A stretch of 64,000 nt of DNA, taken from positions 115,258,001 through 115,322,000 of the forward strand of contig NC_043003.1 of the NCBI RefSeq assembly GCF_006345805.1. Reading direction: 5' to 3'. The notes beneath the pieces are model-generated. The model saw nothing but the letters and a program-made list of their open reading frames with translations. It was not told the origin of the DNA and ran no database searches. The position numbers were made by a program, and so were the translations under genes. This stretch comes from Octopus sinensis. Lineage: Eukaryota. Positions 1-64,000 of this stretch are shown in pieces (the first letter of the stretch is position 1; the number at the start of each line of letters is the position of its first letter).

Positions 1-278
1 AAGAATCATATTTATTCGTGAAACGTGAACCCCTTTTGAATGCTTCCACTACAGAAGTTACTACAACAAGGATCCTACGCAAATATTAAAAACAAGTAGA
101 GAAGCGAAAGAAAGGCACTGAAGTCATTTATCGGAAGTTACATGTAGGGATCGAATCAGTTTGGTTCAGACGTCTTGGTACTCTAATTTTCAAGCGCGTC
201 GCTAGTCTTCGACCATTGGAGTCTGAATGAGTGTTTCATTGAATAGATTCAATTCAATCGACATATATATATATATAT

Positions 279-538
279 TGGTAAAAACGGTAAGGTAACA
301 AAAGAAAGAAAGAGACCTCAATATTATGTAAATAGAAGAAATTTATCTGTAAAATAATATGTGACAATTATTCAATAGCCAGATAAAACTGAGTTTCGGA
401 TGCAGGTGGAAATCCACAACACCATCTCTTCGGTTATCTGGCCATCTAACCGAAGAGATGGTGCTGTGGATTTCCACCTCGGCATCCGAAATCAGAGTTT
501 TATCTTGGCTTGAATAATTGTCAAATATTATTTTACAG

Positions 539-539
<1 letters not shown>
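279..539 (-). mobile_element. Penelope-like terminal-repeat remnant forming a fold-back (arms 346-436 and 447-539, 10-nt loop), between (TA)n tracts
   Basis: Arms are reverse complements by eye (TCTGTAAAATAATATGTGACAATTATTC...CGGTTA / TAACCG...GAATAATTGTCAAATATTATTTTACAGA). Same family as 37079-37545, which carries a PLE N-terminal peptide. Confidence 0.7.
381..439 (-). ncRNA. Minimal type I hammerhead ribozyme-like motif (U4C variant core)
   Basis: Minus strand reads AGATAA-CCGAAGA-GATG..CATC-C-GAAAC-TC-AGT-T-TTATCT: stem I 6 bp, stem II GATG/CATC, short stem III ACT/AGT, H17=U. Confidence 0.55.
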
Positions 540-592
<53 letters not shown>

Positions 593-838
593 GAGAGTGT
601 GTATGTGCGTTTGTGTGTGTTGTGTATATGTGTTTATGTGTGTGTGTATGTGTGTGTGTGTGAAAAGGGTGAATTATATTTCGTCCTTTATTTTAATAAG
701 AGGAATGACCACTAAACTGGATTCCTATACGCTAGAAATAGACGTCAAATCACCTAACCCCAAAGTGTGTATATATATATATATATATCTATATATATAT
801 ATATATATATATACATACACACACATACACACATACAC
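540..838. repeat. (TA)n, (TG)n and (CA)n microsatellites
   Basis: Direct reading. Confidence 0.95.
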
Positions 839-1204
839 GATGGGGTGCACAAAATGTTCCAGACTTTAAAGAAACCTCAAAAAGCCTGGTTGCAGGCCCG
901 ACCCTTTGAATTCTTTTATAGCGCTCAGAAAACCTGACGGACCGCTGCAAAATATCTGCAAATCTGAGAGGGGAATATGTTGAATAAAATAATAATTCTC
1001 TGATCCTCCTGTATTTTCTTTTACCCAAAGCCAGGAATTTTTCAGCACGTTCTCTTGTGTATGTGTGTGTGTGTGTGTCTGTGTGTGTGTGTGTGTGTTC
1101 ATTATTTTATTTTGACTGCATAATAATGGAATTTTATTAATCCTCATGAGAGATATTGATATTTTTTCTGAAATTTGTCACAAGAGAAGCTATTTCGAGG
1201 GAAG

Positions 1205-1390
1205 CGGTAAGTCGATTACACCAATGCCAGTGCCAAAATGATTCTTGTTTTATTGACTCCGAAATGATGAAAACCAAAATCGCCCCCGGTGGAATTTGAC
1301 CTCAGAACGTTAAAACAGGCCAAATGCCGCTTAGTATTTTTCTTGCTTGCTAACATTTCTGCCAGCACCCCGTTAATTCCGCCAGCTTGC
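1205..1390 (-). mobile_element. Degenerate SINE, family B
   Basis: TAAGTCGATTACA...GGAATTTGACCTCAGAACGT...GCTAACATTTCTGCCAGC aligns with intact copies such as 15353-15586. Confidence 0.75.
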
Positions 1391-1679
1391 CAAGGGGCCA
1401 TGCTGTGGCCCCTAAACCGCACCATGAACCTGGGAAGCAAGCTTCGTACGGCACAGCCACGCTTGCGCTTATGTACACACTTTTTTCCCTCCGTTTGGTA
1501 AAGGGTTTTGTTTCTCGCCCGGTAAAATGTCAAAAAATCACCCTTCTCATCAAGGACGCTAGGTAGGGCCGCCGGTTTTGTCACCGACAGCTTTAAAATG
1601 TGACAGGTGGAGAGGGTGTACTTGGTTACGCTTTACTTGTGGCACTCGATTCCGACCTGACACAGATACATGCTACATG

Positions 1680-1680
<1 letters not shown>

Positions 1681-1713
<33 letters not shown>

Positions 1714-2322
1714 TGTATGTATGTATGTATGTATGTATGTATGTATGTATGTATGTATGCATGTATGTATGTATGTATGAATGTATGTATGTGTGTATGC
1801 ATGTATGTATATATGTATGTGTGTATGTATGTATATATCTATGTATGTGTGTGTATGTATGTATGTATGTATGTATGTATGTATGCATGTGTGTATGTAT
1901 CCATGTATGTATGTATGTGTGTATGTATGTATGTATGTATGTGCGTATGTATGTATGAATGTGTGTATGTATGTATGCATGCATGTATGTATGTATGTAT
2001 GTATGTGTGTATGTGTGTATGTATGTATGCATGTATGTATGTATGTGCGTATCTATGTATGAATGTGTGTATGTATGTATGCATGCATGTATGTATGTAT
2101 GTATGTGTGTATGTGTGTATGTATGCATGTATGTATGTATGTATGTATGTATATATGAATGTATGTATGTATATTTGTATGTATGTATGTGCGTATGTAT
2201 GTATGTATGTATGTACGTATGTATGTATGTGCGTATGTATGTATGTGTGTATGTATGTGTATAAATGTATGTATGTATGCATGTATGTATGTATGTATGT
2301 ATGGTATGTATGGTATGTATGT
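1681..2322. repeat. ~640-bp (TATG)n microsatellite
   Basis: Direct reading; source of the MYVC/HTYI pseudo-ORFs. Confidence 0.98.
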
Positions 2323-2639
2323 AGCAGTAAATACGAAAGCACATAATATGTTCCAAAATGTGGCCGATCATGCAGCTGTGTATGATTGATCAGATGGTGG
2401 GCATCCTGTTCACACCTCTTTGTGTCCCTTTTTATCTATTCTCTCGGTTCTTCGCTCTTCCTCTCTAAATATATTTTACATAAGCGTTACAATGTTATAT
2501 GTAACACAGCAAAAGAACGTGTTAGAGAGTCTGAAATCATATATACAAGCAATTATTTTTACACACACCACACACACACACACACGCACACACATATATA
2601 TATAAATGTGACCGCGTGTGTACCGTTGGCGATTTTTTT

Positions 2640-2812
2640 CCTGTGTCTTCCCTTCTCCTGATCTTTCCTTCTCCTATGTTTCCGATGAAGAGCTCCGCTC
2701 GAAACGTTAAACCCTCCTTTTTTCCTTCTTTCCTGAGCGTCCAATAATACTATATTGTTCCACGTCCTGCGCGTTGTTGTGTTTTTTGTGCTTTCTGTTT
2801 GATTAACTTTAT
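2640..2812 (+). mobile_element. Penelope-like 3' end remnant with hammerhead motif at 2678-2712
   Basis: GTTT-CCGATGA-A-GAGC-TCC-GCTC-GAAAC-GT-T-AAAC, followed by a pyrimidine-rich tail ending in (TA)n. Confidence 0.6.
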
Positions 2813-2814
2813 TA

Positions 2815-2989
2815 TATAATATAATATATATATCATATATTATATATATATATATATGTATGTATATATATTATATATGCATATATATATATGTATATAT
2901 ATGTATGTGTATATATATATATGTATAAATATATATATATATGTATAAATATATATTATATATGTATATATATATGTATATATATATAG

Positions 2990-3043
<54 letters not shown>

Positions 3044-3050
3044 ATGTATA

Positions 3051-3083
<33 letters not shown>

Positions 3084-3133
3084 GTATGTATGTATGTATA
3101 TATATATGTATAAATATATATATATATATATAT
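2815..3133. repeat. (TA)n-rich compound microsatellite
   Basis: Direct reading. Confidence 0.95.
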
Positions 3134-3745
3134 GTAATTGACAAATATTTATTTCTATAACGAAAAACAACTTTAGTAGCTGTAAGTTTGATCAAAATAT
3201 GGAAGTGTTGAACTCTGTAGCACACGTTGTTTGACGGTTAGTAAACGTTATTTGCTAAAAGCATGACTTGTGAAAGCAGTGGAAATGTCTATTTTTTTTT
3301 CTCTCAAACTTTCTTTTTATGACCTCGAAAATGATATCTTGAAAGGTTTCTATTTCTTTTGGGTAAACAAACAAATTTGCAAACTTTCACTCTCCTTGGA
3401 GGAGAAAAGTCGAACAGACAACGTCTCAAAGTTACATTAAGAATTGGGCCACAGACAACAGATAATGTGTTTTCAAGATGGCTGATTGCTCTTGACGCCA
3501 TTTCTGTTAAATGCTGATACGTCTTTCTTCTTAGGAAAATAGAACTTTATCGATCTCGTGAGTCTCTCTCTCTATATTAACATTTCTATAACTAGAAAGT
3601 TCCTGAGCATCTACTCATGCTGTTAGCTACAGCCATAAACAAACAAATACGCCCCCCACCCCAAACACACACATATGCATACATTTGCATGCAAGTCCTG
3701 TATGCGTATGCATATATATATATATAATATATATATATATATACA

Positions 3746-4054
3746 CTGCGGCATAATTTCTTTTCCTCAACACGCTCTGCCCTGTCTGACATTGTTCCGA
3801 ACGAGATCAAAGAGGAAAAGGATCCCATCACCTTTAAACGGAGTCTGGATAGATTTCTTCAAGGAATACCAGATAAGCCACCCATACCTGGATACAACTC
3901 ACTCAACAAAAACTCACTACTTGAATGGACCATAAACAAAACCTGACTTAAAAGGGATTTAGTTAATCCTATCAGGTGGTGCTATTAAGTTAGACATGGC
4001 CTGGACCAATATTTGGCCGAAACATATCTAAGTTTTTCTAAAAAAAAAAAGAAA
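3746..4054 (+). mobile_element. 5'-truncated CR1/L2-group LINE: ORF2 C-terminus, 3' UTR stem-loop and A-rich tail
   Basis: 3746-3946 translates to LRHNFFSSTRSALSDIVPNEIKEEKDPITFKRSLDRFLQGIPDKPPIPGYNSLNKNSLLEWTINKT*, a typical CR1-group ORF2 end. A GGCC..GGCCGAAAC hairpin and a poly(A) run follow near 4040. Confidence 0.8.
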
Positions 4055-4217
4055 ATTTTAAACATAAATTAATAATTTGAAATTTAAATAATTTTAATTT
4101 TTTAATTTTTTATTTTATATATTTTGTATAATATATTATTTATTTTTATTTTTATGTTTTGGTTTATATTTTTCACTGTTTGATTTGCCTAATAGTGGTT
4201 TTATCTCTAATTTATTT

Positions 4218-4249
<32 letters not shown>

Positions 4250-4980
4250 GAAATTCGGGGTGAGTACTTGATAATTATAAGCACCTGTGTATACCGTTTG
4301 GTGGTTTAGGTGGTGGAGTAAATTGATCAAAATAAAATAAAAACATGATGCGAAGGATTCAGCGTACATATGTTTCGGGCCTTTATTAGACAGATTTATA
4401 ACAATGCATAATGTATGTCTGTGGCTTCTTCAGCCGCGCACAACAGCTTCCACAAGGACATGTGTTACATCAAAAATTCTGGTTGGGGATGCGATCCTCT
4501 CATTCGCGTACGACATAAGCGGTAGCAGCATAGAATTGAAGCGTCCATCTCCTTCTTCTCTCAATGTAGAATGAGGAAAACTGGATGTTGAGGTAATGTA
4601 AATAAATAAATACATATATAGACGTGAAGATGGAGGGGCGAGAATTCGGGACCAGGGATAACAAATGTATAAAAGGTGTAAGTATAGAAAAATATAAAAA
4701 TGTAGAGCATAAAGAATAAAGAGTTATAAGGAGATGTAAAGGGGGTATAAAGGATATAAAGAAATATAAAGAAATATAAGTAAATGGAAGGCATAAGGTT
4801 ATAAAGTAAAAATAGAAATAGAATAAGAGTAAAAAAACATGATAAAAACATGATAAAAATGTAAAAGAATGTAAAGATAAGGGATGTATAGAGGTTACGG
4901 ACCAAGCATGGTGGTCAGGAGATTGATAAAATTTAGTTGTAGAATTGTCAGTAAATCAACAGTTTGATTTAAATCAACAG

Positions 4981-5022
<42 letters not shown>

Positions 5023-5026
5023 TATA

Positions 5027-5352
5027 ATATATTAATAAATAAAACATATGCATATATATGTACATATATGTACGTACCTACCTCTACATGTATATATACA
5101 CGCATATATGAGTACAGGACACCAAAAAAACTTCGAACACAATGAGAAACGAAAACATAGACACAAACACAAGGAACTGGACATTTTTCTTAAACAACAA
5201 AAAAGAGTACAGGACAAATAGCACAAGGAAAAAACCCCTTCTTCAGTCGCCATGGTTTCATCTACTCTACGTTTCGAAGGTGAAAGCAAGACGTATCTTC
5301 GATAAGAAACTTTCCTTCCTGCGAAAAGCAAATCAAATAAAATTTGAGATCT
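5027..5352 (-). repeat. Dispersed repeat ending in (TA)n; second copy at 7914-8045
   Basis: ~130 bp shared almost identically (TAATAAATAAAACATATGC...GAGTACAGGACACCAAAAAAAC..GAACACAATGAGAAACGAAAACA). The minus strand has degenerate CTGAAGA and CGAAACGTA motifs, so it is possibly a PLE tail. Confidence 0.7.
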
Positions 5353-6789
5353 CGTATATATATATATATATATTCTTGGTTAGAAACCGTACTATAATGT
5401 ATACATTACCACTGTCACCTGTTTTATATACGTATGTTGTTAAACGCTTTTAGGTTGCAGCATCTCGTCCAGAGAAGTCGTTTACAGACTTAGATTGTCA
5501 AGAAGCCCGTTATATTTCAAAACCAAGCGAAACGAATCGCCCCGGGAGTGAACGAAAACGACAGGTATACATACTATGCAGTTATTTCTACTGATGGATG
5601 CGGTGCCGTATACTTGATTCACCTTCGAAACGAATTCGTATCGCTAGATTGAAGTATAGACAGATTGAAGTATATACAAATCTATCTGCTGATGTGAAAC
5701 AAAATTCAGTTTGGTGGTAAAAGCAGCTCTACAAATTAGACAAAATCGACATCCCTTACACTTGTTAAAAGCGTTTCGCAGCGAAATTTCGCGTAGGGAT
5801 TGTCTCATGATAGACGTAGGGTGTTAAAAAACACATTCAAAAGAAATCACTCCGTAGGTAAACAAGAATGAATTTCTTCATTTTTTTAAATATTTCCGAG
5901 TTACTTTAATTCATCAATGCTGTATAGGCGACTCACTTTGGAAACAAATTCGAATGGTTGTCCTGAAGAATATATGGGAATCTGAAATTCTATCTAACGA
6001 TGTGAAATATTGCCGAAAATATAAAATTTGGGGTAACAATGTAAATATGTTGTACTGTTGCATATTAACCGTTAAATATTATGCCGTTTCTGTATATTTC
6101 AGGTCATTCAAAGTAGCAATGTATGTATTTTCCTTCACTTCCGTGGTTATTCCTTTCGTCTAGCATTGAATTAATCTGTGTAGTTTTAAAATTCTACGTT
6201 TTTAAGAAGACATTCCCTGGTCGGAATACGGTAGGGTACATAGCTATTGCTGTGACTTTAAGTGTGTCTGTGCACAGAGGGAGAATGAATAAATAAATAA
6301 ATAAACCGCGAAAGCGTGTTAAATATAAATCAATATATATTAAACAATTGCAGCGTAGAAGGTGTTTATAAGTCATTTAAAAACACACAAAAACTATTAG
6401 ATTCACTTCAACATTTAAATTTAATTTGCCAAAATATTTTCGTCGCTTTCAGACCGCGACCTGATCACTGACAAAATTCTTGCTATGCAATTACATCTCC
6501 GTAATATGTATTAAGTTTACGCTAAAAAAATGTCTTCTGTGTTTCCACTATACAACCTTCTTTTGAACGAATTCAAACATGGAAAGTAAGGATGGAGACA
6601 GAACCACCCGTGTATCTAACGGTCATAGCACTCTGGTTAATTCTAAGAACCTGTGAAAAGATATGAAATGGCTAACTCTTAAAATTGCCCTGTTGCTTGA
6701 GACTTAGTATGCGCCACTACGTGCTAGTTCTCCACGGGCTGTGAACTCTACAAACATCACTCCTTGATATTTGTAGATTTTATACCACG

Positions 6790-7030
6790 TGTTCAACCGT
6801 ATATTTAGGAAACCTCTGAAGGAGACCAAATAAGCATTTGAGACGATATAACGACAGAAAACAGCCCTCCATACTCTACAAACATGCCAGCGACAAACAT
6901 GGAGGCAACCTGGGTCAACTTGACATCCACGCTTTATCCAAGCATCCAAAGGACCCAACCCTCAAACAAATACAGGAGTACGCCCAAATAAATAAAACAT
7001 CCCCACTACTAATTAGGAAAGATACGTAGT
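6790..7030 (+). pseudogene. Penelope-like GIY-YIG endonuclease C-terminal remnant
   Basis: YLG(E)T..KHLRRYNDRKQPSILYKHASDKHGG...KDPTLKQIQE..IN...LL.RKD matches the PLE pattern YIGET..EH...KH..KHGG..DPxLRQIxE..I...LNxK; frameshifted. Confidence 0.7.
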
Positions 7031-7052
7031 AGGTAATCAAACCCCCCATACC

Positions 7053-7090
<38 letters not shown>

Positions 7091-7832
7091 ATATATATAT
7101 ATATATATATACACAGATAGAATAGTTAGTGGGCTGTTATGTAAATGTATGTAAGTGTGTGTATATATATATATACGTATATATGCACATGTAGGTAGTC
7201 AAAGAGATATGAAAGTAAACAGATAGACATACAGATGGAAAGGTACGTAGGTAATGTGAACACACAAGCACAGATACACGCATGCGCAAGTGAAAACTGA
7301 AACACATGACCATACACACAAACACACACACACAGACATGCACACACAAAGAGACACGGGTACACGCATACGCACATGCAAACACACACACATAAAACAC
7401 ACAAACACACAAAAGCACATACACATGAATGTGCCAAATACACACATACAAACGTATACATATACATACATATATATACACACGCACACACACATACATA
7501 CACCCACATGCATACGTACATACTTACGTACATACATAAATACTTGTTTGTGTATGCGCACACACACACTGACTCACGCACATGCGCACAAAGAAACAAA
7601 AAGAACGCAGCTCGGATAACGGACGGAGACAACAACTATTGAAGAGCCTACAAGACGCAACGAAAATTTTAGAAAAATAAAGAAGTAAAAGAGTGAGAAT
7701 TTAACCAGTGCGTGTGTTAAATTAGAAGTCACCAAAAGTGAATGACTCTCCCCAGACACAAACAATATATACTTCAACACAAGAACTGACATAAAGAATC
7801 TTGCAAACGAAATCGAAAAACGAAGTATATAG

Positions 7833-7913
<81 letters not shown>

Positions 7914-7920
<7 letters not shown>

Positions 7921-8045
7921 TAATAAATAAAACATATGCATATATATATACATATATGCACGTACCTAACTCTACATGTATATATACACGCATATATGAG
8001 TACAGGACACCAAAAAAACGTCGAACACAATGAGAAACGAAAACA
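7914..8045 (-). repeat. Second copy of the 5027-5157 repeat
   Basis: Direct alignment by eye. Confidence 0.8.
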
Positions 8046-8939
8046 GACACATATATATGTATATATAAATATATGAATGCATTTATGAATGTGTGTGTTT
8101 GTGTGTGTAGGGCAATATGCGCAAGCATTTTCACATTTTACCCATCTGCAAACAGAAACGCACAAAATTGGAGTGAGAGAAGGTGCCGAAGAAAGTTAAA
8201 GCATACATTTAAACAGAGTGTAATGTACAGGAGCTGACAACTTTAAAAACTACTAGAGGGCGTTTTTCATTCAATCTTTTTACATTTACCATAGAAATTG
8301 TTCAACTTTAGATTGACGTCTGGGAATTTAAGCTCTTTTGCTGTCACAGAGAGTTACGCTCTGTTTTGGTTAATGCTTGTTGCTTCTGCAAATAATTCTA
8401 TATTTCTTTCTTTTTTCTCCTCATATTCCTATAAATTTCTTTCTGTTACATTACATTTGTATTCATTATTTATAACGAGAAAACCATTTATATTTAGATT
8501 CATATCTACGAATTGATAGTTATAAAAACTAAATCTACTTAAAATAAAAGAAAGATAGACTGCATGATTCACTGATAGACAGACTCACTAATGTGGAGGA
8601 GCTTAAAATCGATAAATAGTGAATTTTACAAAAATGAATAAATAAATAAAATATAAAATAAAATATAAAAATCAAAGTATGAAACATAATAACTGAGACA
8701 GATGAAGGTATAGAGCTAAACATATAAAAGCAGTTGTATTCAGGCCTTGAGGAAATTTAGTGCAAACTAGTTCAGTGGTCATTCAAAGTCTTATCATATA
8801 TTTGATAAGCGAGCATGTATGGCCATTTGCTGAACATTTTGACGTGGTTCTTTTCATATAATTTCTTTAAAACGTGTTTTTCTTTACTCCATCTCCAATC
8901 GTTTTATATTCAAATTCATGTCATTGCTAAGCATATTCT

Positions 8940-9333
8940 TTTACTCTTTTACTCTTTTATTTGTTTCAGTCATGTGACCGTGGCCATGCTGGAGCACCGC
9001 TTTTAGTCGAACAAATCGACCCCGGGAGGAACTTATTCTTTGCAAGCGTAGTACTTAATCTATTGATCGCTTTTGCCGAACCGCTAAGTGACGGGGACGT
9101 AAACACACAACCATCGGTTGTCAAGCGATGTTGGGGGGGGGGACCAAACACAGGCACACAAACACACACACATGCATACATATACATATAAATATATTCG
9201 ACGGGCTTCTTTCAGTTTCCGTCTACCAAATCCACTCACAAGGCTTTGGTCGGCCCGAGGCTATAGTAGAAGACACGCAGTGGGACTGAACCCGGAACCA
9301 TGTGGTTGGTAAGTACAGCCACTCCTGTGCCTA
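8940..9333 (-). mobile_element. SINE family A (tRNA-like head, internal (CA)n(TA)n, (GAGTAAAA)n tail)
   Basis: Matches 21717-22163 and 51935-52246, with a partial deletion in the head. Confidence 0.9.
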
Positions 9334-9884
9334 GATGCATTTATTTTTCTTGCATCGTCTGAAGAAAGATATTGACATCTACCAGAACGATGTGCATGAG
9401 AAGACGAGATCTAAGTTATAAACAAACACATTTGCTTGATTTCGTAGGTGAAGTCTCCATAGTATAATGCTACACCCCAGAATATTTCACAATTTATAAT
9501 TCAACAGAATTACTTTGGTGAGTGTTTCTTAAATTATTTTCTGCATTTCTTGTGATATCATTTTAAAACTTTTGAGAAATAAAGCGCAAGACAACCTCAC
9601 TCTGAAGTCCAAATCCGAAATTTTCAACTAGCATGTAATTTCTCAGTGCTCCAAAATCCCAGGTGGCGTTGCTAAACCAGGCCATTGTCCACCAGCTGTT
9701 TGTCCCCCTGTCCATTTCTCTATGAAACGCGTCCATGTAAGCCTAGATGACTTCGTCGACAGGAACACTTGTATATTATCTGCTCTGCTTGAAACAAATG
9801 TGGAATATACAGAAATTATAACAGAAGTGATTAGCTTAATAACTACGAAACCATTATTTGATTACCACTATTATTAATAGTAAT

Positions 9885-9976
9885 AACAGTACTAATGATA
9901 ATAATAATTATATTATTAATAGTATTATTATTATTATTTTGAATATTATAATTATTATTATTACTACTACTATAAT

Positions 9977-10028
<52 letters not shown>
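9885..10028. repeat. (TAT)n/(TAG)n trinucleotide tract
   Basis: Direct reading. Confidence 0.95.
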
Positions 10029-10029
<1 letters not shown>

Positions 10030-10105
10030 TTGTCGTCGTGGCCACTCATGTGTATGCTTACATATACACATACAGACACATATACACCCACAAATATATA
10101 TATGC

Positions 10106-10225
10106 GTTTACATACATAAATACATACACGTATGCATGTACACAACCATCCATTCATATATATGTACATATGTATGAATGGATGGCTGTGTACATGCATA
10201 CGTGTATGTATTTATGTATGTAAAC
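10106..10225. repeat. 120-bp loopless palindrome
   Basis: 60-bp arms centred on GTAC (10164-10167), with 2 mismatches. Confidence 0.9.
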
Positions 10226-10576
10226 CCACAGTGCATCATCATAGAGACACTGCATTCGATTTCGTACAAGAGAGCTTAGGAAAGATAAAACAAAAATCAA
10301 CACAGGATCTACTCAACGCCATGGCAGGAAACTACAACCGTGCTTGACTCATGCAATTTAAGATAACCATACGTACACACATGCAAACACACACACATTC
10401 ACACACACACATGCATATACATATATATATGTATATGTATATATATATATAGAGAGTGAGATTTATGTATATATATATATATATATATATAATTTTATGT
10501 AACTCTAAATGTCCGTTCCTGTTTATCTCTCGCTCTGTCTCTCTCTCTCTCTTTCTCTCTCTATTTCTCTTTGGCC

Positions 10577-10625
<49 letters not shown>

Positions 10626-11107
10626 CCTCACTCTCTATACAAATACATACACATTCGCAAACACACACAACCACATATGCGTGTCCATGTGTATGTTAAT
10701 ATATCTTGTTAGAAATCTAAACTCAAACACAACAGCAACGCAGGGTCTCGGTTTAAAAGATCTCTCTGCTAATCTTATCAATCCAATCGCTGTCACTTTT
10801 GAACCGTTGGATGTTAGACTGGAGCCAACTTGTCTTTCGAGCATTGAAGCAAGAAATATATAAAAGACACATTCGTTATGTTATTATTTTATTCGAGTTG
10901 TAAAATATTTCGCTTCACTACATATTCTCACATCCACTCTACCTATGTTGATACACCACTTATTTATATTGCATTATATATTATTCATGTATCCATGTAT
11001 AGGATATATATATATAATTATATAAGTATATATATAATAATATATAATATATATAATATATATATATATCTATATATATATATAATATAAGTGTGTGTTT
11101 GTGTGTC

Positions 11108-11152
<45 letters not shown>

Positions 11153-11413
11153 TATATTGTATGTATGTATATATTATTATATATATAAAATCTATGTCCA
11201 TGTGTATCACTCTCTCTCTCTGCTTATATATACACATACACGGACACAAGCAAACACACACGCACACACATATAGGCATGGATGTAGGGTAAGAAGCTTC
11301 CTTCCCAAACACAGTTCCGGGTTCATTCCCACTGCTCGGCGTCTCGGGCGGAGCTAAGCTTTGTGAATGCATTTGACAGAAAACTAACGAAGTTCTTCGT
11401 GTGTATATTATAT

Positions 11414-11464
<51 letters not shown>

Positions 11465-11468
11465 CTCG

Positions 11469-11614
11469 TTGTATTTAGTAATGGTCATTTTCCCAGTTTA
11501 GCCAATAAAAACACACGCACTATATATTTGGTGTTACTTTGGCAAAGTAACGACAAATATAAAGTGCGTGTGTTTTTATTGCTAAACTGGCAACATGACC
11601 ATTCCTAAATACAA
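11469..11614. repeat. 146-bp palindromic (fold-back) element
   Basis: TTGTATTTAGTAATGGTCAT...GTTACTTTG-G-CAAAGTAAC...ATGACCATTCCTAAATACAA; ~72-bp arms with scattered mismatches. Confidence 0.85.
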
Positions 11615-12064
11615 TAATATCTGTTTCAACACACGATTTCATATCAAAAACCTTGCATATATATATTATATATATATATATCTATATATATATATATATA
11701 TATATATGTGGGGGGGGGGGTGACACATCTGAGAAAGACAAAATGGAATTCACGAAACTCATTATTAATCACATCGTACGTCGGTGCCTCTTAGGTGAGA
11801 TTTTATACACCTGGTCGTGGTGCATCATTCGGTGCAGATGTGCCTCGTTAGGCGACTTTTCAAAAGATACTTGTCTCATTAAACCAAGTTTCGCTTATTA
11901 CTTGTAGCTGGTGGCGCACAGGGCAGACTAAAGTATAGACGCAACGACGGACAAAGTGTTGCTAAACATTTTGTATGGTGTATTAAAGTATCTGTCATCT
12001 CGCTGCCCTAAAACCCTATAATATATTCGTTTGAAGTTTTAGAATAAGGCGATAAATATGTGAA

Positions 12065-12225
12065 AGGGGGATAGTCGGTTGCAACGACCCCAGTGCTCAA
12101 CTGATACTTATTTTATCGACTCCGAAAGATGAAAGGAAAATTGGAGTCAAAATCGACCTCAGCAGAATTTGAACTTAGATCATAGAGACGAACAAAATGC
12201 CACTAAATATTTTATCACTGTTCTA
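12065..12225 (-). mobile_element. Degenerate SINE, family B
   Basis: CGACCCCAGTGCTCAACTGATACTTATTTTATCGAC..GAAAG..GAATTTGAACT..GAAC. Confidence 0.7.
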
Positions 12226-12439
12226 AACTTCCATACAATACTGAGACCAAAAATGGTTGACTTCAAATTTATCAGTCGGCTTTTATAGAATTCAAGAATA
12301 AAGACAACATAGCATCCATGAATATTATGAGAGTATAGTCTCATAATTAAATCAATAATTACTAAAAGTTAGAGGCAGTATATCTCTAGTCAGTATATTA
12401 ATATTTTCCAGCAAGTCACACCCATAAACTAATCCCAGT

Positions 12440-12790
12440 TGTAATTGTCGAGACCCTCAACCGTGCCCGCTCGATCAGGCGTCCTTAATAAACTCAGCTG
12501 TTTATGAGACCGAAGTTACAACATTGCTACAAGGTAATGCAATGGAAAGGAAAACGTACGTTGTTTAATGCAAAGGCAATTTTTAAAAGAACCGGTTATG
12601 CAAATTACCAATCTTTTTTCCAATATATTGATAAAAATAAAGCGATTCTGTTGGCTAGCCATGTATGGGATCTGAAAAGCAACTGTACAGCACATACAAT
12701 CAAATGAAGAGTCATGGAGGAATCTGACATATGTAAATAGATCAAAGTGATGCAAGTTATTCGTGTCTGAAATTTCCCTCATTCTTTGTA
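12440..12790 (+). pseudogene. Penelope-like (Naiad/Neptune-type) GIY-YIG endonuclease remnant
   Basis: CNCRDPQPCPLDQASLINSAVYETEVTT, then FKR..YANYQSFF....K..L.SHVWDLK....TIK*: the CxCR..CPL..VY..FK.RY.NH..SF..L..WxLK..IKW pattern; frameshifted. Confidence 0.8.
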
Positions 12791-14632
12791 GATCCAAGGA
12801 TGTGTGTGTGTGTGTGTGTGCGTTTGTGTGTGTGCGTGCGTGCGTGAGTGTGCGGGCGTGTGTGTGTTTGAGTTTATGTCAGCATAACTTATAGTTTCCG
12901 CAAACTGAGACCAATAGGAAAAATTACCAGTTTCAGAAACTGTGGTAAGTCGTTTCGCTCGACTAAAATCCTTCAAGGCTATCCACTAGCATGGCTGCAG
13001 TCAAATTACTGAAACAAGTAAGATACACACTCACACATGCACACAATACACACACATACACATATACACACACATGTATACATGTGTTTGTGTGCGTGTG
13101 GATATTATATATAATATATATATATATATATATACATATATAATATATATATATATAATATATAATATATATATACATATATATATATATAATATTATAT
13201 ATATATATATATATCTATATATATATATATATTATATATATATATATATATTATATAATCGTTAAGGATTTGTTAGTGCTGTATTAATTAGATTTATTTT
13301 CTGTGCAGTTATTTAGGCAATTGAGTAAAAACTAGTTGAATAGTAAATATGTTTATGTATGTATGTATGTATGTATGTATGTATGCATGTATGTATGTAT
13401 GTATGTATATATGTATGTATGTACGCATGTAAATACGTACATATTTATCTATGTGTGTATTATTGTTTGCATGTGGGTGTATATATAATGCGACACAGAC
13501 ACGGATAGTCTGTGATCAAATAATCGCATTAAAGCTTGTTAGAGAAATCGGGGTGAGGCAGTAAATTTGATCGAAGGTAATTTCAGTGTTGCCCAAGCTT
13601 ATTCAATTTAATTCACGTGTTTGAATAGTTAAACACTTTCCGATCACACCCTATAAGGTGTTGCTCTCTCGCTCGGACACGATCTCGCCTGGAGATAAAG
13701 TAGAGAACGCTGAAGTAATCATTCCCTTCATAAATGATGAAAGCAGTCGAGTTTTACATTTTATGTTTTAGTCATCACATTGTGTGATGTGCGCATCAAT
13801 GTTACCTAGGTGATATAAACATCAGATTATACTAAATCTCCATTGATATTCTAGCATTTTATAGTCGCGAAACAGTTTCGTATTTTCCAGTCTCTAACAA
13901 TTCCACACCACTCCCGTTAAATGGCGAATGCAACACATATACAAAACGAATTACATGCCATATATAACGAATGCCATACAGTAATTAGTGATCGGTGGTG
14001 ATATACGCAATGTCGTTGCTTAAAGAATAGTTGAATGGGTTAATTTTTTCTGTACATACAACACTGCCAGAAATCATTCTCTACAAACCATCTCTCTTTC
14101 GCTCTTTCTATGGATATATTTGTATTGTAAAATATACAAAAACCTAATAGGACGACAAATATTATTTTACGTCACATGGATTAATCGATTATGCGCTTCA
14201 ATCGCTGAGTTAATTCTGATGTGATGAAATATAATTTCCTGATTTGAAAGCGACAGCACGCATTTGTCACTACCTAACATTGACTGACGATGGTGATGAA
14301 AATGAAAATGCATTTACTAATTATGGGGAAGGCACAATTGATGAGAAAAATAATCCCGACGCTAGCGACGTGATTCACAAAGAAAAAGTAAAACTGATAT
14401 GAAGTACAATGACCATATGGGTGATGTTTTTACAAGGTGGTCATCGTCTATGATGATGATGATGATGATGACGGCGGCGGTGAAGGTGATTTACATGACG
14501 AAGAACCTAAGTTGAGGAATTTTATTGAAAGGTAAACTTTCGGGTGTATTGCCATCATTTCGATAATTCTGTTAAACGTAGGTTCATATACATACATACA
14601 TAAATACATACATACCTATGTATGTAAGTATG

Positions 14633-14666
<34 letters not shown>

Positions 14667-15352
14667 TGTATGTATGTATGTATGTATGTATGTATGTATG
14701 TATGTACGTATGTAAGTGCACGCGTGCGTGCGTTTGTGTATTTGTGTGTGTGTATGTAGCTATGTGTGCATATGTATATAAACTCATACATATGTCTGTG
14801 TGAGTGTTGGAAAGAATTGAACGCTGATTTAGATATGAACAGCATTATGCAATTATTTGTGGGTACGAAGCCGAGTATCTCTTACCTGTGAAGAAGTAAA
14901 CAAGCTCTGAAATTATCTGCCAGGGGACTCCATTCACTTATATTTCCGAACAAGAATAACATAGAAACACTATGTTTTTTTTACTTATTTTCTAATTTTT
15001 AAATTTTTGTTTTACCAAGAGCGACACGTCCTAATATTCAAAATTTGTGTAGTTTTCTATTCTCAGGTGTGTTATGCAGTGCACATTTATGAATGCATGA
15101 CTCTTCCGTACTCAGTCATTTAAATTCTTCCACTAAAGATCTAACTGGTTTCTAACAAAGATACAAAAAGCTCCTGTATTTCAACCTCTCCTGCCAATGG
15201 AGAAAAACTTAGATCTAAGGTCCTTTCATTAGTATTTCAACATCAACACGTATATACATGTATCCATGTATATATGTATGTAAGCATGCATGTATGTAGT
15301 CATACGTGCAGATTTATATGTTTTGTTTATGTATGTATTCTTATGCATATAT

Positions 15353-15586
15353 ATTTCTTTACTACCCACAAGGGGCTAAACACAGAGGGGACAAACAAGG
15401 ACAGACAAAGGGATTAAGTCGATTACATCGACCCCAGTGCGTAACCGGTACTTAATTTATCGACCCCGAAAGGATGAAAGGCAAAGTCGACCTCGGCGGA
15501 ATTTGAACTCGGAACGTAACGACAGACGAAATACGGCTACGCAGGTCGCCCGGCGTGCTAACGTTTCTGCCAGCTCGTCGCCTTAT
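15353..15586 (-). mobile_element. SINE family B, near-complete
   Basis: Minus-strand head AAGGCG.CGAGCTGGCAGAAACGTTAGCACG...GAGTTCAAATTCCGCCGAGGTCGAC with A/B-box-like motifs; matches 23074, 28768, 37666 and 44832 copies. Confidence 0.9.
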
Positions 15587-16853
15587 ACTTGCATATCTAG
15601 ACATGCTCATGTATACGTAAATGAGAAATTTCAGGAAAGTTTTACAGATTTTTTTACAGATTTTACAGTGAAACCTGTAGCGGTTGGGCAAAATGCCGAT
15701 AGAATAAATACCATGATTAGAGAAAATATATCTGTTCCACTAAATCTCTGAAAACTAGTGCCCCAGCATGGCCGCTGTCCAATGACTTAAACAAATATGA
15801 TACATAATACATATTATGGATGTTATTGTTTAATGCCCTTCAAAGTCTTCTTACTTTGGATGTGCTACGTAATATCTGTTTCATGAACCGAAATCTTAAT
15901 GTATACCTGATGTCGCTAATTTACCTTACTAGCTATCTATATTATGTGTACGAAATTACTTTAATATTTATTAATATAATTTATGATTGAATTAACTGCC
16001 ATATTATGAATAAAATTTGATATTAGGCGTTTAAGAAGAGATTTTGTTACATAAAAAATAAATCGGTTTCTCTTTTGAAAATCAAAATTATGTTTATATT
16101 ATCTGTTATCATACTGAACTATAATTTGGTGAGAATAAACACAATCATGGATGTAGGCGAATATATGCATCATTTACCGCTTTTTTTTTACTAAAATCAA
16201 ATACGAAATGATAAAATACAAATTGGTTATTTAACCGCTGTGTTCGTTGCTATGGTAGTTATATCTGAACTACTTATACTTTCATCAATTCTCTGTCGAT
16301 ATATTTAGCGACACTCTATAATGCGATATTTTAAGTAAACAATTCTAATATTCATCTGTTGACTGTTATGTTCTGATAAGGTGTACTTTATTCTGTGTGC
16401 ATGACTAAATAGTATGTAATTTCATCAAGGCAAAACCACCGTTTGATCTTGCCAAGCTAGTTGGAAATTTATGGCGATACTCTTTATAAGTTGCTTCCAT
16501 TGCGTAAAATATCTTCGGCTTCGTTACACTTTGAAATTAATTGAGGTTTTCATTTTGGCCCCGCACCAAATTGTATGGTGAAATTGCAGAGAATACATAT
16601 TACAACATATTAGCGTTATGTATTTATTGACACAATTAAAAGCAATTATATCTTATTTACTTCCATATACATATAACGGCTGTGTATCCCCGAAACTTAA
16701 AATTGGATTTATGTTGATAAGAAATATGTCCTGGTTGTACGCCTTCTATATCATCAATGCCTGTGCAACATAATTATTGCTGCTTAGTGTTAACCCAGCA
16801 GTAAAGAATGAGTGTGCTAAATGTAAATCAAAACGTTAGCATAATGTCTAGAG

Positions 16854-17072
16854 CAGTGCTTTTCAAACTTTTTGCTGGAGCAGAACCCCAAGGAAACATT
16901 CCACTGACTCGAGGAACCCCTGTGCAATAATTTAATAGTCTAATGCACACATATCTGCACAGGAGAATTAAAAATTACTGCCGATTTTAGCAGTTTTGTA
17001 AGTTCTTGCGGAACCCCTAGACTGTACTGGCGGAACCCTAAGGTTCCGCGGAACCCTGGTTGAAAACCACTG
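16854..17072. mobile_element. 219-bp hAT (Charlie-like) MITE
   Basis: TIRs CAGTGCTTTTCAA / TTGAAAACCACTG; perfect 8-bp TSD GTCTAGAG (16846-16853, 17073-17080) of the NTCTAGAN type. Confidence 0.9.
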
Positions 17073-17699
17073 GTCTAGAGTATCGAAATTTATGAATTGT
17101 ACTTTTCTACCCAGAATCATGAGAGTGGTTCGATTGCTTAGATTATGATACCAAATCTCTATTGTGTTACCTCTACACTAATTACTCTACTGCATTGCCA
17201 AAATTGACAAACATCATATTAAGCAACATAAATAAGCGGTATTATTCCTTTCTGCAGAAACTTCCACCTGTGCGCCCGTTATTACAAATCACCGAATCTT
17301 CAATGCTAGGAATACTAGCGTGTATCGTTAATTGAAATATAACTGAACAGTTCATAATAAGATATCAAACGACGGAATTACATCACTCAGAAATGCATTC
17401 TATTCTTGTCTGACTTGCAATGAAGTCAAAACAATTATCAATTTTCTATAATTTAAAAACTAGTTTAGTATTTCATCCTGGCATAAATATATTCTTCATG
17501 AAAGATTTACTCATTATTTTCATTATAATATATAGGTTGTGTTTTTACTACAGACGTCCATCATGCCATCTTACCATAGAGCTACGATTATCCATCTCTC
17601 TCCCTCTCTCTCTCTCTCTCTCGCTCTCTTCCTCACTCACTCACCATAATGCTTATATCTGTCATCTTCGTCTCTCTCAACCATAATCAATGCCAACAC

Positions 17700-18990
17700 A
17701 TTTTGTCTTTGAAGCTTCCTTCCTTACAATTAATGCTGATATTTCTCCGTTATTCAATTCTCTTCCACATTCTCACCAAACTATAACTGTCCCTACTCCT
17801 CGGAAACGTTGCTTTGGGCAAATTCAGCTAATGTGGAGTATTGGTGACTTCCACTCTCTGGAAGGATGCAAAACAACCTATTGCACTTTTTTCTTGAAGT
17901 GACTTAAAATTTGAGAATGTGTTTGTAAGATCAAATCAAAAACAGGAAGAATGAAGAAAAAGGAAAGAAATGCGGGGAGAGAGATAATAAAGAAATGAAG
18001 AGAGGGAAAGTGCACTGGTTAGTGGTGAATCAGGATAAATTGAAGAAGGAGTGGGGAGGTGAGGGTGACAGAGAGAGAAAGATATGAGAGTGTAAAGAAA
18101 TGAGAGGGTAAAGAGTAAAGGGGTGTCAGGTATGTAGTGACAAAGCCTAGTGTGAAGGGCAGAGAGGGACGGGGTAGGGGTAGGGGTAGGGGTAGCAAAA
18201 TGGGGAAATGAAGAATTTGGGTATATAGGTTAGGTTGCATAGAGGACAGGTCAGTGCTTAGTAGTAGAAGAATATGTGAAGAGGTATACACATGCATATA
18301 TTAAACATGTATATAGACATTTACACATATCAACACATACATACGCATACAAAACTCCTGTATGTTACATACATGACCTCTCCTCTAAGCAACCTATACT
18401 ATATTCCCAAATTCTTCATTCCACCATTTTACTACCCTACCCCTCCCTCTCTGCCCTTCACACTAGGCTCCATTACTACATACCTGACACTCCTTTACTC
18501 TTTACACTCTCATATCTTTCTCTCTCTATCACACTCACCTCCCCATTCCTTCTTCAATTTCCTGACTGACCACTAACCAGCAGACTTTCCCTCTCTCCAT
18601 TTCTGTATTATCTCTCTCCCCGCTTTTCTTTCCTTTTTTCCTTTTCTCTCTTCCTGTTTTTGATTTGACCTTACAAACACATTCCCAACTTTTAAGTCTC
18701 TTCAAAAAGATCTTGATTCAATAACACCGTTTCTATCTCTATGCGTGAAATGACCAATTTTAAATAATATTGGAACCTACACACAAGGTACAGCAAAATT
18801 ATATGTATACCATTCTGCTTAAATAATGGAACTACAGATAAAATATCCCTGCATATCTCACAACTGTTCTCATTCCTCCGCTTCTCTCTATTTCATATCT
18901 TCTCTTGAATAACTCTTGCTTAACTATTGTCTCACACCGTCTCCGATGAAGGGATATACAAAATATCCCAGAAAGAGCTGTAAGACATCT
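17700..18990 (+). mobile_element. Penelope-like remnant: GIY-YIG C-terminus (17700-17900), long inverted repeat (17891-18253 / 18374-18709), hammerhead-like motif (18939-18986)
   Basis: FNSLPHSH..I.V....K.....LMWSIGDFH..GC...F.FF resembles the Neptune-type EN end. Arms align as reverse complements. GTCT-CCGATGA-A-GGGATAT..ATATCCC-A-GAAAG-AGCT-GT-A-AGAC. Confidence 0.65.
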
Positions 18991-19818
18991 TTATAAATGT
19001 TCTAAAACATTTCAGTGTCTTGGATTTTTATCTCATTCTGTTAATTTTTTTATATATATAGGCATGCTGATATATAGCCGACGATGGATACCTCATTCAC
19101 ATAATCACCGAACCTGGAGCTTAACTACAGTCTGTCCATAGCACTTACTCAACATTACGTGACATATTTGGGTCTTCTTGACACCATTACCCCTCATAAC
19201 CTTTATATATATATTTTTTCTACTCCACTAAATTCCTTTTAGCCATTATAATTCTAACATAGCAATTTTGTGAAATGTACAGAAGTGTGATCAGTATCTT
19301 CTCATATATCAGGAAATTATACCCACTTTATTATGGATAAAGTCATCATCTCTGATTATGAAATATCTCCTCATATCTCCGGAAATTACACCTACAATAT
19401 TATGGATGGATTTACCTTTTCTGTGAAGCTAACTAGCTTTTTTAAAACCTTTTATAAAACTGTGCATCATTACAGAACTTTGGAAGTCTGCTTACAATCT
19501 AAATTTGCTTTTTATAGAACTCTCTTCGATACTTCATGAGTGTAGCCTCACCCCCTAGGATGTTTGGAGAACTCATATGTGTTTTGGCTGATGGGTACGG
19601 GACACTTGTATTTGCTGCAATATTTGCAGCTTTTAATAAAGCTGTTCTTTGTATGAAACATTTGTACTGAAAAACTAATCCATCTTGTTGCTTTTTTCTT
19701 GTTTATAATCACCCCACATTATTTTATGGTTAATACCATATAAATTTCTGGTGCATCTAAGTTAAGTACCGCATTCATGTGAATTCATTGGAACTCACTT
19801 GAATTTTAATTGCTTTTA

Positions 19819-19863
<45 letters not shown>

Positions 19864-20869
19864 ATATATAATATATATATAATATATATGTATATATATA
19901 CTTATATATACATATATATAATATATATATATATATACATATATTATATATATACATATATATAATATATATATATATATATAGATATTATATATACATA
20001 TATATATATACATAAGCATTAGACAATTCAATTCGTTAGTATTTGTTTATATTACATTATGTTCAAATTAATGCTGAAATCAAACTCATTTACTCAGAAT
20101 GACATTTACATAAAGCATTGTTATACATCTCCCACATAACAAGCACGACGAATGTACACGATTTGTTTACGTTAGTAATACATAGAGGACTGGTGCTTTA
20201 CGTCATCCTATTTAGTGCTGATAGAAAATTTATGTAATATTCACAATACATAAGTTATTTCATCTCTATTAATTAATTAATAATTATTGTTAATTATTTT
20301 TTAAAGCTTATATTAACATAATACAGTAGGCCGAATATAGTGTGTATTTTAAGAGAAATATTCTATATTATTCAGTTCTGTAGAAATATAGATAAGTATC
20401 GTTATGTTACTTATAGATAGAAATCTTGAGCATTGCGTCATCTCAATGTTTATAGAAATAGTCACGAAACATATTTGATACAAAACGATTCAGTTAATCT
20501 CAGTAAATTAATTCATAATTATTATTAGTTAGTGTTTAAAATTTTATTTGAATATTAATTATCAATATAAGGTAATAAATTTGAACATAGTATATATTAT
20601 AAGAGACATAATCGATAATATACAGTTAGGTATAAATATAGAATACGCGTATTATATTAGTAGAATTTATGGTCAAATGGATTCAGAAGATTCTCCTAAT
20701 AAATTGGTACATATTAATCTCAAGCTATTATATCAATATGTAAAATCAACCTAATCTATTATGCCAATTGGTAAAATGCCTTGTAAATATTAGAGCATAT
20801 TATATGAATATTATATTATATAGTTTAGTGTTACATTATAATAAGTATATAGTTTAATTATACTTCGAG

Positions 20870-21255
20870 TCAACATACGTCGTTAAATGAAGACATTCCT
20901 AAGGTTAGGTTGATTGGTTCGTAGATGTAAGGATTTTATATACCTCTTCGGTACACAACTCACATCATCTGTTTAAGATCTTATATGATATAGCAAAACT
21001 GAGAATTTCCTATTTAAGATTAAATTCAATGCTATTATCATTTAATTCCCATAAGAATTTACTTAATCCGGTAGAGTTCATTTTTTTGTCTATGTTTAAA
21101 GCTATGTAAATGGTTAGCAATCCTAATCTTAATACTAGTTTTTGTTTACCTTATATAATAGTATTTGTTTCCTATATATATACAAACACATACATATCTG
21201 TATATAATATACACGTATATTTTACCAAGGGGAAAATTATACATGCGCGTGAGTT
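20870..21255 (-). pseudogene. Penelope-like GIY-YIG endonuclease remnant
   Basis: Minus strand: .PLGK....IIY.......YYI(R)*TKTSIKIRIANHLHSFKH / NSTGLSKFLWELNDNSIEFNLK*EIL....Y...NR*CELCTEE, the conserved NH..SF..NST.LSK..W.L..CxLC pattern with stops and a frameshift. Confidence 0.8.
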
Positions 21256-21716
21256 TGTAAAGATATTTGTGTAGACAATTATAGTGTTGTATTTCTTTAA
21301 TCATTTTTAATCATCTACTCAGTCTTGCTTTTACAATCTTGTCTCTGCAATGAAGGAAGATTTGCGTTTAGTAGGCATTTGAAATTATCATTAATAATGG
21401 TCTTCTACGTTCACGAAATATTCTACGTAATTAATACTTTATTGCATTTCGTAAGTCATTTTGTCAACTCAATTTCTGAATTTCATAATTTGTATTTTCA
21501 CCGAAAAATGTGGGAAACCAACAGTTTTAAGAGATGAATGCATTTTCCCCGTCCATTTCGTCAAAACTGGAATCAAGATCTGTTCAAAAATGTGTTGCTC
21601 CCTGCCTAATCTAGCAGAATGCCCAGTGGGAAGAGAAACATCCATAATTGTACCAGTCGAATTATATGACAAGTATATTAATTTTTTATTTCCTAATATT
21701 TTTTATTCGTATACAC

Positions 21717-21925
21717 TTTTTACTCTTTTACTTGTTTCAGTCATTTGACTGCGACCATGCTGGAGCACCGCCTTTAGTCGAGCAAATCGACCCCGGGACT
21801 TATTCCTTGTAAGCCCAGTGATTATTCTATCGGTCTCTTTTTTTGCCGAACCGCTAAGTGACGGGGATGTATCGGTTGTCAAGCAATGCTAGGGGGGCCA
21901 AACACAGACACACAAACACACACAC

Positions 21926-21981
<56 letters not shown>

Positions 21982-22163
21982 TATACATACATATATACGA
22001 CAGGCTTCTTTCAATTTCCGTCTACCAAATCCACTCACAAGGCATTGGTCGGCCCGGGGCTATAGTAGAAGACACTTGCCCAATATGCCACACAGTGGGA
22101 CTGAACCCGGAACCATGTGGCTGGTTAGCAAGCTACCTACCACACAGCCACTCCTGCGCCTAT
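21717..22163 (-). mobile_element. SINE family A, full length
   Basis: Head ATAGGCGCAGGAGTGGCTGTGTGGTAG..GGTTCCGGGTTCAGTCCCACTG on the minus strand; tail (GAGTAAAA)n. Confidence 0.92.
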
Positions 22164-22676
22164 GTTAATTTTGTAGTATATTAATTTTTTTTCTTATTAA
22201 TTTTTTTATTCGTATATATAGTTTTCAATAATCGATAAGTACGGTTAATAATTCAATCCTTTTGAGCATCTTATCACTTCTACCCCAATAGTTTCTATTT
22301 TTCATATTTGATTTTGCCTTTCAGGAGTATATATTTTCATTACACTGTCTATATTTTTATCATAGCAGATTGGATAGAACAAAAAAAAGACAAATTTTAA
22401 TCAACAAAAGAATTTTACAATGTCAAATTTAGGATGTGAGGGTAGCGAGTGCGCCTTAACACTATCAGTTCAACAGGATGTGCTCGTGGGTTATATAGTG
22501 CAGATTCAATGACACAAGTCTGAAGATATACGATAGGTGCAACGGCAATTATGCTTACTGGATTAGCAGTCGGATTATCTTAACGTCACTCCTTCTGCTT
22601 ACATCATGGTGTCAAGAAGCAAAGAAACCTGAAACCTAGTGTAAACATATTTCCATACGATAAAATATATATATAT

Positions 22677-22726
<50 letters not shown>

Positions 22727-22813
22727 CATATATATATATATATATTGTGCATATATATACACATATATATATACGTATATATACATATATGCATATATAA
22801 TACATATGCATTT

Positions 22814-22886
<73 letters not shown>

Positions 22887-23073
22887 ATAATAATATTAGG
22901 GAGTAAACTTACAGGGAAAAATTCAATTTAATATTAAATCAAATTTCACTGTATAAATATATAACGTATAAAATATGAATTAGAGATAAATATAATATAA
23001 TAATTACTTATTATATTATATTTATTATTCATTTTGTACTTAAAAAATATATATATATTATATTAATCATATA

Positions 23074-23306
23074 TATTTCTTTATTGCCCACAAGGGGCTA
23101 AACACACAGAGGACAAACAAGGACAGACAAAGGGATTAAGTCGATTACATCGACCCTAGTGCGTAACTAGTACTTAAATTATTGACCCCGAAAGGATGAA
23201 AGGCAAAGTCGACCTCGGCGGAATTTGAACTCAGAACGTAACGGCAGACGAAATACGGCTACTCATTTCGCCCGGCGTGCTAACGTTTCTGCCAGCTCGC
23301 CGCCTT
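23074..23306 (-). mobile_element. SINE family B, full length
   Basis: Aligns end to end with 15353-15586. Confidence 0.92.
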
Positions 23307-23919
23307 CACAAGTATAATCATATATATTATTTGTTATTTATGTATTTGTCTATGACTATCATTGTTTGAGTTGCATCATAGTGGTTTTATCTCTAATTCA
23401 TATTTTATATATATATATTTTTCTACATGTTTCCGTCATTTGACCGCGACCATGCTGGGGCTGATTAATCTTGATGCTCCAATCTGGCCAGCCCCCAAGG
23501 AAAAACTAAGCTAAGAGCATTAGATTCCTTGGAAAAAAGCAACGAATGTATAGGAAACAAGGACGGAAAAACGGACAATGGTACACGAATATAAATACAA
23601 AATACAATCAAAAACAATAATAATAATAACAACAGGCTTCTTTCGACATATATATATATATATATATACATAGTTAGATAGATAAATAGATAGACAGAAA
23701 GATAGATATGGATATAGATCTATGGTTGTGTTTATATCTATATGATTTTGTATATTTGTGTCTATGTATGTGTCTCTGTTTGCCATTCCCTGACTCCAGT
23801 ACATGACAAGCTTCGTTGCTCTATTTGCGCTCCCCAAACTTCGAGAAAAGAAAGCAATGAAATTGCTTCAAGATTTTGCCATAGTATGGCAGCAGTTGAA
23901 TGAGTAAAAAAAACAACAT

Positions 23920-24000
<81 letters not shown>

Positions 24001-24350
24001 CAAAGGCTGTAACTTGTAGATGACGTACAACTTATAACTGACATCACATTTCTAGCATCAACGATTATCGTTTCAAAATCTTCCGACATTGTTTTATTTT
24101 ATTTGGTTATTATAATAATTCTTTAATTATATATTTCACGAGATCGGAAATTTTGAATAAACGGAGATTGCATTGGCTCATAAAAGCAGCAAAATGTGTA
24201 TTTCTTTCTGACAACAATATATTTCTTTGGTTCTTAAGGATTTGTATTCCTTGACGAAATTGAAACTTAAATTCAGATTTACAAAAATGGCTTTGGAATG
24301 CTGTGCAGATAGAGAAATTTATTTGTACGGTCTTCTATTCTTTTCTTTTC

Positions 24351-24540
24351 TTATTCTTTTATTCTTTTACTTGTTTCAGTCATTTGACTGCGGCCGTGCT
24401 GGAGCACCGCCTTTAGTCGAGCAAATTGACCCTGGGACTTATTCTATCGGTCTCTTTTGCCGAACCGCTAGATGACGGGGACGTAAACACACCAGCATCG
24501 GTTTTCAAGCAATGCTGGGGGGACAAAAACAGACACAGAG

Positions 24541-24573
<33 letters not shown>

Positions 24574-24746
24574 CATATATACGACAGGCTTCTTTCAGTT
24601 TCCGTCTACCAAATCCACTCACAAGGCATTGGTCGGCCCGGGGCTATAGCAGAAGACACTTTCCCAAGATGCCATGCAGTGGGACTGAATCCGGAACCAT
24701 ATGGTTGGTAAGCAAGCTACTTACCATACAGCCACTCCTGTGCCTG
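24351..24746 (-). mobile_element. SINE family A, full length
   Basis: Aligns with 21717-22163. Confidence 0.92.
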
Positions 24747-26789
24747 TATTTTTGCGTTTTATAACATTTGACAAGCAGAAGCCAAATTTGGTTAATGTTT
24801 CATGAGGAATTACGTTCCTGCTCATGCTTATGAAATCACAGTCAAATCAGGTAGAGTAGAAACACTGTGGGAAATAGTAGCTTGGCAAAACAACATAGAT
24901 GGGAGAAAGGAAAATATTGACGAAAACATAGGAGATGGGTAGTGGGAGGAGATAAATAAGAGAAAGAGGAAGCGATGCGGACGTTAATAACGAAAATGAA
25001 TGGAAATTGGTAAAGAATTAGAAACAGCATACATTATGAATAACACAATATAGACAGTCTGCGTATACATACACACACATAGCATGTATGAGTGTATAAA
25101 ATTATATACCTATTTATTCATAGATATTTACATATATACATACATATGCATACATATATATACATAATTATATATATTTATTTATTTATATACATACATA
25201 TATATATGTTTACATATATGTCTACATATATTCTACTTATATGTGTATAAATATATATAGATTTATATACATGTATATATATATATATGTGTATGTATGT
25301 ATGTACGTACGTATGTATGTATGTATGTATGTATGTATGTATGTATGTATGTATGTATGTATGTATGTATGTATGTATGTATGTATTTATGTATAGAAAT
25401 TCTCTGTATATACACGTGTGTGGAAATGTGTATAAATATTTATTAATATAATATTGAGAAACATGAACCTAGAAAAAATTTCCCAAGAATGCAATTATTT
25501 GAAAACCATGTCATGTTCCATAAATTCTGATATGTGAAAATATGTGATTTGAATTTTAATTAAATTTTGATTTGAAAATATAGTTAATTACATGATAACA
25601 ATTCGTCTGCAAACACCAACGTTTTCGTTGCTTTCTCTTATTACAACCACCATCACAACTACCGCCATTTTCTAAAGTATCCTAAACTCTGTCTCCTTGT
25701 GTAGTAATAAATTTTTAATAATGTGTCACATCTAGACTTATCTCTCATACGCTATATCGTCATTATGGATGTGAAAACTACTTAACGACATCGTAATATG
25801 CAAACTACTAATGAGCACGTATGCAGTTTCTGCACCTGGAATTATTAGCAGCCATACCATTACCAATTTGTACATCCATTAGTGTCTTATTTAAAAAAAG
25901 GAAAGACACCTTGATTAATTCAGTTTTGGTTATGCAAATATATAGAATAGCCTCCAGTATTATGTATTTGGTAACAATTGGCGTCAGAAGGATTTCACTT
26001 GTTGCTACATAACATCACATGCTAGTTATGCCACAAACTACGGAGAGTGTATGAAAGTAGATCTTTATCCTGTTAGTAATTATAACGAAGATACCTCCTT
26101 AGATCGCAAAGATATAAGTATATATTGCAGTATGTGTATACGCACACATTTCTGTAAATATATATATATATATATTTATATATATGTATGTATGTAGGTA
26201 TGTATGTATGTATGTATGTATGTATGTATGTATGTATGTATGTATGTATGTATGTATGTATGTATGTATGTATGTATGTTTAACAATTGGGAGTGAAGGA
26301 CTCCTAGCCTTTGTGAGGGCATCCTTCTGGGAGGAGGTAACTCAGGTAACTGGGATAACTCCGACATAAATACTGCGGCTCAGTGGTTACCGGTGATGTT
26401 GACTTGTTCTTCTTTTCGGATTATGGCTGCTGTTGCTTAGTGAGTGGGGTTCATTCAGTGCGTAGACTTTCCTCACTTTACAAAAAATCTTCTTGCACAG
26501 GCATTGCACGATAACAACATTGATTAAGCATCGTGCAATGGCCATACTCGATAACGAGGGGGCACCCACCATTATATATAGGTGTGTGTTTGTATTTTGT
26601 GATCTGATCGTGTCTCTTCTTTGAGAATGGGCCTGGCAAATATAGTGTGGTCGCTAATTCAACTAGATAGATATATTCTACAGCCATGATTAACTGACGT
26701 GGGACGTTCATGTGTGCAGGAAACAGCATTCAAACTTCTCCAAATCACATTGAATCGTTTGAAAATAAGAATATCTGTCTTTGTGTCTG

Positions 26790-26975
26790 TTTGTTCTCCC
26801 CATTACCGCTTGAAAACCCGTTTGGATGTTTTTACAGCCACGTAACATAGCGATTCGGCAAAAGAGAATAGTTCTAGGCACAAGAAACTAGTCCTAGGGT
26901 TGATTTATTCGACTAAGAAAAAGTTTTACATGGCAGCGCTCCAGCATGACCGCAGGCAAATGACTGAAACAGGCG
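26790..26975 (+). mobile_element. Degenerate 3' half of SINE family A
   Basis: CGATTCGGCAAAAGAGA..TTCGACT..GCGCTCCAGCATGACCGCAG..AATGACTGAAAC. Confidence 0.7.
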
Positions 26976-26985
26976 AAAGCATATA

Positions 26986-27401
26986 TACTCTTTTACTTGT
27001 TTCAGTCATTTGACTGCGGCCATGCTGGAGCATCGCCTCTAGTCGAGGAAATCGACCCCAGGTCTTATTCTTTGTAAGCCTAGTACTTATTCTATCGGTA
27101 ACTTTTGCCGAACCGCTAAGTTACAGGAATGTAAACACACCAGCATCGGTTGTCAAGCGATGTTTGAGAAGGGGGGACAAACACAGACACTCAAACATAT
27201 ACACACAAATACATATATATATATATACATATATACGACGGGCTTCTTTCAGTTTCCGTCTACCAAATCCACTCCCAAGGCTTTGGTCGGTCCGAGGCTA
27301 CAGTAGAAGACACTTGCCCAAGGTGCCACGCAGTTGGACTGAACCCTAAACCATGTGGTTGGTAAACAAGCTACTTACCACACAGCCACCCCTGCGCCTA
27401 T
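26986..27401 (-). mobile_element. SINE family A, full length, tail-to-tail with the preceding fragment
   Basis: Aligns with other family A copies. Confidence 0.92.
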
Positions 27402-28221
27402 CTATATATATATATATATATGTTGCAGTTCACTACAGCTGTTTCAGAACTGTTTTCTATTGACGCACAAAAAGGTTGCATGAAGCAAAATAACTGTTTT
27501 CTTCAGGTGAATAAAGAAAAAATTTCAATAATCAAAACTTAACAAAAATATATCATAGTGTTGCGGCTGATGTGGGAGGGGTGACTAACGGAAGCTATTC
27601 CTAAGCTTCTATTAATGAACTCGTTATAGGGAGCAGAATAAGGGAAGGGTGTAGGCGGTGAAGAAAGACAGAAAAAGATAGAATAAAGGAGAAAGCAGTC
27701 GTAGGGTAATGTACGATATAGTATTCCCTCATTCAAAGAAGAAAGGATGAAATTAAAGGTTATATATATGATTAACGTTGATTGCAATAGCGATGACAGG
27801 GTTTATATATTCGACTGCAAAGGAGAAAACACCTTTCATGCGCTGCTCCAGCATGGCTGCATAATATATATATATTCAAAAATATAAGGAATGGCCATAA
27901 TAGGACATTCGACTCACTAGAAAGAGCAGCCAAACTCAAACCGCTAAAAGTTGTAATTCTGAAATTGAAAGAGAAATAAAAACGTTTACCCCTTTCATCT
28001 CTGGACTATGCATAGTTTCCGCAAACTTTGGTAAACAAATTAATTAAATTAAATTAAATTTATTTACAACTGGCGTGCCTCGTCAGCAGAGAAGCCAAGG
28101 ACGAGTATATATCCATGAGGTGTTGGTAAGGAAGCTTCCAGTCTATAAGCTATAAATTTTGAAAATCTACCGCAATCGTGCGGTCTTCTCAGCAGTAAAT
28201 ATAAACTGCTGATTTAATTTC

Positions 28222-28270
<49 letters not shown>

Positions 28271-28767
28271 ATATGAACCAGACAACAAGAGTGATAAAAT
28301 AAATGATTAATGGGGAAAATAAGCATACGTGCATATACGCATAAACAAATAAATGGAAGAATTTTCCAACACACGTACATGCATATACACATATACATAC
28401 ACACACAGACATGTGTTTACGTATGTAACATTTGTATGTATGTATGTACGTACCTATGTATGTGTATGTATACATACTTGTAGGTAGAGAAGTGGATGTC
28501 TGGTAAGACGCTTCCTTCCCAACCACATATTTCCGGGTTCGATAGCCTTGCTTGGCACCCGAACTTTAGCTTTTGAGGCGGATACGTAAATATTCACGCA
28601 CGCGCACATGTATTTATGTATCTCTATGTATATATATATATATGTGTGTGTGTCTGTGTGTGTGTGCTTGTATTTGTGTGTGTGTGCTTGTGTGTGTGTG
28701 TGTGTGTGTGTTTGTGTGTGTGTGTATGTGAGTGTAAGCATGTAGTCTTTGTTTTTTGTCCCGCACC

Positions 28768-28998
28768 TATTTCTTTACTACCCAGAAGGGGCTACAGACG
28801 GAGAGGACAAACAAGGACAAACAAACGGATTAAGTCGATTTCAACGACCCCAGTGCGGAACAGGTACTTATTTAATCGACCCCGAAAAGATGAAAGGCAA
28901 AGTCAACCTCGGCGGAATTTGAACTCAGAACGTAACGGCAAACGAAATACTGCTAAGCATTTCGCCCGGCGTGCTAACAATTTTGTCAGCTCGCCGCT
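28768..28998 (-). mobile_element. SINE family B with a perfect 20-bp TSD
   Basis: TTTGTTTTTTGTCCCGCACC at 28748-28767 and 28999-29018. Confidence 0.93.
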
Positions 28999-29465
28999 TT
29001 TGTTTTTTGTCCCGCACCATCATTGGACGACCGGTGTCCGCGTATCTTAGCAATTTTCAAAAGTGTCCAGTTGCATATGTGGTAGACAGAATAACTTTGC
29101 AAGTCATTGGCTGAAACTAGTAAAAGATCAGAGATATTAACAATCCGCCCCCAAAATATATAAACAAATAGAAATATACTTCGTGGTACACTGGCAGGAA
29201 AACATGTTCAGTATATATAAATGCAGTATATATAAACGTTTGGTTTCAGTTATATTCATAGCAGCAGACGATGCTGTTGAGAACTCGTCTCGATTAAGCC
29301 TCATCCGTGGAACCAACGGTTAACTGGAAAAAATGCGCGTTTTGTTAATTAAATGCAATTAAACATAAATCGAAATCCGTGCAAATTTATGCAATTCACA
29401 TTATAGATTTCCCGAATATTATACCAGTAATATGCCAAAGTCAATAAATACCTAGAAAAAGATAA

Positions 29466-29838
29466 GGATCTTTTCGGTTTGAACGGCAGTTTTTTCTAGC
29501 GTTTTTTTTAGGTTTAGGGTTATTTAGGGTTAGGGTTAGGGGTGGGGGAAGGGTATCTTTCTTTCTTCACAAATGTAAATAAACCCAATGTGTTTCTTAA
29601 ACGAGGGACATATTCATACGGCACAGTATGATTTTTACCTCAATAGAGGTCATTGATTGGTAGAAATTACAGAAATTGAAGGAAAAAAACAACAAATATC
29701 TTACAAACTATAGAATTTTCTCAATAAAGCCGAGAGAAAAAGATGTTTTATGAACACATTCTACCAGTATACGAAGTTTAAAATTTTTTAGTTACCTAGA
29801 AATTATGTTAAAAACTGCCGTTCAAACCGAAAAGATTC
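29466..29838. mobile_element. GGATC-TIR MITE copy M1 (internal deletion)
   Basis: 29-bp TIRs and TTAGGG motif; 8-bp flanks AAAGATAA/AAAAATAC (6/8). Confidence 0.9.
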
Positions 29839-30522
29839 AAAAATACCGTTTAATGTCGCGATATAACTTTGAAAGGGAAACGTAAGTTGGAACTCTTTTG
29901 AGAATACTGTTTACAATCCTTCATGGGAACAATATTTCACTCGATGAACTGTCTTCGAGATTTAACAGCAAGATGAAGAAAAGAGAAGAAAAGAAGATTG
30001 AAAAAGTAAAACTTGAAGAAAGATATAGGTAAATGTGAAAAATAGATAACATAAAAACGTTAAAACGATCCAAAGCACATAATATGAGATGACAGTTTAA
30101 ACATTTCTCGATTGGCAAAGCAAAAATAAAGACAAAAATTGCGAAAAGTAAACATTATCTGCTAGTTTGCATTTATAATATGTGCAGAAAGTTGAAAGAA
30201 ACAAGAAAGTAACACCACCACCACCACCACCGCCAACACCAAACAACGAGAACACTAACAAATGTAAGAACAAGACGCAAAAAATCATCATCAGCGTAAA
30301 CAAGAGAGAAACGAAACCAAAGGCTACACGGAACTCGACTTGTATAACACTCCAGTGAATATATATTGAATGGTATTACGATATTATACTAACTGACACG
30401 CCATCATTATATATGCGTTTATTTATCTGCTGCATAAAAATATATCTACAGGCATATATGTATGCATTATGTATGAATGGATGTGCGTATGTTTGTATGT
30501 ATATATAATTTACGTGTACGCA

Positions 30523-31494
30523 TATCGTGTCATTCCATAAATAATGCGGTTTTTTATATTTCTTTCATGTTTCAAAATTAAGATAAACTAAGTTCGTTCT
30601 TAATCTAAAGTATCCCCTCCTTGATCTTTCCAGAATGTTCTTCACTCTATCTGGTAGACTTGCAAGGCCACTCTTCAAAACTTCACTTGTCTGTGACAGA
30701 AAATACTCCTCCAGTACTGTTCCGGCCTCGTCTACATATTTTTTCCCTCCAAATGATTTTCAAGGCCGTGGAATAATTGATAATCAAATTGTGCAATGTC
30801 TGGTGAATATGGTGGGTTGGGGCATCGTTTCCCATTCAAACTGTTCCAGCTTTTCGAATATCATCCTGGCTATATGTGGCCGAGCATTATCCTGGTAGAA
30901 GAGCACCTTTCGTCTTGAAACCAAAGATGGTCGTTTATATTCTAAAGCTGACATAAGCCGCTCAAGCCACTAGCAGTAGATCTCCTATGTTGTTCTTTGG
31001 TTTAGGTTTAAAAGTTCAAATTGGACAAAACATTTCATTTCCCCCCAAACAGATAATAACACCTTACAAGTGTGAAGACCTTCTTTAGCCTGCGGTGTCG
31101 GTATTTCTTCTTTCCCTACACACTGTCTTCGACGATTGACATTTTTATAGAGAACCCATTTCTGGTCACCAGTCACTATTCTGTTCAAAAATGATTCATT
31201 CGTAAGACGTGACAGCAAAGAAGAGCACACATGCACTCTGCGCGTGATTAGACTCGCAATGTTTGAGAGGAAACCATTAATCCAATTTGCTGACGTTTCT
31301 GATGGCACTCAGCTATCGATGACTGGTTGGATGACCAAATCCAAGAATCACTGCAATTTCCTGAAGTTACGATGGAATTATTTTCCACCACGGTTTGCAG
31401 GAAGCTCTCGTCGAGGCATACAGTTCTTCCGGAACGGGGTTCGTCTTCTAGGCTGTAGTTTCCGGGTTGGGATTTCTAAAACCACCTTTGACAC

Positions 31495-31495
<1 letters not shown>
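30523..31495 (-). mobile_element. Decayed mariner (DD34D) transposase with probable right TIR
   Basis: CQRWF..GNYSLEDEPRSGR, RIVTGDQKWVLY, VLFYQDNARPH and PPYSPDIAQFDYQLF motifs across frameshifts. TA followed by TCGTGTCATTCCATAAATAATGCGG at 30523 is the likely TIR. Confidence 0.9.
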
Positions 31496-31532
<37 letters not shown>

Positions 31533-31596
31533 TATATATATATATATATTATATATATATATATATATACATACATACATACATACATGCATACGT

Positions 31597-31856
31597 ACAC
31601 ACATATCACCGTGATCACCGTGACTGACCAGGCTATCAGATGTTGCCACACATCGCTGGTCACAATGCGCTTTGCATTGTTTTAGCCTTCAAATGATGCC
31701 ACCCCGCTGGCTAAGCGAGCTGGCCAACAGAAGAAAGAGTGAGAGAAATTTGTGGCGAAAGAGTACGGCAGGGATCCCCCCCTGCTGGACCTCAACGCTC
31801 GGGCTGGGAATCGAAACTGCGATCCTACGACCGCGAGTCCGCTGCCCTAACCACTA
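31597..31856 (-). mobile_element. SINE family C (tRNA-like head AGTGGTTAGGGCAGCGGACTCGCGGTC)
   Basis: Head shared with 45455-45838; minus-strand B-box-like GTTTCGATTCCC. Confidence 0.8.
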
Positions 31857-32633
31857 TTAAATGTCAGATTGTATCTTACTTGCTTGCAATATAACTCAGC
31901 CAAACTGGTGCATTGGTGCATAAAGGGAAAATACTATGTTAGTACGAACGAAATTAAACAAATTTCGCGTAAATCGGTAAAGTGGATTTCGAGGTATTAG
32001 AGGTTTTCGGGATATAAGTATCCAAAACTGTGCATAATGGGAAAATATTCAGAAAATAATCTTCATCCTGAAAGGAAGAAACTCTTGCCTTTCGATTAGA
32101 CACAGTGACTTGACAATGAAAAAATACGGTTTGTTTTTCTACGGTAAATGTTTCTATTTTCGGTTTTATTAAACGTATTCTAATAATTTAGAAATATTTT
32201 TAAGTGAATGTGATTTCAAATATGTAAGTTGCTTGTAAAGCAAGTATCATATTTTCGCTTTCTTAAAACAGGCAATATTTTTATGATTTTTAATTAATTT
32301 TCAAGCGAATATCATTAACAAAAATTGTTTTGGCATATTTAAAAGATATTCTCAAGTGAACATGACATTAAAAATACGGTAAGTATTTCGTAGAAGTCCT
32401 GTTTTTTTAACCTCAGTGTGGAAGATATTTTTGTCAATAAGGTTTTTTTATCGAAAGCATTCAACATATTTCACCTCCAAATATTTTACTGCTATTTTTA
32501 GCACACACTACGACCACATAACAGCTACTTGCGATAAAGGACCCGAAATACCTGTTACGTGGTAGCAGGGAGTGCGAGAAATAATAACTAAATCTTAAAT
32601 TTGTTTGGGGAAAGTAGCCGTTAACACGTAATG

Positions 32634-32639
<6 letters not shown>

Positions 32640-32688
<49 letters not shown>

Positions 32689-32812
32689 TATATATACATA
32701 TATATATGCATATATATATATATATATATATATGCATATATATACATATATATATGCATATGTATATATAATATATATATATATACATATATATATACAC
32801 ATATATATATTC

Positions 32813-32891
<79 letters not shown>

Positions 32892-32979
32892 GAGAGAGAG
32901 TTAATTTGACCCTGAAATCTTAGAACGTCTTGTGTATGCATGCATGTATGTATGTACAGATAGATATAGAGAGAGATAA

Positions 32980-33032
<53 letters not shown>

Positions 33033-33110
33033 AAGATAGATAGATAGACAGACAGATAGATATGTAGAGAAAGAGAGAGAGAGGGAGAGAGAGAGAGAGA
33101 GAGAAAGATA
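32640..33110. repeat. (TA)n, (AG)n and (GATA)n compound microsatellite
   Basis: Direct reading. Confidence 0.95.
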
Positions 33111-33545
33111 TCGGGGGAGTTAGGAGGCCAGAAATTGGAGCAGGGGAAGTGGTAGACACTGTCCGGCAACCAATTATATCTTTCTTCGGTTTTTGTGGCA
33201 ACGAGACGAATATATATGCGTCACATATATCTTCTCTTGCCAGGGTTTGACCACAATTAGGCTCACGTTGCTGTCTGGACTGGACCTAAGGATTTGGTCA
33301 CAGAATTGTGGCGGTATGACGTCATCCTATCTGGATCTCACGGAAAGAATATCGTCGTGGAGAAGCTTTGTGCATATGAAACACACCTTTGAGCAGCAAC
33401 CACGTTACCAGTCAATGGGTGCCTGACGCGAATCCTCATGATACAGGTGACTCTTTTCCAATATTCAAATAGCTCTCAGTCCTCCATCTCATCTAGACTT
33501 TGCTCAACTTCTTTAATCGTTCTGTTTCCTGTTGATTTTGTCATG

Positions 33546-33589
<44 letters not shown>

Positions 33590-33611
33590 TATTATTATTA
33601 TTATTATTATC

Positions 33612-33980
33612 ATGCTTTTTCCTTCTTGCTTCAAATTTTCTTCCGTTTCTCGCCGGGTGTTTTCCATACACCTAGGGCAGAGAAGCTCATTGCATGCATT
33701 CCCAGATTACACGCGCAAATTCACAGATAACATATGTATTTAAAAATAAATAAATAAATAAATTCATGGATGTGTGTTATTTTCACAGCGATAATGCTCT
33801 TCTCAGTACATGAGCCGTTCCAGTTAATACGATTTTTTGCATTTCCTGTAGAGATGGTAAGCCTGGAATCATTTTCAAATAGGTTTCAGTACCTTTTTTT
33901 ATCATTCCTAGAGATCCTACAATCACTGGTACTGTAGTCGGCTTGAGATGCCATATTTTTTCAATTTCTATTAGCAAGTC
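33612..33980 (-). mobile_element. 5'-truncated R4/Dong-like (RLE) non-LTR retrotransposon end, flanked by (TAA)n on both sides
   Basis: 33783-33977: LIEIEKIWHLKPTTVPVIVGSLGMIKKG...L..IPG...L.EMQKIVLTGTAHVLRRALSL*, a typical RLE C-terminus. The 3' UTR runs into (TAA)n at 33545-33611, and a second (TAA)n lies at 33980-34025. Confidence 0.8.
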
Positions 33981-34021
<41 letters not shown>

Positions 34022-34664
34022 GTTATTGTTATCTTTTTTTTATATCCTAGAGATTCAAGAATTTTAATTTATGCCATAACTTTCCCTGCTCGGAAAAACA
34101 AATGGATACTTAATCATAGCGATTTATTAGAAATTGAAAATTGCTTGTTAAAAAATTACTCTAAAAAGTTCATTACCGATTATTTTGGTTCTGGAATTTT
34201 AAAACCGAAACATTTTACGTTTTTTTTTCTTTATTTGTGTTTCCATTAGCGTAGTTAGTTATACTTTTGTGTTTCAATATATTTTGACGAAAATGATTTA
34301 TTTTCTTCCGTTTCCATTATTATGCTAATTAGATTTATTTTACATATTTCGAAATATTACTTTGTAGCCGTGTTTTCTTTGTAACATATTCCCTTTTCCT
34401 ATTATTTTCGTGCTAGCTTTCACTTCACTGACAATCTGTCATTCTGTGTGAGGTTGGTATACCGTATATTTTTTGCCATCTGCATAGCATGCATAGAACC
34501 TAAAAGTTATACGAATTCAGAAAAAAGAATGAACGTTTGCTATTTCAATATAACAAAATACGTAAAACAATATTTAGTGGGTATTGAAACGCAACTTCAT
34601 ATTTGTGGCTAACAGCATATATATATATATATATATATATGATTTGCCTAATAGTGGTTTTATC

Positions 34665-34724
<60 letters not shown>

Positions 34725-35801
34725 TTTTTATTTATTTTCAAATCCATTTGAATCTGCCATTCAGGATTTTGCAAATTTCCTACGGTAAGTCGATGAGTGA
34801 TCACATGGATTCCGTTCTTTTCTTTTCAATTAACGCAATGTATATTCCACACATACAAATATGACGTCGTTTAACATGTTACTAAGGGGTGTTTTATTTC
34901 ATGAAAATTAAATGAATAACTGAACTATCGTTTTGTAATGCTTTTTGCATCCAATCATATTTTGATGTGTTATACTATAGCGTTTCCGAATATGTTAACT
35001 TATATGATGTCACGATACTTCCCAGGTGATTGGCACGCGTCAGACTCTTATATTAATAGATTACAGATATATCCTTAAAATAATATTTGTTGTCCACCAA
35101 GTTTCCTAACTGGAATAGAACTATAAATTATTCACTAATTTAGTTGAAGGTTACTCTAAAGTTCATTTTTGCTGATCATTTGTTCAGCCTTTGACCAGAC
35201 TTATGAGAAGTGATTATGATCAAAAACTTCTCACCATGACTATCACATAACCTTGGATTATTGTATCTCGCTAGAATTATTCTTTCGAAATCTTAACATT
35301 TCGGAGTAGAAAACTTCTGATTTGTCGGGAATTTTCTCCTAGTTCACATTTGCCGAACAACTGTGCAATCCATCCCTCCTTTGAAACTTCTCGATTGCTA
35401 TTTTTTAATATGTGTGTAGAAACTCGGATGGTGGGTGACATATTTCCTTCTTTAATTTTTCTTTTTACTAATCTCACTTTCTACATTTTCGTTCAGTAAC
35501 TGTATACATAATTCCATATACATTTGCAAAACATTCATATGCATTTATAAACTGCGTTTGAAGTTAGAGAAAAAGGTGCAATTAAAATGAGAATTTAGAT
35601 GAAGGAGTATATAAGATGGTTGGTCAACTGTTCGTATTTTTTTACTGAATTGCCGAATGCCCCATGAAGAATAAGCAACTAAAATCTATATATGGCCACA
35701 TATTAACCAAAATCGGTATTGTTCGATTAATTCACTACATTGTCAAGTGGAAACGGAAGTCCCCGTTAGCCACTATCCATCCTAGAATATGCGTATACTA
35801 C

Positions 35802-35870
<69 letters not shown>

Positions 35871-36644
35871 GTGAAAATTTTAATTCAGTTGAATATGGTA
35901 CTTAAGTTAAAAGCACCAGAATTTAGTATGGCATTATCCATATAATTTAAAATGGGGTGATTAAAATCAAATAAGCCACAAGTCTATCCACAGGTAATGC
36001 AGTACGATCGTTTCATGCGACTCCATTTAATTGAACCATGGAAGTATTACATCAGTTTTAAAATGTAGAACAATCTTCAACTGCATAAAAATATAGAATT
36101 TAGTTAAATTTAAAAGATTCATTTTTATAGTTATTCCATTAACCGGTAGACAGAGAACATTTTTCATCAAGAAGAACATAGTAGTAACTGATATTTTTTC
36201 ATGAAGACACTGCTTATCATTGATTTTACTTTGTTATTTAGATTTCCTAATGGGGGAGGGGGTTTAAGACTAGTTTATCAGGTCTTCTCGTGGAAAAACA
36301 AGAATCCATCTTTTATAGATAGAGAAAAAGACAGTTTAAGTAGCAATTATCTGGGATACCGGAGAAACAGCTGTAACATTTCATTGTATATTTTTGTTTA
36401 GTTCCAGTGACAATTTTAATGATTAAAATAATTTAGATGATATGATCAGCTTATCCTGCCTTGGTTTTGTTTTCCTTTTGCTTTAAATAGTATCATAAAC
36501 ACACACCCACATGCGCGCACACACACACCCACATGCGCGCACACACACACGCACGCACACATTTATGTTTATAGGTATGTTTCTTATGTAGACGCGTACC
36601 AACATCAACAACCTTTCGGACCTTGAGTTTCTCTGTTACTTCTG

Positions 36645-36680
<36 letters not shown>

Positions 36681-36685
<5 letters not shown>

Positions 36686-36807
36686 CGCAGTTCCGGGTTC
36701 AGTCCCACTGCGTGGCACTTTGGGCACGTGTCTTCTAGTATATCCTCGGGCCGACCAAAGCCTTGTGAGTCGATTTGGTAGACGGAAACTGAAAGAAGCC
36801 CGTCGTA

Positions 36808-36844
<37 letters not shown>

Positions 36845-37058
36845 GTGTGTGTATTTGTCGCCCTAGCATTGCTTGACAACCGATGCTGGTGTGTTTATGT
36901 CCCCGTTACTTAGCGGTTCGGCAAAAGAGACCGATAGAATAAGTACTGGGCTTACAAAAGAATAAGTCCCGGGGTCGAGTTGCTCGATTAAAGGCGGTGC
37001 TCCAGCTTGACCGCAGTCAAATGACTGAACCAAGTAAAAGAGTAAAAGAGTAAGAGTA
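36681..37058 (+). mobile_element. SINE family A with a deletion in the head
   Basis: ATAGGCGCAG|TTCCGGGTTCAGTCCCACTGCG... through the (GAGTAAAA)n tail. Confidence 0.9.
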
Positions 37059-37078
37059 TATATATATATATATATATT

Positions 37079-37545
37079 GATCGAAATGGTAAGACAACGA
37101 AATAATGAAAGAGACCTCGATATTACGTAAATAGAGGAATTTATCTATAAATGTAACATATGACAATTATTCGGTAACCATGATAAAACTCCGCGTTCGG
37201 ATCTCAGGGCGTAAAACACGCCGCCATCTCTTCAGTTATCGGGCCATCGAAAAAAAAGCCTTGAAATCTTTCCATCTCATGCGCTTAATACGGTCTGTAA
37301 TTTTCTCCAACAGTTTCTTAGAGTATATATAGTTTCCTTGATTGTACAGATATGTTTTTCATGGAATAATCGATGTAGTAGGCGTCTATATTGAATTCTT
37401 CTGCGGGGCAGAGTCCTCAACCGATTTCTGACATTTTTCCCATGGACCGATAACTGAAGAGATGAAGGCGTGGATTTCCGCTCCGACATCCGAAACTAGG
37501 AGTTTTTCATGGCTACCGAATAATTGTCACATAATATATTTACTG
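37079..37545 (-). mobile_element. Internally deleted Penelope-like element: inverted terminal repeats enclosing the ORF N-terminus
   Basis: Arms ~37150-37255 and ~37445-37545 are inverted. The minus strand between them gives IDYSMKNISVQSRKLYIL / LEKITDRIKRMRWKDF (the YSxKNIP..KRMRWKA N-terminal motif of PLE ORFs). CTGAAGA..GAAAC hammerhead cores occur in the arms. Confidence 0.8.
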
Positions 37546-37546
37546 G

Positions 37547-37586
<40 letters not shown>

Positions 37587-37665
37587 CGTGCGTGTGTGTG
37601 TGTGTGATTTTGCGTGTGTGTGTATGCATGTATGGATGTATATGTGTATACATATACATTTATAC

Positions 37666-37900
37666 ATAAGGCGGTTAGCTGGCAGACATGTAAGCGCGCC
37701 GGGCGAAATGCTTAGCGGTATTTCGTCTGACGTTGCGTTCTGAGTTCAAATTCCGCGAAGGTCGATTTTGCCTTTCCTCCTTTCGGGGTCGATAAATAAA
37801 GTACGAGTTTCGCACTGGGGTCGATGTAATCGACTTAATCCCTTTGTATATCCTTGTTTGTCCCCCGAATGTTTAGCCCCTTGTGAGCAATAAAGAAATA
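37666..37900 (+). mobile_element. SINE family B
   Basis: Reverse complement of the 15353-15586 type. Confidence 0.9.
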
Positions 37901-37953
37901 TATATATATTTACATACACACACACACATACACACACACACACACACACACAT

Positions 37954-38042
<89 letters not shown>

Positions 38043-40768
38043 CATACATACACATATGAGGAGTGTGACTGCACGTCTAGCTAGAAGTGTAACCTCATAC
38101 GAAAGGTTAGAACATTGCTTGGAAACGTATTGTGATTAGCGGTGTATAACACGAATCACATAGTCTACTTGATGCAATGACACAATGATATTAGTGAGTG
38201 ACATAACACATATATGCATTGACACACTCCTGCACACCAGCGCGCAACAGAGTAACACATACAACATATAATACATGCATACACTTCTACACCGCACAGA
38301 AAAAAGCTTAGACACGCCTGTAGAGTAAATAAACCTATCAAGACTGTGTGAACATTTCAAGGAGATAAAATCCTGTGTAATATTTTGTATTTCGTTTGAA
38401 AGGTCCTTGATGTGCATTCGAGTGATGAAACAATTTTTTTTTATTTCTCCGGTGGGTCGTTACGCTAGTTTGCTTATTACTATTGACGTAACGACCCTCT
38501 CAAAACATGAAACTTACTTTTGTGAAAAGAAATATCAAACGACCGGATGTTATTTTAATGGCACACAACTGGAAAGAACTCCTCAATGTCCATACCATAA
38601 GGATATGGCTAGTTTGCGCCACTGGGAGCTCTCTTCAAAATACAAACTACAAAATATGACGTCATTTAGCGTCGGTTAGAAGAAATCATTGAAGATTCGA
38701 ATGATTCTATTGATTAATGATTAATGATTCTATAGATTAAAAACTCTTGTTTACTGTTAAATGATGGATTTCTACTTCAAACGTCTAATACTCTTCTTCC
38801 ATAAGAAATTTGCTTGAGATTCCAAATACCTGAATATACCTTAAAGGTCATGTAGCCATATTGACATTAGTTTTCAAAGAAATAAACAACAAAGGAGAAA
38901 TGATTCTTCATTCGAATCATTTTTGCCTCTGGTAGATAGCTGACTGCATTCTCTTTTATATCGAAGCATGATATTTGATATTCTATCACGGCAAGTATGC
39001 CACTGTTTTCTTTTATATCTTAATAATTATTTTGCGAATGCTACTGATTTTGTTTCTATGAATATCTGTTAGTTTTCTTGTGAGTTGTAATGTCAACAGC
39101 TTATAACATATGAAATGGAGTGTGACAAGATAGAAAGAAGTCCGTCCCGCTAACGCAGTTTACGTTACCAGCAAAGCTTCAGAATTTGTTTTGTAAAAGA
39201 GAAGTAAATCTACAGAAGGCTTCTCCCGGGTTTCCTACGAAAATTGTACGAATGCAGCTAGGATTTTCTTTTCACATTTGTTATTGGTCAAAGGAAGTTG
39301 TTATATCAATAAGTTTTAGAGTATGTCATTTATTGTATTCAAATGTTATTTTATCAGGATTGGATTATTGCCGTTAAATCATTTCGCTACAAGTGTTTAT
39401 CGTGCTAAATCTGCGTGGTTAAAATGATCATAGAACGTGCAAGAAATGTAAAAAAAGGTTCTTGATCAAATAGGTTCTTGTGATCAAATACATTCTTGCT
39501 ATTACAGCTACCACAAAATTGAAATATTATGGTACCACCATCTTCTCTAACAAATATCAGATTTTCTCTTAAGCACGAGGTTTAAATTTCTAAATTAATA
39601 ATTAGCTGTGATTTTTCACCTATCTTTAAAAGTTGCCTCCCTTGTTATGTGCGAATTGGTGACAGATGTCACAAGGCAGCTATTTAAAAATATCTGCATC
39701 TCTTCGACGATGTCGTCAACGCGTGTAAATGCATATGATTCATTCCATTTCATATTATTATTGAACAACTGTTGAATAAATTATTTGCAGTCGGTAGAAG
39801 CATCGGGTTTTAGTGTTAAGTATTTGGTTTTATCTTTTTGGTGTTGTTGGCTCTGATCGGTACACGGTCCCTTGTACGGAGAGTGGCAAAATATAACGCG
39901 GTTGTTATACGTCGAAAAGATATATAATAGATCGCTGTACGACTGTGATGCTGAGAACATCTACAAAAGAGGCAGGTGAAAATTAGCATATGTACGGCAG
40001 AAGTAGCAATTGTAGAAAGTATTGTAAGGTGTTGATATGCATGGTCTATTGGGAATTTTGAATCATGAGAAAAGAATAGGTAACTGGGATTCTAGAATGA
40101 AATACCAGTAGAGAAATCGAATGTTTTTAATATACGAATGGAAATATCGAACGCTTCCATATCCATGCTATATTAGCGTGGATAGGAATATTGATGCTGT
40201 AAGTGTAACGGGGGTGGTAGTTATGGTGGTGGCTTTGCGTGGTAGTGTGAAAATTGCGGGAACTTGACAAGTAATCGCCAGTCCTGAAGGTGGTGCAGAA
40301 AACGTGTGAGGCAGTTGGCATGAAGTGCCGTTGGAGAAAGATACTTATTAGCAATTTAACTGACAAGAGCAGTGATTATTCATAATGCAATAATGTGAAG
40401 CCTCGCTGGTAGCTAATTACTGCAGTTTGTGCAAACTGAATTGCATTCAATGAGTTAAACCTGGTGGGTATAGCAGTTGTATTCTGCTGGTTTGTTTCAT
40501 TGTGTACGTGCGCGTCTGTGTTCGTGTGTAGGTGTGACTATATGATCGTGCATATGTACGCCTACTTGAGCACGTATGTGTATATATCTGACAATAATGA
40601 GAGAGAAAGAGAGGGAGAGAGAGAGCGACAGAGACAGACAGACAGACGGAGACAGAGAAATTGCAGGAGGTGGACAAAACAAGAAATGAAAGACGTATGG
40701 GAAATAGAAAGCAAATCATGAGCGAAAGAGATTAGGGAAATAATGAGAGGATGATGCCTATTATATGT

Positions 40769-40848
<80 letters not shown>

Positions 40849-42070
40849 CTAGCAGAGACACCCGACGTTGCCCGGGAATTAATTTTTCCTTATGTATTGG
40901 AAGAATAATAATAAAAAATAACAATAGTAATATACGAAAATACAAAATTTACCACTTTTATGAAAGGAGATAAATTTTACCACATATGTTGAAGGAGGTT
41001 ATCTTAGAGCTTGTTTTCTGGTTTGGAGCATAGACAAATAAGTATTGCAAATTACCTTCGCTGGAGTAACCAACAAAGTTGACCATGAGAAAATCGAGCA
41101 TGTATATTTCAAAGACTGATCTTGAGCTGTATTAATAGACATTGCAAAGGAATGTAGTACTGGGAATTGTGTTCGTTTGAACTGAAATGGCATGTCTGTT
41201 GGTTTGAGTGTATTTCTTGAAAGGAAAACCTCTTCTCCAGAAATACATCCAGTGATGATAGTGGCTTGTGTCACATTAGGTGATAATGTGTTCACAATCA
41301 ACCTTGTCCCATTGCATAATTTAGGAGGATCTAAATTTCTTAGAACCATTATTGGGACACCCACCTTCAGAAAAAGTTGACGTGGAGGAATTCCATGTGG
41401 CTCAAGAGAATTAAGGAACTCCGCTGAGTAATGCTTTGATTTTCATCACGGACTGAATCAGCTGATTTGTAGTTCTTAATGACTGTTGGAACCTTATTCA
41501 TTAATTCATTGTTAATTCTTGCTACTGTTTCATTTTTTGGATTAAGAATTGCCCTTCCACACAACCATTTATGTGAATTATAATTATTCCTTAACTCTCG
41601 CAATACGCTGTTCTTTAATTGAGCTGGGTAATTTATCATGATAGGAATATGAGCCAAAGTGGTATCGTCACTCCCATCAAGTGGTACTTTACCATTTCCT
41701 AATTGGAGGAGGCAGGTTGAAAACTATTTTGTACATTGGTCCCCATGTAATGAACCTAGCACGTTAGTATTGAAGGAGAATTTCAGTACTTTATTCCATG
41801 GGTGTGAAACCTTAATGCATGTTTTTATTTCATCAGATTTTGTTCGTCTCAGAATGATTGGTAACGTCTGTCTCAAGTCTCCTGATAAAACTAATGTAAC
41901 TCCTCGCATAGATTTATTGTTGCCTCTGATGTCCTGTAAGGTCTTGCCAAGCGCTTACGTTGCACTCCTGTGTGACATTGTGCATTCATCCCAAAAGATA
42001 AGTCGGCATTGGCACAACATTTCTGGTGAACCTGAATCTTCGCTTAAGTCACAAATTAGACTGTCAATCG
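40849..42070 (-). mobile_element. Helitron 3' half: decayed PIF1-type helicase and canonical 3' end
   Basis: IFWDECTM (Walker B), VLSGDLRQTLP, RAILNPKN, PIMVLRNLDPPKLCNGTRL and QFPV..SFAMSIN.AQ.QSL motifs. Terminal hairpin CCCGGGCAACGTCGGG then CTAG-T at 40849 on the minus strand. Confidence 0.93.
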
Positions 42071-42089
42071 TTGTTTATGTATATACATA

Positions 42090-42093
42090 TAGA

Positions 42094-42127
<34 letters not shown>

Positions 42128-42137
42128 AACAGACAGG

Positions 42138-42221
<84 letters not shown>

Positions 42222-42222
42222 T
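42090..42222. repeat. (GATA)n/(GACA)n microsatellite truncating the Helitron
   Basis: Direct reading. Confidence 0.95.
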
Positions 42223-43225
42223 ATTGTCGCACAACATATATGCGCATATTACTCAAGACACATAGAGGTAAGTGATGATAGGAGAAAGCGGTGTATATTA
42301 TGAAGCAACAGTGTAGATGCAAGCGATTGAAAGATTATATGGAAAACTATTTGAAATATCCTGTATTTTTAGAGAGTATCCTCAGATAATTGAGTTGTGA
42401 AGAACAACTGAAGTATAAGAGAGTATTAAGGTATTTCAATGTGTATCAGAGAAAGAGAAGGAATCGAGAACAAAAGAACAACAGTTTAAAGAGGATATTT
42501 TTTCTTGTTTGTTCAATACAAAATGCACACGAGTGATTCTGGCAAAATATAATATTTTTAAGTGCTGCTACACGCAGAAATATACTCTCTCACATCCGCT
42601 CACACTCTGTGTATATGCATACAATTTGATGTGTACACGTATATATAATGAATGTCAAAGGATTAATTTTCCTTCTCGATCCATGGATCCATAAAGCTAA
42701 TTTCCCGTACTCCGTGGCGTGTATATCCACCACCTCCCCGTCTGGAATATCTGTCCGCCACAGGATTTCTTATTTTTACCCTCTGAGAGAATAGAAGCAA
42801 CATAAAATGAAGCGTATTTTTCAAGGACACAACGCATCTCCAGGTCCAGGAATCGAATCCACAATCTTACGATCCTAAGTCACTAATCCATGTACGTTCA
42901 CACAGAATATATGTATGTATATACACATACATAAGAAGACGAAAGAGTGGCCAACATGCTACTGCAGAGTATCGAAACCTGTACCTCTCAAGTTCCGACT
43001 GAGCTTTTTCTATGTAAGTAATCCCTCACAGGAAATAGATTTTTTTCTTTTCCTAAATAATAGCTTTTCGAATGTAAGAATATATATTTGATCTGTTTCT
43101 CTGTGTTATTTCTTTATTAGCCACAAGGGCCCAAAATAGAGGGGGACAAAGAAGGACAGACAGGACACCACAGAAGGGAAAATACATAAAACGAATATGA
43201 ATGAGATGATTATATAACAATGAGG

Positions 43226-43668
43226 GGATCTTCTCGGTTTCAACGGCAGTTTTTTAATATAATTTCCACGTAACTAAACACTTTTAAACTTCGTATACTG
43301 GTAAAGTTTGTTTATAAAACTTCTTTTTCTCTTGGCTTTATTGAGAAAATTCTATAGTTTGTAAGATATTTGTTGTTGTTTTTCTTCAATTTCTGCAATT
43401 TCAACCAATCACTGACGTCCACTGAGGTAAAAAATTATTCTGTGCCGTATGAATATGTCCCTCGTTTAAGAAACAGATTGGGTTTATTTAGATTTGTGAA
43501 GAAAAAACGATACCCTTCCCCCACACCTAACCCTAACCCTAACTAATCCTAACTAACCCTAACCCTAAAAAAGATTGAAATGCAATAGATCGATACTAGT
43601 GTCATAATTATGGGTGACAATTTCATATAGCACCGCTAGGAAAAATGCCCTTCAAACCGAAAAGATCC
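43226..43668. mobile_element. GGATC-TIR MITE copy M2
   Basis: Both TIRs present; 8-bp TSD CAATGAGG/CAAAGAGG. Confidence 0.93.
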
Positions 43669-43966
43669 CAAAGAGGTTATGAATGGCTGCATGCGCCCCT
43701 CATCACATGCAGTACCATAAATCTTTTAAACAGTCCGTTTTTATCATGTATTTACATAACAATAAATTATCATGTTACATATCATTGCAAGTATTTGAAC
43801 CGTTATATACATTCTCTACAATTGTTTTCTTTTTCAATATTTTTTTAAAACATAACATAAAACGCCTGGCTCTTTCTTTTTTTCTTCCTTTTTTTTCTCC
43901 TTTTACTTTTTTTCGTTTTTCTTTTCTCTTTTTTTTTCCTGTCAATTTAACATTCTTATTTACTTT

Positions 43967-44540
43967 TTAGTAATATTTCATTAGTGGTTCGATATCTACT
44001 AAATCCACTACTGGTGGCAATTCTTTGAATTCCACCCTTACTCCTGGTGGTTCAATATTATCTCCACACATTTCTTGTAGTCTCTTATAACTTTCTTCTT
44101 CAATCCCTATCGCCTTCATGTCCTCTTCATATATATATATATGCTGGTACCTTTACTCTTTCTATTTGATTGAACTTGAGTATTTCCTTCTCTTTTTCAA
44201 TATTCTTCGAGCATGTAACCTAATACCATACACCATTTCCTCCTTTTATTTTCTTTCCGTTATTTTGACTTTCCTGTTCTCTCTTTTCCTCCTCCACTCT
44301 AAACAGTCTCTCTAATTCTTCTTCGGCCAGCTGAATTTCCGAATCCTTTTCTACCGGAGCAACTGGTATTTATTACTTGTAGCTCCACATTCTTTTTACT
44401 TTCTTTCTCTGTCACCCTTTTGTCTTCCTTCCTGCTGACCTCCTTCGCGGTTTCTTTTCTCATATCTTCTCTCTTCTTTTTCTGTTTCTCTGTGTTCCAA
44501 ATTTAAATCTTGCCGAATTCAGCTTCGTTTCTCATCCCTC
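43967..44540 (-). pseudogene. Decayed charged-residue-rich ORF C-terminus, possibly a LINE ORF1 remnant
   Basis: EIQLAEEELERLFRVEEEKREQ...EEDMKAIGIEEESYKRLQEMCGDNIEPPGVRVEFKELPPVVDLVDIEPLMKYY*, with one stop and one frameshift at a (TA)n. No diagnostic motif recognised. Confidence 0.35.
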
Positions 44541-44831
44541 TTGTGTGGGGAAATGAACGTATTATCAATAGAGTTACCTCTGCGCAGTTGTTTGAGATTA
44601 TGACGAGACGCAATTTGGAGTCTATTTCCGCTCCTGTCGGAAAGTGACGTGAATTCTATATAATCAGCAAGGATTCTAGGAGAATGAAATGCAGTGTGTT
44701 AATGGTGAATTATGAACCACTAGACAATTACAATGAAGATACGTCGAAAAATATTGTGATTATATATCATTCTTCAACGGGAGTATATTTACAATTTCAT
44801 AAACATAAATTTAAATTTTGGTCTAAATACC

Positions 44832-45065
44832 TATTTCTTTACTGCCCACAAGGGGCTACACACAGAGGGGACAAACAAGGACAGACAAACGGATTAAGTC
44901 GATTATATCGACCCCAGTGCGTAACTGGTACTTATTTAATCGACCCCGAAAGGATGGAAGGCAAAGTCGACCTCGGCGGAATTTGAACTCAGAACGTAAC
45001 GGCAGACGAAATACGGCTACTCATTTCGCCGGGCGTGTTTACGTTTCTGCCTGTTCGCCGCCTTA
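44832..45065 (-). mobile_element. SINE family B with a 16-bp TSD (1 mismatch)
   Basis: TTTTGGTCTAAATACC (44816-44831) / TTTTGCTCTAAATACC (45066-45081). Confidence 0.92.
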
Positions 45066-45149
45066 TTTTGCTCTAAATACCGATGTCCCTAATGGCAGCC
45101 CAAACTGGGGCACAAAGGAGAAATAATCACTTTATTCAACACCTTTACT

Positions 45150-45838
45150 TCCTCGCTTACGACGACGAGGCTTCCCGTTTATCTGATCAACGAACAGCCT
45201 ACTCTTGGAATTAACGTGCAAGTGGCCGAGCCTTTCGCAGTCACGCGTATCTTAACGTAGTTCTCAGGGAGACTCGGCGTCACATAGAATGTGACAAGAC
45301 TGGCCTCTGTAAATTTACGTGCGACTCATTTTGGGCAACCGAGTGAACTGCAGTGACAAATCGCAGAGTAGCCGGTATCAAGAGAAACCAGCACTATTTT
45401 AAGTTCAATAAAATCTCTTTCGTGTGTCTTCAACTCTAGATCAATGTATAGTTGGAAGCACTCCGTCGGTTACGACGATGAGGGTTCCGGTTGATCCGAA
45501 TCAACGGAACAGCCTGCTCGTGAAATTAACGTGTAAGTGGCTGAGCACTCCACAGACACGTGTACCCTTAACGTAGTTCTTGGGGATATTCAGCGTGACA
45601 CAGAGAGTGACAAGGCCGGCTCCTTGAAATACAGGTACAACAGAAACAGGAAGTAAGAGTGAGAGAAAGTTGTGGTGAAAGAGTACAGCAGGGATCACCA
45701 CCATCCCCTGCCGCAGCCTCGTGGAGCTTTTAGGTGTTTTCGCTCAATAAACAGTCACAACGCCCGGTCTGGGAATCGAAACCGTGATCCTATGACCGCG
45801 AGTCCGCTGCCCTAACCACTGGACCATTGCGCCTCCAC
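45150..45838 (-). mobile_element. Two adjacent family C SINE copies (45150-45400 partial, 45455-45838 with head)
   Basis: Both share TTACGACGA.GAGG.TTCC..TT.ATC.GA.TCAAC(G)GAACAGCCT.CTC.TG.AATTAACGTG.AAGTGGC.GAGC; the head matches 31800-31856. Confidence 0.8.
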
Positions 45839-46448
45839 TCAATTTATAGTTGACAAAATGGATGACCACAGTCACAGGAAATTGATTATGCATCTCTTTT
45901 CTTGCTACACCTGTAGGGACGAGAAATTCTTCTCTGATATAATGCAGCAACGCTGTAATATTTCTGCAGATGAGTAAGCTTCATAAGCTACCCCCTGGAA
46001 GCAAAACACACCACAATCTATAGCAACAGCCACTAAATCTTAACACTGATGTCAGCCCAGCCTCTAATATTAGCGAAATAGAAAGGGAGCATGAGTCTTA
46101 ACAATGGGTTCAATCATAATTTAGGACATCAACGTTTTGTGCCATCAACTGGGTTTTTGTTTGTGTATTTGGTATTGAATCGTAGGAAAAATAAATGATT
46201 CACACGTTTCATTTGCCAGACTATTAGACGCTTCACCAGTAGAGTTTAATCCTCCATTTCGAAAAATATAAAGATAAAACAAAACAGATAAGAATGAGCT
46301 TGAAATTGTTACACGTATCGAAAAAAATTGTTACAAGTGAGGATATTAATGCGAAATAATCATAACCTAATCATGGAATATATGGATTGCCTTCAAGACG
46401 AAAATTGTGCACAGATTCGTGTAGAAATTGGAATACTCCCGAATCTTG

Positions 46449-46863
46449 GGATCTTTTCGGCTTGAACGGCAGTTTTTTCTAGCGGTGTCATATGAAATTG
46501 TCACCCATAATTATAACCCTACTATCGATCTATTGCATTTAAATCTGTTTTAGGGTTAGGGTTAGTGGTGGGGAAAGGGTTTTTTTTTTCTTCACAAATG
46601 TAAATAAACCCAATCTGTTTCTTAAACGAGGGACATACTCATACGACACAGAATGTTTTTTACCTCAATAGACGTTATTGATTGGTTGAAATTGCAGAAA
46701 TTGAAGAATAAAAACAACAAATATCTTACAAACTATAGAATTTTCTCAATAAAGCCAAGAGAAAAAGATGTTTTATAAACACATTCTACCAGTATACGAA
46801 GTTTAAAATGTTTTAGTTACCTAGAAATTATGTTAAAAATTGCCGTTCAAACCGAAAAGATCC
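46449..46863. mobile_element. GGATC-TIR MITE copy M3
   Basis: Both TIRs present; 8-bp TSD GAATCTTG/GATTCTTG. Confidence 0.95.
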
Positions 46864-47531
46864 GATTCTTGTTCCAGCATTGTATGACACACCCAAAACA
46901 CGAAATAATTTCTAGCGATGGCACCTGGGTTTGTGTCACTGTTATAGTGAGTATCAGTGGTATAGTGGATACTCAGGCACCTGGGTGAGTATCAGTGGTA
47001 TAATCACTTTCCAGAGGAAGAGAGAGGCACTTCTTGGTATAGATAGTGAAAAGGAAGCAACATTTTTGGAAGTATATATGTATGTGTGTGTCTGTCCGCG
47101 CGCGCGCGCGTGTATGTATTTGTAGGTTTATGTTTATATATACGTGTATCCACACGAATATATATTTGTGTATGTATAAATTGGTTCGGAAATGCAATAG
47201 AACAATTTATAAACTAGTAACGTAAGTTTCACACGTAACATTGGTATATGACACAGCTGCAGTAATATGTTGAGCATTTGGTAGAAGAAATTCACTGACT
47301 GCTGTTGGATGAAAATAGAATATCAAATATAGTCTAATGATACAATGACTATTTGAGGAAAAAAGTAAAATTAATTGGGTGGGAAAGGGGGAGGGAGAGA
47401 GCAATTAGACTGATGACTGGCAGAATATGAAATGTTTCAAATTGGCAAAACAAACAAGTGGCATTCAATACAAAACGTAAACTATAATTATAAAGAAAAG
47501 AGAGGGCAAGAGCAGAGGTAAGGGAAATCTT

Positions 47532-47555
47532 GGATCTTTTCGGTTTGAACGGCAG
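47532..47555. mobile_element. Solo TIR of the GGATC MITE (M4)
   Basis: GGATCTTTTCGGTTTGAACGGCAG followed by unrelated sequence. Confidence 0.9.
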
Positions 47556-47802
47556 AAAGCACGTATATCAAACCACCATCCTGATCTGAACTTTAAATTT
47601 CCTGCTTATTGCATTCAACCCCCAATCTGGAGCACATGTTCGATTACCTCAGTTATTTACAGAATTTGACTATCAAATCTACGTATTCTCTATAAATATC
47701 ATTCTAGGAGATTCACCATGTGTCATAATGGTATATATATTTCTTACAACTTCACTCCTTTTTAATGCTTCCTTCTCCAACTGCTCACATTTTAAAGATT
47801 TC

Positions 47803-48215
47803 GGATATTTTCGGTTTGAACGGCAGATTTTTCTGGCGGTGTCATATGAAATTGTCACCCATAATTATGACCCTAGTATAATCTCTTTTAGGGTTAGTTA
47901 GGGTTGGTTAGGGTTAGGGATGGGGGAAGGATATCTGTTTTTCTTCACAAATGTAAATAAACCCAATCTGTTTCTTAAACGAGGGACATATTCATATGGC
48001 ACAGAATGATTTTTAACTCAATAGACGTCACTGATTGGTTGAAATTGCAGAAATTGAAGAAAAACAACAACAAATATCTTACAAACTATAGAATTTTCTC
48101 AATAAAGTCAAGAGAAAAAGATGTTTTATAAACACATTCTACCAGTATACGAAGTTTAAAAATTTTTAGTTACCTAGAAATTATGTTAAAACTGCCGTTC
48201 AAACCGAAAACATCC
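47803..48215. mobile_element. GGATC-TIR MITE copy M5
   Basis: Both TIRs present; no direct TSD, but the left flank AAGATTTC is the reverse complement of the M4 left flank. Confidence 0.93.
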
Positions 48216-48475
48216 GCAATCTGTAATATTTGTTATAACAAATATTATTAATTTACAGATGATATTTGTTCCGATTCCTACTCTTTAGCAAGAACTCTTG
48301 CACATTTACTCGAGTAAATTCTTTTTTATGTTTGTCATATTCAAACATAAAATACATTTTGGTGTTTTGTTATCTATACTTTAATGGAGAAATCTACTTA
48401 TCGATTAATTCTAATCATGCCAAAAGATTATCAAAGGTTAGTCTGCCTGGAATCTTTTTTATAAATTTCAGATTT

Positions 48476-48907
48476 GGATCTTTTCGGTTTGAACGGCAGT
48501 TTTTAACATAATTCCTAGGTAACTAAAAAATGTTAAACTGCGTATACTGGTAGAATGTGTTTATAAAACATCTTTTCTCTTGGCGTTATTGAGAAAATTC
48601 TATAGTTTGTAAGATATTTGTTGTTGTTTTTTCTTCAATTTCTGCAATTTCAACCAATCACTGACGTCTAGTGAGGTAAAAAACATCCTGTGCCGTATGA
48701 GTATGTGCCTCGTTTAAGAAACAGATTGGGTTTATTTACATTTGTGAAGAAAAAAGATACTCTTCCCCCCACCCCTAACCCTAACCCTAACTAACCCTAA
48801 CGCTAAAACAGATTGAAATGCAATAGATCGATACTAGGGTCATAATTATGGGTGACAATTTCATATGACACCGCTAGAAAAAACTGCCGTTCAAACCGAA
48901 AAGATCC
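48476..48907. mobile_element. GGATC-TIR MITE copy M6 (opposite orientation to M5)
   Basis: Both TIRs present; no 8-bp TSD (TCAGATTT/AATGTCTT). Confidence 0.95.
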
Positions 48908-49138
48908 AATGTCTTTTATCAAAATGCAGTTTTGGAGCTTCGTTAGAGTTGCGTATTTCAGGGACATGCTTCCATCATAAATCTTATTCACTATGACATT
49001 TGAATTTACTGCGGGCTTTATTTAACGTATGTATACATTTGTGAAACTATAAATGTTGCCCAAATGTTTCCAAAGTTACTTTCTCCAGAATATAAGTTTA
49101 AATACATCAGCAGCAAAATTATACTGATTCCAGTGTCT

Positions 49139-49528
49139 GGATCTTTCCAGTTTGAACGGCAGTTTTTTCTAGCGGTGTCATATGAAATTGTCACCCATAA
49201 CTATGACCCTAGTATCGATCTATTCCATTTAAATCTATTTTAGAGTTAGGGTTAGTTAGAGTTACTGTTAGTTGTGGGGGAAAGGTATCTCCATTTTTTT
49301 TCAGAAATGTAAATAAACGCAATCTGTTTCTGAAACGAGGGATATTTTCATACGGCACAGAATGTTTTCCCCTCAATAGACGGTCATTGATTGGTTGAAA
49401 TTGCAGAAATTGAAGAAAACAAACAACAAATATCTTACAAACCATAGAATTTTCTCAATACGAAGTTTACATTTTTGTTAGCTACCTAGAAATTATGTTA
49501 AAAACTGCCGTTCAAACCGAAAAGATGC
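49139..49528. mobile_element. GGATC-TIR MITE copy M7 between 231-bp direct duplicates
   Basis: Both TIRs present; 48908-49138 is repeated at 49529-49759. Confidence 0.93.
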
Positions 49529-50221
49529 AATGTCTATTATCAAAATGCAGTTTTGGAGCTTCGTTATAGTTGCGTATTTCAAGGACATGCTTCCATCACA
49601 AATCTTATTCACTATGACATTTGAATTTACTGCGGGCTTTATTTAACGTCTGTATACATTTGTGAAACTATAAATGTTGCCCAAATGTTTCCAAAGTTAC
49701 TTTCTCCAAAATATAAGTTTAAATACATCAGCAGCAAAATTATGTTGAATCCAGTGTCGTTTCATATTTGCTGGGTGTTGTTGAAGAAATAGAAATCTGA
49801 ATAAGACAAATGGTTTTAGTTTACATACGACAACTGTGAATGACTACAAACACACACCCCATCACCCACTGATTATGTTTCCTGATAACTTTCAAGAAAA
49901 TGGATACTTTTAAAGAAATTTTCTACGAATATCTTTCAGATGGCATAGATTGCGATTATATCGGAATTTAATGTTTAAAAATGATGGAGAGGATGACAGT
50001 TTACACATCTCTACTTTATTTTCGTCCTACATTTTCATAATATCATTACAAGTGAATGTTGAAAAATATGACTTTTGAGAAATATTGCACTCTTTGCCGA
50101 AAATGTTCTGAAATAAATCTGTGTGGAAAGGGAAGTACAAAGCTAACAGGAATTATATTTTCGCAACCCTAATCACTGTTTTTTTAAATAGAATCTAGGA
50201 TGGTCTGTTCCCTGCGTGACA

Positions 50222-50314
50222 CCTTGGTTGAGCAGGTGGCTTCTTCTATAGCCTCGCTCCGACCAAAGCCTTGTGAGTAGATATGGTAGATGGAAACTGA
50301 AAGAACCCGTCGTA

Positions 50315-50408
<94 letters not shown>

Positions 50409-50610
50409 TGTGTCTGTGTTTGTCCCCCCCACTATTGCTTGATAACCAATGCTGGTGTGTTTATGTCCCCTGTAACCTAGCAGTTCGGCAAAATAGAACG
50501 ATGGAATAAGTTCTAGGCTTACAGAAATAAGTCCTGGGTTCGATTTGTTCGACTGAAAGGCGGTACTCCAGAATGGCTGCAGTCAAATGACTGAAACAAA
50601 TAAAATAATA
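50222..50610 (+). mobile_element. SINE family A, 5'-truncated
   Basis: CCGACCAAAGCCTTGTGAGT..GACGGAAACTGAAAGAA..GTCAAATGACTGAAAC. Confidence 0.85.
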
Positions 50611-50833
50611 ACATAACTGTCAGTAAAACCTCAACAAAATGGGGAAACAAAATTGAGGCATATAAATTAACCATCACGGTCTATTTTCCACATGGGATTC
50701 CTATGAAATCGTAATCTGAATCGCAATATAATCGTAATCTAGACAGTCTGAAATGTATTTGTAGAAACTCACCTTAATAAATATACATTTTTCAGGAAGA
50801 TGTGAGGAAATTAAATCAAATGGGTACAGTTGT

Positions 50834-51242
50834 GGAATGTTTTCGGTTTGAACGGCAGTTTTTGACATAATTTCTAGGTAACTAAAGAATTTTAAACTTC
50901 GTATACCGGTAGAATGTGTTTATAAAACATTTTTTTCTCTTGACTTTATTGAGAAAATTCTATAGTTTGTAAGATATTTGTTGTTTCTTTCTTCAATTTC
51001 TGCAATTTCAACCAATCAAATACGTCTATTGAGGTAAAAATCATTCTGTGTCGTATAAATATGTCCCTCGTTTAAGAAACAGATTACGTTTATTTACATT
51101 TGTGAAGAAAAAAAGATACTCTTCCCCCCACCCTAACCCTATAACAGATTGAACTGCAATAGATCGATACTAGGGTCATAATTATGGGTGACAATTTCAT
51201 ATGACACCGCTAGAAAATCTGCCGTTCAAACCGAAAAGATCC
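50834..51242. mobile_element. GGATC-TIR MITE copy M8
   Basis: Left TIR slightly degenerate, right TIR intact; the right flank is an inverted copy of 43669-44117. Confidence 0.92.
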
Positions 51243-51696
51243 GAAGGCGATAGTGACTGAAGAGGAAAGTTATAAGAGACTGAATGAAACGTGTGGAGAT
51301 AATATTGACCCACCAGGAGTAAGGGTGGAAGTCAAAGAATTGCCACCAGAAGTGGATTTAGTAGATATCGAACCACTAATGAAATATTACTAAAAAGTAA
51401 ATAAGTATGTTAAATTGACAGGAAAAAAAGAGAAAAGAAAAACGAAAAAAGAAAAAAAGAAAAAGGAGAAAAAAAGGAAGAAAAAAAAGAAAGAGCCAGG
51501 CGTTTTATGTTATGTTTTTAAAAAATATTGAAAAAGAGAACAATTGTAGATATTGTATATAACGGTTCAAATACTTACAATGGTATGTAACAGGATAATT
51601 ATTTTTTTATGTAAATACATGATAAAACGGACTGTTTAAAATATTAATGGTACTGCATGTGATGAGAGGCGCATGCAGCCATCCATAACCTCATTG

Positions 51697-51755
51697 GGAT
51701 ATTTTTAGTTACCTAGAAGTTATGTTAAAAACTGCCGTTCAAACCGAAAAGATCT
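51697..51755. mobile_element. Internally deleted GGATC MITE (M9)
   Basis: GGATATTTTT fused to AGTTACCTAGAAGTTATGTTAAAAACTGCCGTTCAAACCGAAAAGATC. Confidence 0.85.
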
Positions 51756-51934
51756 TTAATTTTAATGAGGGAGTGATTACCATTACCCGTATTGCGAGTT
51801 CAAAGTAAAGTCAGACATAATATATAAGAAAAACTACACAAATTACGATCCATATGTATAAATATCATTTCGCAACCAAAGGAAAACGGCCCGGGGGTGG
51901 TCCTCCTGCTGGTATTTAGTAATGTAGTTTTCAT

Positions 51935-52099
51935 ATAGGCGCAGGAGTGGCTGTGTGGTAAGTAGCTTGTTTACCAACCACATGGTTCCGGGTTCAGTCC
52001 CACTGCGTGGCATCTTCGGCAAGTGTCTTCTACTATAACCTCAGGCCGACCAAAGCCTTGTGAATGGATTCGATAGACGGAAACTGAAAGAAGCCTGTC

Positions 52100-52134
<35 letters not shown>

Positions 52135-52246
52135 TGTGTGTTTGTGTGTCTTTGTTCGTCCCCCTAGCATTGCTTGACAACCGATGCTGATTAAAGGCGG
52201 TGCTCCAGCATGGCCGCAGTCAAATGACTGAAACGAGTAAAAGAAT
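51935..52246 (+). mobile_element. SINE family A with intact head and an internal deletion
   Basis: ATAGGCGCAGGAGTGGCTGTGTGGTAAGTAGCTTG..GGTTCCGGGTTCAGTCCC. Confidence 0.92.
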
Positions 52247-54107
52247 AACACAAATGAAATTAGTTCAGGTATGAGAAACTTCTATAAAAACAACGTCGAT
52301 TCTCTCCATATTGAAGAATCGTCGTTATAGAGTGAGTTATAAAAGGATAACTAATAGGTTGCCACACTTACCCAAATATATTAAGCCTCTGTACTAGACT
52401 AATTTGAATATTGTCTGACACTATGACTGGCTCTAGTGCTGGAGGTTTCTTCAGCCTCATATTGTTGTTCACTTGTTTGGTATTACTTACAATAATTACT
52501 ATATCAAATCAGAAATGTTTAACATCACAAAGAAATTAATTGTTGGATACATTATGTTTGGAAAAGTAGTTGAGTTCCGTTTTGTTGTTGTGGTATATAT
52601 CTGTTTTCAAAGAACTTAAATCATGCAATTCAAAGAACTGATTCTGCTTTATATTTTATATGACCTGTTTATTTAGACCAATAACCGAATAAATTTTGGG
52701 ATTTATATTATTTTTAACACAATGAAAAATATCCCGTAATACACGCGGAATATTTACCTTTGGCAAGATCTGTTACTATCTTATCTACAAGTTGGGAAGG
52801 CATGGCAGCAGAAATCACTGAAAACAGATCCAAACGAGTTCCAATTGCTTCAACCGAATTACCAAAATGAAGGAGATAGAAATTGTAAAACTACATATCG
52901 CTTTATAAATATTTAGCTTCTTTTCTGTGGAATAGGCAAGAATATAGTTTAATTATGCTTGTTCCTTCTTTTTGTTATTCTTCGCATTAATCTCGTTGGA
53001 GCGGGAATTTCCATTGTTCTTTTGATTTCTTTCACTTTCTTTATATGTGTCTGCTATCCATCATTCTTTGTCTCCCTCTGACTATTTCCAAATTTAATAT
53101 ACCCCGCTACCATTTCTTTGATTTTATCTTCCTTTGTTCTCACTCAGACATCATTTACCAATTCTCTTGACATCATTCCGTTAATTTTTATCTCAAATGC
53201 TTTCATATATTTTTATTTTACATTTTTCTTCTTTTCCTTTTCCATTTTCTTTTATACGACTATCTCTTTAGTTTTCTAATTTCAACCATTAGTCATTTAT
53301 AGTGTATTTGAAAGATTTCCTGTTATCTTTTGCTAAAAAAGTATAAATCTAATTAATCCACGCCTCCGCCCAAAACAGTCTCTTACAGCAACATATGCGA
53401 GATTGATTATTTATTATAAATTGGCCGATAGAATGTAATATATAGCTTTAAAAATGTTTCTCATTAGAAATCAAAAGAAGCAAACGAAATGATCAGAACG
53501 AAAACTATAGTCTTGAGATTCTACTACTAAAACGGTTTCTTAATTGGCTGTCCACTTCGCTCTTTATTTATTTATATTTTTGTTTGCTTTATAATTGTTT
53601 TAGCTACTACAGTCTGTATACGATTGCCTTCTAAGAGAAATGTATTTTATTGTACAAATATCTTACATATGATTCTTTGGTAGAGATAAATGTCTAAACA
53701 TACGGTAAGCGTGTTCAGCCTCGTCTTATATTAAAGATTTGATTCCATCCTCCTCTTTGATAAAAATGTAACTTAATGAAAATGTATATAGACATAAAAG
53801 TAGTGTTGTTGTCTTTGACTAACCCAAAATCGACTTTCACTGTGGAGACTCTTAGAACCTAAGAAATTGCTTGAACAAATAGGTGAGACCAAATTACCGA
53901 TGTACCTTCTCTTCTGTTGAAGTGTCATTGCAGTCTGTCTATGATTATCTTGATCATTTACCGTTAAAAGGATATTCAATATTACATTACCCAGTATTGC
54001 ACTTTTTAATATGGCTGACTGTGATATAAAGGAACAGTTGAACCAGTGCACAGCGCCCCTTTTGTTTGTAACCGGTTCAGTATATTAAGCGCAAACATGA
54101 TATATAT

Positions 54108-54163
<56 letters not shown>

Positions 54164-55337
54164 CTCAAAATGTTAGGATTACTTTATAAATTGTAGTTAG
54201 CAGAATAATTAATTGCAATAACTGCCTAGTCATTGAACATAGTAAAGTAAAAATGAAAATCAAATATGTATTATTCGAATATCCGTTTCATGAATGCATT
54301 CATCATACACGAAGGTGGTGTTGGGGCAGAATCTACCCACAATCTCAACGTAATCAACATTCATTTAACTGAGGAATCTATACAATAAAGAATGCGGAAA
54401 ATTCATGGGGGGGCTACACCTCATGTCGATCAGTCTTTGTCCCTATTTGTCAGAATGAACTGGATTCTGCTGTGAAAAGAACATACATTAAACAAACACC
54501 ACTTCTATCCATTCATGGTCCAAGGACTCATTACTTAGCGGGACGCTGGAAAAACTAGCAATCTTCCCTCTGCAATTTCGTTTTAATCTTATCCTTCCAT
54601 AATCAGAAAATTAGTACAAATCACTCTCAAATATATCTGGAGCTCTACACGACATGCGCACTGTAGAAGAAAAGATCTTTAGCTGTTCTATGTTTAAATT
54701 ATCAATACATCCATTATTACAATAAATTATAAACTTCGAAACGTTATAATATTTATATTCTATAATAATTCAGTTGTAAACTGTGAACAAAATGCGAAAT
54801 GTCAATTCTGATTAAAAAACTAAGTCTTACCATAAGAAATTCCTTCACAAAACTAAATTGCGCTCGCAATAAAGAATTCAAAGTATATTGTGAACCATGT
54901 AATTCAAAGAATGCTTTTCAAGGTTAGATACTTTAAAGAACAAAAATTCCAATTCTTTTGTATCTGCACACTAAACAACAAAAATCAAAGAATACCATCT
55001 AAAGTAGACCAAATGCTTCAACTATCATCCGAGTAAACAGTTCTTGACCTTAAAAAAATTATCTCTTTTATAACCACATATCCACAAGAAAGGTACGCGT
55101 AGATAGTTGATCACATATAGGCAGATTTTAGAAGCGAAACGGCTGTAATACGTTGATATATATATATATATGGCGATAAGTGACAATGAAGCATAACAAA
55201 TTACAGCTATAGGAAATCAACACGAGATTTTAGCTTACATATAACAAATATACAAGATGTGGGGGCGGAAAAATTTCAAGACGAAACAAAATTGCTTTCA
55301 CTACAGAAAATTCTTCATTTACCAATGCTAATTATAG

Positions 55338-55735
55338 TTTTTACTTTATTCTTTTACTACTTTCGGTCATTAGAATGAATCGAGCCCAGTTCTTACAGTC
55401 TTGGTAATTATTCTGTTGGTTACTTATGCCGAACCACTACGCTATGGTGACGTAACCAAGCCAACACCGGTTTTCAAGCGGTGGAGGGCGACAAGCAGTC
55501 ACAAAAATAAGTGCGCACACACACACACACACTCACACGCACACATGCACACACACACACATACACGCACACATGCACACACACACACAAAACACATGTC
55601 TACAAAATCCACTCACAAGACATTCGTTGAACCGAAGATATAGCTGGGGACCCCTGGCAAAGGTGTCACGCTGTGGGACTGAACCGGGATCCCCCCAGTC
55701 GTGAAGCAAATTTCTTTCGACACAGCCACATATAT
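55338..55735 (-). mobile_element. Degenerate SINE, family A
   Basis: GCCGAACCACTACGCTATGG..AAATCCACTCACAAG..GGGACTGAACC..CACAGCCAC. Confidence 0.7.
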
Positions 55736-56003
55736 TCACATTTTCTTTCTTTCAAATATATTCAGAATATTCTTCACGACAAAGAATACTTCATGAAAAA
55801 TCATTTGCCGCAATTACTTTACAATATATAAGCCATTAAAAATGTGTCGTCAATTTAGAAAATGGAGATGTAGAATTAATAAAATTTATTATCTGCAAAA
55901 ATACAACATATTCTCTTATAGCTGTTTCAATTTAGGTTAAAATAATAAATTACAATAATTTAATCATTATATTAAACAAAATTTCGTCAGAGAGGTAAAA
56001 ATA

Positions 56004-56418
56004 GGATCTTTTCGGTTTGAACGGCAGTTTTTAACATAATTTCTAGGTAACTAAAAAATTTTAAACTTCGTATACTCGTAGAATGTGTTTATAAAACATA
56101 TTTTTCTCTTGGCTTTATTGAGAAAATTCTATAGTTTGTAAGATATTTGTTGTTTTTTTTTTCAATTTCTGCAATTTCAACCGATCAATGACCTTTATTG
56201 AGGTAAAAATCATTCTGTGTCATATGAATATGTCCCTCGTTTAAGAAACAGATTAAGTTTATTTACATTTGTGAAGAAAGAAAGATACCCTTACCCCCAC
56301 CCCTAACCCTAACCCTAAAAGAGATTGAAATGCAATAGATCGATTCTAGGGTCATAATTATGGGTGACAATTTCATATGACACCGCTAGAAAAACTGCCG
56401 TTCAAACTGAAAACATCC
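56004..56418. mobile_element. GGATC-TIR MITE copy M10 between 64-bp direct duplicates
   Basis: Both TIRs present; 55940-56003 is repeated at 56419-56482. Confidence 0.95.
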
Positions 56419-56958
56419 AAATATTAAATTACAATAATTAAATCATTATATTAAACAAAATTTCATGAGAGAAGTAAAAATATATACCGTTAGGTTATTA
56501 GGTGTTGTGTTTTCAAATCATCTTAGAGGACTGAATATTATTTTGTTGCTAATATTGGTATAAACTTGGGCCAGAGTGTCATAGGTTGTTTTATTATTTA
56601 ATGGAGAATGTGCATATAATCAGTGTAATAATTGGTAAATATAAAAATACAGGTTAGATAGTGAGTTACAGTAAATAAGAGTATCATATGAAAGAAAGAT
56701 TAGATAAATGAACACTTTTGAAATTTGTTTATAAAATTGAGGGAAATTAACGTGAAAAATAGATAAAAAATATATGTTTACGCTGGTAAAAAAACTACTA
56801 GGCAACAAATCAATAACTCACCTTATGTTTAGTATATATGTAAATATATATAAAATTACTTCATCCGTGTAATAAGGTTCAACAAAAAGAATACTCCATC
56901 TGCTAAGAGTAAACACATTGTGAATTGATAGTATAAAACAATATATATATATATATAT

Positions 56959-57042
<84 letters not shown>

Positions 57043-57123
57043 TGAAGTTGAGAATGTATTGGGATTTGCTAAGGCTTTCTATTTTTAAATATTTAAAGAC
57101 AACCTGCCTCGTAAATTTCTCTG

Positions 57124-57540
57124 GGATCTTTTCGGTTTGAACGGCAGTTTTTTTCTAGAAGTGTCATATGAAATTGTCACCCATAATTATGACCCTAGTA
57201 TCGATCTATTGCATTTCAATCTCTTTCAGAGTTAGGGTTAGTTAGGGTTAGGGTTAGGGGTGTGGTAAGGGTATATTTTTTCTTCACAAATGTAAATAAA
57301 CCCAGTCTGTTTCTTAAACGAGGGACATATTTATACGGCACTCAATAGACGTCAGTGATTGGTTGAAATTGCAGAAATTGAAGAAAAAAAACAACAAATA
57401 TCTTACAAACTATAGACTTTTCTCAATAAAGCCAAGAAAGAAAGATGTTTTATAAACACATTCTACCAGTATACGAAGTTTAAAATTTTTTAGTTACCTA
57501 GAAATTATGTTAAAAACTGCCGTTCAAACCGAAAAGATCC
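57124..57540. mobile_element. GGATC-TIR MITE copy M11
   Basis: Both TIRs perfect; 8-bp TSD TTTCTCTG/TCTCTCTG. Confidence 0.95.
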
Positions 57541-58142
57541 TCTCTCTGAATTAAAAAATTTGAAGTAGAAAGACGTGGATCTGTTCTGTAATTGCCTTGC
57601 TTCTGGTGTGACAGTCCCAAGCAATAAATACTCTCTGAATTTAATCGTTTGAGTGTGGGAGAGCCTGATCACGTGATTAGCCTTAGAAACTTGTGCAGGT
57701 TCGCCACCACATCCTTAATATGACTATATTTTCTGCCGAAATTATAGCTGACACATGTTCACTGACAGTGAACATGTTTAGTGACAGTGCTAAACAGAGC
57801 TCTTTAAATTTAATCTTTCAAGAGACAGAGTGGAGAGGATCTGTTTCTCTTTAACTCAGGGTTGAAGAGTTATGGTTTGTACCGATGTACGCAAGTATAA
57901 GATTTTGTTCTCCATATTTGTTTGAAACCCAGTGTATTTTCAACTTACCCACGTGTGCGCAAGTATGCATACCTACACACACACACGCACACACACACAC
58001 ATGCGCACACACACACACACGCACACATATATATATATATGACCCACTATTGGCGCTTCACAACTGGTGTTGGTGTGTTTACAATCCCGTAAAGTCGCGG
58101 TTCAGCCATCATTGAAACAAGTCAATGAATATAAGAATATAA

Positions 58143-58182
<40 letters not shown>

Positions 58183-58297
58183 ACGCACGTGTATTTGTGG
58201 ACATAAATACAAAAAAAAAAAGAACAGAAAGTAGAGTAACAAGCATTCTATTAATGCTGTAAAAGACTTCACAGTATATATATATATATATATATAT

Positions 58298-58600
58298 ATG
58301 AAACTCCCTTCGGTCACGACACAGACCATGGGGTTGCACCTAGACAGTTACCCTCTCAGGGCACAAGTCCGGGCAAGGTCGTTTATGGAAGACCAGCAAT
58401 CGCCCATGCATACCCGCCACCAATGTTATCCAAGAGAAAGGCAAAGGCCGATACAGCTCATTTCTACTGCTGAGAGAACTGGAGCAACGTGAAATAAAGT
58501 GCCTTGCTCAAGAACACAACACGCAGCCCGGTCCGGGATTCCGAGCTCACAACCTCACGATCGTAAGCTGGACGCTCTAACCACAAAGCCATGCGCCTCC
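58298..58600 (-). mobile_element. tRNA-headed SINE with a CORE/V-like central motif
   Basis: GGAGCAACGTGAAATAAAGTGCCTTGCTCAAGAACACAAC; minus-strand head GTGGAGGCGCATGGCTTTGTGGTTAGAGCG. Confidence 0.7.
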
Positions 58601-58902
58601 ACACCCACACACACACACACACACACACATACACACATACACACACACACGCACGCACGCACACACACATATATATACATTGTTATATATGCATAAATCA
58701 TTAGTGTCTACTACATTTCACGATAAAGATAACAGAAATTCTGAGGGAGAGAAGCTAACGGCTGACCAGTTGGTTCGATACTGGAAACGAACTTAGTATC
58801 AGGTGGTTACAAACAAGAAATTCTTCACAAATGAATGGCCATATATGAATACGAATCATATGCGTTTCAATGTCTCTACCCTTTTCAGAATACTCACACA
58901 CA

Positions 58903-58938
<36 letters not shown>

Positions 58939-60336
58939 TTTATTCATTTATTTGTGAATAGTTTAGGATACAGAAGGCAAAAGGCAAAAGGGAAAAAAAA
59001 CAGACAAGAAACATCATTGATCCAAAATTCATTTTACTGTCTTTCTTCATATTTTCTTATTGAACTTCAAACAAATAATATTTTACCCGAAGAAACACGA
59101 TCTATATTATTTAAGTTACCGCGGATGAGAAGAACTTCAAGCGTTCTATATAATCTCCATGTAAGACAAGTCCCACCCACTCGACTACATTTACAACTCT
59201 CTTACTACAAGCAGAGTCATATCCATGACGGAACCTGGCTTCACCCATTAACATTGATTCTTCTTTGTTCAATGCCAGCGTTCTGAGTGAAGGAATGTTT
59301 GGGGAGGATAATCAAAGAAAAACGAACAATCATTGGTTTTCCTTTCAACTATGAGATTCGTTACTTTATATTACAAATGTTTATTCGGTAGTGTGCGCAA
59401 CTTAGTAAACGCAAACAAACGTTGCCATTGTGTTTGCCAATGATTTTTCCATGCCAATTTAAGATGTGATCGATGCGATAGCTTCAAATGACTTTCAGTC
59501 TTTACATAGATGTAATCATGTCTACAAACTCACACCACACACACACACACACACCACACACACACACACACTGATATGCGTACGCAGAGACACATGCCTC
59601 CAATCGTGCGAAAATACACAAGAACGTAAATACATCGATATATATGTATGTATACACATATATAAACACAGTGAAAGACATCCACATATATATGAATATA
59701 TAAATATGCCCACAAATATATGTATGAGGACATACGTCTGTACATATATAAGAGAGCTGGACAAGTTCAATTCCTGATGAATACGGAAGAAAATCTCATC
59801 ATATTTTACTGAGTTTTACAATAATTGAGGAGATTCAAGGTGCATTTACACGTATATGTTCAGGGGTCCTCTCACTTATGCTGTTAGGGTCAGAAGTTGG
59901 AAGCCCCTTACTATATTATATTGTCATTGCTGTTTCTACGCTATAGATTTTGGCTCTTAATATTGAAATACTTTCATAATATTTTAATCTTTAATAACAA
60001 ACATGGATATAAATTGGGAAAATCAATTACAGCTGTTTCAGCCAAGAGGTAAAAATACCTCATTCTACCTTTATTACGCAAGTGGAATTTTACAGGAGGA
60101 ATTTTAGTTTGTATTTATGGGTTTCTTACAGAATTACAAGAATCCGTATTCGAAATAAAGAATAGGCAGCGATTACCTTCCACCTGAACACAGAACGATA
60201 GAGAAAGTCGTGTCATGTTTCCCGAAGAGACTTAAACAATATTTACCGTATTTGAGGCATGGGGCTTCCGAAGCGCTTAAGAGTATTCAACATTTAACCT
60301 GATATTGAGTGGAAAACGTTTACTAAAATTCTATAC

Positions 60337-60554
60337 TATTTTACTCTTTTACTCGTTTCAGTCATTTGACTGCGGCCATGCTGGAGCACCGCCTTTAGTC
60401 GAGCAAATCGACCCCGTAACTTATTCTTTGTAAGCCCAGTACTTATTCTATCGATCTCTTTTGCCGAACCGCTAAGTGACGGGGACATAAACACACCAGC
60501 ATCGGTTGTCAAGCAATGCTAGGGAGACAAACACAGACACACAAACACACACAC

Positions 60555-60598
<44 letters not shown>

Positions 60599-60699
60599 GA
60601 CAGGCTTCTTTCAGTTTCCGCCTACCAAATCCACTCACAAGGCATTGGTCGGCCCGGGGCTATAGCAGAAGTCACTTGCCCAAGATGCCACGCAGTGGG
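60337..60699 (-). mobile_element. SINE family A, head truncated
   Basis: Aligns with 21717-22100. Confidence 0.92.
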
Positions 60700-61619
60700 T
60701 TAGTGTACACATTTGATCGAAGCAAACTCGCATCACCCGCAACGCAAAACCACTTCGTCTCATCGTAGGTTTCAGCTTATATCGCCTATTCTAGAAAAGT
60801 CTCTTCTGAAATTGGTATCAGTGTATCAAGGATAATACTGGGACTGGTGAGAAAGATCGAAACCTGGAAACTTGTACATCATTTCCTTACTACTTTTAGA
60901 TTCTTGTTGCTACATAGCACTTTCAAAGCTGTAATTATCTGCTTTGCTTTCCGTCACACATGGTGAGTTTGCGGATGTTACTTCCCAGACGTTTCTCACT
61001 TAATATACGATTATATGGAATATTATCGCCACCAGAGATTTATCTCAAATTTTAATAGAGCTACGTTTAAGTCCTTAAATTGCTGGTGAAACAAGCAGGT
61101 ATACAAAAGGAATTTGGTGTCGGATTTGTCATTTTTGAAAATGATTTTGGCTTGTTTCCAGTTGTGAATATTTGTCGCTTAGGGAGAGATTCTCGTCCGC
61201 TTATTTAATTGGCGCCGTTCCCATCGCTTTTCCGATCCAACATTGTTTCCTTTATTCCCGTGTGATTATAACTTGTTACACAATATAATTAGATTTATGA
61301 TTTGGATTGTTCCTTTGGATAATCGTTAGGTTTCCTCTTTCTGGAAATTTCGTGTTTCAAATTCAAATTCACGACTACTCTGTCATCAAATTTTACGTCT
61401 TAATCTTACTTTGGACATTTTCATATTTGCAGAAGGCGTCGAACCAGACTAGTCTTCTACAGGTGAATTTTCAACAGGAAATTGCAAAAGTAAGGAACGA
61501 GGTCAGTGGAGATATTGTGGCCAGGTGGAAAGGATGAAATAAAATTTAAAAAACAAAAGCATATACAATAATCAGTTATTACCAATATTACTAATATTAG
61601 ATGCATTCTGTTATTCAAA

Positions 61620-61684
<65 letters not shown>

Positions 61685-61860
61685 TATTTTTGATAGTTAT
61701 AAGGATAGTAATTTTACAATCAATATATCAATATATCATAAAGTTATTATAGTTATGTCAAAACTAATCTGCATACACATGTGGAACGTATATATGCCAT
61801 ATGCACACATACATATACGAACAAATATATATATGCATATATATTTTTCCATTTAAACAT

Positions 61861-62193
61861 CTCTTACTCTCTTTTACTCTTTTATTTGTTTCAGTCATTT
61901 GACTGTGGCCATGCTGAAGCACCGCCTTCAGTCGAGCAAATCGGCACCAGGACTTATTCTTTGTAAGCCCAGTACTTATTCTATCGGTCTCTTTTTTTGC
62001 CGAACCGCTAAGTTACGGGAACGTAAACACACCAGCATCGGTTGTCAAACAATGTTGGGGGACAACACACACACACACACACACGTATATATATACATAT
62101 ATACGACGGGCTTCTTTCAGTTTCCGTCTTCCAAATCCACTCACAAGGCTTCGGTCGGCCCGAGGCTATAGTAGACACTTGCCCAAGGTGCCA
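61861..62193 (-). mobile_element. SINE family A, head truncated
   Basis: Aligns with other family A copies. Confidence 0.92.
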
Positions 62194-62463
62194 TACTAAT
62201 TATATTCTTTATTCTATATTATATCTATTGTGAATAATAGAGCGCATCTAATATTAATAATATCAGTAATAACTGCATATTGTATATGCTTATAAATGTA
62301 AATATGTATGTATATTTCAGTATATATATTGGTATTTATGTATGTATATATATATATATGTATATGTATATGTATATGTATATCTATCTTTATATCTATC
62401 TATCTATCTATATATATATATTTATATATATATATATATATATATATGGTGTGTGTGTGTATG

Positions 62464-62494
<31 letters not shown>

Positions 62495-63275
62495 TTATCT
62501 ATATATAAGTATTCAAATGTCTGTGTATTTTATTTATTTTATATTTATATTTATTTGTAACTTAACATTATGTACTCTATAATCTCCAACGAAGCGTAGA
62601 GATATACCCAAGTACCTCATTTTCATCTACCTATTACTTCACTCCACTTGAGTAATAAAGGTAGAATGAGGTATTTTTACCTCTTCGCTGAAACAGCTGT
62701 AAGTGATTTCCCAATTTATATCCATGTTTGTTATTTTATAATAATTACCGGTAGCCTTATATATTACTATATTTTATGTTTTATATGTAAAACATATGTT
62801 ACCTGTATGTATATTATTGTAATTATCAGTTTAGTAAATAAATAAATAAGTTAACATAATATAATGTCTAAAAGTTGATGAACCACCTAATGATCCTCTC
62901 CATTGTCTTATTGCTATATAAATTAATGGTAAAATATCTCCTTACCTTCACCCGTTTAGTATAATACATAATGTAATTGCAATGCTATAAATAACACTTC
63001 TGTATTAATAATTGTATATTCTATCAGCAGTATATTGGATAGATATTATCCCTTAGTGGGTTGGATTCACAACCTCTAACTTTCTTGGAGTTATATATAT
63101 ATATATATATATGCATGTATATACAAACTTTTATTCTTCTACATGCTTCAGTCCTAAGGGTGTGCCATACAGGGACACTGCCAGTGAAAAATAACAAATG
63201 TTATAATCGGGAGTCGAACTTTGATCGATGGTTAGGAAGACAACCATGATATATATATATTATATATATATTATA

Positions 63276-63309
<34 letters not shown>

Positions 63310-63310
63310 T

Positions 63311-63407
63311 ACGCTGAAGAGAAAAGAAGTTTCGGTAAGATAGAATTATTTAATATTTAATATTTAATTCTTATGCTTTCCTAAAAACTTGATTTCGAAA
63401 CGTACGT
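63311..63407 (+). ncRNA. Type I hammerhead ribozyme-like motif with canonical core and long stem II
   Basis: ACG-CTGAAGA-GAAAAGAAGTTT...AAAACTTGATTTC-GAAAC-GT-A-CGT: palindromic ACGU stem III, GUA cleavage triplet, 3-bp stem I. Confidence 0.6.
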
Positions 63408-63599
63408 CCGTAGATAACTTAAAAATGTATGATAGATTGCCGTCAATTCATTCTCTCTTACCTGTTTGTGTCTGCCTTCCAATTGCTGTTTTACTGAGAT
63501 CTCCCTTTTTAGTAGAAGAAATAGCTATAACTCTTTGACTGCTATTTCTAAATTCGGTATGTGGTAAGGCAATTCGTTGCTATACCCTTTATTGCTTAG

Positions 63600-63659
63600 T
63601 ATATATATATATATATGTCTATATATATAAACATACCTTGTCACATATGTACATATACA

Positions 63660-63703
<44 letters not shown>

Positions 63704-63724
63704 TGTCTATGCATATATATATAT

Positions 63725-63783
<59 letters not shown>

Positions 63784-63818
63784 TGTCTGTCTATGCATAT
63801 ATACATATATACATTTCG

Positions 63819-63870
<52 letters not shown>
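63600..63870. repeat. (TA)n/(TG)n compound microsatellite
   Basis: Direct reading. Confidence 0.95.
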
Positions 63871-64000
63871 CTTAACAAACATGCATGTATTTATATAATT
63901 GGCAATATTAATAACATATAAGTATGAGTTTCCAAGCAAGGTTTGTTTTATTCTCACCACTAATTATACGATTCAAATTTTACTTCAAGTAATTCCCTCT

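What the first reader, a model, noticed from the sequence alone, without database searches (positions are those of the whole stretch)
43226..57540. A locally hopping TIR element that sits at the breakpoints of duplications and inversions
Seen: 10 of the 11 copies or fragments of one ~415-bp MITE (29-bp TIR GGATCTTTTCGGTTTGAACGGCAGTTTTT) lie in 14 kb, and none in the first 29 kb. Three of these have clean 8-bp TSDs (M2, M3, M11; 7/8 each). The other seven lack one, and six of them are flush with a rearranged flank (64-bp and 231-bp direct duplications, ~450-bp inverted duplication, inverted 8-bp target); M6 abuts the start of the 231-bp duplicate. Established: P-element hybrid-element insertion and Ac/Ds reversed-ends or sister-chromatid transposition produce flush adjacent duplications, deletions and inversions. 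Inference: this family does so at unusually high frequency and acts as a local genome-scrambling engine. 5'-GG termini with 8-bp TSDs are compatible with Merlin/IS1595-like transposases, but no autonomous element is present here.
Basis: partly seen in the sequence, partly recalled or inferred. Interest (0 to 1): 0.85.

Follow-up and report, generated by a model that had tools for sequence, protein, structure and literature searches.

The report
Clustered octopus MITEs with terminus-flush rearrangements
A small non-coding DNA transposon is packed about 50 times more densely than usual into 14 kb of an octopus-like genome, and where copies sit close together the neighbouring DNA was duplicated or inverted exactly at the transposon tips, a fossil example of a known process, aberrant transposition between linked elements.

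Summary
One ~415-432 bp MITE family (29-bp TIR starting GG, 8-bp TSD) has 11 copies or fragments in the window, 10 of them in 43226-57540. Three low-copy duplications and one inverted 8/8 target site have breakpoints at MITE termini.

- M9 is an internally deleted resident copy, not a fragment of M2's duplicate.
- The ~450-bp inverted duplicate X' looks like repair-synthesis filler copied from M2's flank.
- The inverted 8-bp target is shared by M4 and M5 (8/8). M5's own inverted flanks are not above chance.

The host is an Octopus-like cephalopod. In 190 kb of O. sinensis DNA the family has only 2 copies, one with a perfect TSD. All isolated copies with both flanks visible keep TSDs. All TSD-less copies lie in the 47.5-56.5 kb core.

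Best explanation (about 0.6): transposase cut the termini of tightly linked copies, and the breaks were resolved by aberrant reinsertion, end joining or ectopic repair synthesis. This is what is known for Ac/Ds, P elements and mPing.

The "unusually frequent scrambling engine" claim is not shown. Merlin membership fits the TIR and TSD, but no transposase was found. Verdict: new member of a known kind, interest about 0.35.

The parts
29466..29838 (+). M1, the only copy outside the cluster. It carries a ~60-bp internal deletion and a 6/8 TSD (AAAGATAA/AAAAATAC).
43226..43668 (-). M2, an ordinary insertion with a 7/8 TSD (CAATGAGG/CAAAGAGG). Its 5' flank is the template for X'.
43669..44117 (+). 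X, the 449-bp 5' flank of M2. This is the original copy and runs on into unduplicated sequence at 44118.
46449..46863 (+). M3, an ordinary insertion with a 7/8 TSD (GAATCTTG/GATTCTTG).
47524..47555 (+). The target copy GAAATCTT (47524-47531) followed by M4, a solo 24-bp TIR (47532-47555).
47556..47802 (.). A 247-bp spacer that ends in AAGATTTC (47795-47802), the exact reverse complement of M4's flank. It is inferred to be an inverted segment.
   Evidence: 8/8 match, 0.04 expected
47803..48215 (+). M5, a full copy with no direct TSD. Its 5' terminus shares the inverted target with M4.
48476..48907 (-). M6, a full copy with no TSD. Its 5' terminus is flush with the start of D.
48908..49138 (+). 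D, a 231-bp copy lying between the 5' termini of M6 and M7, which face each other head to head.
49139..49528 (+). M7, the most diverged copy (7.3% from consensus, with a 45-bp deletion) and no TSD. It is bracketed by D and D'.
49529..49758 (+). D', the 3' flank of M7. It is 96% identical to D and continues without a second MITE into 49759 onwards.
50835..51242 (-). M8, a full copy with no TSD. Its 5' terminus is joined bluntly, with no microhomology, to the distal end of X'.
51243..51696 (-). X', an inverted copy of X (29/447 substitutions, 5 indels). It includes M2's target copy CCTCATTG at 51689-51696.
51697..51755 (+). M9, an internally deleted MITE (GGAT / AT microhomology / last ~55 nt). 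Its 3' part shares none of M2's 8 private changes.
55940..56003 (+). d64, the left copy of the 64-bp direct duplication. It ends flush at M10.
56004..56418 (-). M10, a full copy with no 8-bp TSD. It is bracketed by the 64-bp duplication in TSD-like geometry.
56419..56482 (+). d64', the right copy of the duplication (59/64 identical). It starts flush at M10.
57124..57540 (+). M11, an ordinary insertion with perfect TIRs and a 7/8 TSD (TTTCTCTG/TCTCTCTG).

Best explanation
Overall claim. A burst of a non-autonomous TIR transposon (Merlin-like by TIR and TSD) left an unusually dense local cluster, either by local reinsertion or by a regional insertion preference. Once copies lay a few hundred bp apart in mixed orientations, the family's transposase cut termini belonging to different copies. 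The resulting breaks were resolved aberrantly. Four events explain all seven TSD-less copies.

1. M8 and a resident M9 lay head to head. Their inner (5') termini were cleaved and the DNA between them, including the inner TSD copies, was lost. The M9 end invaded the homologous M2 7 kb away and copied 449 nt of M2's flank (X'). The new end was then blunt-joined to M8's terminus. M9 later lost its interior by abortive gap repair.

2. M6 and M7 were also head to head and went through the same kind of event. M6's cleaved end paired with M7's identical 3' TIR and copied 230 nt of M7's flank (D), which was joined to M7's 5' terminus. Alternatively, M7 reinserted by a hybrid-element (sister-chromatid) hop, which gives the same D-M7-D' product.

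3. M10 is bracketed by a 64-bp duplication. This is explained by a sister-chromatid hybrid-element hop or by integration into widely staggered nicks.

4. A ~660-bp inversion has one breakpoint at M5's terminus. It left a 24-bp TIR stub (M4) and an inverted copy of the 8-bp target.

Shown: the structures, the base-exact breakpoints, and M9's independence from M2.
Inferred: transposase involvement, the order of events and the repair pathways.
For: - Breakpoints are flush with termini. 8 of the 12 ends of the three duplications are within 1-2 bp of a MITE terminus, while the other five low-copy duplications in the window are 0.6-24 kb from any terminus.
- No homology or microhomology exists at M8|X' or at either junction of M10.
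- M4 and M5 share an 8/8 inverted target site.
- No third MITE or remnant follows D' or precedes d64.
- M9's 3' part shares none of M2's 8 private changes (P=5e-4 if it were M2's copy), so X' was attached to a different MITE through MITE homology.
- Duplicate divergence (4.3-7.8%) is comparable with copy age (2.8-7.3% from consensus; star-like tree).
- Isolated copies (M1, M2, M3, M11, L006) all keep TSDs. All TSD-less copies are within 47.5-56.5 kb, where spacers are 230-260 bp.
- Background density is about 1 copy per 80 kb against 10 per 14.3 kb in the cluster.
- Established knowledge: linked Ac/Ds pairs give duplications, deletions and inversions with breakpoints at termini (PMC3744419, PMC3239180). 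Tightly linked mPing MITEs give structural variants at their termini (PMC7584900). Excision breaks are repaired with fillers from a few bp to several kb, starting within 3 bp of TE ends (PMC5023962).
Against: - No transposase gene, and no evidence of activity, is available for this family.
- Only one cross-element TSD (M4/M5) was found. The other events have no TSD partner, so strand transfer itself is not demonstrated.
- No footprint of an old donor site is seen at the outer edge of d64 or of D.
- The filler model needs invasion on only 29 bp of TIR homology for D.
- The hybrid-element model needs M7's donor site to abut M6.
- There is no outgroup or orthologous locus to polarise any event.
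- The window's species was not pinned down.
Confidence: 0.6

Rival explanations
1. Transposase-independent, repeat-driven rearrangement. The 29-bp TIRs and the inverted MITE pairs (hairpin or cruciform formers) cause replication template switching or unequal exchange. For example, exchange between M7's 3' TIR and M6's 5' TIR, which are direct 29-bp repeats, would give D-M7-D'. This needs either a partner chromosome that lacked M7 or a later precise loss of a second M7 by slippage between its TSDs.
For: - The D/D' homology runs through the 29-bp TIR (259 bp aligned), so that boundary need not lie at the terminus.
- The D'|R junction (CAGTGTC-G) looks like an unduplicated empty site.
- X' is attached to M9 through MITE homology, not by a cut.
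- 11% of the rice Ds-pair rearrangements were plain homologous recombination (PMC3239180).
Against: - M8|X' distal, d64|M10 and M10|d64' are base-exact at intact termini with no homology or microhomology.
- No MITE remnant lies left of d64 or right of D'.
- NAHR predicts three same-orientation copies or chimeric elements, and these are not seen.
- 29 bp is short for homologous exchange.
- This route needs extra precise-loss steps.
Confidence: 0.2
2. Assembly artefact for the two tandem cases. For D/D', a haplotype switch through the shared 29-bp TIR would give hap1 L-M6-D-M7 followed by hap2 D'-R, where hap2 lacks M7. For d64, a false tandem duplication would arise at a heterozygous MITE insertion.
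For: - The path M7 3' TIR -> M6 5' TIR -> D' -> R reproduces the observed order exactly and leaves an empty-site-like D'|R junction.
- False duplications at heterozygous indels are a known assembly error (own knowledge).
Against: - The copies differ by 4.3% and 7.8%, which is far above what I would expect for allelic divergence in octopus (own knowledge, not tested).
- No homology exists at the M10 junctions to mislead an assembler.
- The window contains no N.
- X/X' is inverted and 7 kb apart, and the M4/M5 inversion cannot arise this way.
Confidence: 0.12
3. Ordinary independent insertions into a preferred target region. On this view the missing TSDs come from decay, and the flank identities reflect insertion into pre-existing repeats.
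For: Flanks of several copies share an AATCT-like motif, which hints at a target preference.
Against: - At about 4% divergence per lineage an 8-bp TSD should still match at least 6/8. The core copies match only 1-5/8.
- D, X and d64 are two-copy sequences, not repeat families.
- A MITE landing exactly at the junction of a pre-existing two-unit tandem, without a TSD, twice over, is very unlikely.
Confidence: 0.04

Closest known systems
Aberrant transposition at tightly linked mPing MITEs in rice (PMC7584900)
   Same: - A MITE burst produces linked copies.
- Structural variants have breakpoints at one or both MITE termini, some with filler DNA.
- Linked copies are the unstable ones.
   Different: - mPing is PIF/Harbinger (3-bp TSD) and does not hop locally. 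Here the TSD is 8 bp and the copies are about 50-fold clustered.
- The rice events were caught de novo and were mostly deletions. These are old, fixed duplications and an inversion in an animal genome.
Ac/Ds alternative transposition (RET, SCT, SLCT) and the small tandem duplications next to maize dhAT elements (PMC3744419, PMC3239180)
   Same: - Each duplicated segment starts precisely at a transposon terminus.
- There are exactly two copies.
- The sizes (116-1262 bp in maize) are comparable to 64-449 bp here.
- An 8-bp TSD is shared by termini of two elements (M4/M5).
- Reversed (facing) termini are the substrate.
   Different: - RET duplications carry two same-orientation sister copies of the element, equally diverged as the flank. 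M6 and M7 are in opposite orientation and 9.4% apart.
- No matching TSDs are seen for three of the four events.
- X' is explained better by repair synthesis than by strand transfer.
P-element hybrid element insertion (Gray et al. 1996 and Preston et al. 1996, as cited in PMC3744419; I could not read the originals)
   Same: The predicted product L-Ra-P-Ra-Rb (the element sitting between two direct copies of its own flank) has exactly the geometry of D-M7-D' and d64-M10-d64'.
   Different: - No donor-site footprint is seen at the outer edge of the duplication.
- The superfamily is different.
- There is no genetic evidence.
Filler DNA and SDSA repair at DNA-transposon excision sites (PMC5023962)
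   Same: - The filler begins within 0-1 bp of a TE end.
- The filler is copied from elsewhere.
- The filler is combined with loss of the adjacent sequence.
- Flanks can carry excess substitutions.
   Different: Here the template is the flank of another copy of the same MITE, reached through MITE homology, so the filler mimics that copy's insertion junction.
Merlin superfamily / IS1595-like elements (PMC8101967)
   Same: - The TIR starts 5'-GG.
- The TIR length (29 bp) lies within 24-462 bp.
- The TSD is 8 bp.
   Different: - No DDE_Tnp_IS1595 transposase or autonomous partner was found.
- MULE-type elements with 8-10 bp TSDs are not excluded (own knowledge).

Membership tests
MITE (non-autonomous TIR element) | Short (<~800 bp), with terminal inverted repeats, a TSD, multiple copies and no coding capacity. 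| tested here: met
   - The consensus is 432 bp with a 29-bp TIR.
- There are 11 copies in the window and 2 in O. sinensis samples.
- All six frames contain stops, and the longest stop-free stretch is under 45 aa.
- The pseudo-ORF has no protein homologue.

Merlin superfamily | TIRs of 24-462 bp that begin with 5'-GG. | tested here: met
   The TIR is GGATCTTTTCGGTTTGAACGGCAGTTTTT, 29 bp. The criterion is taken from PMC8101967.
Merlin superfamily | An 8- or 9-bp target site duplication. | tested here: met
   The 8-bp TSDs match 7/8 in M2, M3 and M11, 6/8 in M1, and 8/8 in the O. sinensis copy L006.
Merlin superfamily | An autonomous partner with the same TIRs that encodes a DDE_Tnp_IS1595 transposase. 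| not testable with these tools
   - None of the ORFs of >=70 aa tested in or near the cluster has a transposase domain. The only transposase and helicase hits are a mariner fragment and PIF1/Helitron fragments outside the cluster.
- No whole-genome search was possible.
- The TIR has 0 hits in the three public collections available.
Reversed-ends-transposition tandem direct duplication (Ac/Ds type) | Exactly two repeat copies, each initiated precisely by the transposon. | tested here: met
   M6|D and M7|D' are both flush, and D occurs twice only.
Reversed-ends-transposition tandem direct duplication (Ac/Ds type) | The two initiating elements are same-orientation sister copies, as similar to each other as the duplicated flanks. 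The first has a full TSD and the second keeps one of the same TSDs. | tested here: not met
   - M6 is (-) and M7 is (+).
- They differ by 9.4%, against 4.3% for D/D'.
- Neither has a TSD.

Alternative transposition in general (two-element strand transfer) | An 8-bp TSD shared between termini of different elements at the new junctions. | tested here: inconclusive
   - It is met once: M4/M5 match 8/8 in inverted form, with 0.04 expected.
- No partner was found for M6, M7, M8, M9 or M10.
- Reciprocal products are not observable.
Hybrid element insertion flanking duplication (P type) | The element lies between two direct copies of its own flank. | tested here: met
   D-M7-D' (231 bp) and d64-M10-d64' (64 bp) are flush on both sides.
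Hybrid element insertion flanking duplication (P type) | The old donor site (paired TSDs or a footprint) sits at the outer boundary of one copy. | tested here: not met
   - TTAGGTTA|AAATAATA at 55939/55940 shows no repeat.
- D's outer boundary is M6's terminus.
. A seamless microhomology repair would erase the mark, so this is weak evidence.
Excision-site filler (SDSA) repair | Foreign sequence replaces the DNA next to a TE, starts within 3 bp of the TE end, and has a template identifiable elsewhere. | tested here: met
   - X' lies between the M8 and M9 termini, with its template at M2's flank.
- M9 is not derived from M2.
. The criterion is taken from PMC5023962.
NAHR between repeats | Breakpoints lie inside the repeats, giving chimeric copies, and a duplication is bounded by three same-orientation copies. 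| tested here: not met
   No third copy or remnant was found, the orientations are opposite, and the termini are intact.

The most novel reading that the evidence does not exclude
The family's transposase is intrinsically prone to local reinsertion and to uncoupled or sister-chromatid end integration. Under that reading it would routinely generate long TSD-like tandem duplications (tens to hundreds of bp) and flank transductions wherever copies accumulate. That would make it a systematic, family-specific source of small structural variation in cephalopod genomes rather than a one-locus accident.
Probability: 0.1. Interest if true: 0.6.

Novelty: new member of a known kind. Interest (0 to 1): 0.35.

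Why it matters
If the reading is right, this locus is a well-preserved natural record, in an animal, of what linked DNA transposons do to their surroundings. Four base-exact events lie within 9 kb. One of them is a flank copied from one MITE onto another, which shows repair synthesis rather than strand transfer.

It supports extending the mPing and Ac/Ds result (linked elements seed structural variation) to a Merlin-like family in a cephalopod. It also gives concrete junction signatures that could be searched for genome-wide.

It does not open a new mechanism.

Tried and rejected
1. Searching for more copies in public collections. The exact 24-mer TIR and a two-TIR gapped pattern gave 0 hits in metagenome, viral and prokaryote-genome contigs.

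2. Retrieving copies through spurious ORFs. The MITE pseudo-peptide was too short in its first form, and the extended form had no homologue.

3. Similarity of M5's and M6's flanks to D, noticed by eye. It is not above the shuffled or positional null, so I rejected it.

4. M5's own inverted flanks (13/17). The per-pair P is 0.003, but 210 pairs were tested and a second pair scored equally, so I rejected it as evidence.

5. A TIR remnant left of d64. None was found by profile search at E<=10.

6. Composite (macro)transposon readings of M8-X'-M9, M6-D-M7 and M5-M6. The outer flanks show no TSD.

7. SCT between M2 and M8 as the origin of X'. This predicts the TSD TCGCCTTC next to M9 and a large duplication of 44118-50834. 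Neither is present.

8. Inversion by crossover between M2 and M9. This would move X rather than duplicate it, and would put a2 rather than X's distal end next to M8.

9. A six-frame Pfam scan of the whole cluster. Only ORFs of >=70 aa were scanned.

10. Reading the original P-element HEI paper. It is not held in the library.

Full report
OBSERVATION

The 29-bp TIR occurs 19 times within 3 mismatches, with 0 expected. BLASTN with M11 and an nhmmer profile built from the nine full copies agree on exactly 11 copies or fragments. One lies at 29466 and ten lie in 43226-57540. No further remnant appears at E<=10.

Ten of 11 points within 14.3 kb of a 64-kb window has a scan-statistic p of 8e-5. The p is 1e-3 to 4e-3 if possibly dependent copies are dropped. 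Two SINE-like families in the same window are dispersed.

M2, M3 and M11 have 7/8 TSDs, where the positional null gives P(>=7/8)=0.0014. M1 has 6/8.

Self-BLAST finds eight low-copy duplications in the window. Eight of their twelve ends lie within 1-2 bp of a MITE terminus. The other five duplications are 0.6-24 kb from any terminus.

WHAT THE ELEMENT IS

- The consensus is 432 bp with stops in all frames.
- It has 29-bp TIRs beginning GG and an 8-bp TSD.
- It contains an internal, length-variable (TTAGGG)n-like tract.
- Copies are 2.8-7.3% from the consensus with roughly additive, star-like pairwise distances. The remote copy M1 is not an outgroup. This pattern indicates one burst rather than serial local duplication. 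Apart from the three duplications, the flanks are unrelated.
- No Rfam or tRNA features are present.
- The window is eukaryotic. It holds a mariner transposase remnant and PIF1/Helitron remnants. The closest protein relatives of the Helitron fragment are Octopus sinensis and O. bimaculoides proteins at 67-81% identity.
- In 189.7 kb of O. sinensis DNA fetched around those genes the family occurs twice. One is a full copy with a perfect 8/8 TSD (AAGGTTTC) and one is cut by the locus end. It does not occur in 20 kb of O. bimaculoides.
- Background density is therefore roughly 1 per 80 kb against 1 per 1.4 kb in the cluster. The caveats are that the sample is small, that it is biased towards Helitron neighbourhoods, and that the window's exact species is unverified.
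- 5'-GG, a TIR within 24-462 bp and 8-9-bp TSDs are the published hallmarks of Merlin (PMC8101967). No transposase was seen, so membership stays untested on its defining protein.

JUNCTION-BY-JUNCTION ANATOMY

(a) X'

- On the + strand the locus reads b1 | M8(-) | X' | M9(+) | b2.
- X' is the reverse complement of M2's 5' flank 43669-44117 (29/447 substitutions, 5 indels).
- Its proximal end, including M2's target copy CCTCATTG, abuts GGAT of M9.
- Its distal end abuts M8's intact 5' terminus with no microhomology. At the donor locus the sequence simply continues.
- M9 is GGAT, then an AT microhomology, then the last ~55 nt. This is the classic shape of abortive gap repair.
- M2 carries 8 private changes in the homologous 57 columns and M9 shares none. 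If M9 had been copied from M2 together with X', 1.8 changes would be expected (P=5e-4).
- So M9 is a different, resident copy, and X' was attached to it through MITE-MITE homology.
- I derived the strand-transfer alternatives and rejected them. SCT between M2 and M8 predicts a TSD and a large duplication that are absent. A crossover between M2 and M9 would move X rather than copy it.

(b) D/D'

- The order is M6(-) | D | M7(+) | D' | R.
- D (231 bp) lies between the two 5' termini, which face each other head to head.
- D' is M7's 3' flank and continues into R without any MITE.
- D and D' differ at 10/231 positions. M6 and M7 differ by 9.4% and are in opposite orientation.

(c) The 64-bp pair

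- The two copies bracket M10 flush on both sides and are 59/64 identical.
- There is no MITE remnant to the left and no homology at either junction.

(d) M4 and M5

- M4 is a 24-bp solo TIR preceded by GAAATCTT.
- M5's 5' terminus, 247 bp away and facing the same way, is preceded by the exact reverse complement AAGATTTC.
- This is an 8/8 match, with 0.04 such matches expected among all 210 terminus pairs.
- It is the signature of two termini that once shared one target site, followed by inversion of about 660 bp with a breakpoint at the terminus.

MECHANISM

All seven TSD-less copies lie in 47.5-56.5 kb, where spacers are 230-260 bp. Every isolated copy with both flanks visible keeps its TSD.

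The most economical account needs four events, each starting with a break exactly at a MITE tip.

- Events (a) and (b) share one architecture. There is a head-to-head pair whose inner flanks, and hence inner TSDs, are gone. In their place sits a filler that starts exactly like the flank of another MITE terminus and ends at an arbitrary base joined bluntly to the facing terminus.
- This is what reversed-ends cleavage (PMC3744419) followed by SDSA and end joining would give. Fillers beginning within 3 bp of TE ends are documented at excision sites (PMC5023962).
- D-M7-D' and d64-M10-d64' also have the geometry I derived for a sister-chromatid hybrid-element hop (L-Ra-P-Ra-Rb). For M10 this, or integration into widely staggered nicks, is the only simple fit.
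- The inversion in (d) fits a staggered break at M5's TIR, or reversed-ends inversion.
- Duplicate divergences (4-8%) match the burst age. Error-prone repair could inflate them, however (PMC5023962).

Shown: the structures, the base-exact breakpoints, M9's independence from M2, and the restriction of rearrangements to linked copies.
Inferred: transposase cleavage and the repair routes.

RIVALS

- TIR- or hairpin-driven template switching or unequal exchange can reproduce D-M7-D', because the homology runs through the TIR and D'|R looks like an empty site. It cannot explain the homology-free, base-exact junctions at M8 and M10, and it predicts extra copies that are absent.
- A haplotype-switch misassembly through the TIR could also fake D-M7-D'. 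Against this, the 4-8% divergence, the lack of any homology at M10 and the absence of Ns argue otherwise. It also cannot explain X' or the M4/M5 inversion.
- Independent ordinary insertions are excluded by the TSD statistics.

COMPARISON AND NOVELTY

Linked Ac/Ds pairs produce deletions, duplications and inversions at very high rates (107 of ~300 rice regenerants, PMC3239180). Maize hAT relatives have left 116-1262-bp duplications that start at their termini (PMC3744419). Tightly linked mPing MITEs generate structural variants with breakpoints at their termini and with filler DNA (PMC7584900).

The present locus is a new, old and unusually dense example in an octopus-like genome and in a Merlin-like family. 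Its one instructive twist is flank transduction between copies by repair synthesis.

The canonical RET duplication structure is not met, so I do not file D/D' under it. The claim of an unusually frequent 'scrambling engine' is not supported by the little external data I could get. Verdict: new member of a known kind, interest about 0.35.

Noticed in passing
window, inside every full MITE copy (e.g. 57225-57260 in M11; alignment columns ~100-150 of A1): The MITE carries an internal telomere-like (TTAGGG)n / TTAGTTAGGG tract whose length varies from about 2 to 7 units between copies. It is an interstitial telomeric repeat spread by a transposon.
   Followed up: partly
window 30988-31475 (-): A mariner-type transposase remnant (Pfam Transposase_1, E=3.8e-6), unrelated to the MITE family.
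   Followed up: partly
window 41002-41954 (-): A Helitron-like PIF1 helicase remnant (Pif1_2B_dom E=1e-17, PIF1 E=6e-11). Its closest relatives are Octopus sinensis and O. bimaculoides proteins (67-81% identity), which points to the host.
   Followed up: yes
window 8933-9313, 21693-22161, 24335-24745, 26986-27401, 36690-37061, 50212-50615, 51935-52248, 60329-60699, 61869-62196: A ~380-bp SINE-like family with an internal microsatellite is dispersed over the whole window and is also present in the O. sinensis loci (81-90% identity). It served as a dispersed control.
   Followed up: partly
window 15352-15586, 23074-23306, 28768-29000, 37666-37908, 44832-45066 (partial copies at 1208-1366 and 12068-12212): A second ~235-bp repeat family (84-92% identity between copies), also dispersed.
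   Followed up: no
window 17891-18708; also 10103-10228, 345-540 and 11409-11704: Large imperfect palindromes (self reverse-complement matches: 858 bp at 78% and 126 bp at 95%), possibly foldback-type elements.
   Followed up: no
window 4982-5165 vs 7868-8051; 59993-60086 vs 62643-62735: Two other young low-copy duplications (96% identity, one direct and one inverted) that are not associated with any copy of this MITE.
   Followed up: no
window 48224-48247: A perfect ~20-24-bp AT-rich palindrome (ATATTTGTTATAACAAATAT) lies 8 bp outside M5's 3' terminus, in the 260-bp spacer between the tail-to-tail copies M5 and M6.
   Followed up: no
window 45453-45838 vs L002 22774-23158; window 31726-31855 vs 45645-45820: Another repeat in the GC-richer stretch at 45.4-45.9 kb is 97% identical to a copy in O. 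sinensis, which suggests a young family. A partial copy lies at 31.7 kb.
   Followed up: no
window, flanks of M3, M4, M5 and M6 (e.g. 46442-46448, 47525-47531, 48216-48224, 48467-48475): Several flanks contain an AATCT/AGATT motif that resembles the TIR's own start (GGATCTTTT). This may reflect a target-site preference, but it is not statistically established.
   Followed up: partly
window 51756-51771: Eight bp beyond M9's 3' end lies AATGAGG, the reverse complement of the CCTCATT target copy on M9's other side. I treated it as chance.
   Followed up: no

What the first reader, a model, noticed from the sequence alone, without database searches (positions are those of the whole stretch)
48908..49759. 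231-bp direct duplication flush against both ends of MITE M7 (X-MITE-X')
Seen: 48908-49138 and 49529-49759 are both 231 bp and differ at about 10 positions (~96%). X ends at the first base of the M7 left TIR, X' begins at the last base of its right TIR, and X itself begins at the right TIR of M6. The duplication behaves like a giant target-site duplication. The divergence argues against a collapsed or duplicated assembly read. Inference: a hybrid-element-type insertion 231 bp from the donor site.
Basis: partly seen in the sequence, partly recalled or inferred. Interest (0 to 1): 0.8.

Follow-up and report, generated by a model that had tools for sequence, protein, structure and literature searches.

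The report
Duplicated flank around an octopus MITE
A small non-coding mobile element (MITE) in what looks like octopus DNA has the same 231 bases on both sides, most likely a scar of a faulty transposition or repair event at the element's ends; this kind of rearrangement is already known from fly and maize transposons, so it is a tidy natural example rather than a new phenomenon.

Summary
48908-49138 (X) and 49529-49759 (X') are 231 bp each, differ at 10 positions with no indels, and occur nowhere else in the window. X ends within 1 base of the first base of MITE M7. X' starts right after M7's last base.

There is one correction. Both copies are preceded by the same 29-nt terminal inverted repeat (TIR): M6's right end and M7's right end. 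The repeat is therefore 259-260 nt, and its left edge cannot be placed more precisely than somewhere within that TIR.

The MITE family has nine full copies in the window, 29-nt TIRs starting 5'-GG, and 8-bp target duplications on isolated copies. It looks Merlin-like rather than classic hAT.

A second copy, Md (56004-56418), also carries a flush flanking duplication, of 64 bp, with no neighbouring MITE. Four clustered copies (M5-M8) lack target duplications.

Best reading (0.45): aberrant, sister-chromatid or hybrid-element-type transposition. Main rival (0.30): an exchange or template switch guided by the shared TIR, with an M7-empty partner. This rival reproduces the sequence exactly and explains why X'/b shows no footprint.

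No comparative locus could be retrieved. It is a new member of a known kind, of modest interest.

The parts
48476..48907 (+). MITE M6 (432 bp). It is 2.8% diverged from the family consensus, and its right ('B') end faces X. It has no target-site duplication (TCAGATTT vs AATGTCTT, 3/8).
48879..48907 (+). Right TIR of M6 (R6), 29 nt. It forms the first 29 nt of the 259-260-nt direct repeat.
   Evidence: (D1, D6)
48908..49138 (.). X, first copy of the 231-bp duplicated segment. It lies between the two inward-facing B-ends of M6 and M7.
49131..49138 (.). CAGTGTCT, the 8 bp left of M7. If M7 was once a simple insertion, this is its presumed original target duplication 'd'.
   Evidence: inference
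49139..49528 (-). MITE M7 (390 bp). It lies in the opposite orientation to M6, has a 45-bp internal deletion and is 7.5% diverged from consensus. Identity to M6 is 90.6% at aligned positions (81% counting gaps). It has no own target-site duplication (1/8).
49500..49528 (+). Right TIR of M7 (R7), 28/29 identical to R6. It is the only direct homology between M6 and M7 available for an exchange.
49529..49759 (.). X', second copy of the 231-bp segment. It runs seamlessly into unique sequence b (TTTCATATTTGC...).
55940..56003 (.). D64, left copy of a 64-bp direct duplication flush against MITE Md.
   Evidence: (D2)
56004..56418 (+). MITE Md (415 bp, 3.6% from consensus). This is the second case of the same architecture, with no other MITE or TIR remnant at the outer edge of D64.
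56419..56482 (.). D64', right copy (59/64 identical), flush against Md's right terminus.
47803..48215 (-). MITE M5, part of the same cluster. It has no target duplication (3/8). Its left flank AAGATTTC is the exact reverse complement of the flank of the solo TIR at 47532-47555.
50835..51242 (+). MITE M8, part of the cluster. It has no target duplication (1/8). Its right terminus abuts an inverted segmental copy (51243-51696) of 43669-44117.

Best explanation
X' most likely arose from an aberrant transposition of MITE M7 involving sister chromatids, of the hybrid-element-insertion / sister-chromatid-transposition type.

Proposed sequence of events: after replication, M7's two ends did not move as one excised unit into one 8-bp staggered target. 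Its left end stayed next to (or was joined at) the right edge of X. Its right end was joined 231 bp upstream, at the left edge of X on the other chromatid. The recombinant chromatid therefore carries X on both sides of M7. The broken donor flanks were then rejoined, giving the X'-b junction.

Shown: the architecture, the flush termini, the lack of a normal 8-bp duplication on M7, and the recurrence of the pattern at Md.

Inferred: that a transposase did this, that sister chromatids were involved, and the order of events.
For: (1) The direct duplication is flush with both termini of one element. This is the structure reported for P-element flanking duplications made by hybrid element insertion, which PMC3744419 and PMC2775673 cite as one kind of alternative transposition.

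(2) M7 has no 8-bp duplication of its own (1/8). Isolated copies Mb, Mc and Me have 7/8 and Ma has 6/8.

(3) A second copy, Md, has a 64-bp flush flanking duplication (59/64). No MITE or TIR remnant lies at its outer edge, so homology between TIRs cannot explain that case. Two of nine copies show the pattern, against 0.27% of random pseudo-elements.

(4) For Md, the per-copy divergence of the duplication (3.9%) matches Md's own divergence from consensus (3.6%). This fits a duplication made at or near the time of insertion.

(5) The surrounding cluster shows other marks of end-mediated rearrangement. Four adjacent MITEs in alternating orientation all lack target duplications. There is an exact inverted 8-mer pair at the solo TIR and M5. 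An inverted segmental copy stops exactly at M8's terminus, where the source locus has no TIR.
Against: (1) The model needs the new target to lie exactly at M6's right terminus. That is a coincidence unless insertion next to a resident end is favoured.

(2) If M7 originally had an 8-bp duplication (CAGTGTCT), joining of the donor flanks should leave a second copy or a footprint after X'. The observed junction CAGTGTCG|TTTCAT has only one copy. The Md case also shows no clear second copy.

(3) M7 is more diverged (7.5%) than the duplication (about 2.2% per copy). This is compatible only if M7 was already resident or arrived as an old copy.

(4) No transposase gene, empty-site allele or reciprocal product could be examined.
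Confidence: 0.45

Rival explanations
1. A homology-guided exchange between the two identical 29-nt TIRs, with no aberrant strand transfer. M7 was an ordinary insertion (8-bp duplication CAGTGTCK) at the X/b boundary. An unequal crossover, or a template switch during repair or replication, then joined M7's right TIR on an M7-filled chromatid to M6's right TIR on an M7-empty chromatid. The empty chromatid could be a polymorphic empty allele, a chromatid from which M7 had just excised, or a second switch across the 8-bp duplication.
For: The repeat is 259-260 nt and includes the TIR. Its left edge therefore falls inside pre-existing direct homology. An in-silico exchange inside the TIR between hypothetical 'filled' and 'empty' chromatids reproduces window 48300-49900 exactly. 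That reproduction includes the seamless X'/b junction with only one copy of the 8-mer. This model explains all three flush boundaries without any coincidence.
Against: Only 29 nt of direct homology are available, because M6 and M7 are otherwise in opposite orientation. That is short for classical non-allelic recombination. The model needs an M7-empty partner. It cannot explain the Md case, where no TIR lies at the outer edge, so two mechanisms would be needed for one rare architecture seen twice within 7 kb. A simple sister-chromatid crossover would leave a third MITE after X' (argument as in PMC3744419), and none is present.
Confidence: 0.3
2. Capture of a released fragment. Transposase cut at M6's right end and M7's left end on one chromatid and freed X. 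End-joining then inserted X into a cut at M7's right end on the sister chromatid (filler or captured DNA at a cleaved transposon end).
For: All four breakpoints (both ends of X', and the insertion point between M7's right TIR and b) coincide with TIR termini. The M8 / 51243-51696 junction looks like a similar insertion of copied DNA exactly at a right terminus.
Against: It needs three cleavages and two end-joinings that left no footprint. The two ends bordering X are both 'B' ends, which is not a normal left-right pair. It does not explain Md.
Confidence: 0.08
3. A microhomology-mediated tandem duplication of about 224 bp arose first. M7 then inserted by chance, or through target preference, exactly into the junction 8-mer. 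On this reading CAGTGTCT | (C)AATGTCT would be M7's own target duplication.
For: X starts with AATGTCT and ends with AGTGTCT (6/7 in the 7-nt register). Counting the last TIR base, the match is 7/8.
Against: It requires M7's right TIR to be one base short as well as mutated (GATG instead of GATCC). It requires M7 to hit the junction exactly, and M6 to sit exactly at the other edge without a matching duplication on its left. Chance similarity of this size is about 2% over the registers scanned.
Confidence: 0.07
4. Assembly artefact. Two haplotypes (M7-filled and M7-empty) were stitched in tandem through the shared TIR.
For: The stitched product would be identical to the observed sequence.
Against: The window is 64 kb of gap-free sequence through dense 400-bp repeats and long microsatellites, with no N, which implies long reads that would span the 1.3-kb structure. 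A 4.3% difference over 231 bp is high for allelic variation in octopods (my own knowledge, not tested). Md shows the same architecture independently.
Confidence: 0.05

Closest known systems
P-element hybrid element insertion (Gray, Tanaka & Sved 1996; Preston, Sved & Engels 1996, 'flanking duplications and deletions'), as cited in PMC3744419 and PMC2775673
   Same: One element sits between two direct copies of its own flank, and the copies are flush with both termini. The element has lost its matching 8-bp duplication. The event is local, tens to hundreds of bp from the donor site.
   Different: No footprint or second 8-bp copy is seen at the rejoined donor flanks. The outer edge coincides with another element's terminus. 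The element is a non-autonomous MITE in an octopod, probably of a different superfamily. No genetic evidence (recombinants, reciprocal deletion) is available.
Ac/Ds alternative transposition in maize: sister-chromatid transposition, and reversed-ends transposition giving tandem direct duplications (Zhang, Zuo & Peterson 2013, PMC3744419)
   Same: Closely spaced elements with 8-bp target duplications are involved. [quoted passage not shown] The small natural examples reported there (147 bp at 93%, 1262 bp at 96%) are of similar size and age.
   Different: In the reversed-ends model the two elements are copies of each other, lie in the same orientation, and are as similar to each other as the duplicated segments are. 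Here M6 and M7 lie in opposite orientation and are 90.6% identical (81% with gaps), against 96% for X/X'. I derived the reversed-ends products for this arrangement and none gives M6-X-M7-X'-b.
TE-mediated ectopic (non-allelic homologous) recombination, e.g. Galileo-generated inversions (PMC2775673)
   Same: The exchange occurs within element sequence, so junctions look 'flush' and target duplications end up mismatched or exchanged.
   Different: Only 29 nt of direct homology are available. The expected third repeat copy is missing unless the partner lacked M7.
Merlin-superfamily MITEs (Feschotte 2004, as summarised in PMC8101967)
   Same: TIRs of at least 24 bp with conserved terminal 5'-GG, and 8- or 9-bp target duplications.
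   Different: No IS1595-type transposase partner is present in the window, so the superfamily assignment rests on the termini and duplication length alone.

Membership tests
MITE (non-autonomous TIR element) | Short (<800 bp), terminal inverted repeats, multiple dispersed copies, no coding capacity | tested here: met
   There are nine copies of 371-443 bp plus two fragments. TIRs are 29 nt: GGATCTTTTCGGTTTGAACGGCAGTTTTT / ...AAAAACTGCCGTTCAAACCGAAAAGATCC. Copies are 88-95% identical pairwise in a star-like pattern. Only short spurious ORFs are present.
MITE (non-autonomous TIR element) | Fixed-length target-site duplication on simple insertions | tested here: met
   An 8-bp duplication is seen on isolated copies: Mb CAATGAGG/CAAAGAGG, Mc GAATCTTG/GATTCTTG, Me TTTCTCTG/TCTCTCTG (7/8 each), and Ma 6/8.
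Merlin superfamily | TIR of at least 24 bp with terminal 5'-GG, and 8-9-bp target duplication (PMC8101967) | tested here: met
   Termini are GG...CC in all intact ends, and the duplication is 8 bp.
Merlin superfamily | Autonomous partner encoding a DDE_Tnp_IS1595 transposase with matching TIRs | not testable with these tools
   The TIR matches only MITE copies in the 64-kb window. No genome of this species is reachable. The metagenome scan for the TIR was empty.
hAT superfamily | 8-bp target duplication | tested here: met
hAT superfamily | Short TIRs starting 5'-YARNG (own knowledge of the family) | tested here: not met
   Termini start GGATC, with no conserved CAG/TAG.
Hybrid-element / sister-chromatid-transposition flanking duplication | Direct duplication of the flank, flush with both termini of a single element | tested here: met
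   X|M7|X' with edges within 1 base of the termini. The same holds for D64|Md|D64'.
Hybrid-element / sister-chromatid-transposition flanking duplication | The element's two 8-bp flanks no longer match (one old, one new target) | tested here: met
   M7: CAGTGTCT vs AATGTCTA, 1/8.
Hybrid-element / sister-chromatid-transposition flanking duplication | Rejoined donor flanks at the far end of the second copy keep a second copy or footprint of the old 8-bp duplication | tested here: not met
   Observed ...CCAGTGTCG|TTTCATATT. The untrimmed prediction is ...CCAGTGTCG CAGTGTCT TTTCATATT. This assumes M7 once had a normal duplication. Microhomology joining could erase the second copy, so the failure is soft.
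Hybrid-element / sister-chromatid-transposition flanking duplication | Existence of a single-X progenitor allele or a reciprocal deletion | not testable with these tools
   No orthologous or allelic sequence could be retrieved.
Reversed-ends-transposition tandem duplication (PMC3744419) | TE-segment-TE-segment, with the two TEs in the same orientation and as similar to each other as the segments are | tested here: not met
   M6 (+) and M7 (-) are inverted relative to each other. They are 90.6% identical (81% with gaps), against 95.7% for X/X' (I3, 4, 52).
Non-allelic homologous recombination / template switch between repeats | Direct repeat present at the start of both duplicated units | tested here: met
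   A 29-nt TIR (28/29 identical) precedes both X and X'.
Non-allelic homologous recombination / template switch between repeats | A third copy of the repeat (here a second M7) at the distal end of the duplication | tested here: not met
   X' runs into unique sequence, and no MITE similarity is found in 49755-49900. The feature is rescued only if the partner chromatid lacked M7.
Ordinary target-site duplication | Length fixed by the transposase (8 bp in this family) | tested here: not met
   Flush repeat lengths are 8, 8 and 8 bp on Mb, Mc and Me, but 64 and 231 bp on Md and M7.

The most novel reading that the evidence does not exclude
Long, variable flanking duplications (64 and 231 bp, in 2 of 9 copies here) are a regular by-product of how this Merlin-like MITE family integrates. 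Either its two ends often integrate uncoordinated or across sister chromatids, or hybrid-element events are very frequent. On this reading the TSD-less, alternating-orientation cluster at 47.5-51.8 kb records repeated alternative transposition in a cephalopod germ line. That would be the first natural evidence of this process outside the P and hAT systems.
Probability: 0.3. Interest if true: 0.5.

Novelty: new member of a known kind. Interest (0 to 1): 0.3.

Why it matters
Tandem and flanking duplications made directly by DNA transposons are well documented experimentally only for P elements in Drosophila and Ac/Ds in maize and rice. Natural examples in genomes are few; PMC3744419 found three among 7,611 hAT-family insertions in maize.

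If the two flush duplications here are transposase products, this octopod MITE family would provide a natural case in a mollusc, and in a probably different superfamily. It would also suggest that closely packed MITEs are a local source of small structural variants in cephalopod genomes, which are very repeat-rich.

If the cause is instead TIR-guided exchange, the locus shows that a 29-nt TIR is enough homology to seed a duplication.

Either way the effect is local and non-coding, and no gene is involved.

Tried and rejected
Comparative data (all attempts empty):
- Exact look-ups of two junction-spanning ORFs in public assemblies.
- Metagenome scans for an X-specific 28-mer and for the TIR.
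- A protein-level search with an X/MITE-spanning ORF.
- Two Octopus sinensis loci (75 kb), which contained no copy of the MITE or of X.
- A literature search for the TIR string.

X as part of a dispersed composite element: rejected within the window. There are only two copies, and no other MITE copy has X beside it.

Reversed-ends transposition (maize tandem-duplication model): rejected. M6 and M7 are inverted relative to each other and are not sister copies, and the products I derived for this arrangement do not match the observed order.

Inversion by recombination between inverted MITE pairs (M5/M6, M6/M7, M5/M8): the predicted exchanged 8-mers are not observed.

Composite 'macrotransposon' M6-X-M7 or M8-c-F' inserted as a unit: the outer flanks show no 8-bp duplication.

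Simple later insertion of M6 at the edge of X: rejected, because M6's left flank is not AATGTCTT.

RNA genes: no Rfam family and no tRNA in or around the region. TRF cannot see the 621-bp period.

Relative ages from divergence (M6 2.8%, M7 7.5%, X about 2.2% per copy): these were considered, but they are weak evidence because a cut-and-paste element carries its old mutations with it when it moves.

Full report
WHAT IS THERE

The window is AT-rich (about 34% G+C), packed with microsatellites and free of N. Its only clear protein relic is a Pif1-type helicase fragment of a Helitron at 40999-41364. The best matches to that fragment are Octopus sinensis and O. bimaculoides proteins at about 73% identity. 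The source is therefore an octopod or a close relative. That is an inference from one repeat-derived ORF.

The region of the finding contains a dense set of one MITE family:
- Nine full copies: 29466-29838, 43226-43668, 46449-46863, 47803-48215 (M5), 48476-48907 (M6), 49139-49528 (M7), 50835-51242 (M8), 56004-56418 (Md) and 57124-57540 (Me).
- A solo 24-nt TIR at 47532-47555.
- An internally deleted copy at 51697-51754.

Copies are 371-443 bp long and carry a degenerate (TTAGGG)n tract. Their 29-nt TIRs begin 5'-GGATCTTTTCGGTTTGAACGGCAG. They differ from their consensus by 2.8-7.5% in a star-like pattern.

Isolated copies carry 8-bp target duplications: Mb, Mc and Me match at 7/8 and Ma at 6/8. 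An 8-bp duplication with conserved terminal GG is the signature given for the Merlin superfamily (PMC8101967). The termini do not fit the hAT pattern 5'-YARNG (my own knowledge). I therefore call the family Merlin-like, with hAT and P not excluded. No transposase gene is available to test this.

CHECKING THE OBSERVATION

X (48908-49138) and X' (49529-49759) are 231 bp each and align without gaps, with 10 substitutions (95.7% identity). Neither has any other copy in the window.

The right edge is sharp. X is followed by the first base of M7's left TIR, and X' by unrelated sequence. The two diverge within one base of that point.

Both copies are preceded by the same 29-nt TIR, the right ends of M6 and of M7, which are 28/29 identical. 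The repeat is therefore really 259-260 nt (D1). Its left end can lie anywhere in the TIR.

M6 and M7 are in opposite orientation. Their 'B' ends face each other across X (I3: 147-nt arms, 91% complementary, 229 nt apart). They are 90.6% identical at aligned positions and 81% with gaps. They are thus not sister copies made together with X/X'.

A SECOND CASE, AND THE NEIGHBOURHOOD

I compared all MITE flanks with each other and scanned each copy for a repeat in the 'flush' register, meaning the left flank's last n bases against the right flank's first n bases. The results were:
- 8 bp for Mb, Mc and Me.
- 231 bp for M7.
- 64 bp for Md: 55940-56003 vs 56419-56482, 59/64 identical.

Md has no other MITE or TIR remnant at the outer edge of its duplication. 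Random 415-bp pseudo-elements show a flush repeat of at least 30 bp in 8 of 3000 trials. Two of nine real copies is therefore far above chance.

The four clustered copies M5-M8 alternate in orientation and all lack target duplications (3, 3, 1 and 1 of 8).

Two further end-associated features were seen:
- The 8 bp left of the solo TIR (GAAATCTT) is the exact reverse complement of the 8 bp left of M5. This is the pattern expected when two ends insert together with an inversion. The chance estimate is about 0.007 from base composition, but 0.096 when sampling 8-mers from this microsatellite-rich window.
- 51243-51696, flush against M8's right terminus, is a 92% inverted copy of 43669-44117, the right flank of Mb. 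It continues into the deleted MITE copy at 51697-51754. The source locus has no TIR at the point where homology stops.

HOW X' WAS PROBABLY MADE

Two explanations fit nearly all the facts.

(A) Aberrant transposition of M7 with sister chromatids (hybrid element insertion in P-element terms, sister-chromatid transposition in Ac/Ds terms).
- I worked through the fragments. Cutting M7's left end on one sister and its right end on the other, then inserting the pair upstream on the first sister, gives a-X-M7-X-b on one chromatid.
- This model predicts a duplication flush with both termini and mismatched 8-bp flanks on M7. Both are observed.
- It also fits the Md case, where no TIR homology is available, and the general disorder of the cluster.
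- Against it, the new target must lie exactly at M6's terminus.
- Also against it, the rejoined donor flanks should keep a second copy or footprint of M7's old 8-bp duplication, and the X'/b junction has none. Microhomology joining of the two 8-mers could remove it, but that is an added assumption.

(B) An exchange or template switch inside the shared 29-nt TIR.
- Suppose M7 was a simple insertion at the X/b boundary. Joining M7's right TIR on a filled chromatid to M6's right TIR on a chromatid lacking M7 then gives exactly the observed sequence.
- The M7-lacking chromatid could be a polymorphic empty allele, a freshly excised site being repaired from the sister, or a second switch across the 8-bp duplication during replication.
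- A scripted reconstruction from the window's own pieces is identical to 48300-49900.
- This explains every flush edge and the seamless X'/b junction without coincidence.
- Against it, only 29 nt of homology are available, it needs an M7-empty partner, and it cannot explain Md.

I put (A) at 0.45, because the same rare architecture occurs twice and once without any TIR at the outer edge. I put (B) at 0.30. Lesser alternatives are:
- Capture of a transposase-released X fragment at a cut M7 end (0.08).
- A microhomology tandem duplication followed by M7 insertion exactly at its junction (0.07). X does begin AATGTCT and end AGTGTCT, but the model needs a shortened and mutated TIR.
- A haplotype-stitching artefact (0.05). 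This is unlikely in gap-free sequence of this kind, but no reads were available.

COMPARISON WITH WHAT IS KNOWN

The nearest precedents are P-element flanking duplications made by hybrid element insertion, and the Ac/Ds alternative-transposition products.

The maize reversed-ends model gives TE-segment-TE-segment in which the two TEs are sister copies in the same orientation (PMC3744419). M6 and M7 fail that test.

Classical recombination between elements would leave a third element after X', as the same paper argues. No third element is present, so only the filled/empty variant of model (B) survives.

A literal giant target duplication, made by one integration with a 231-bp stagger, is not a known property of any cut-and-paste superfamily. 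It cannot be told apart here from integration of the two ends into different sister chromatids.

VERDICT

The hybrid-element reading is plausible and gains support from the newly found Md case. It is not established, because a TIR-guided exchange explains the M7 locus at least as neatly.

The phenomenon belongs to a known class of transposon-associated local duplications, seen here in an octopod MITE family that appears undescribed. The TIR string is absent from the searchable literature. Interest is modest, at 0.3. The recurrence of the pattern in one 64-kb window is the part most worth a genome-wide follow-up.

Noticed in passing
55940-56482: MITE Md (56004-56418) is flanked, flush on both termini, by a 64-bp direct duplication (55940-56003 / 56419-56482, 59/64 identical). 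No other MITE lies at its outer edge. This is a second, independent X-MITE-X' case.
   Followed up: yes
47524-47555 and 47795-47802: A solo 24-nt TIR at 47532-47555 has left flank GAAATCTT, the exact reverse complement of M5's left flank AAGATTTC. An inverted target duplication of this kind is expected from an inversion made by paired transposon ends. The statistical support is only moderate in this microsatellite-rich window.
   Followed up: partly
51243-51754 vs 43226-44117: 51243-51696 is a 92% inverted copy of the right flank of MITE Mb (43669-44117). At one end it stops exactly at M8's right terminus. At the other it runs into an internally deleted MITE copy (51697-51754), which keeps 9 nt of one end and about 50 nt of the other, plus Mb's 8-bp target sequence CAATGAGG. 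The source locus has no TIR at 44118.
   Followed up: partly
47532-51754: Five MITE copies in strictly alternating orientation are separated by spacers of 247, 260, 231 and (231+1075) bp. M5-M8 all lack target duplications, whereas isolated copies keep them.
   Followed up: partly
48216-48262: A perfect 24-nt palindrome (48224-48247, TAATATTTGTTATAACAAATATTA) begins 8 bp from M5's right terminus. With one indel, the palindrome arms extend to the terminus itself. This could be a hairpin-derived scar, but that is speculative.
   Followed up: no
48908-48914 and 49132-49138: X begins AATGTCT and ends AGTGTCT (6/7). This may be chance, a target preference, or microhomology used in the event.
   Followed up: partly
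40999-41657 (- strand): A Pif1-type helicase fragment (Pfam PF21530 in its homologues), i.e. a decayed Helitron. Its best hits are Octopus sinensis and O. bimaculoides proteins at about 73% identity, which is the basis for calling the source an octopod.
   Followed up: partly
MITE-internal, e.g. 48772-48806, 47886-47920, 49244-49270: Every copy of the MITE carries a short degenerate (TTAGGG)n / (CCCTAA)n telomere-like tract of variable length.
   Followed up: no
49870-49961 and 50726-50818: Inverted repeats of about 93 nt (73% identical) bracket roughly 950 bp. This interval contains a dispersed SINE-like repeat (copies at 21.7, 24.4, 27.0, 36.7, 52.0 and 60.3 kb) and the (TA)32(GA)14 microsatellite. 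It is probably another nested element just right of X'.
   Followed up: no
51244-51396 (+) and its copy 43964-44116 (-): Both copies of the duplicated segment end in an open reading frame of about 50 codons (...CGDNI(E/D)PPGVRVE.KELPP.VDLVDIEPLMKYY*), followed by an AATAAA-like signal and an A-rich tract. This is possibly the 3' end of a gene or of a retro-copied transcript.
   Followed up: no
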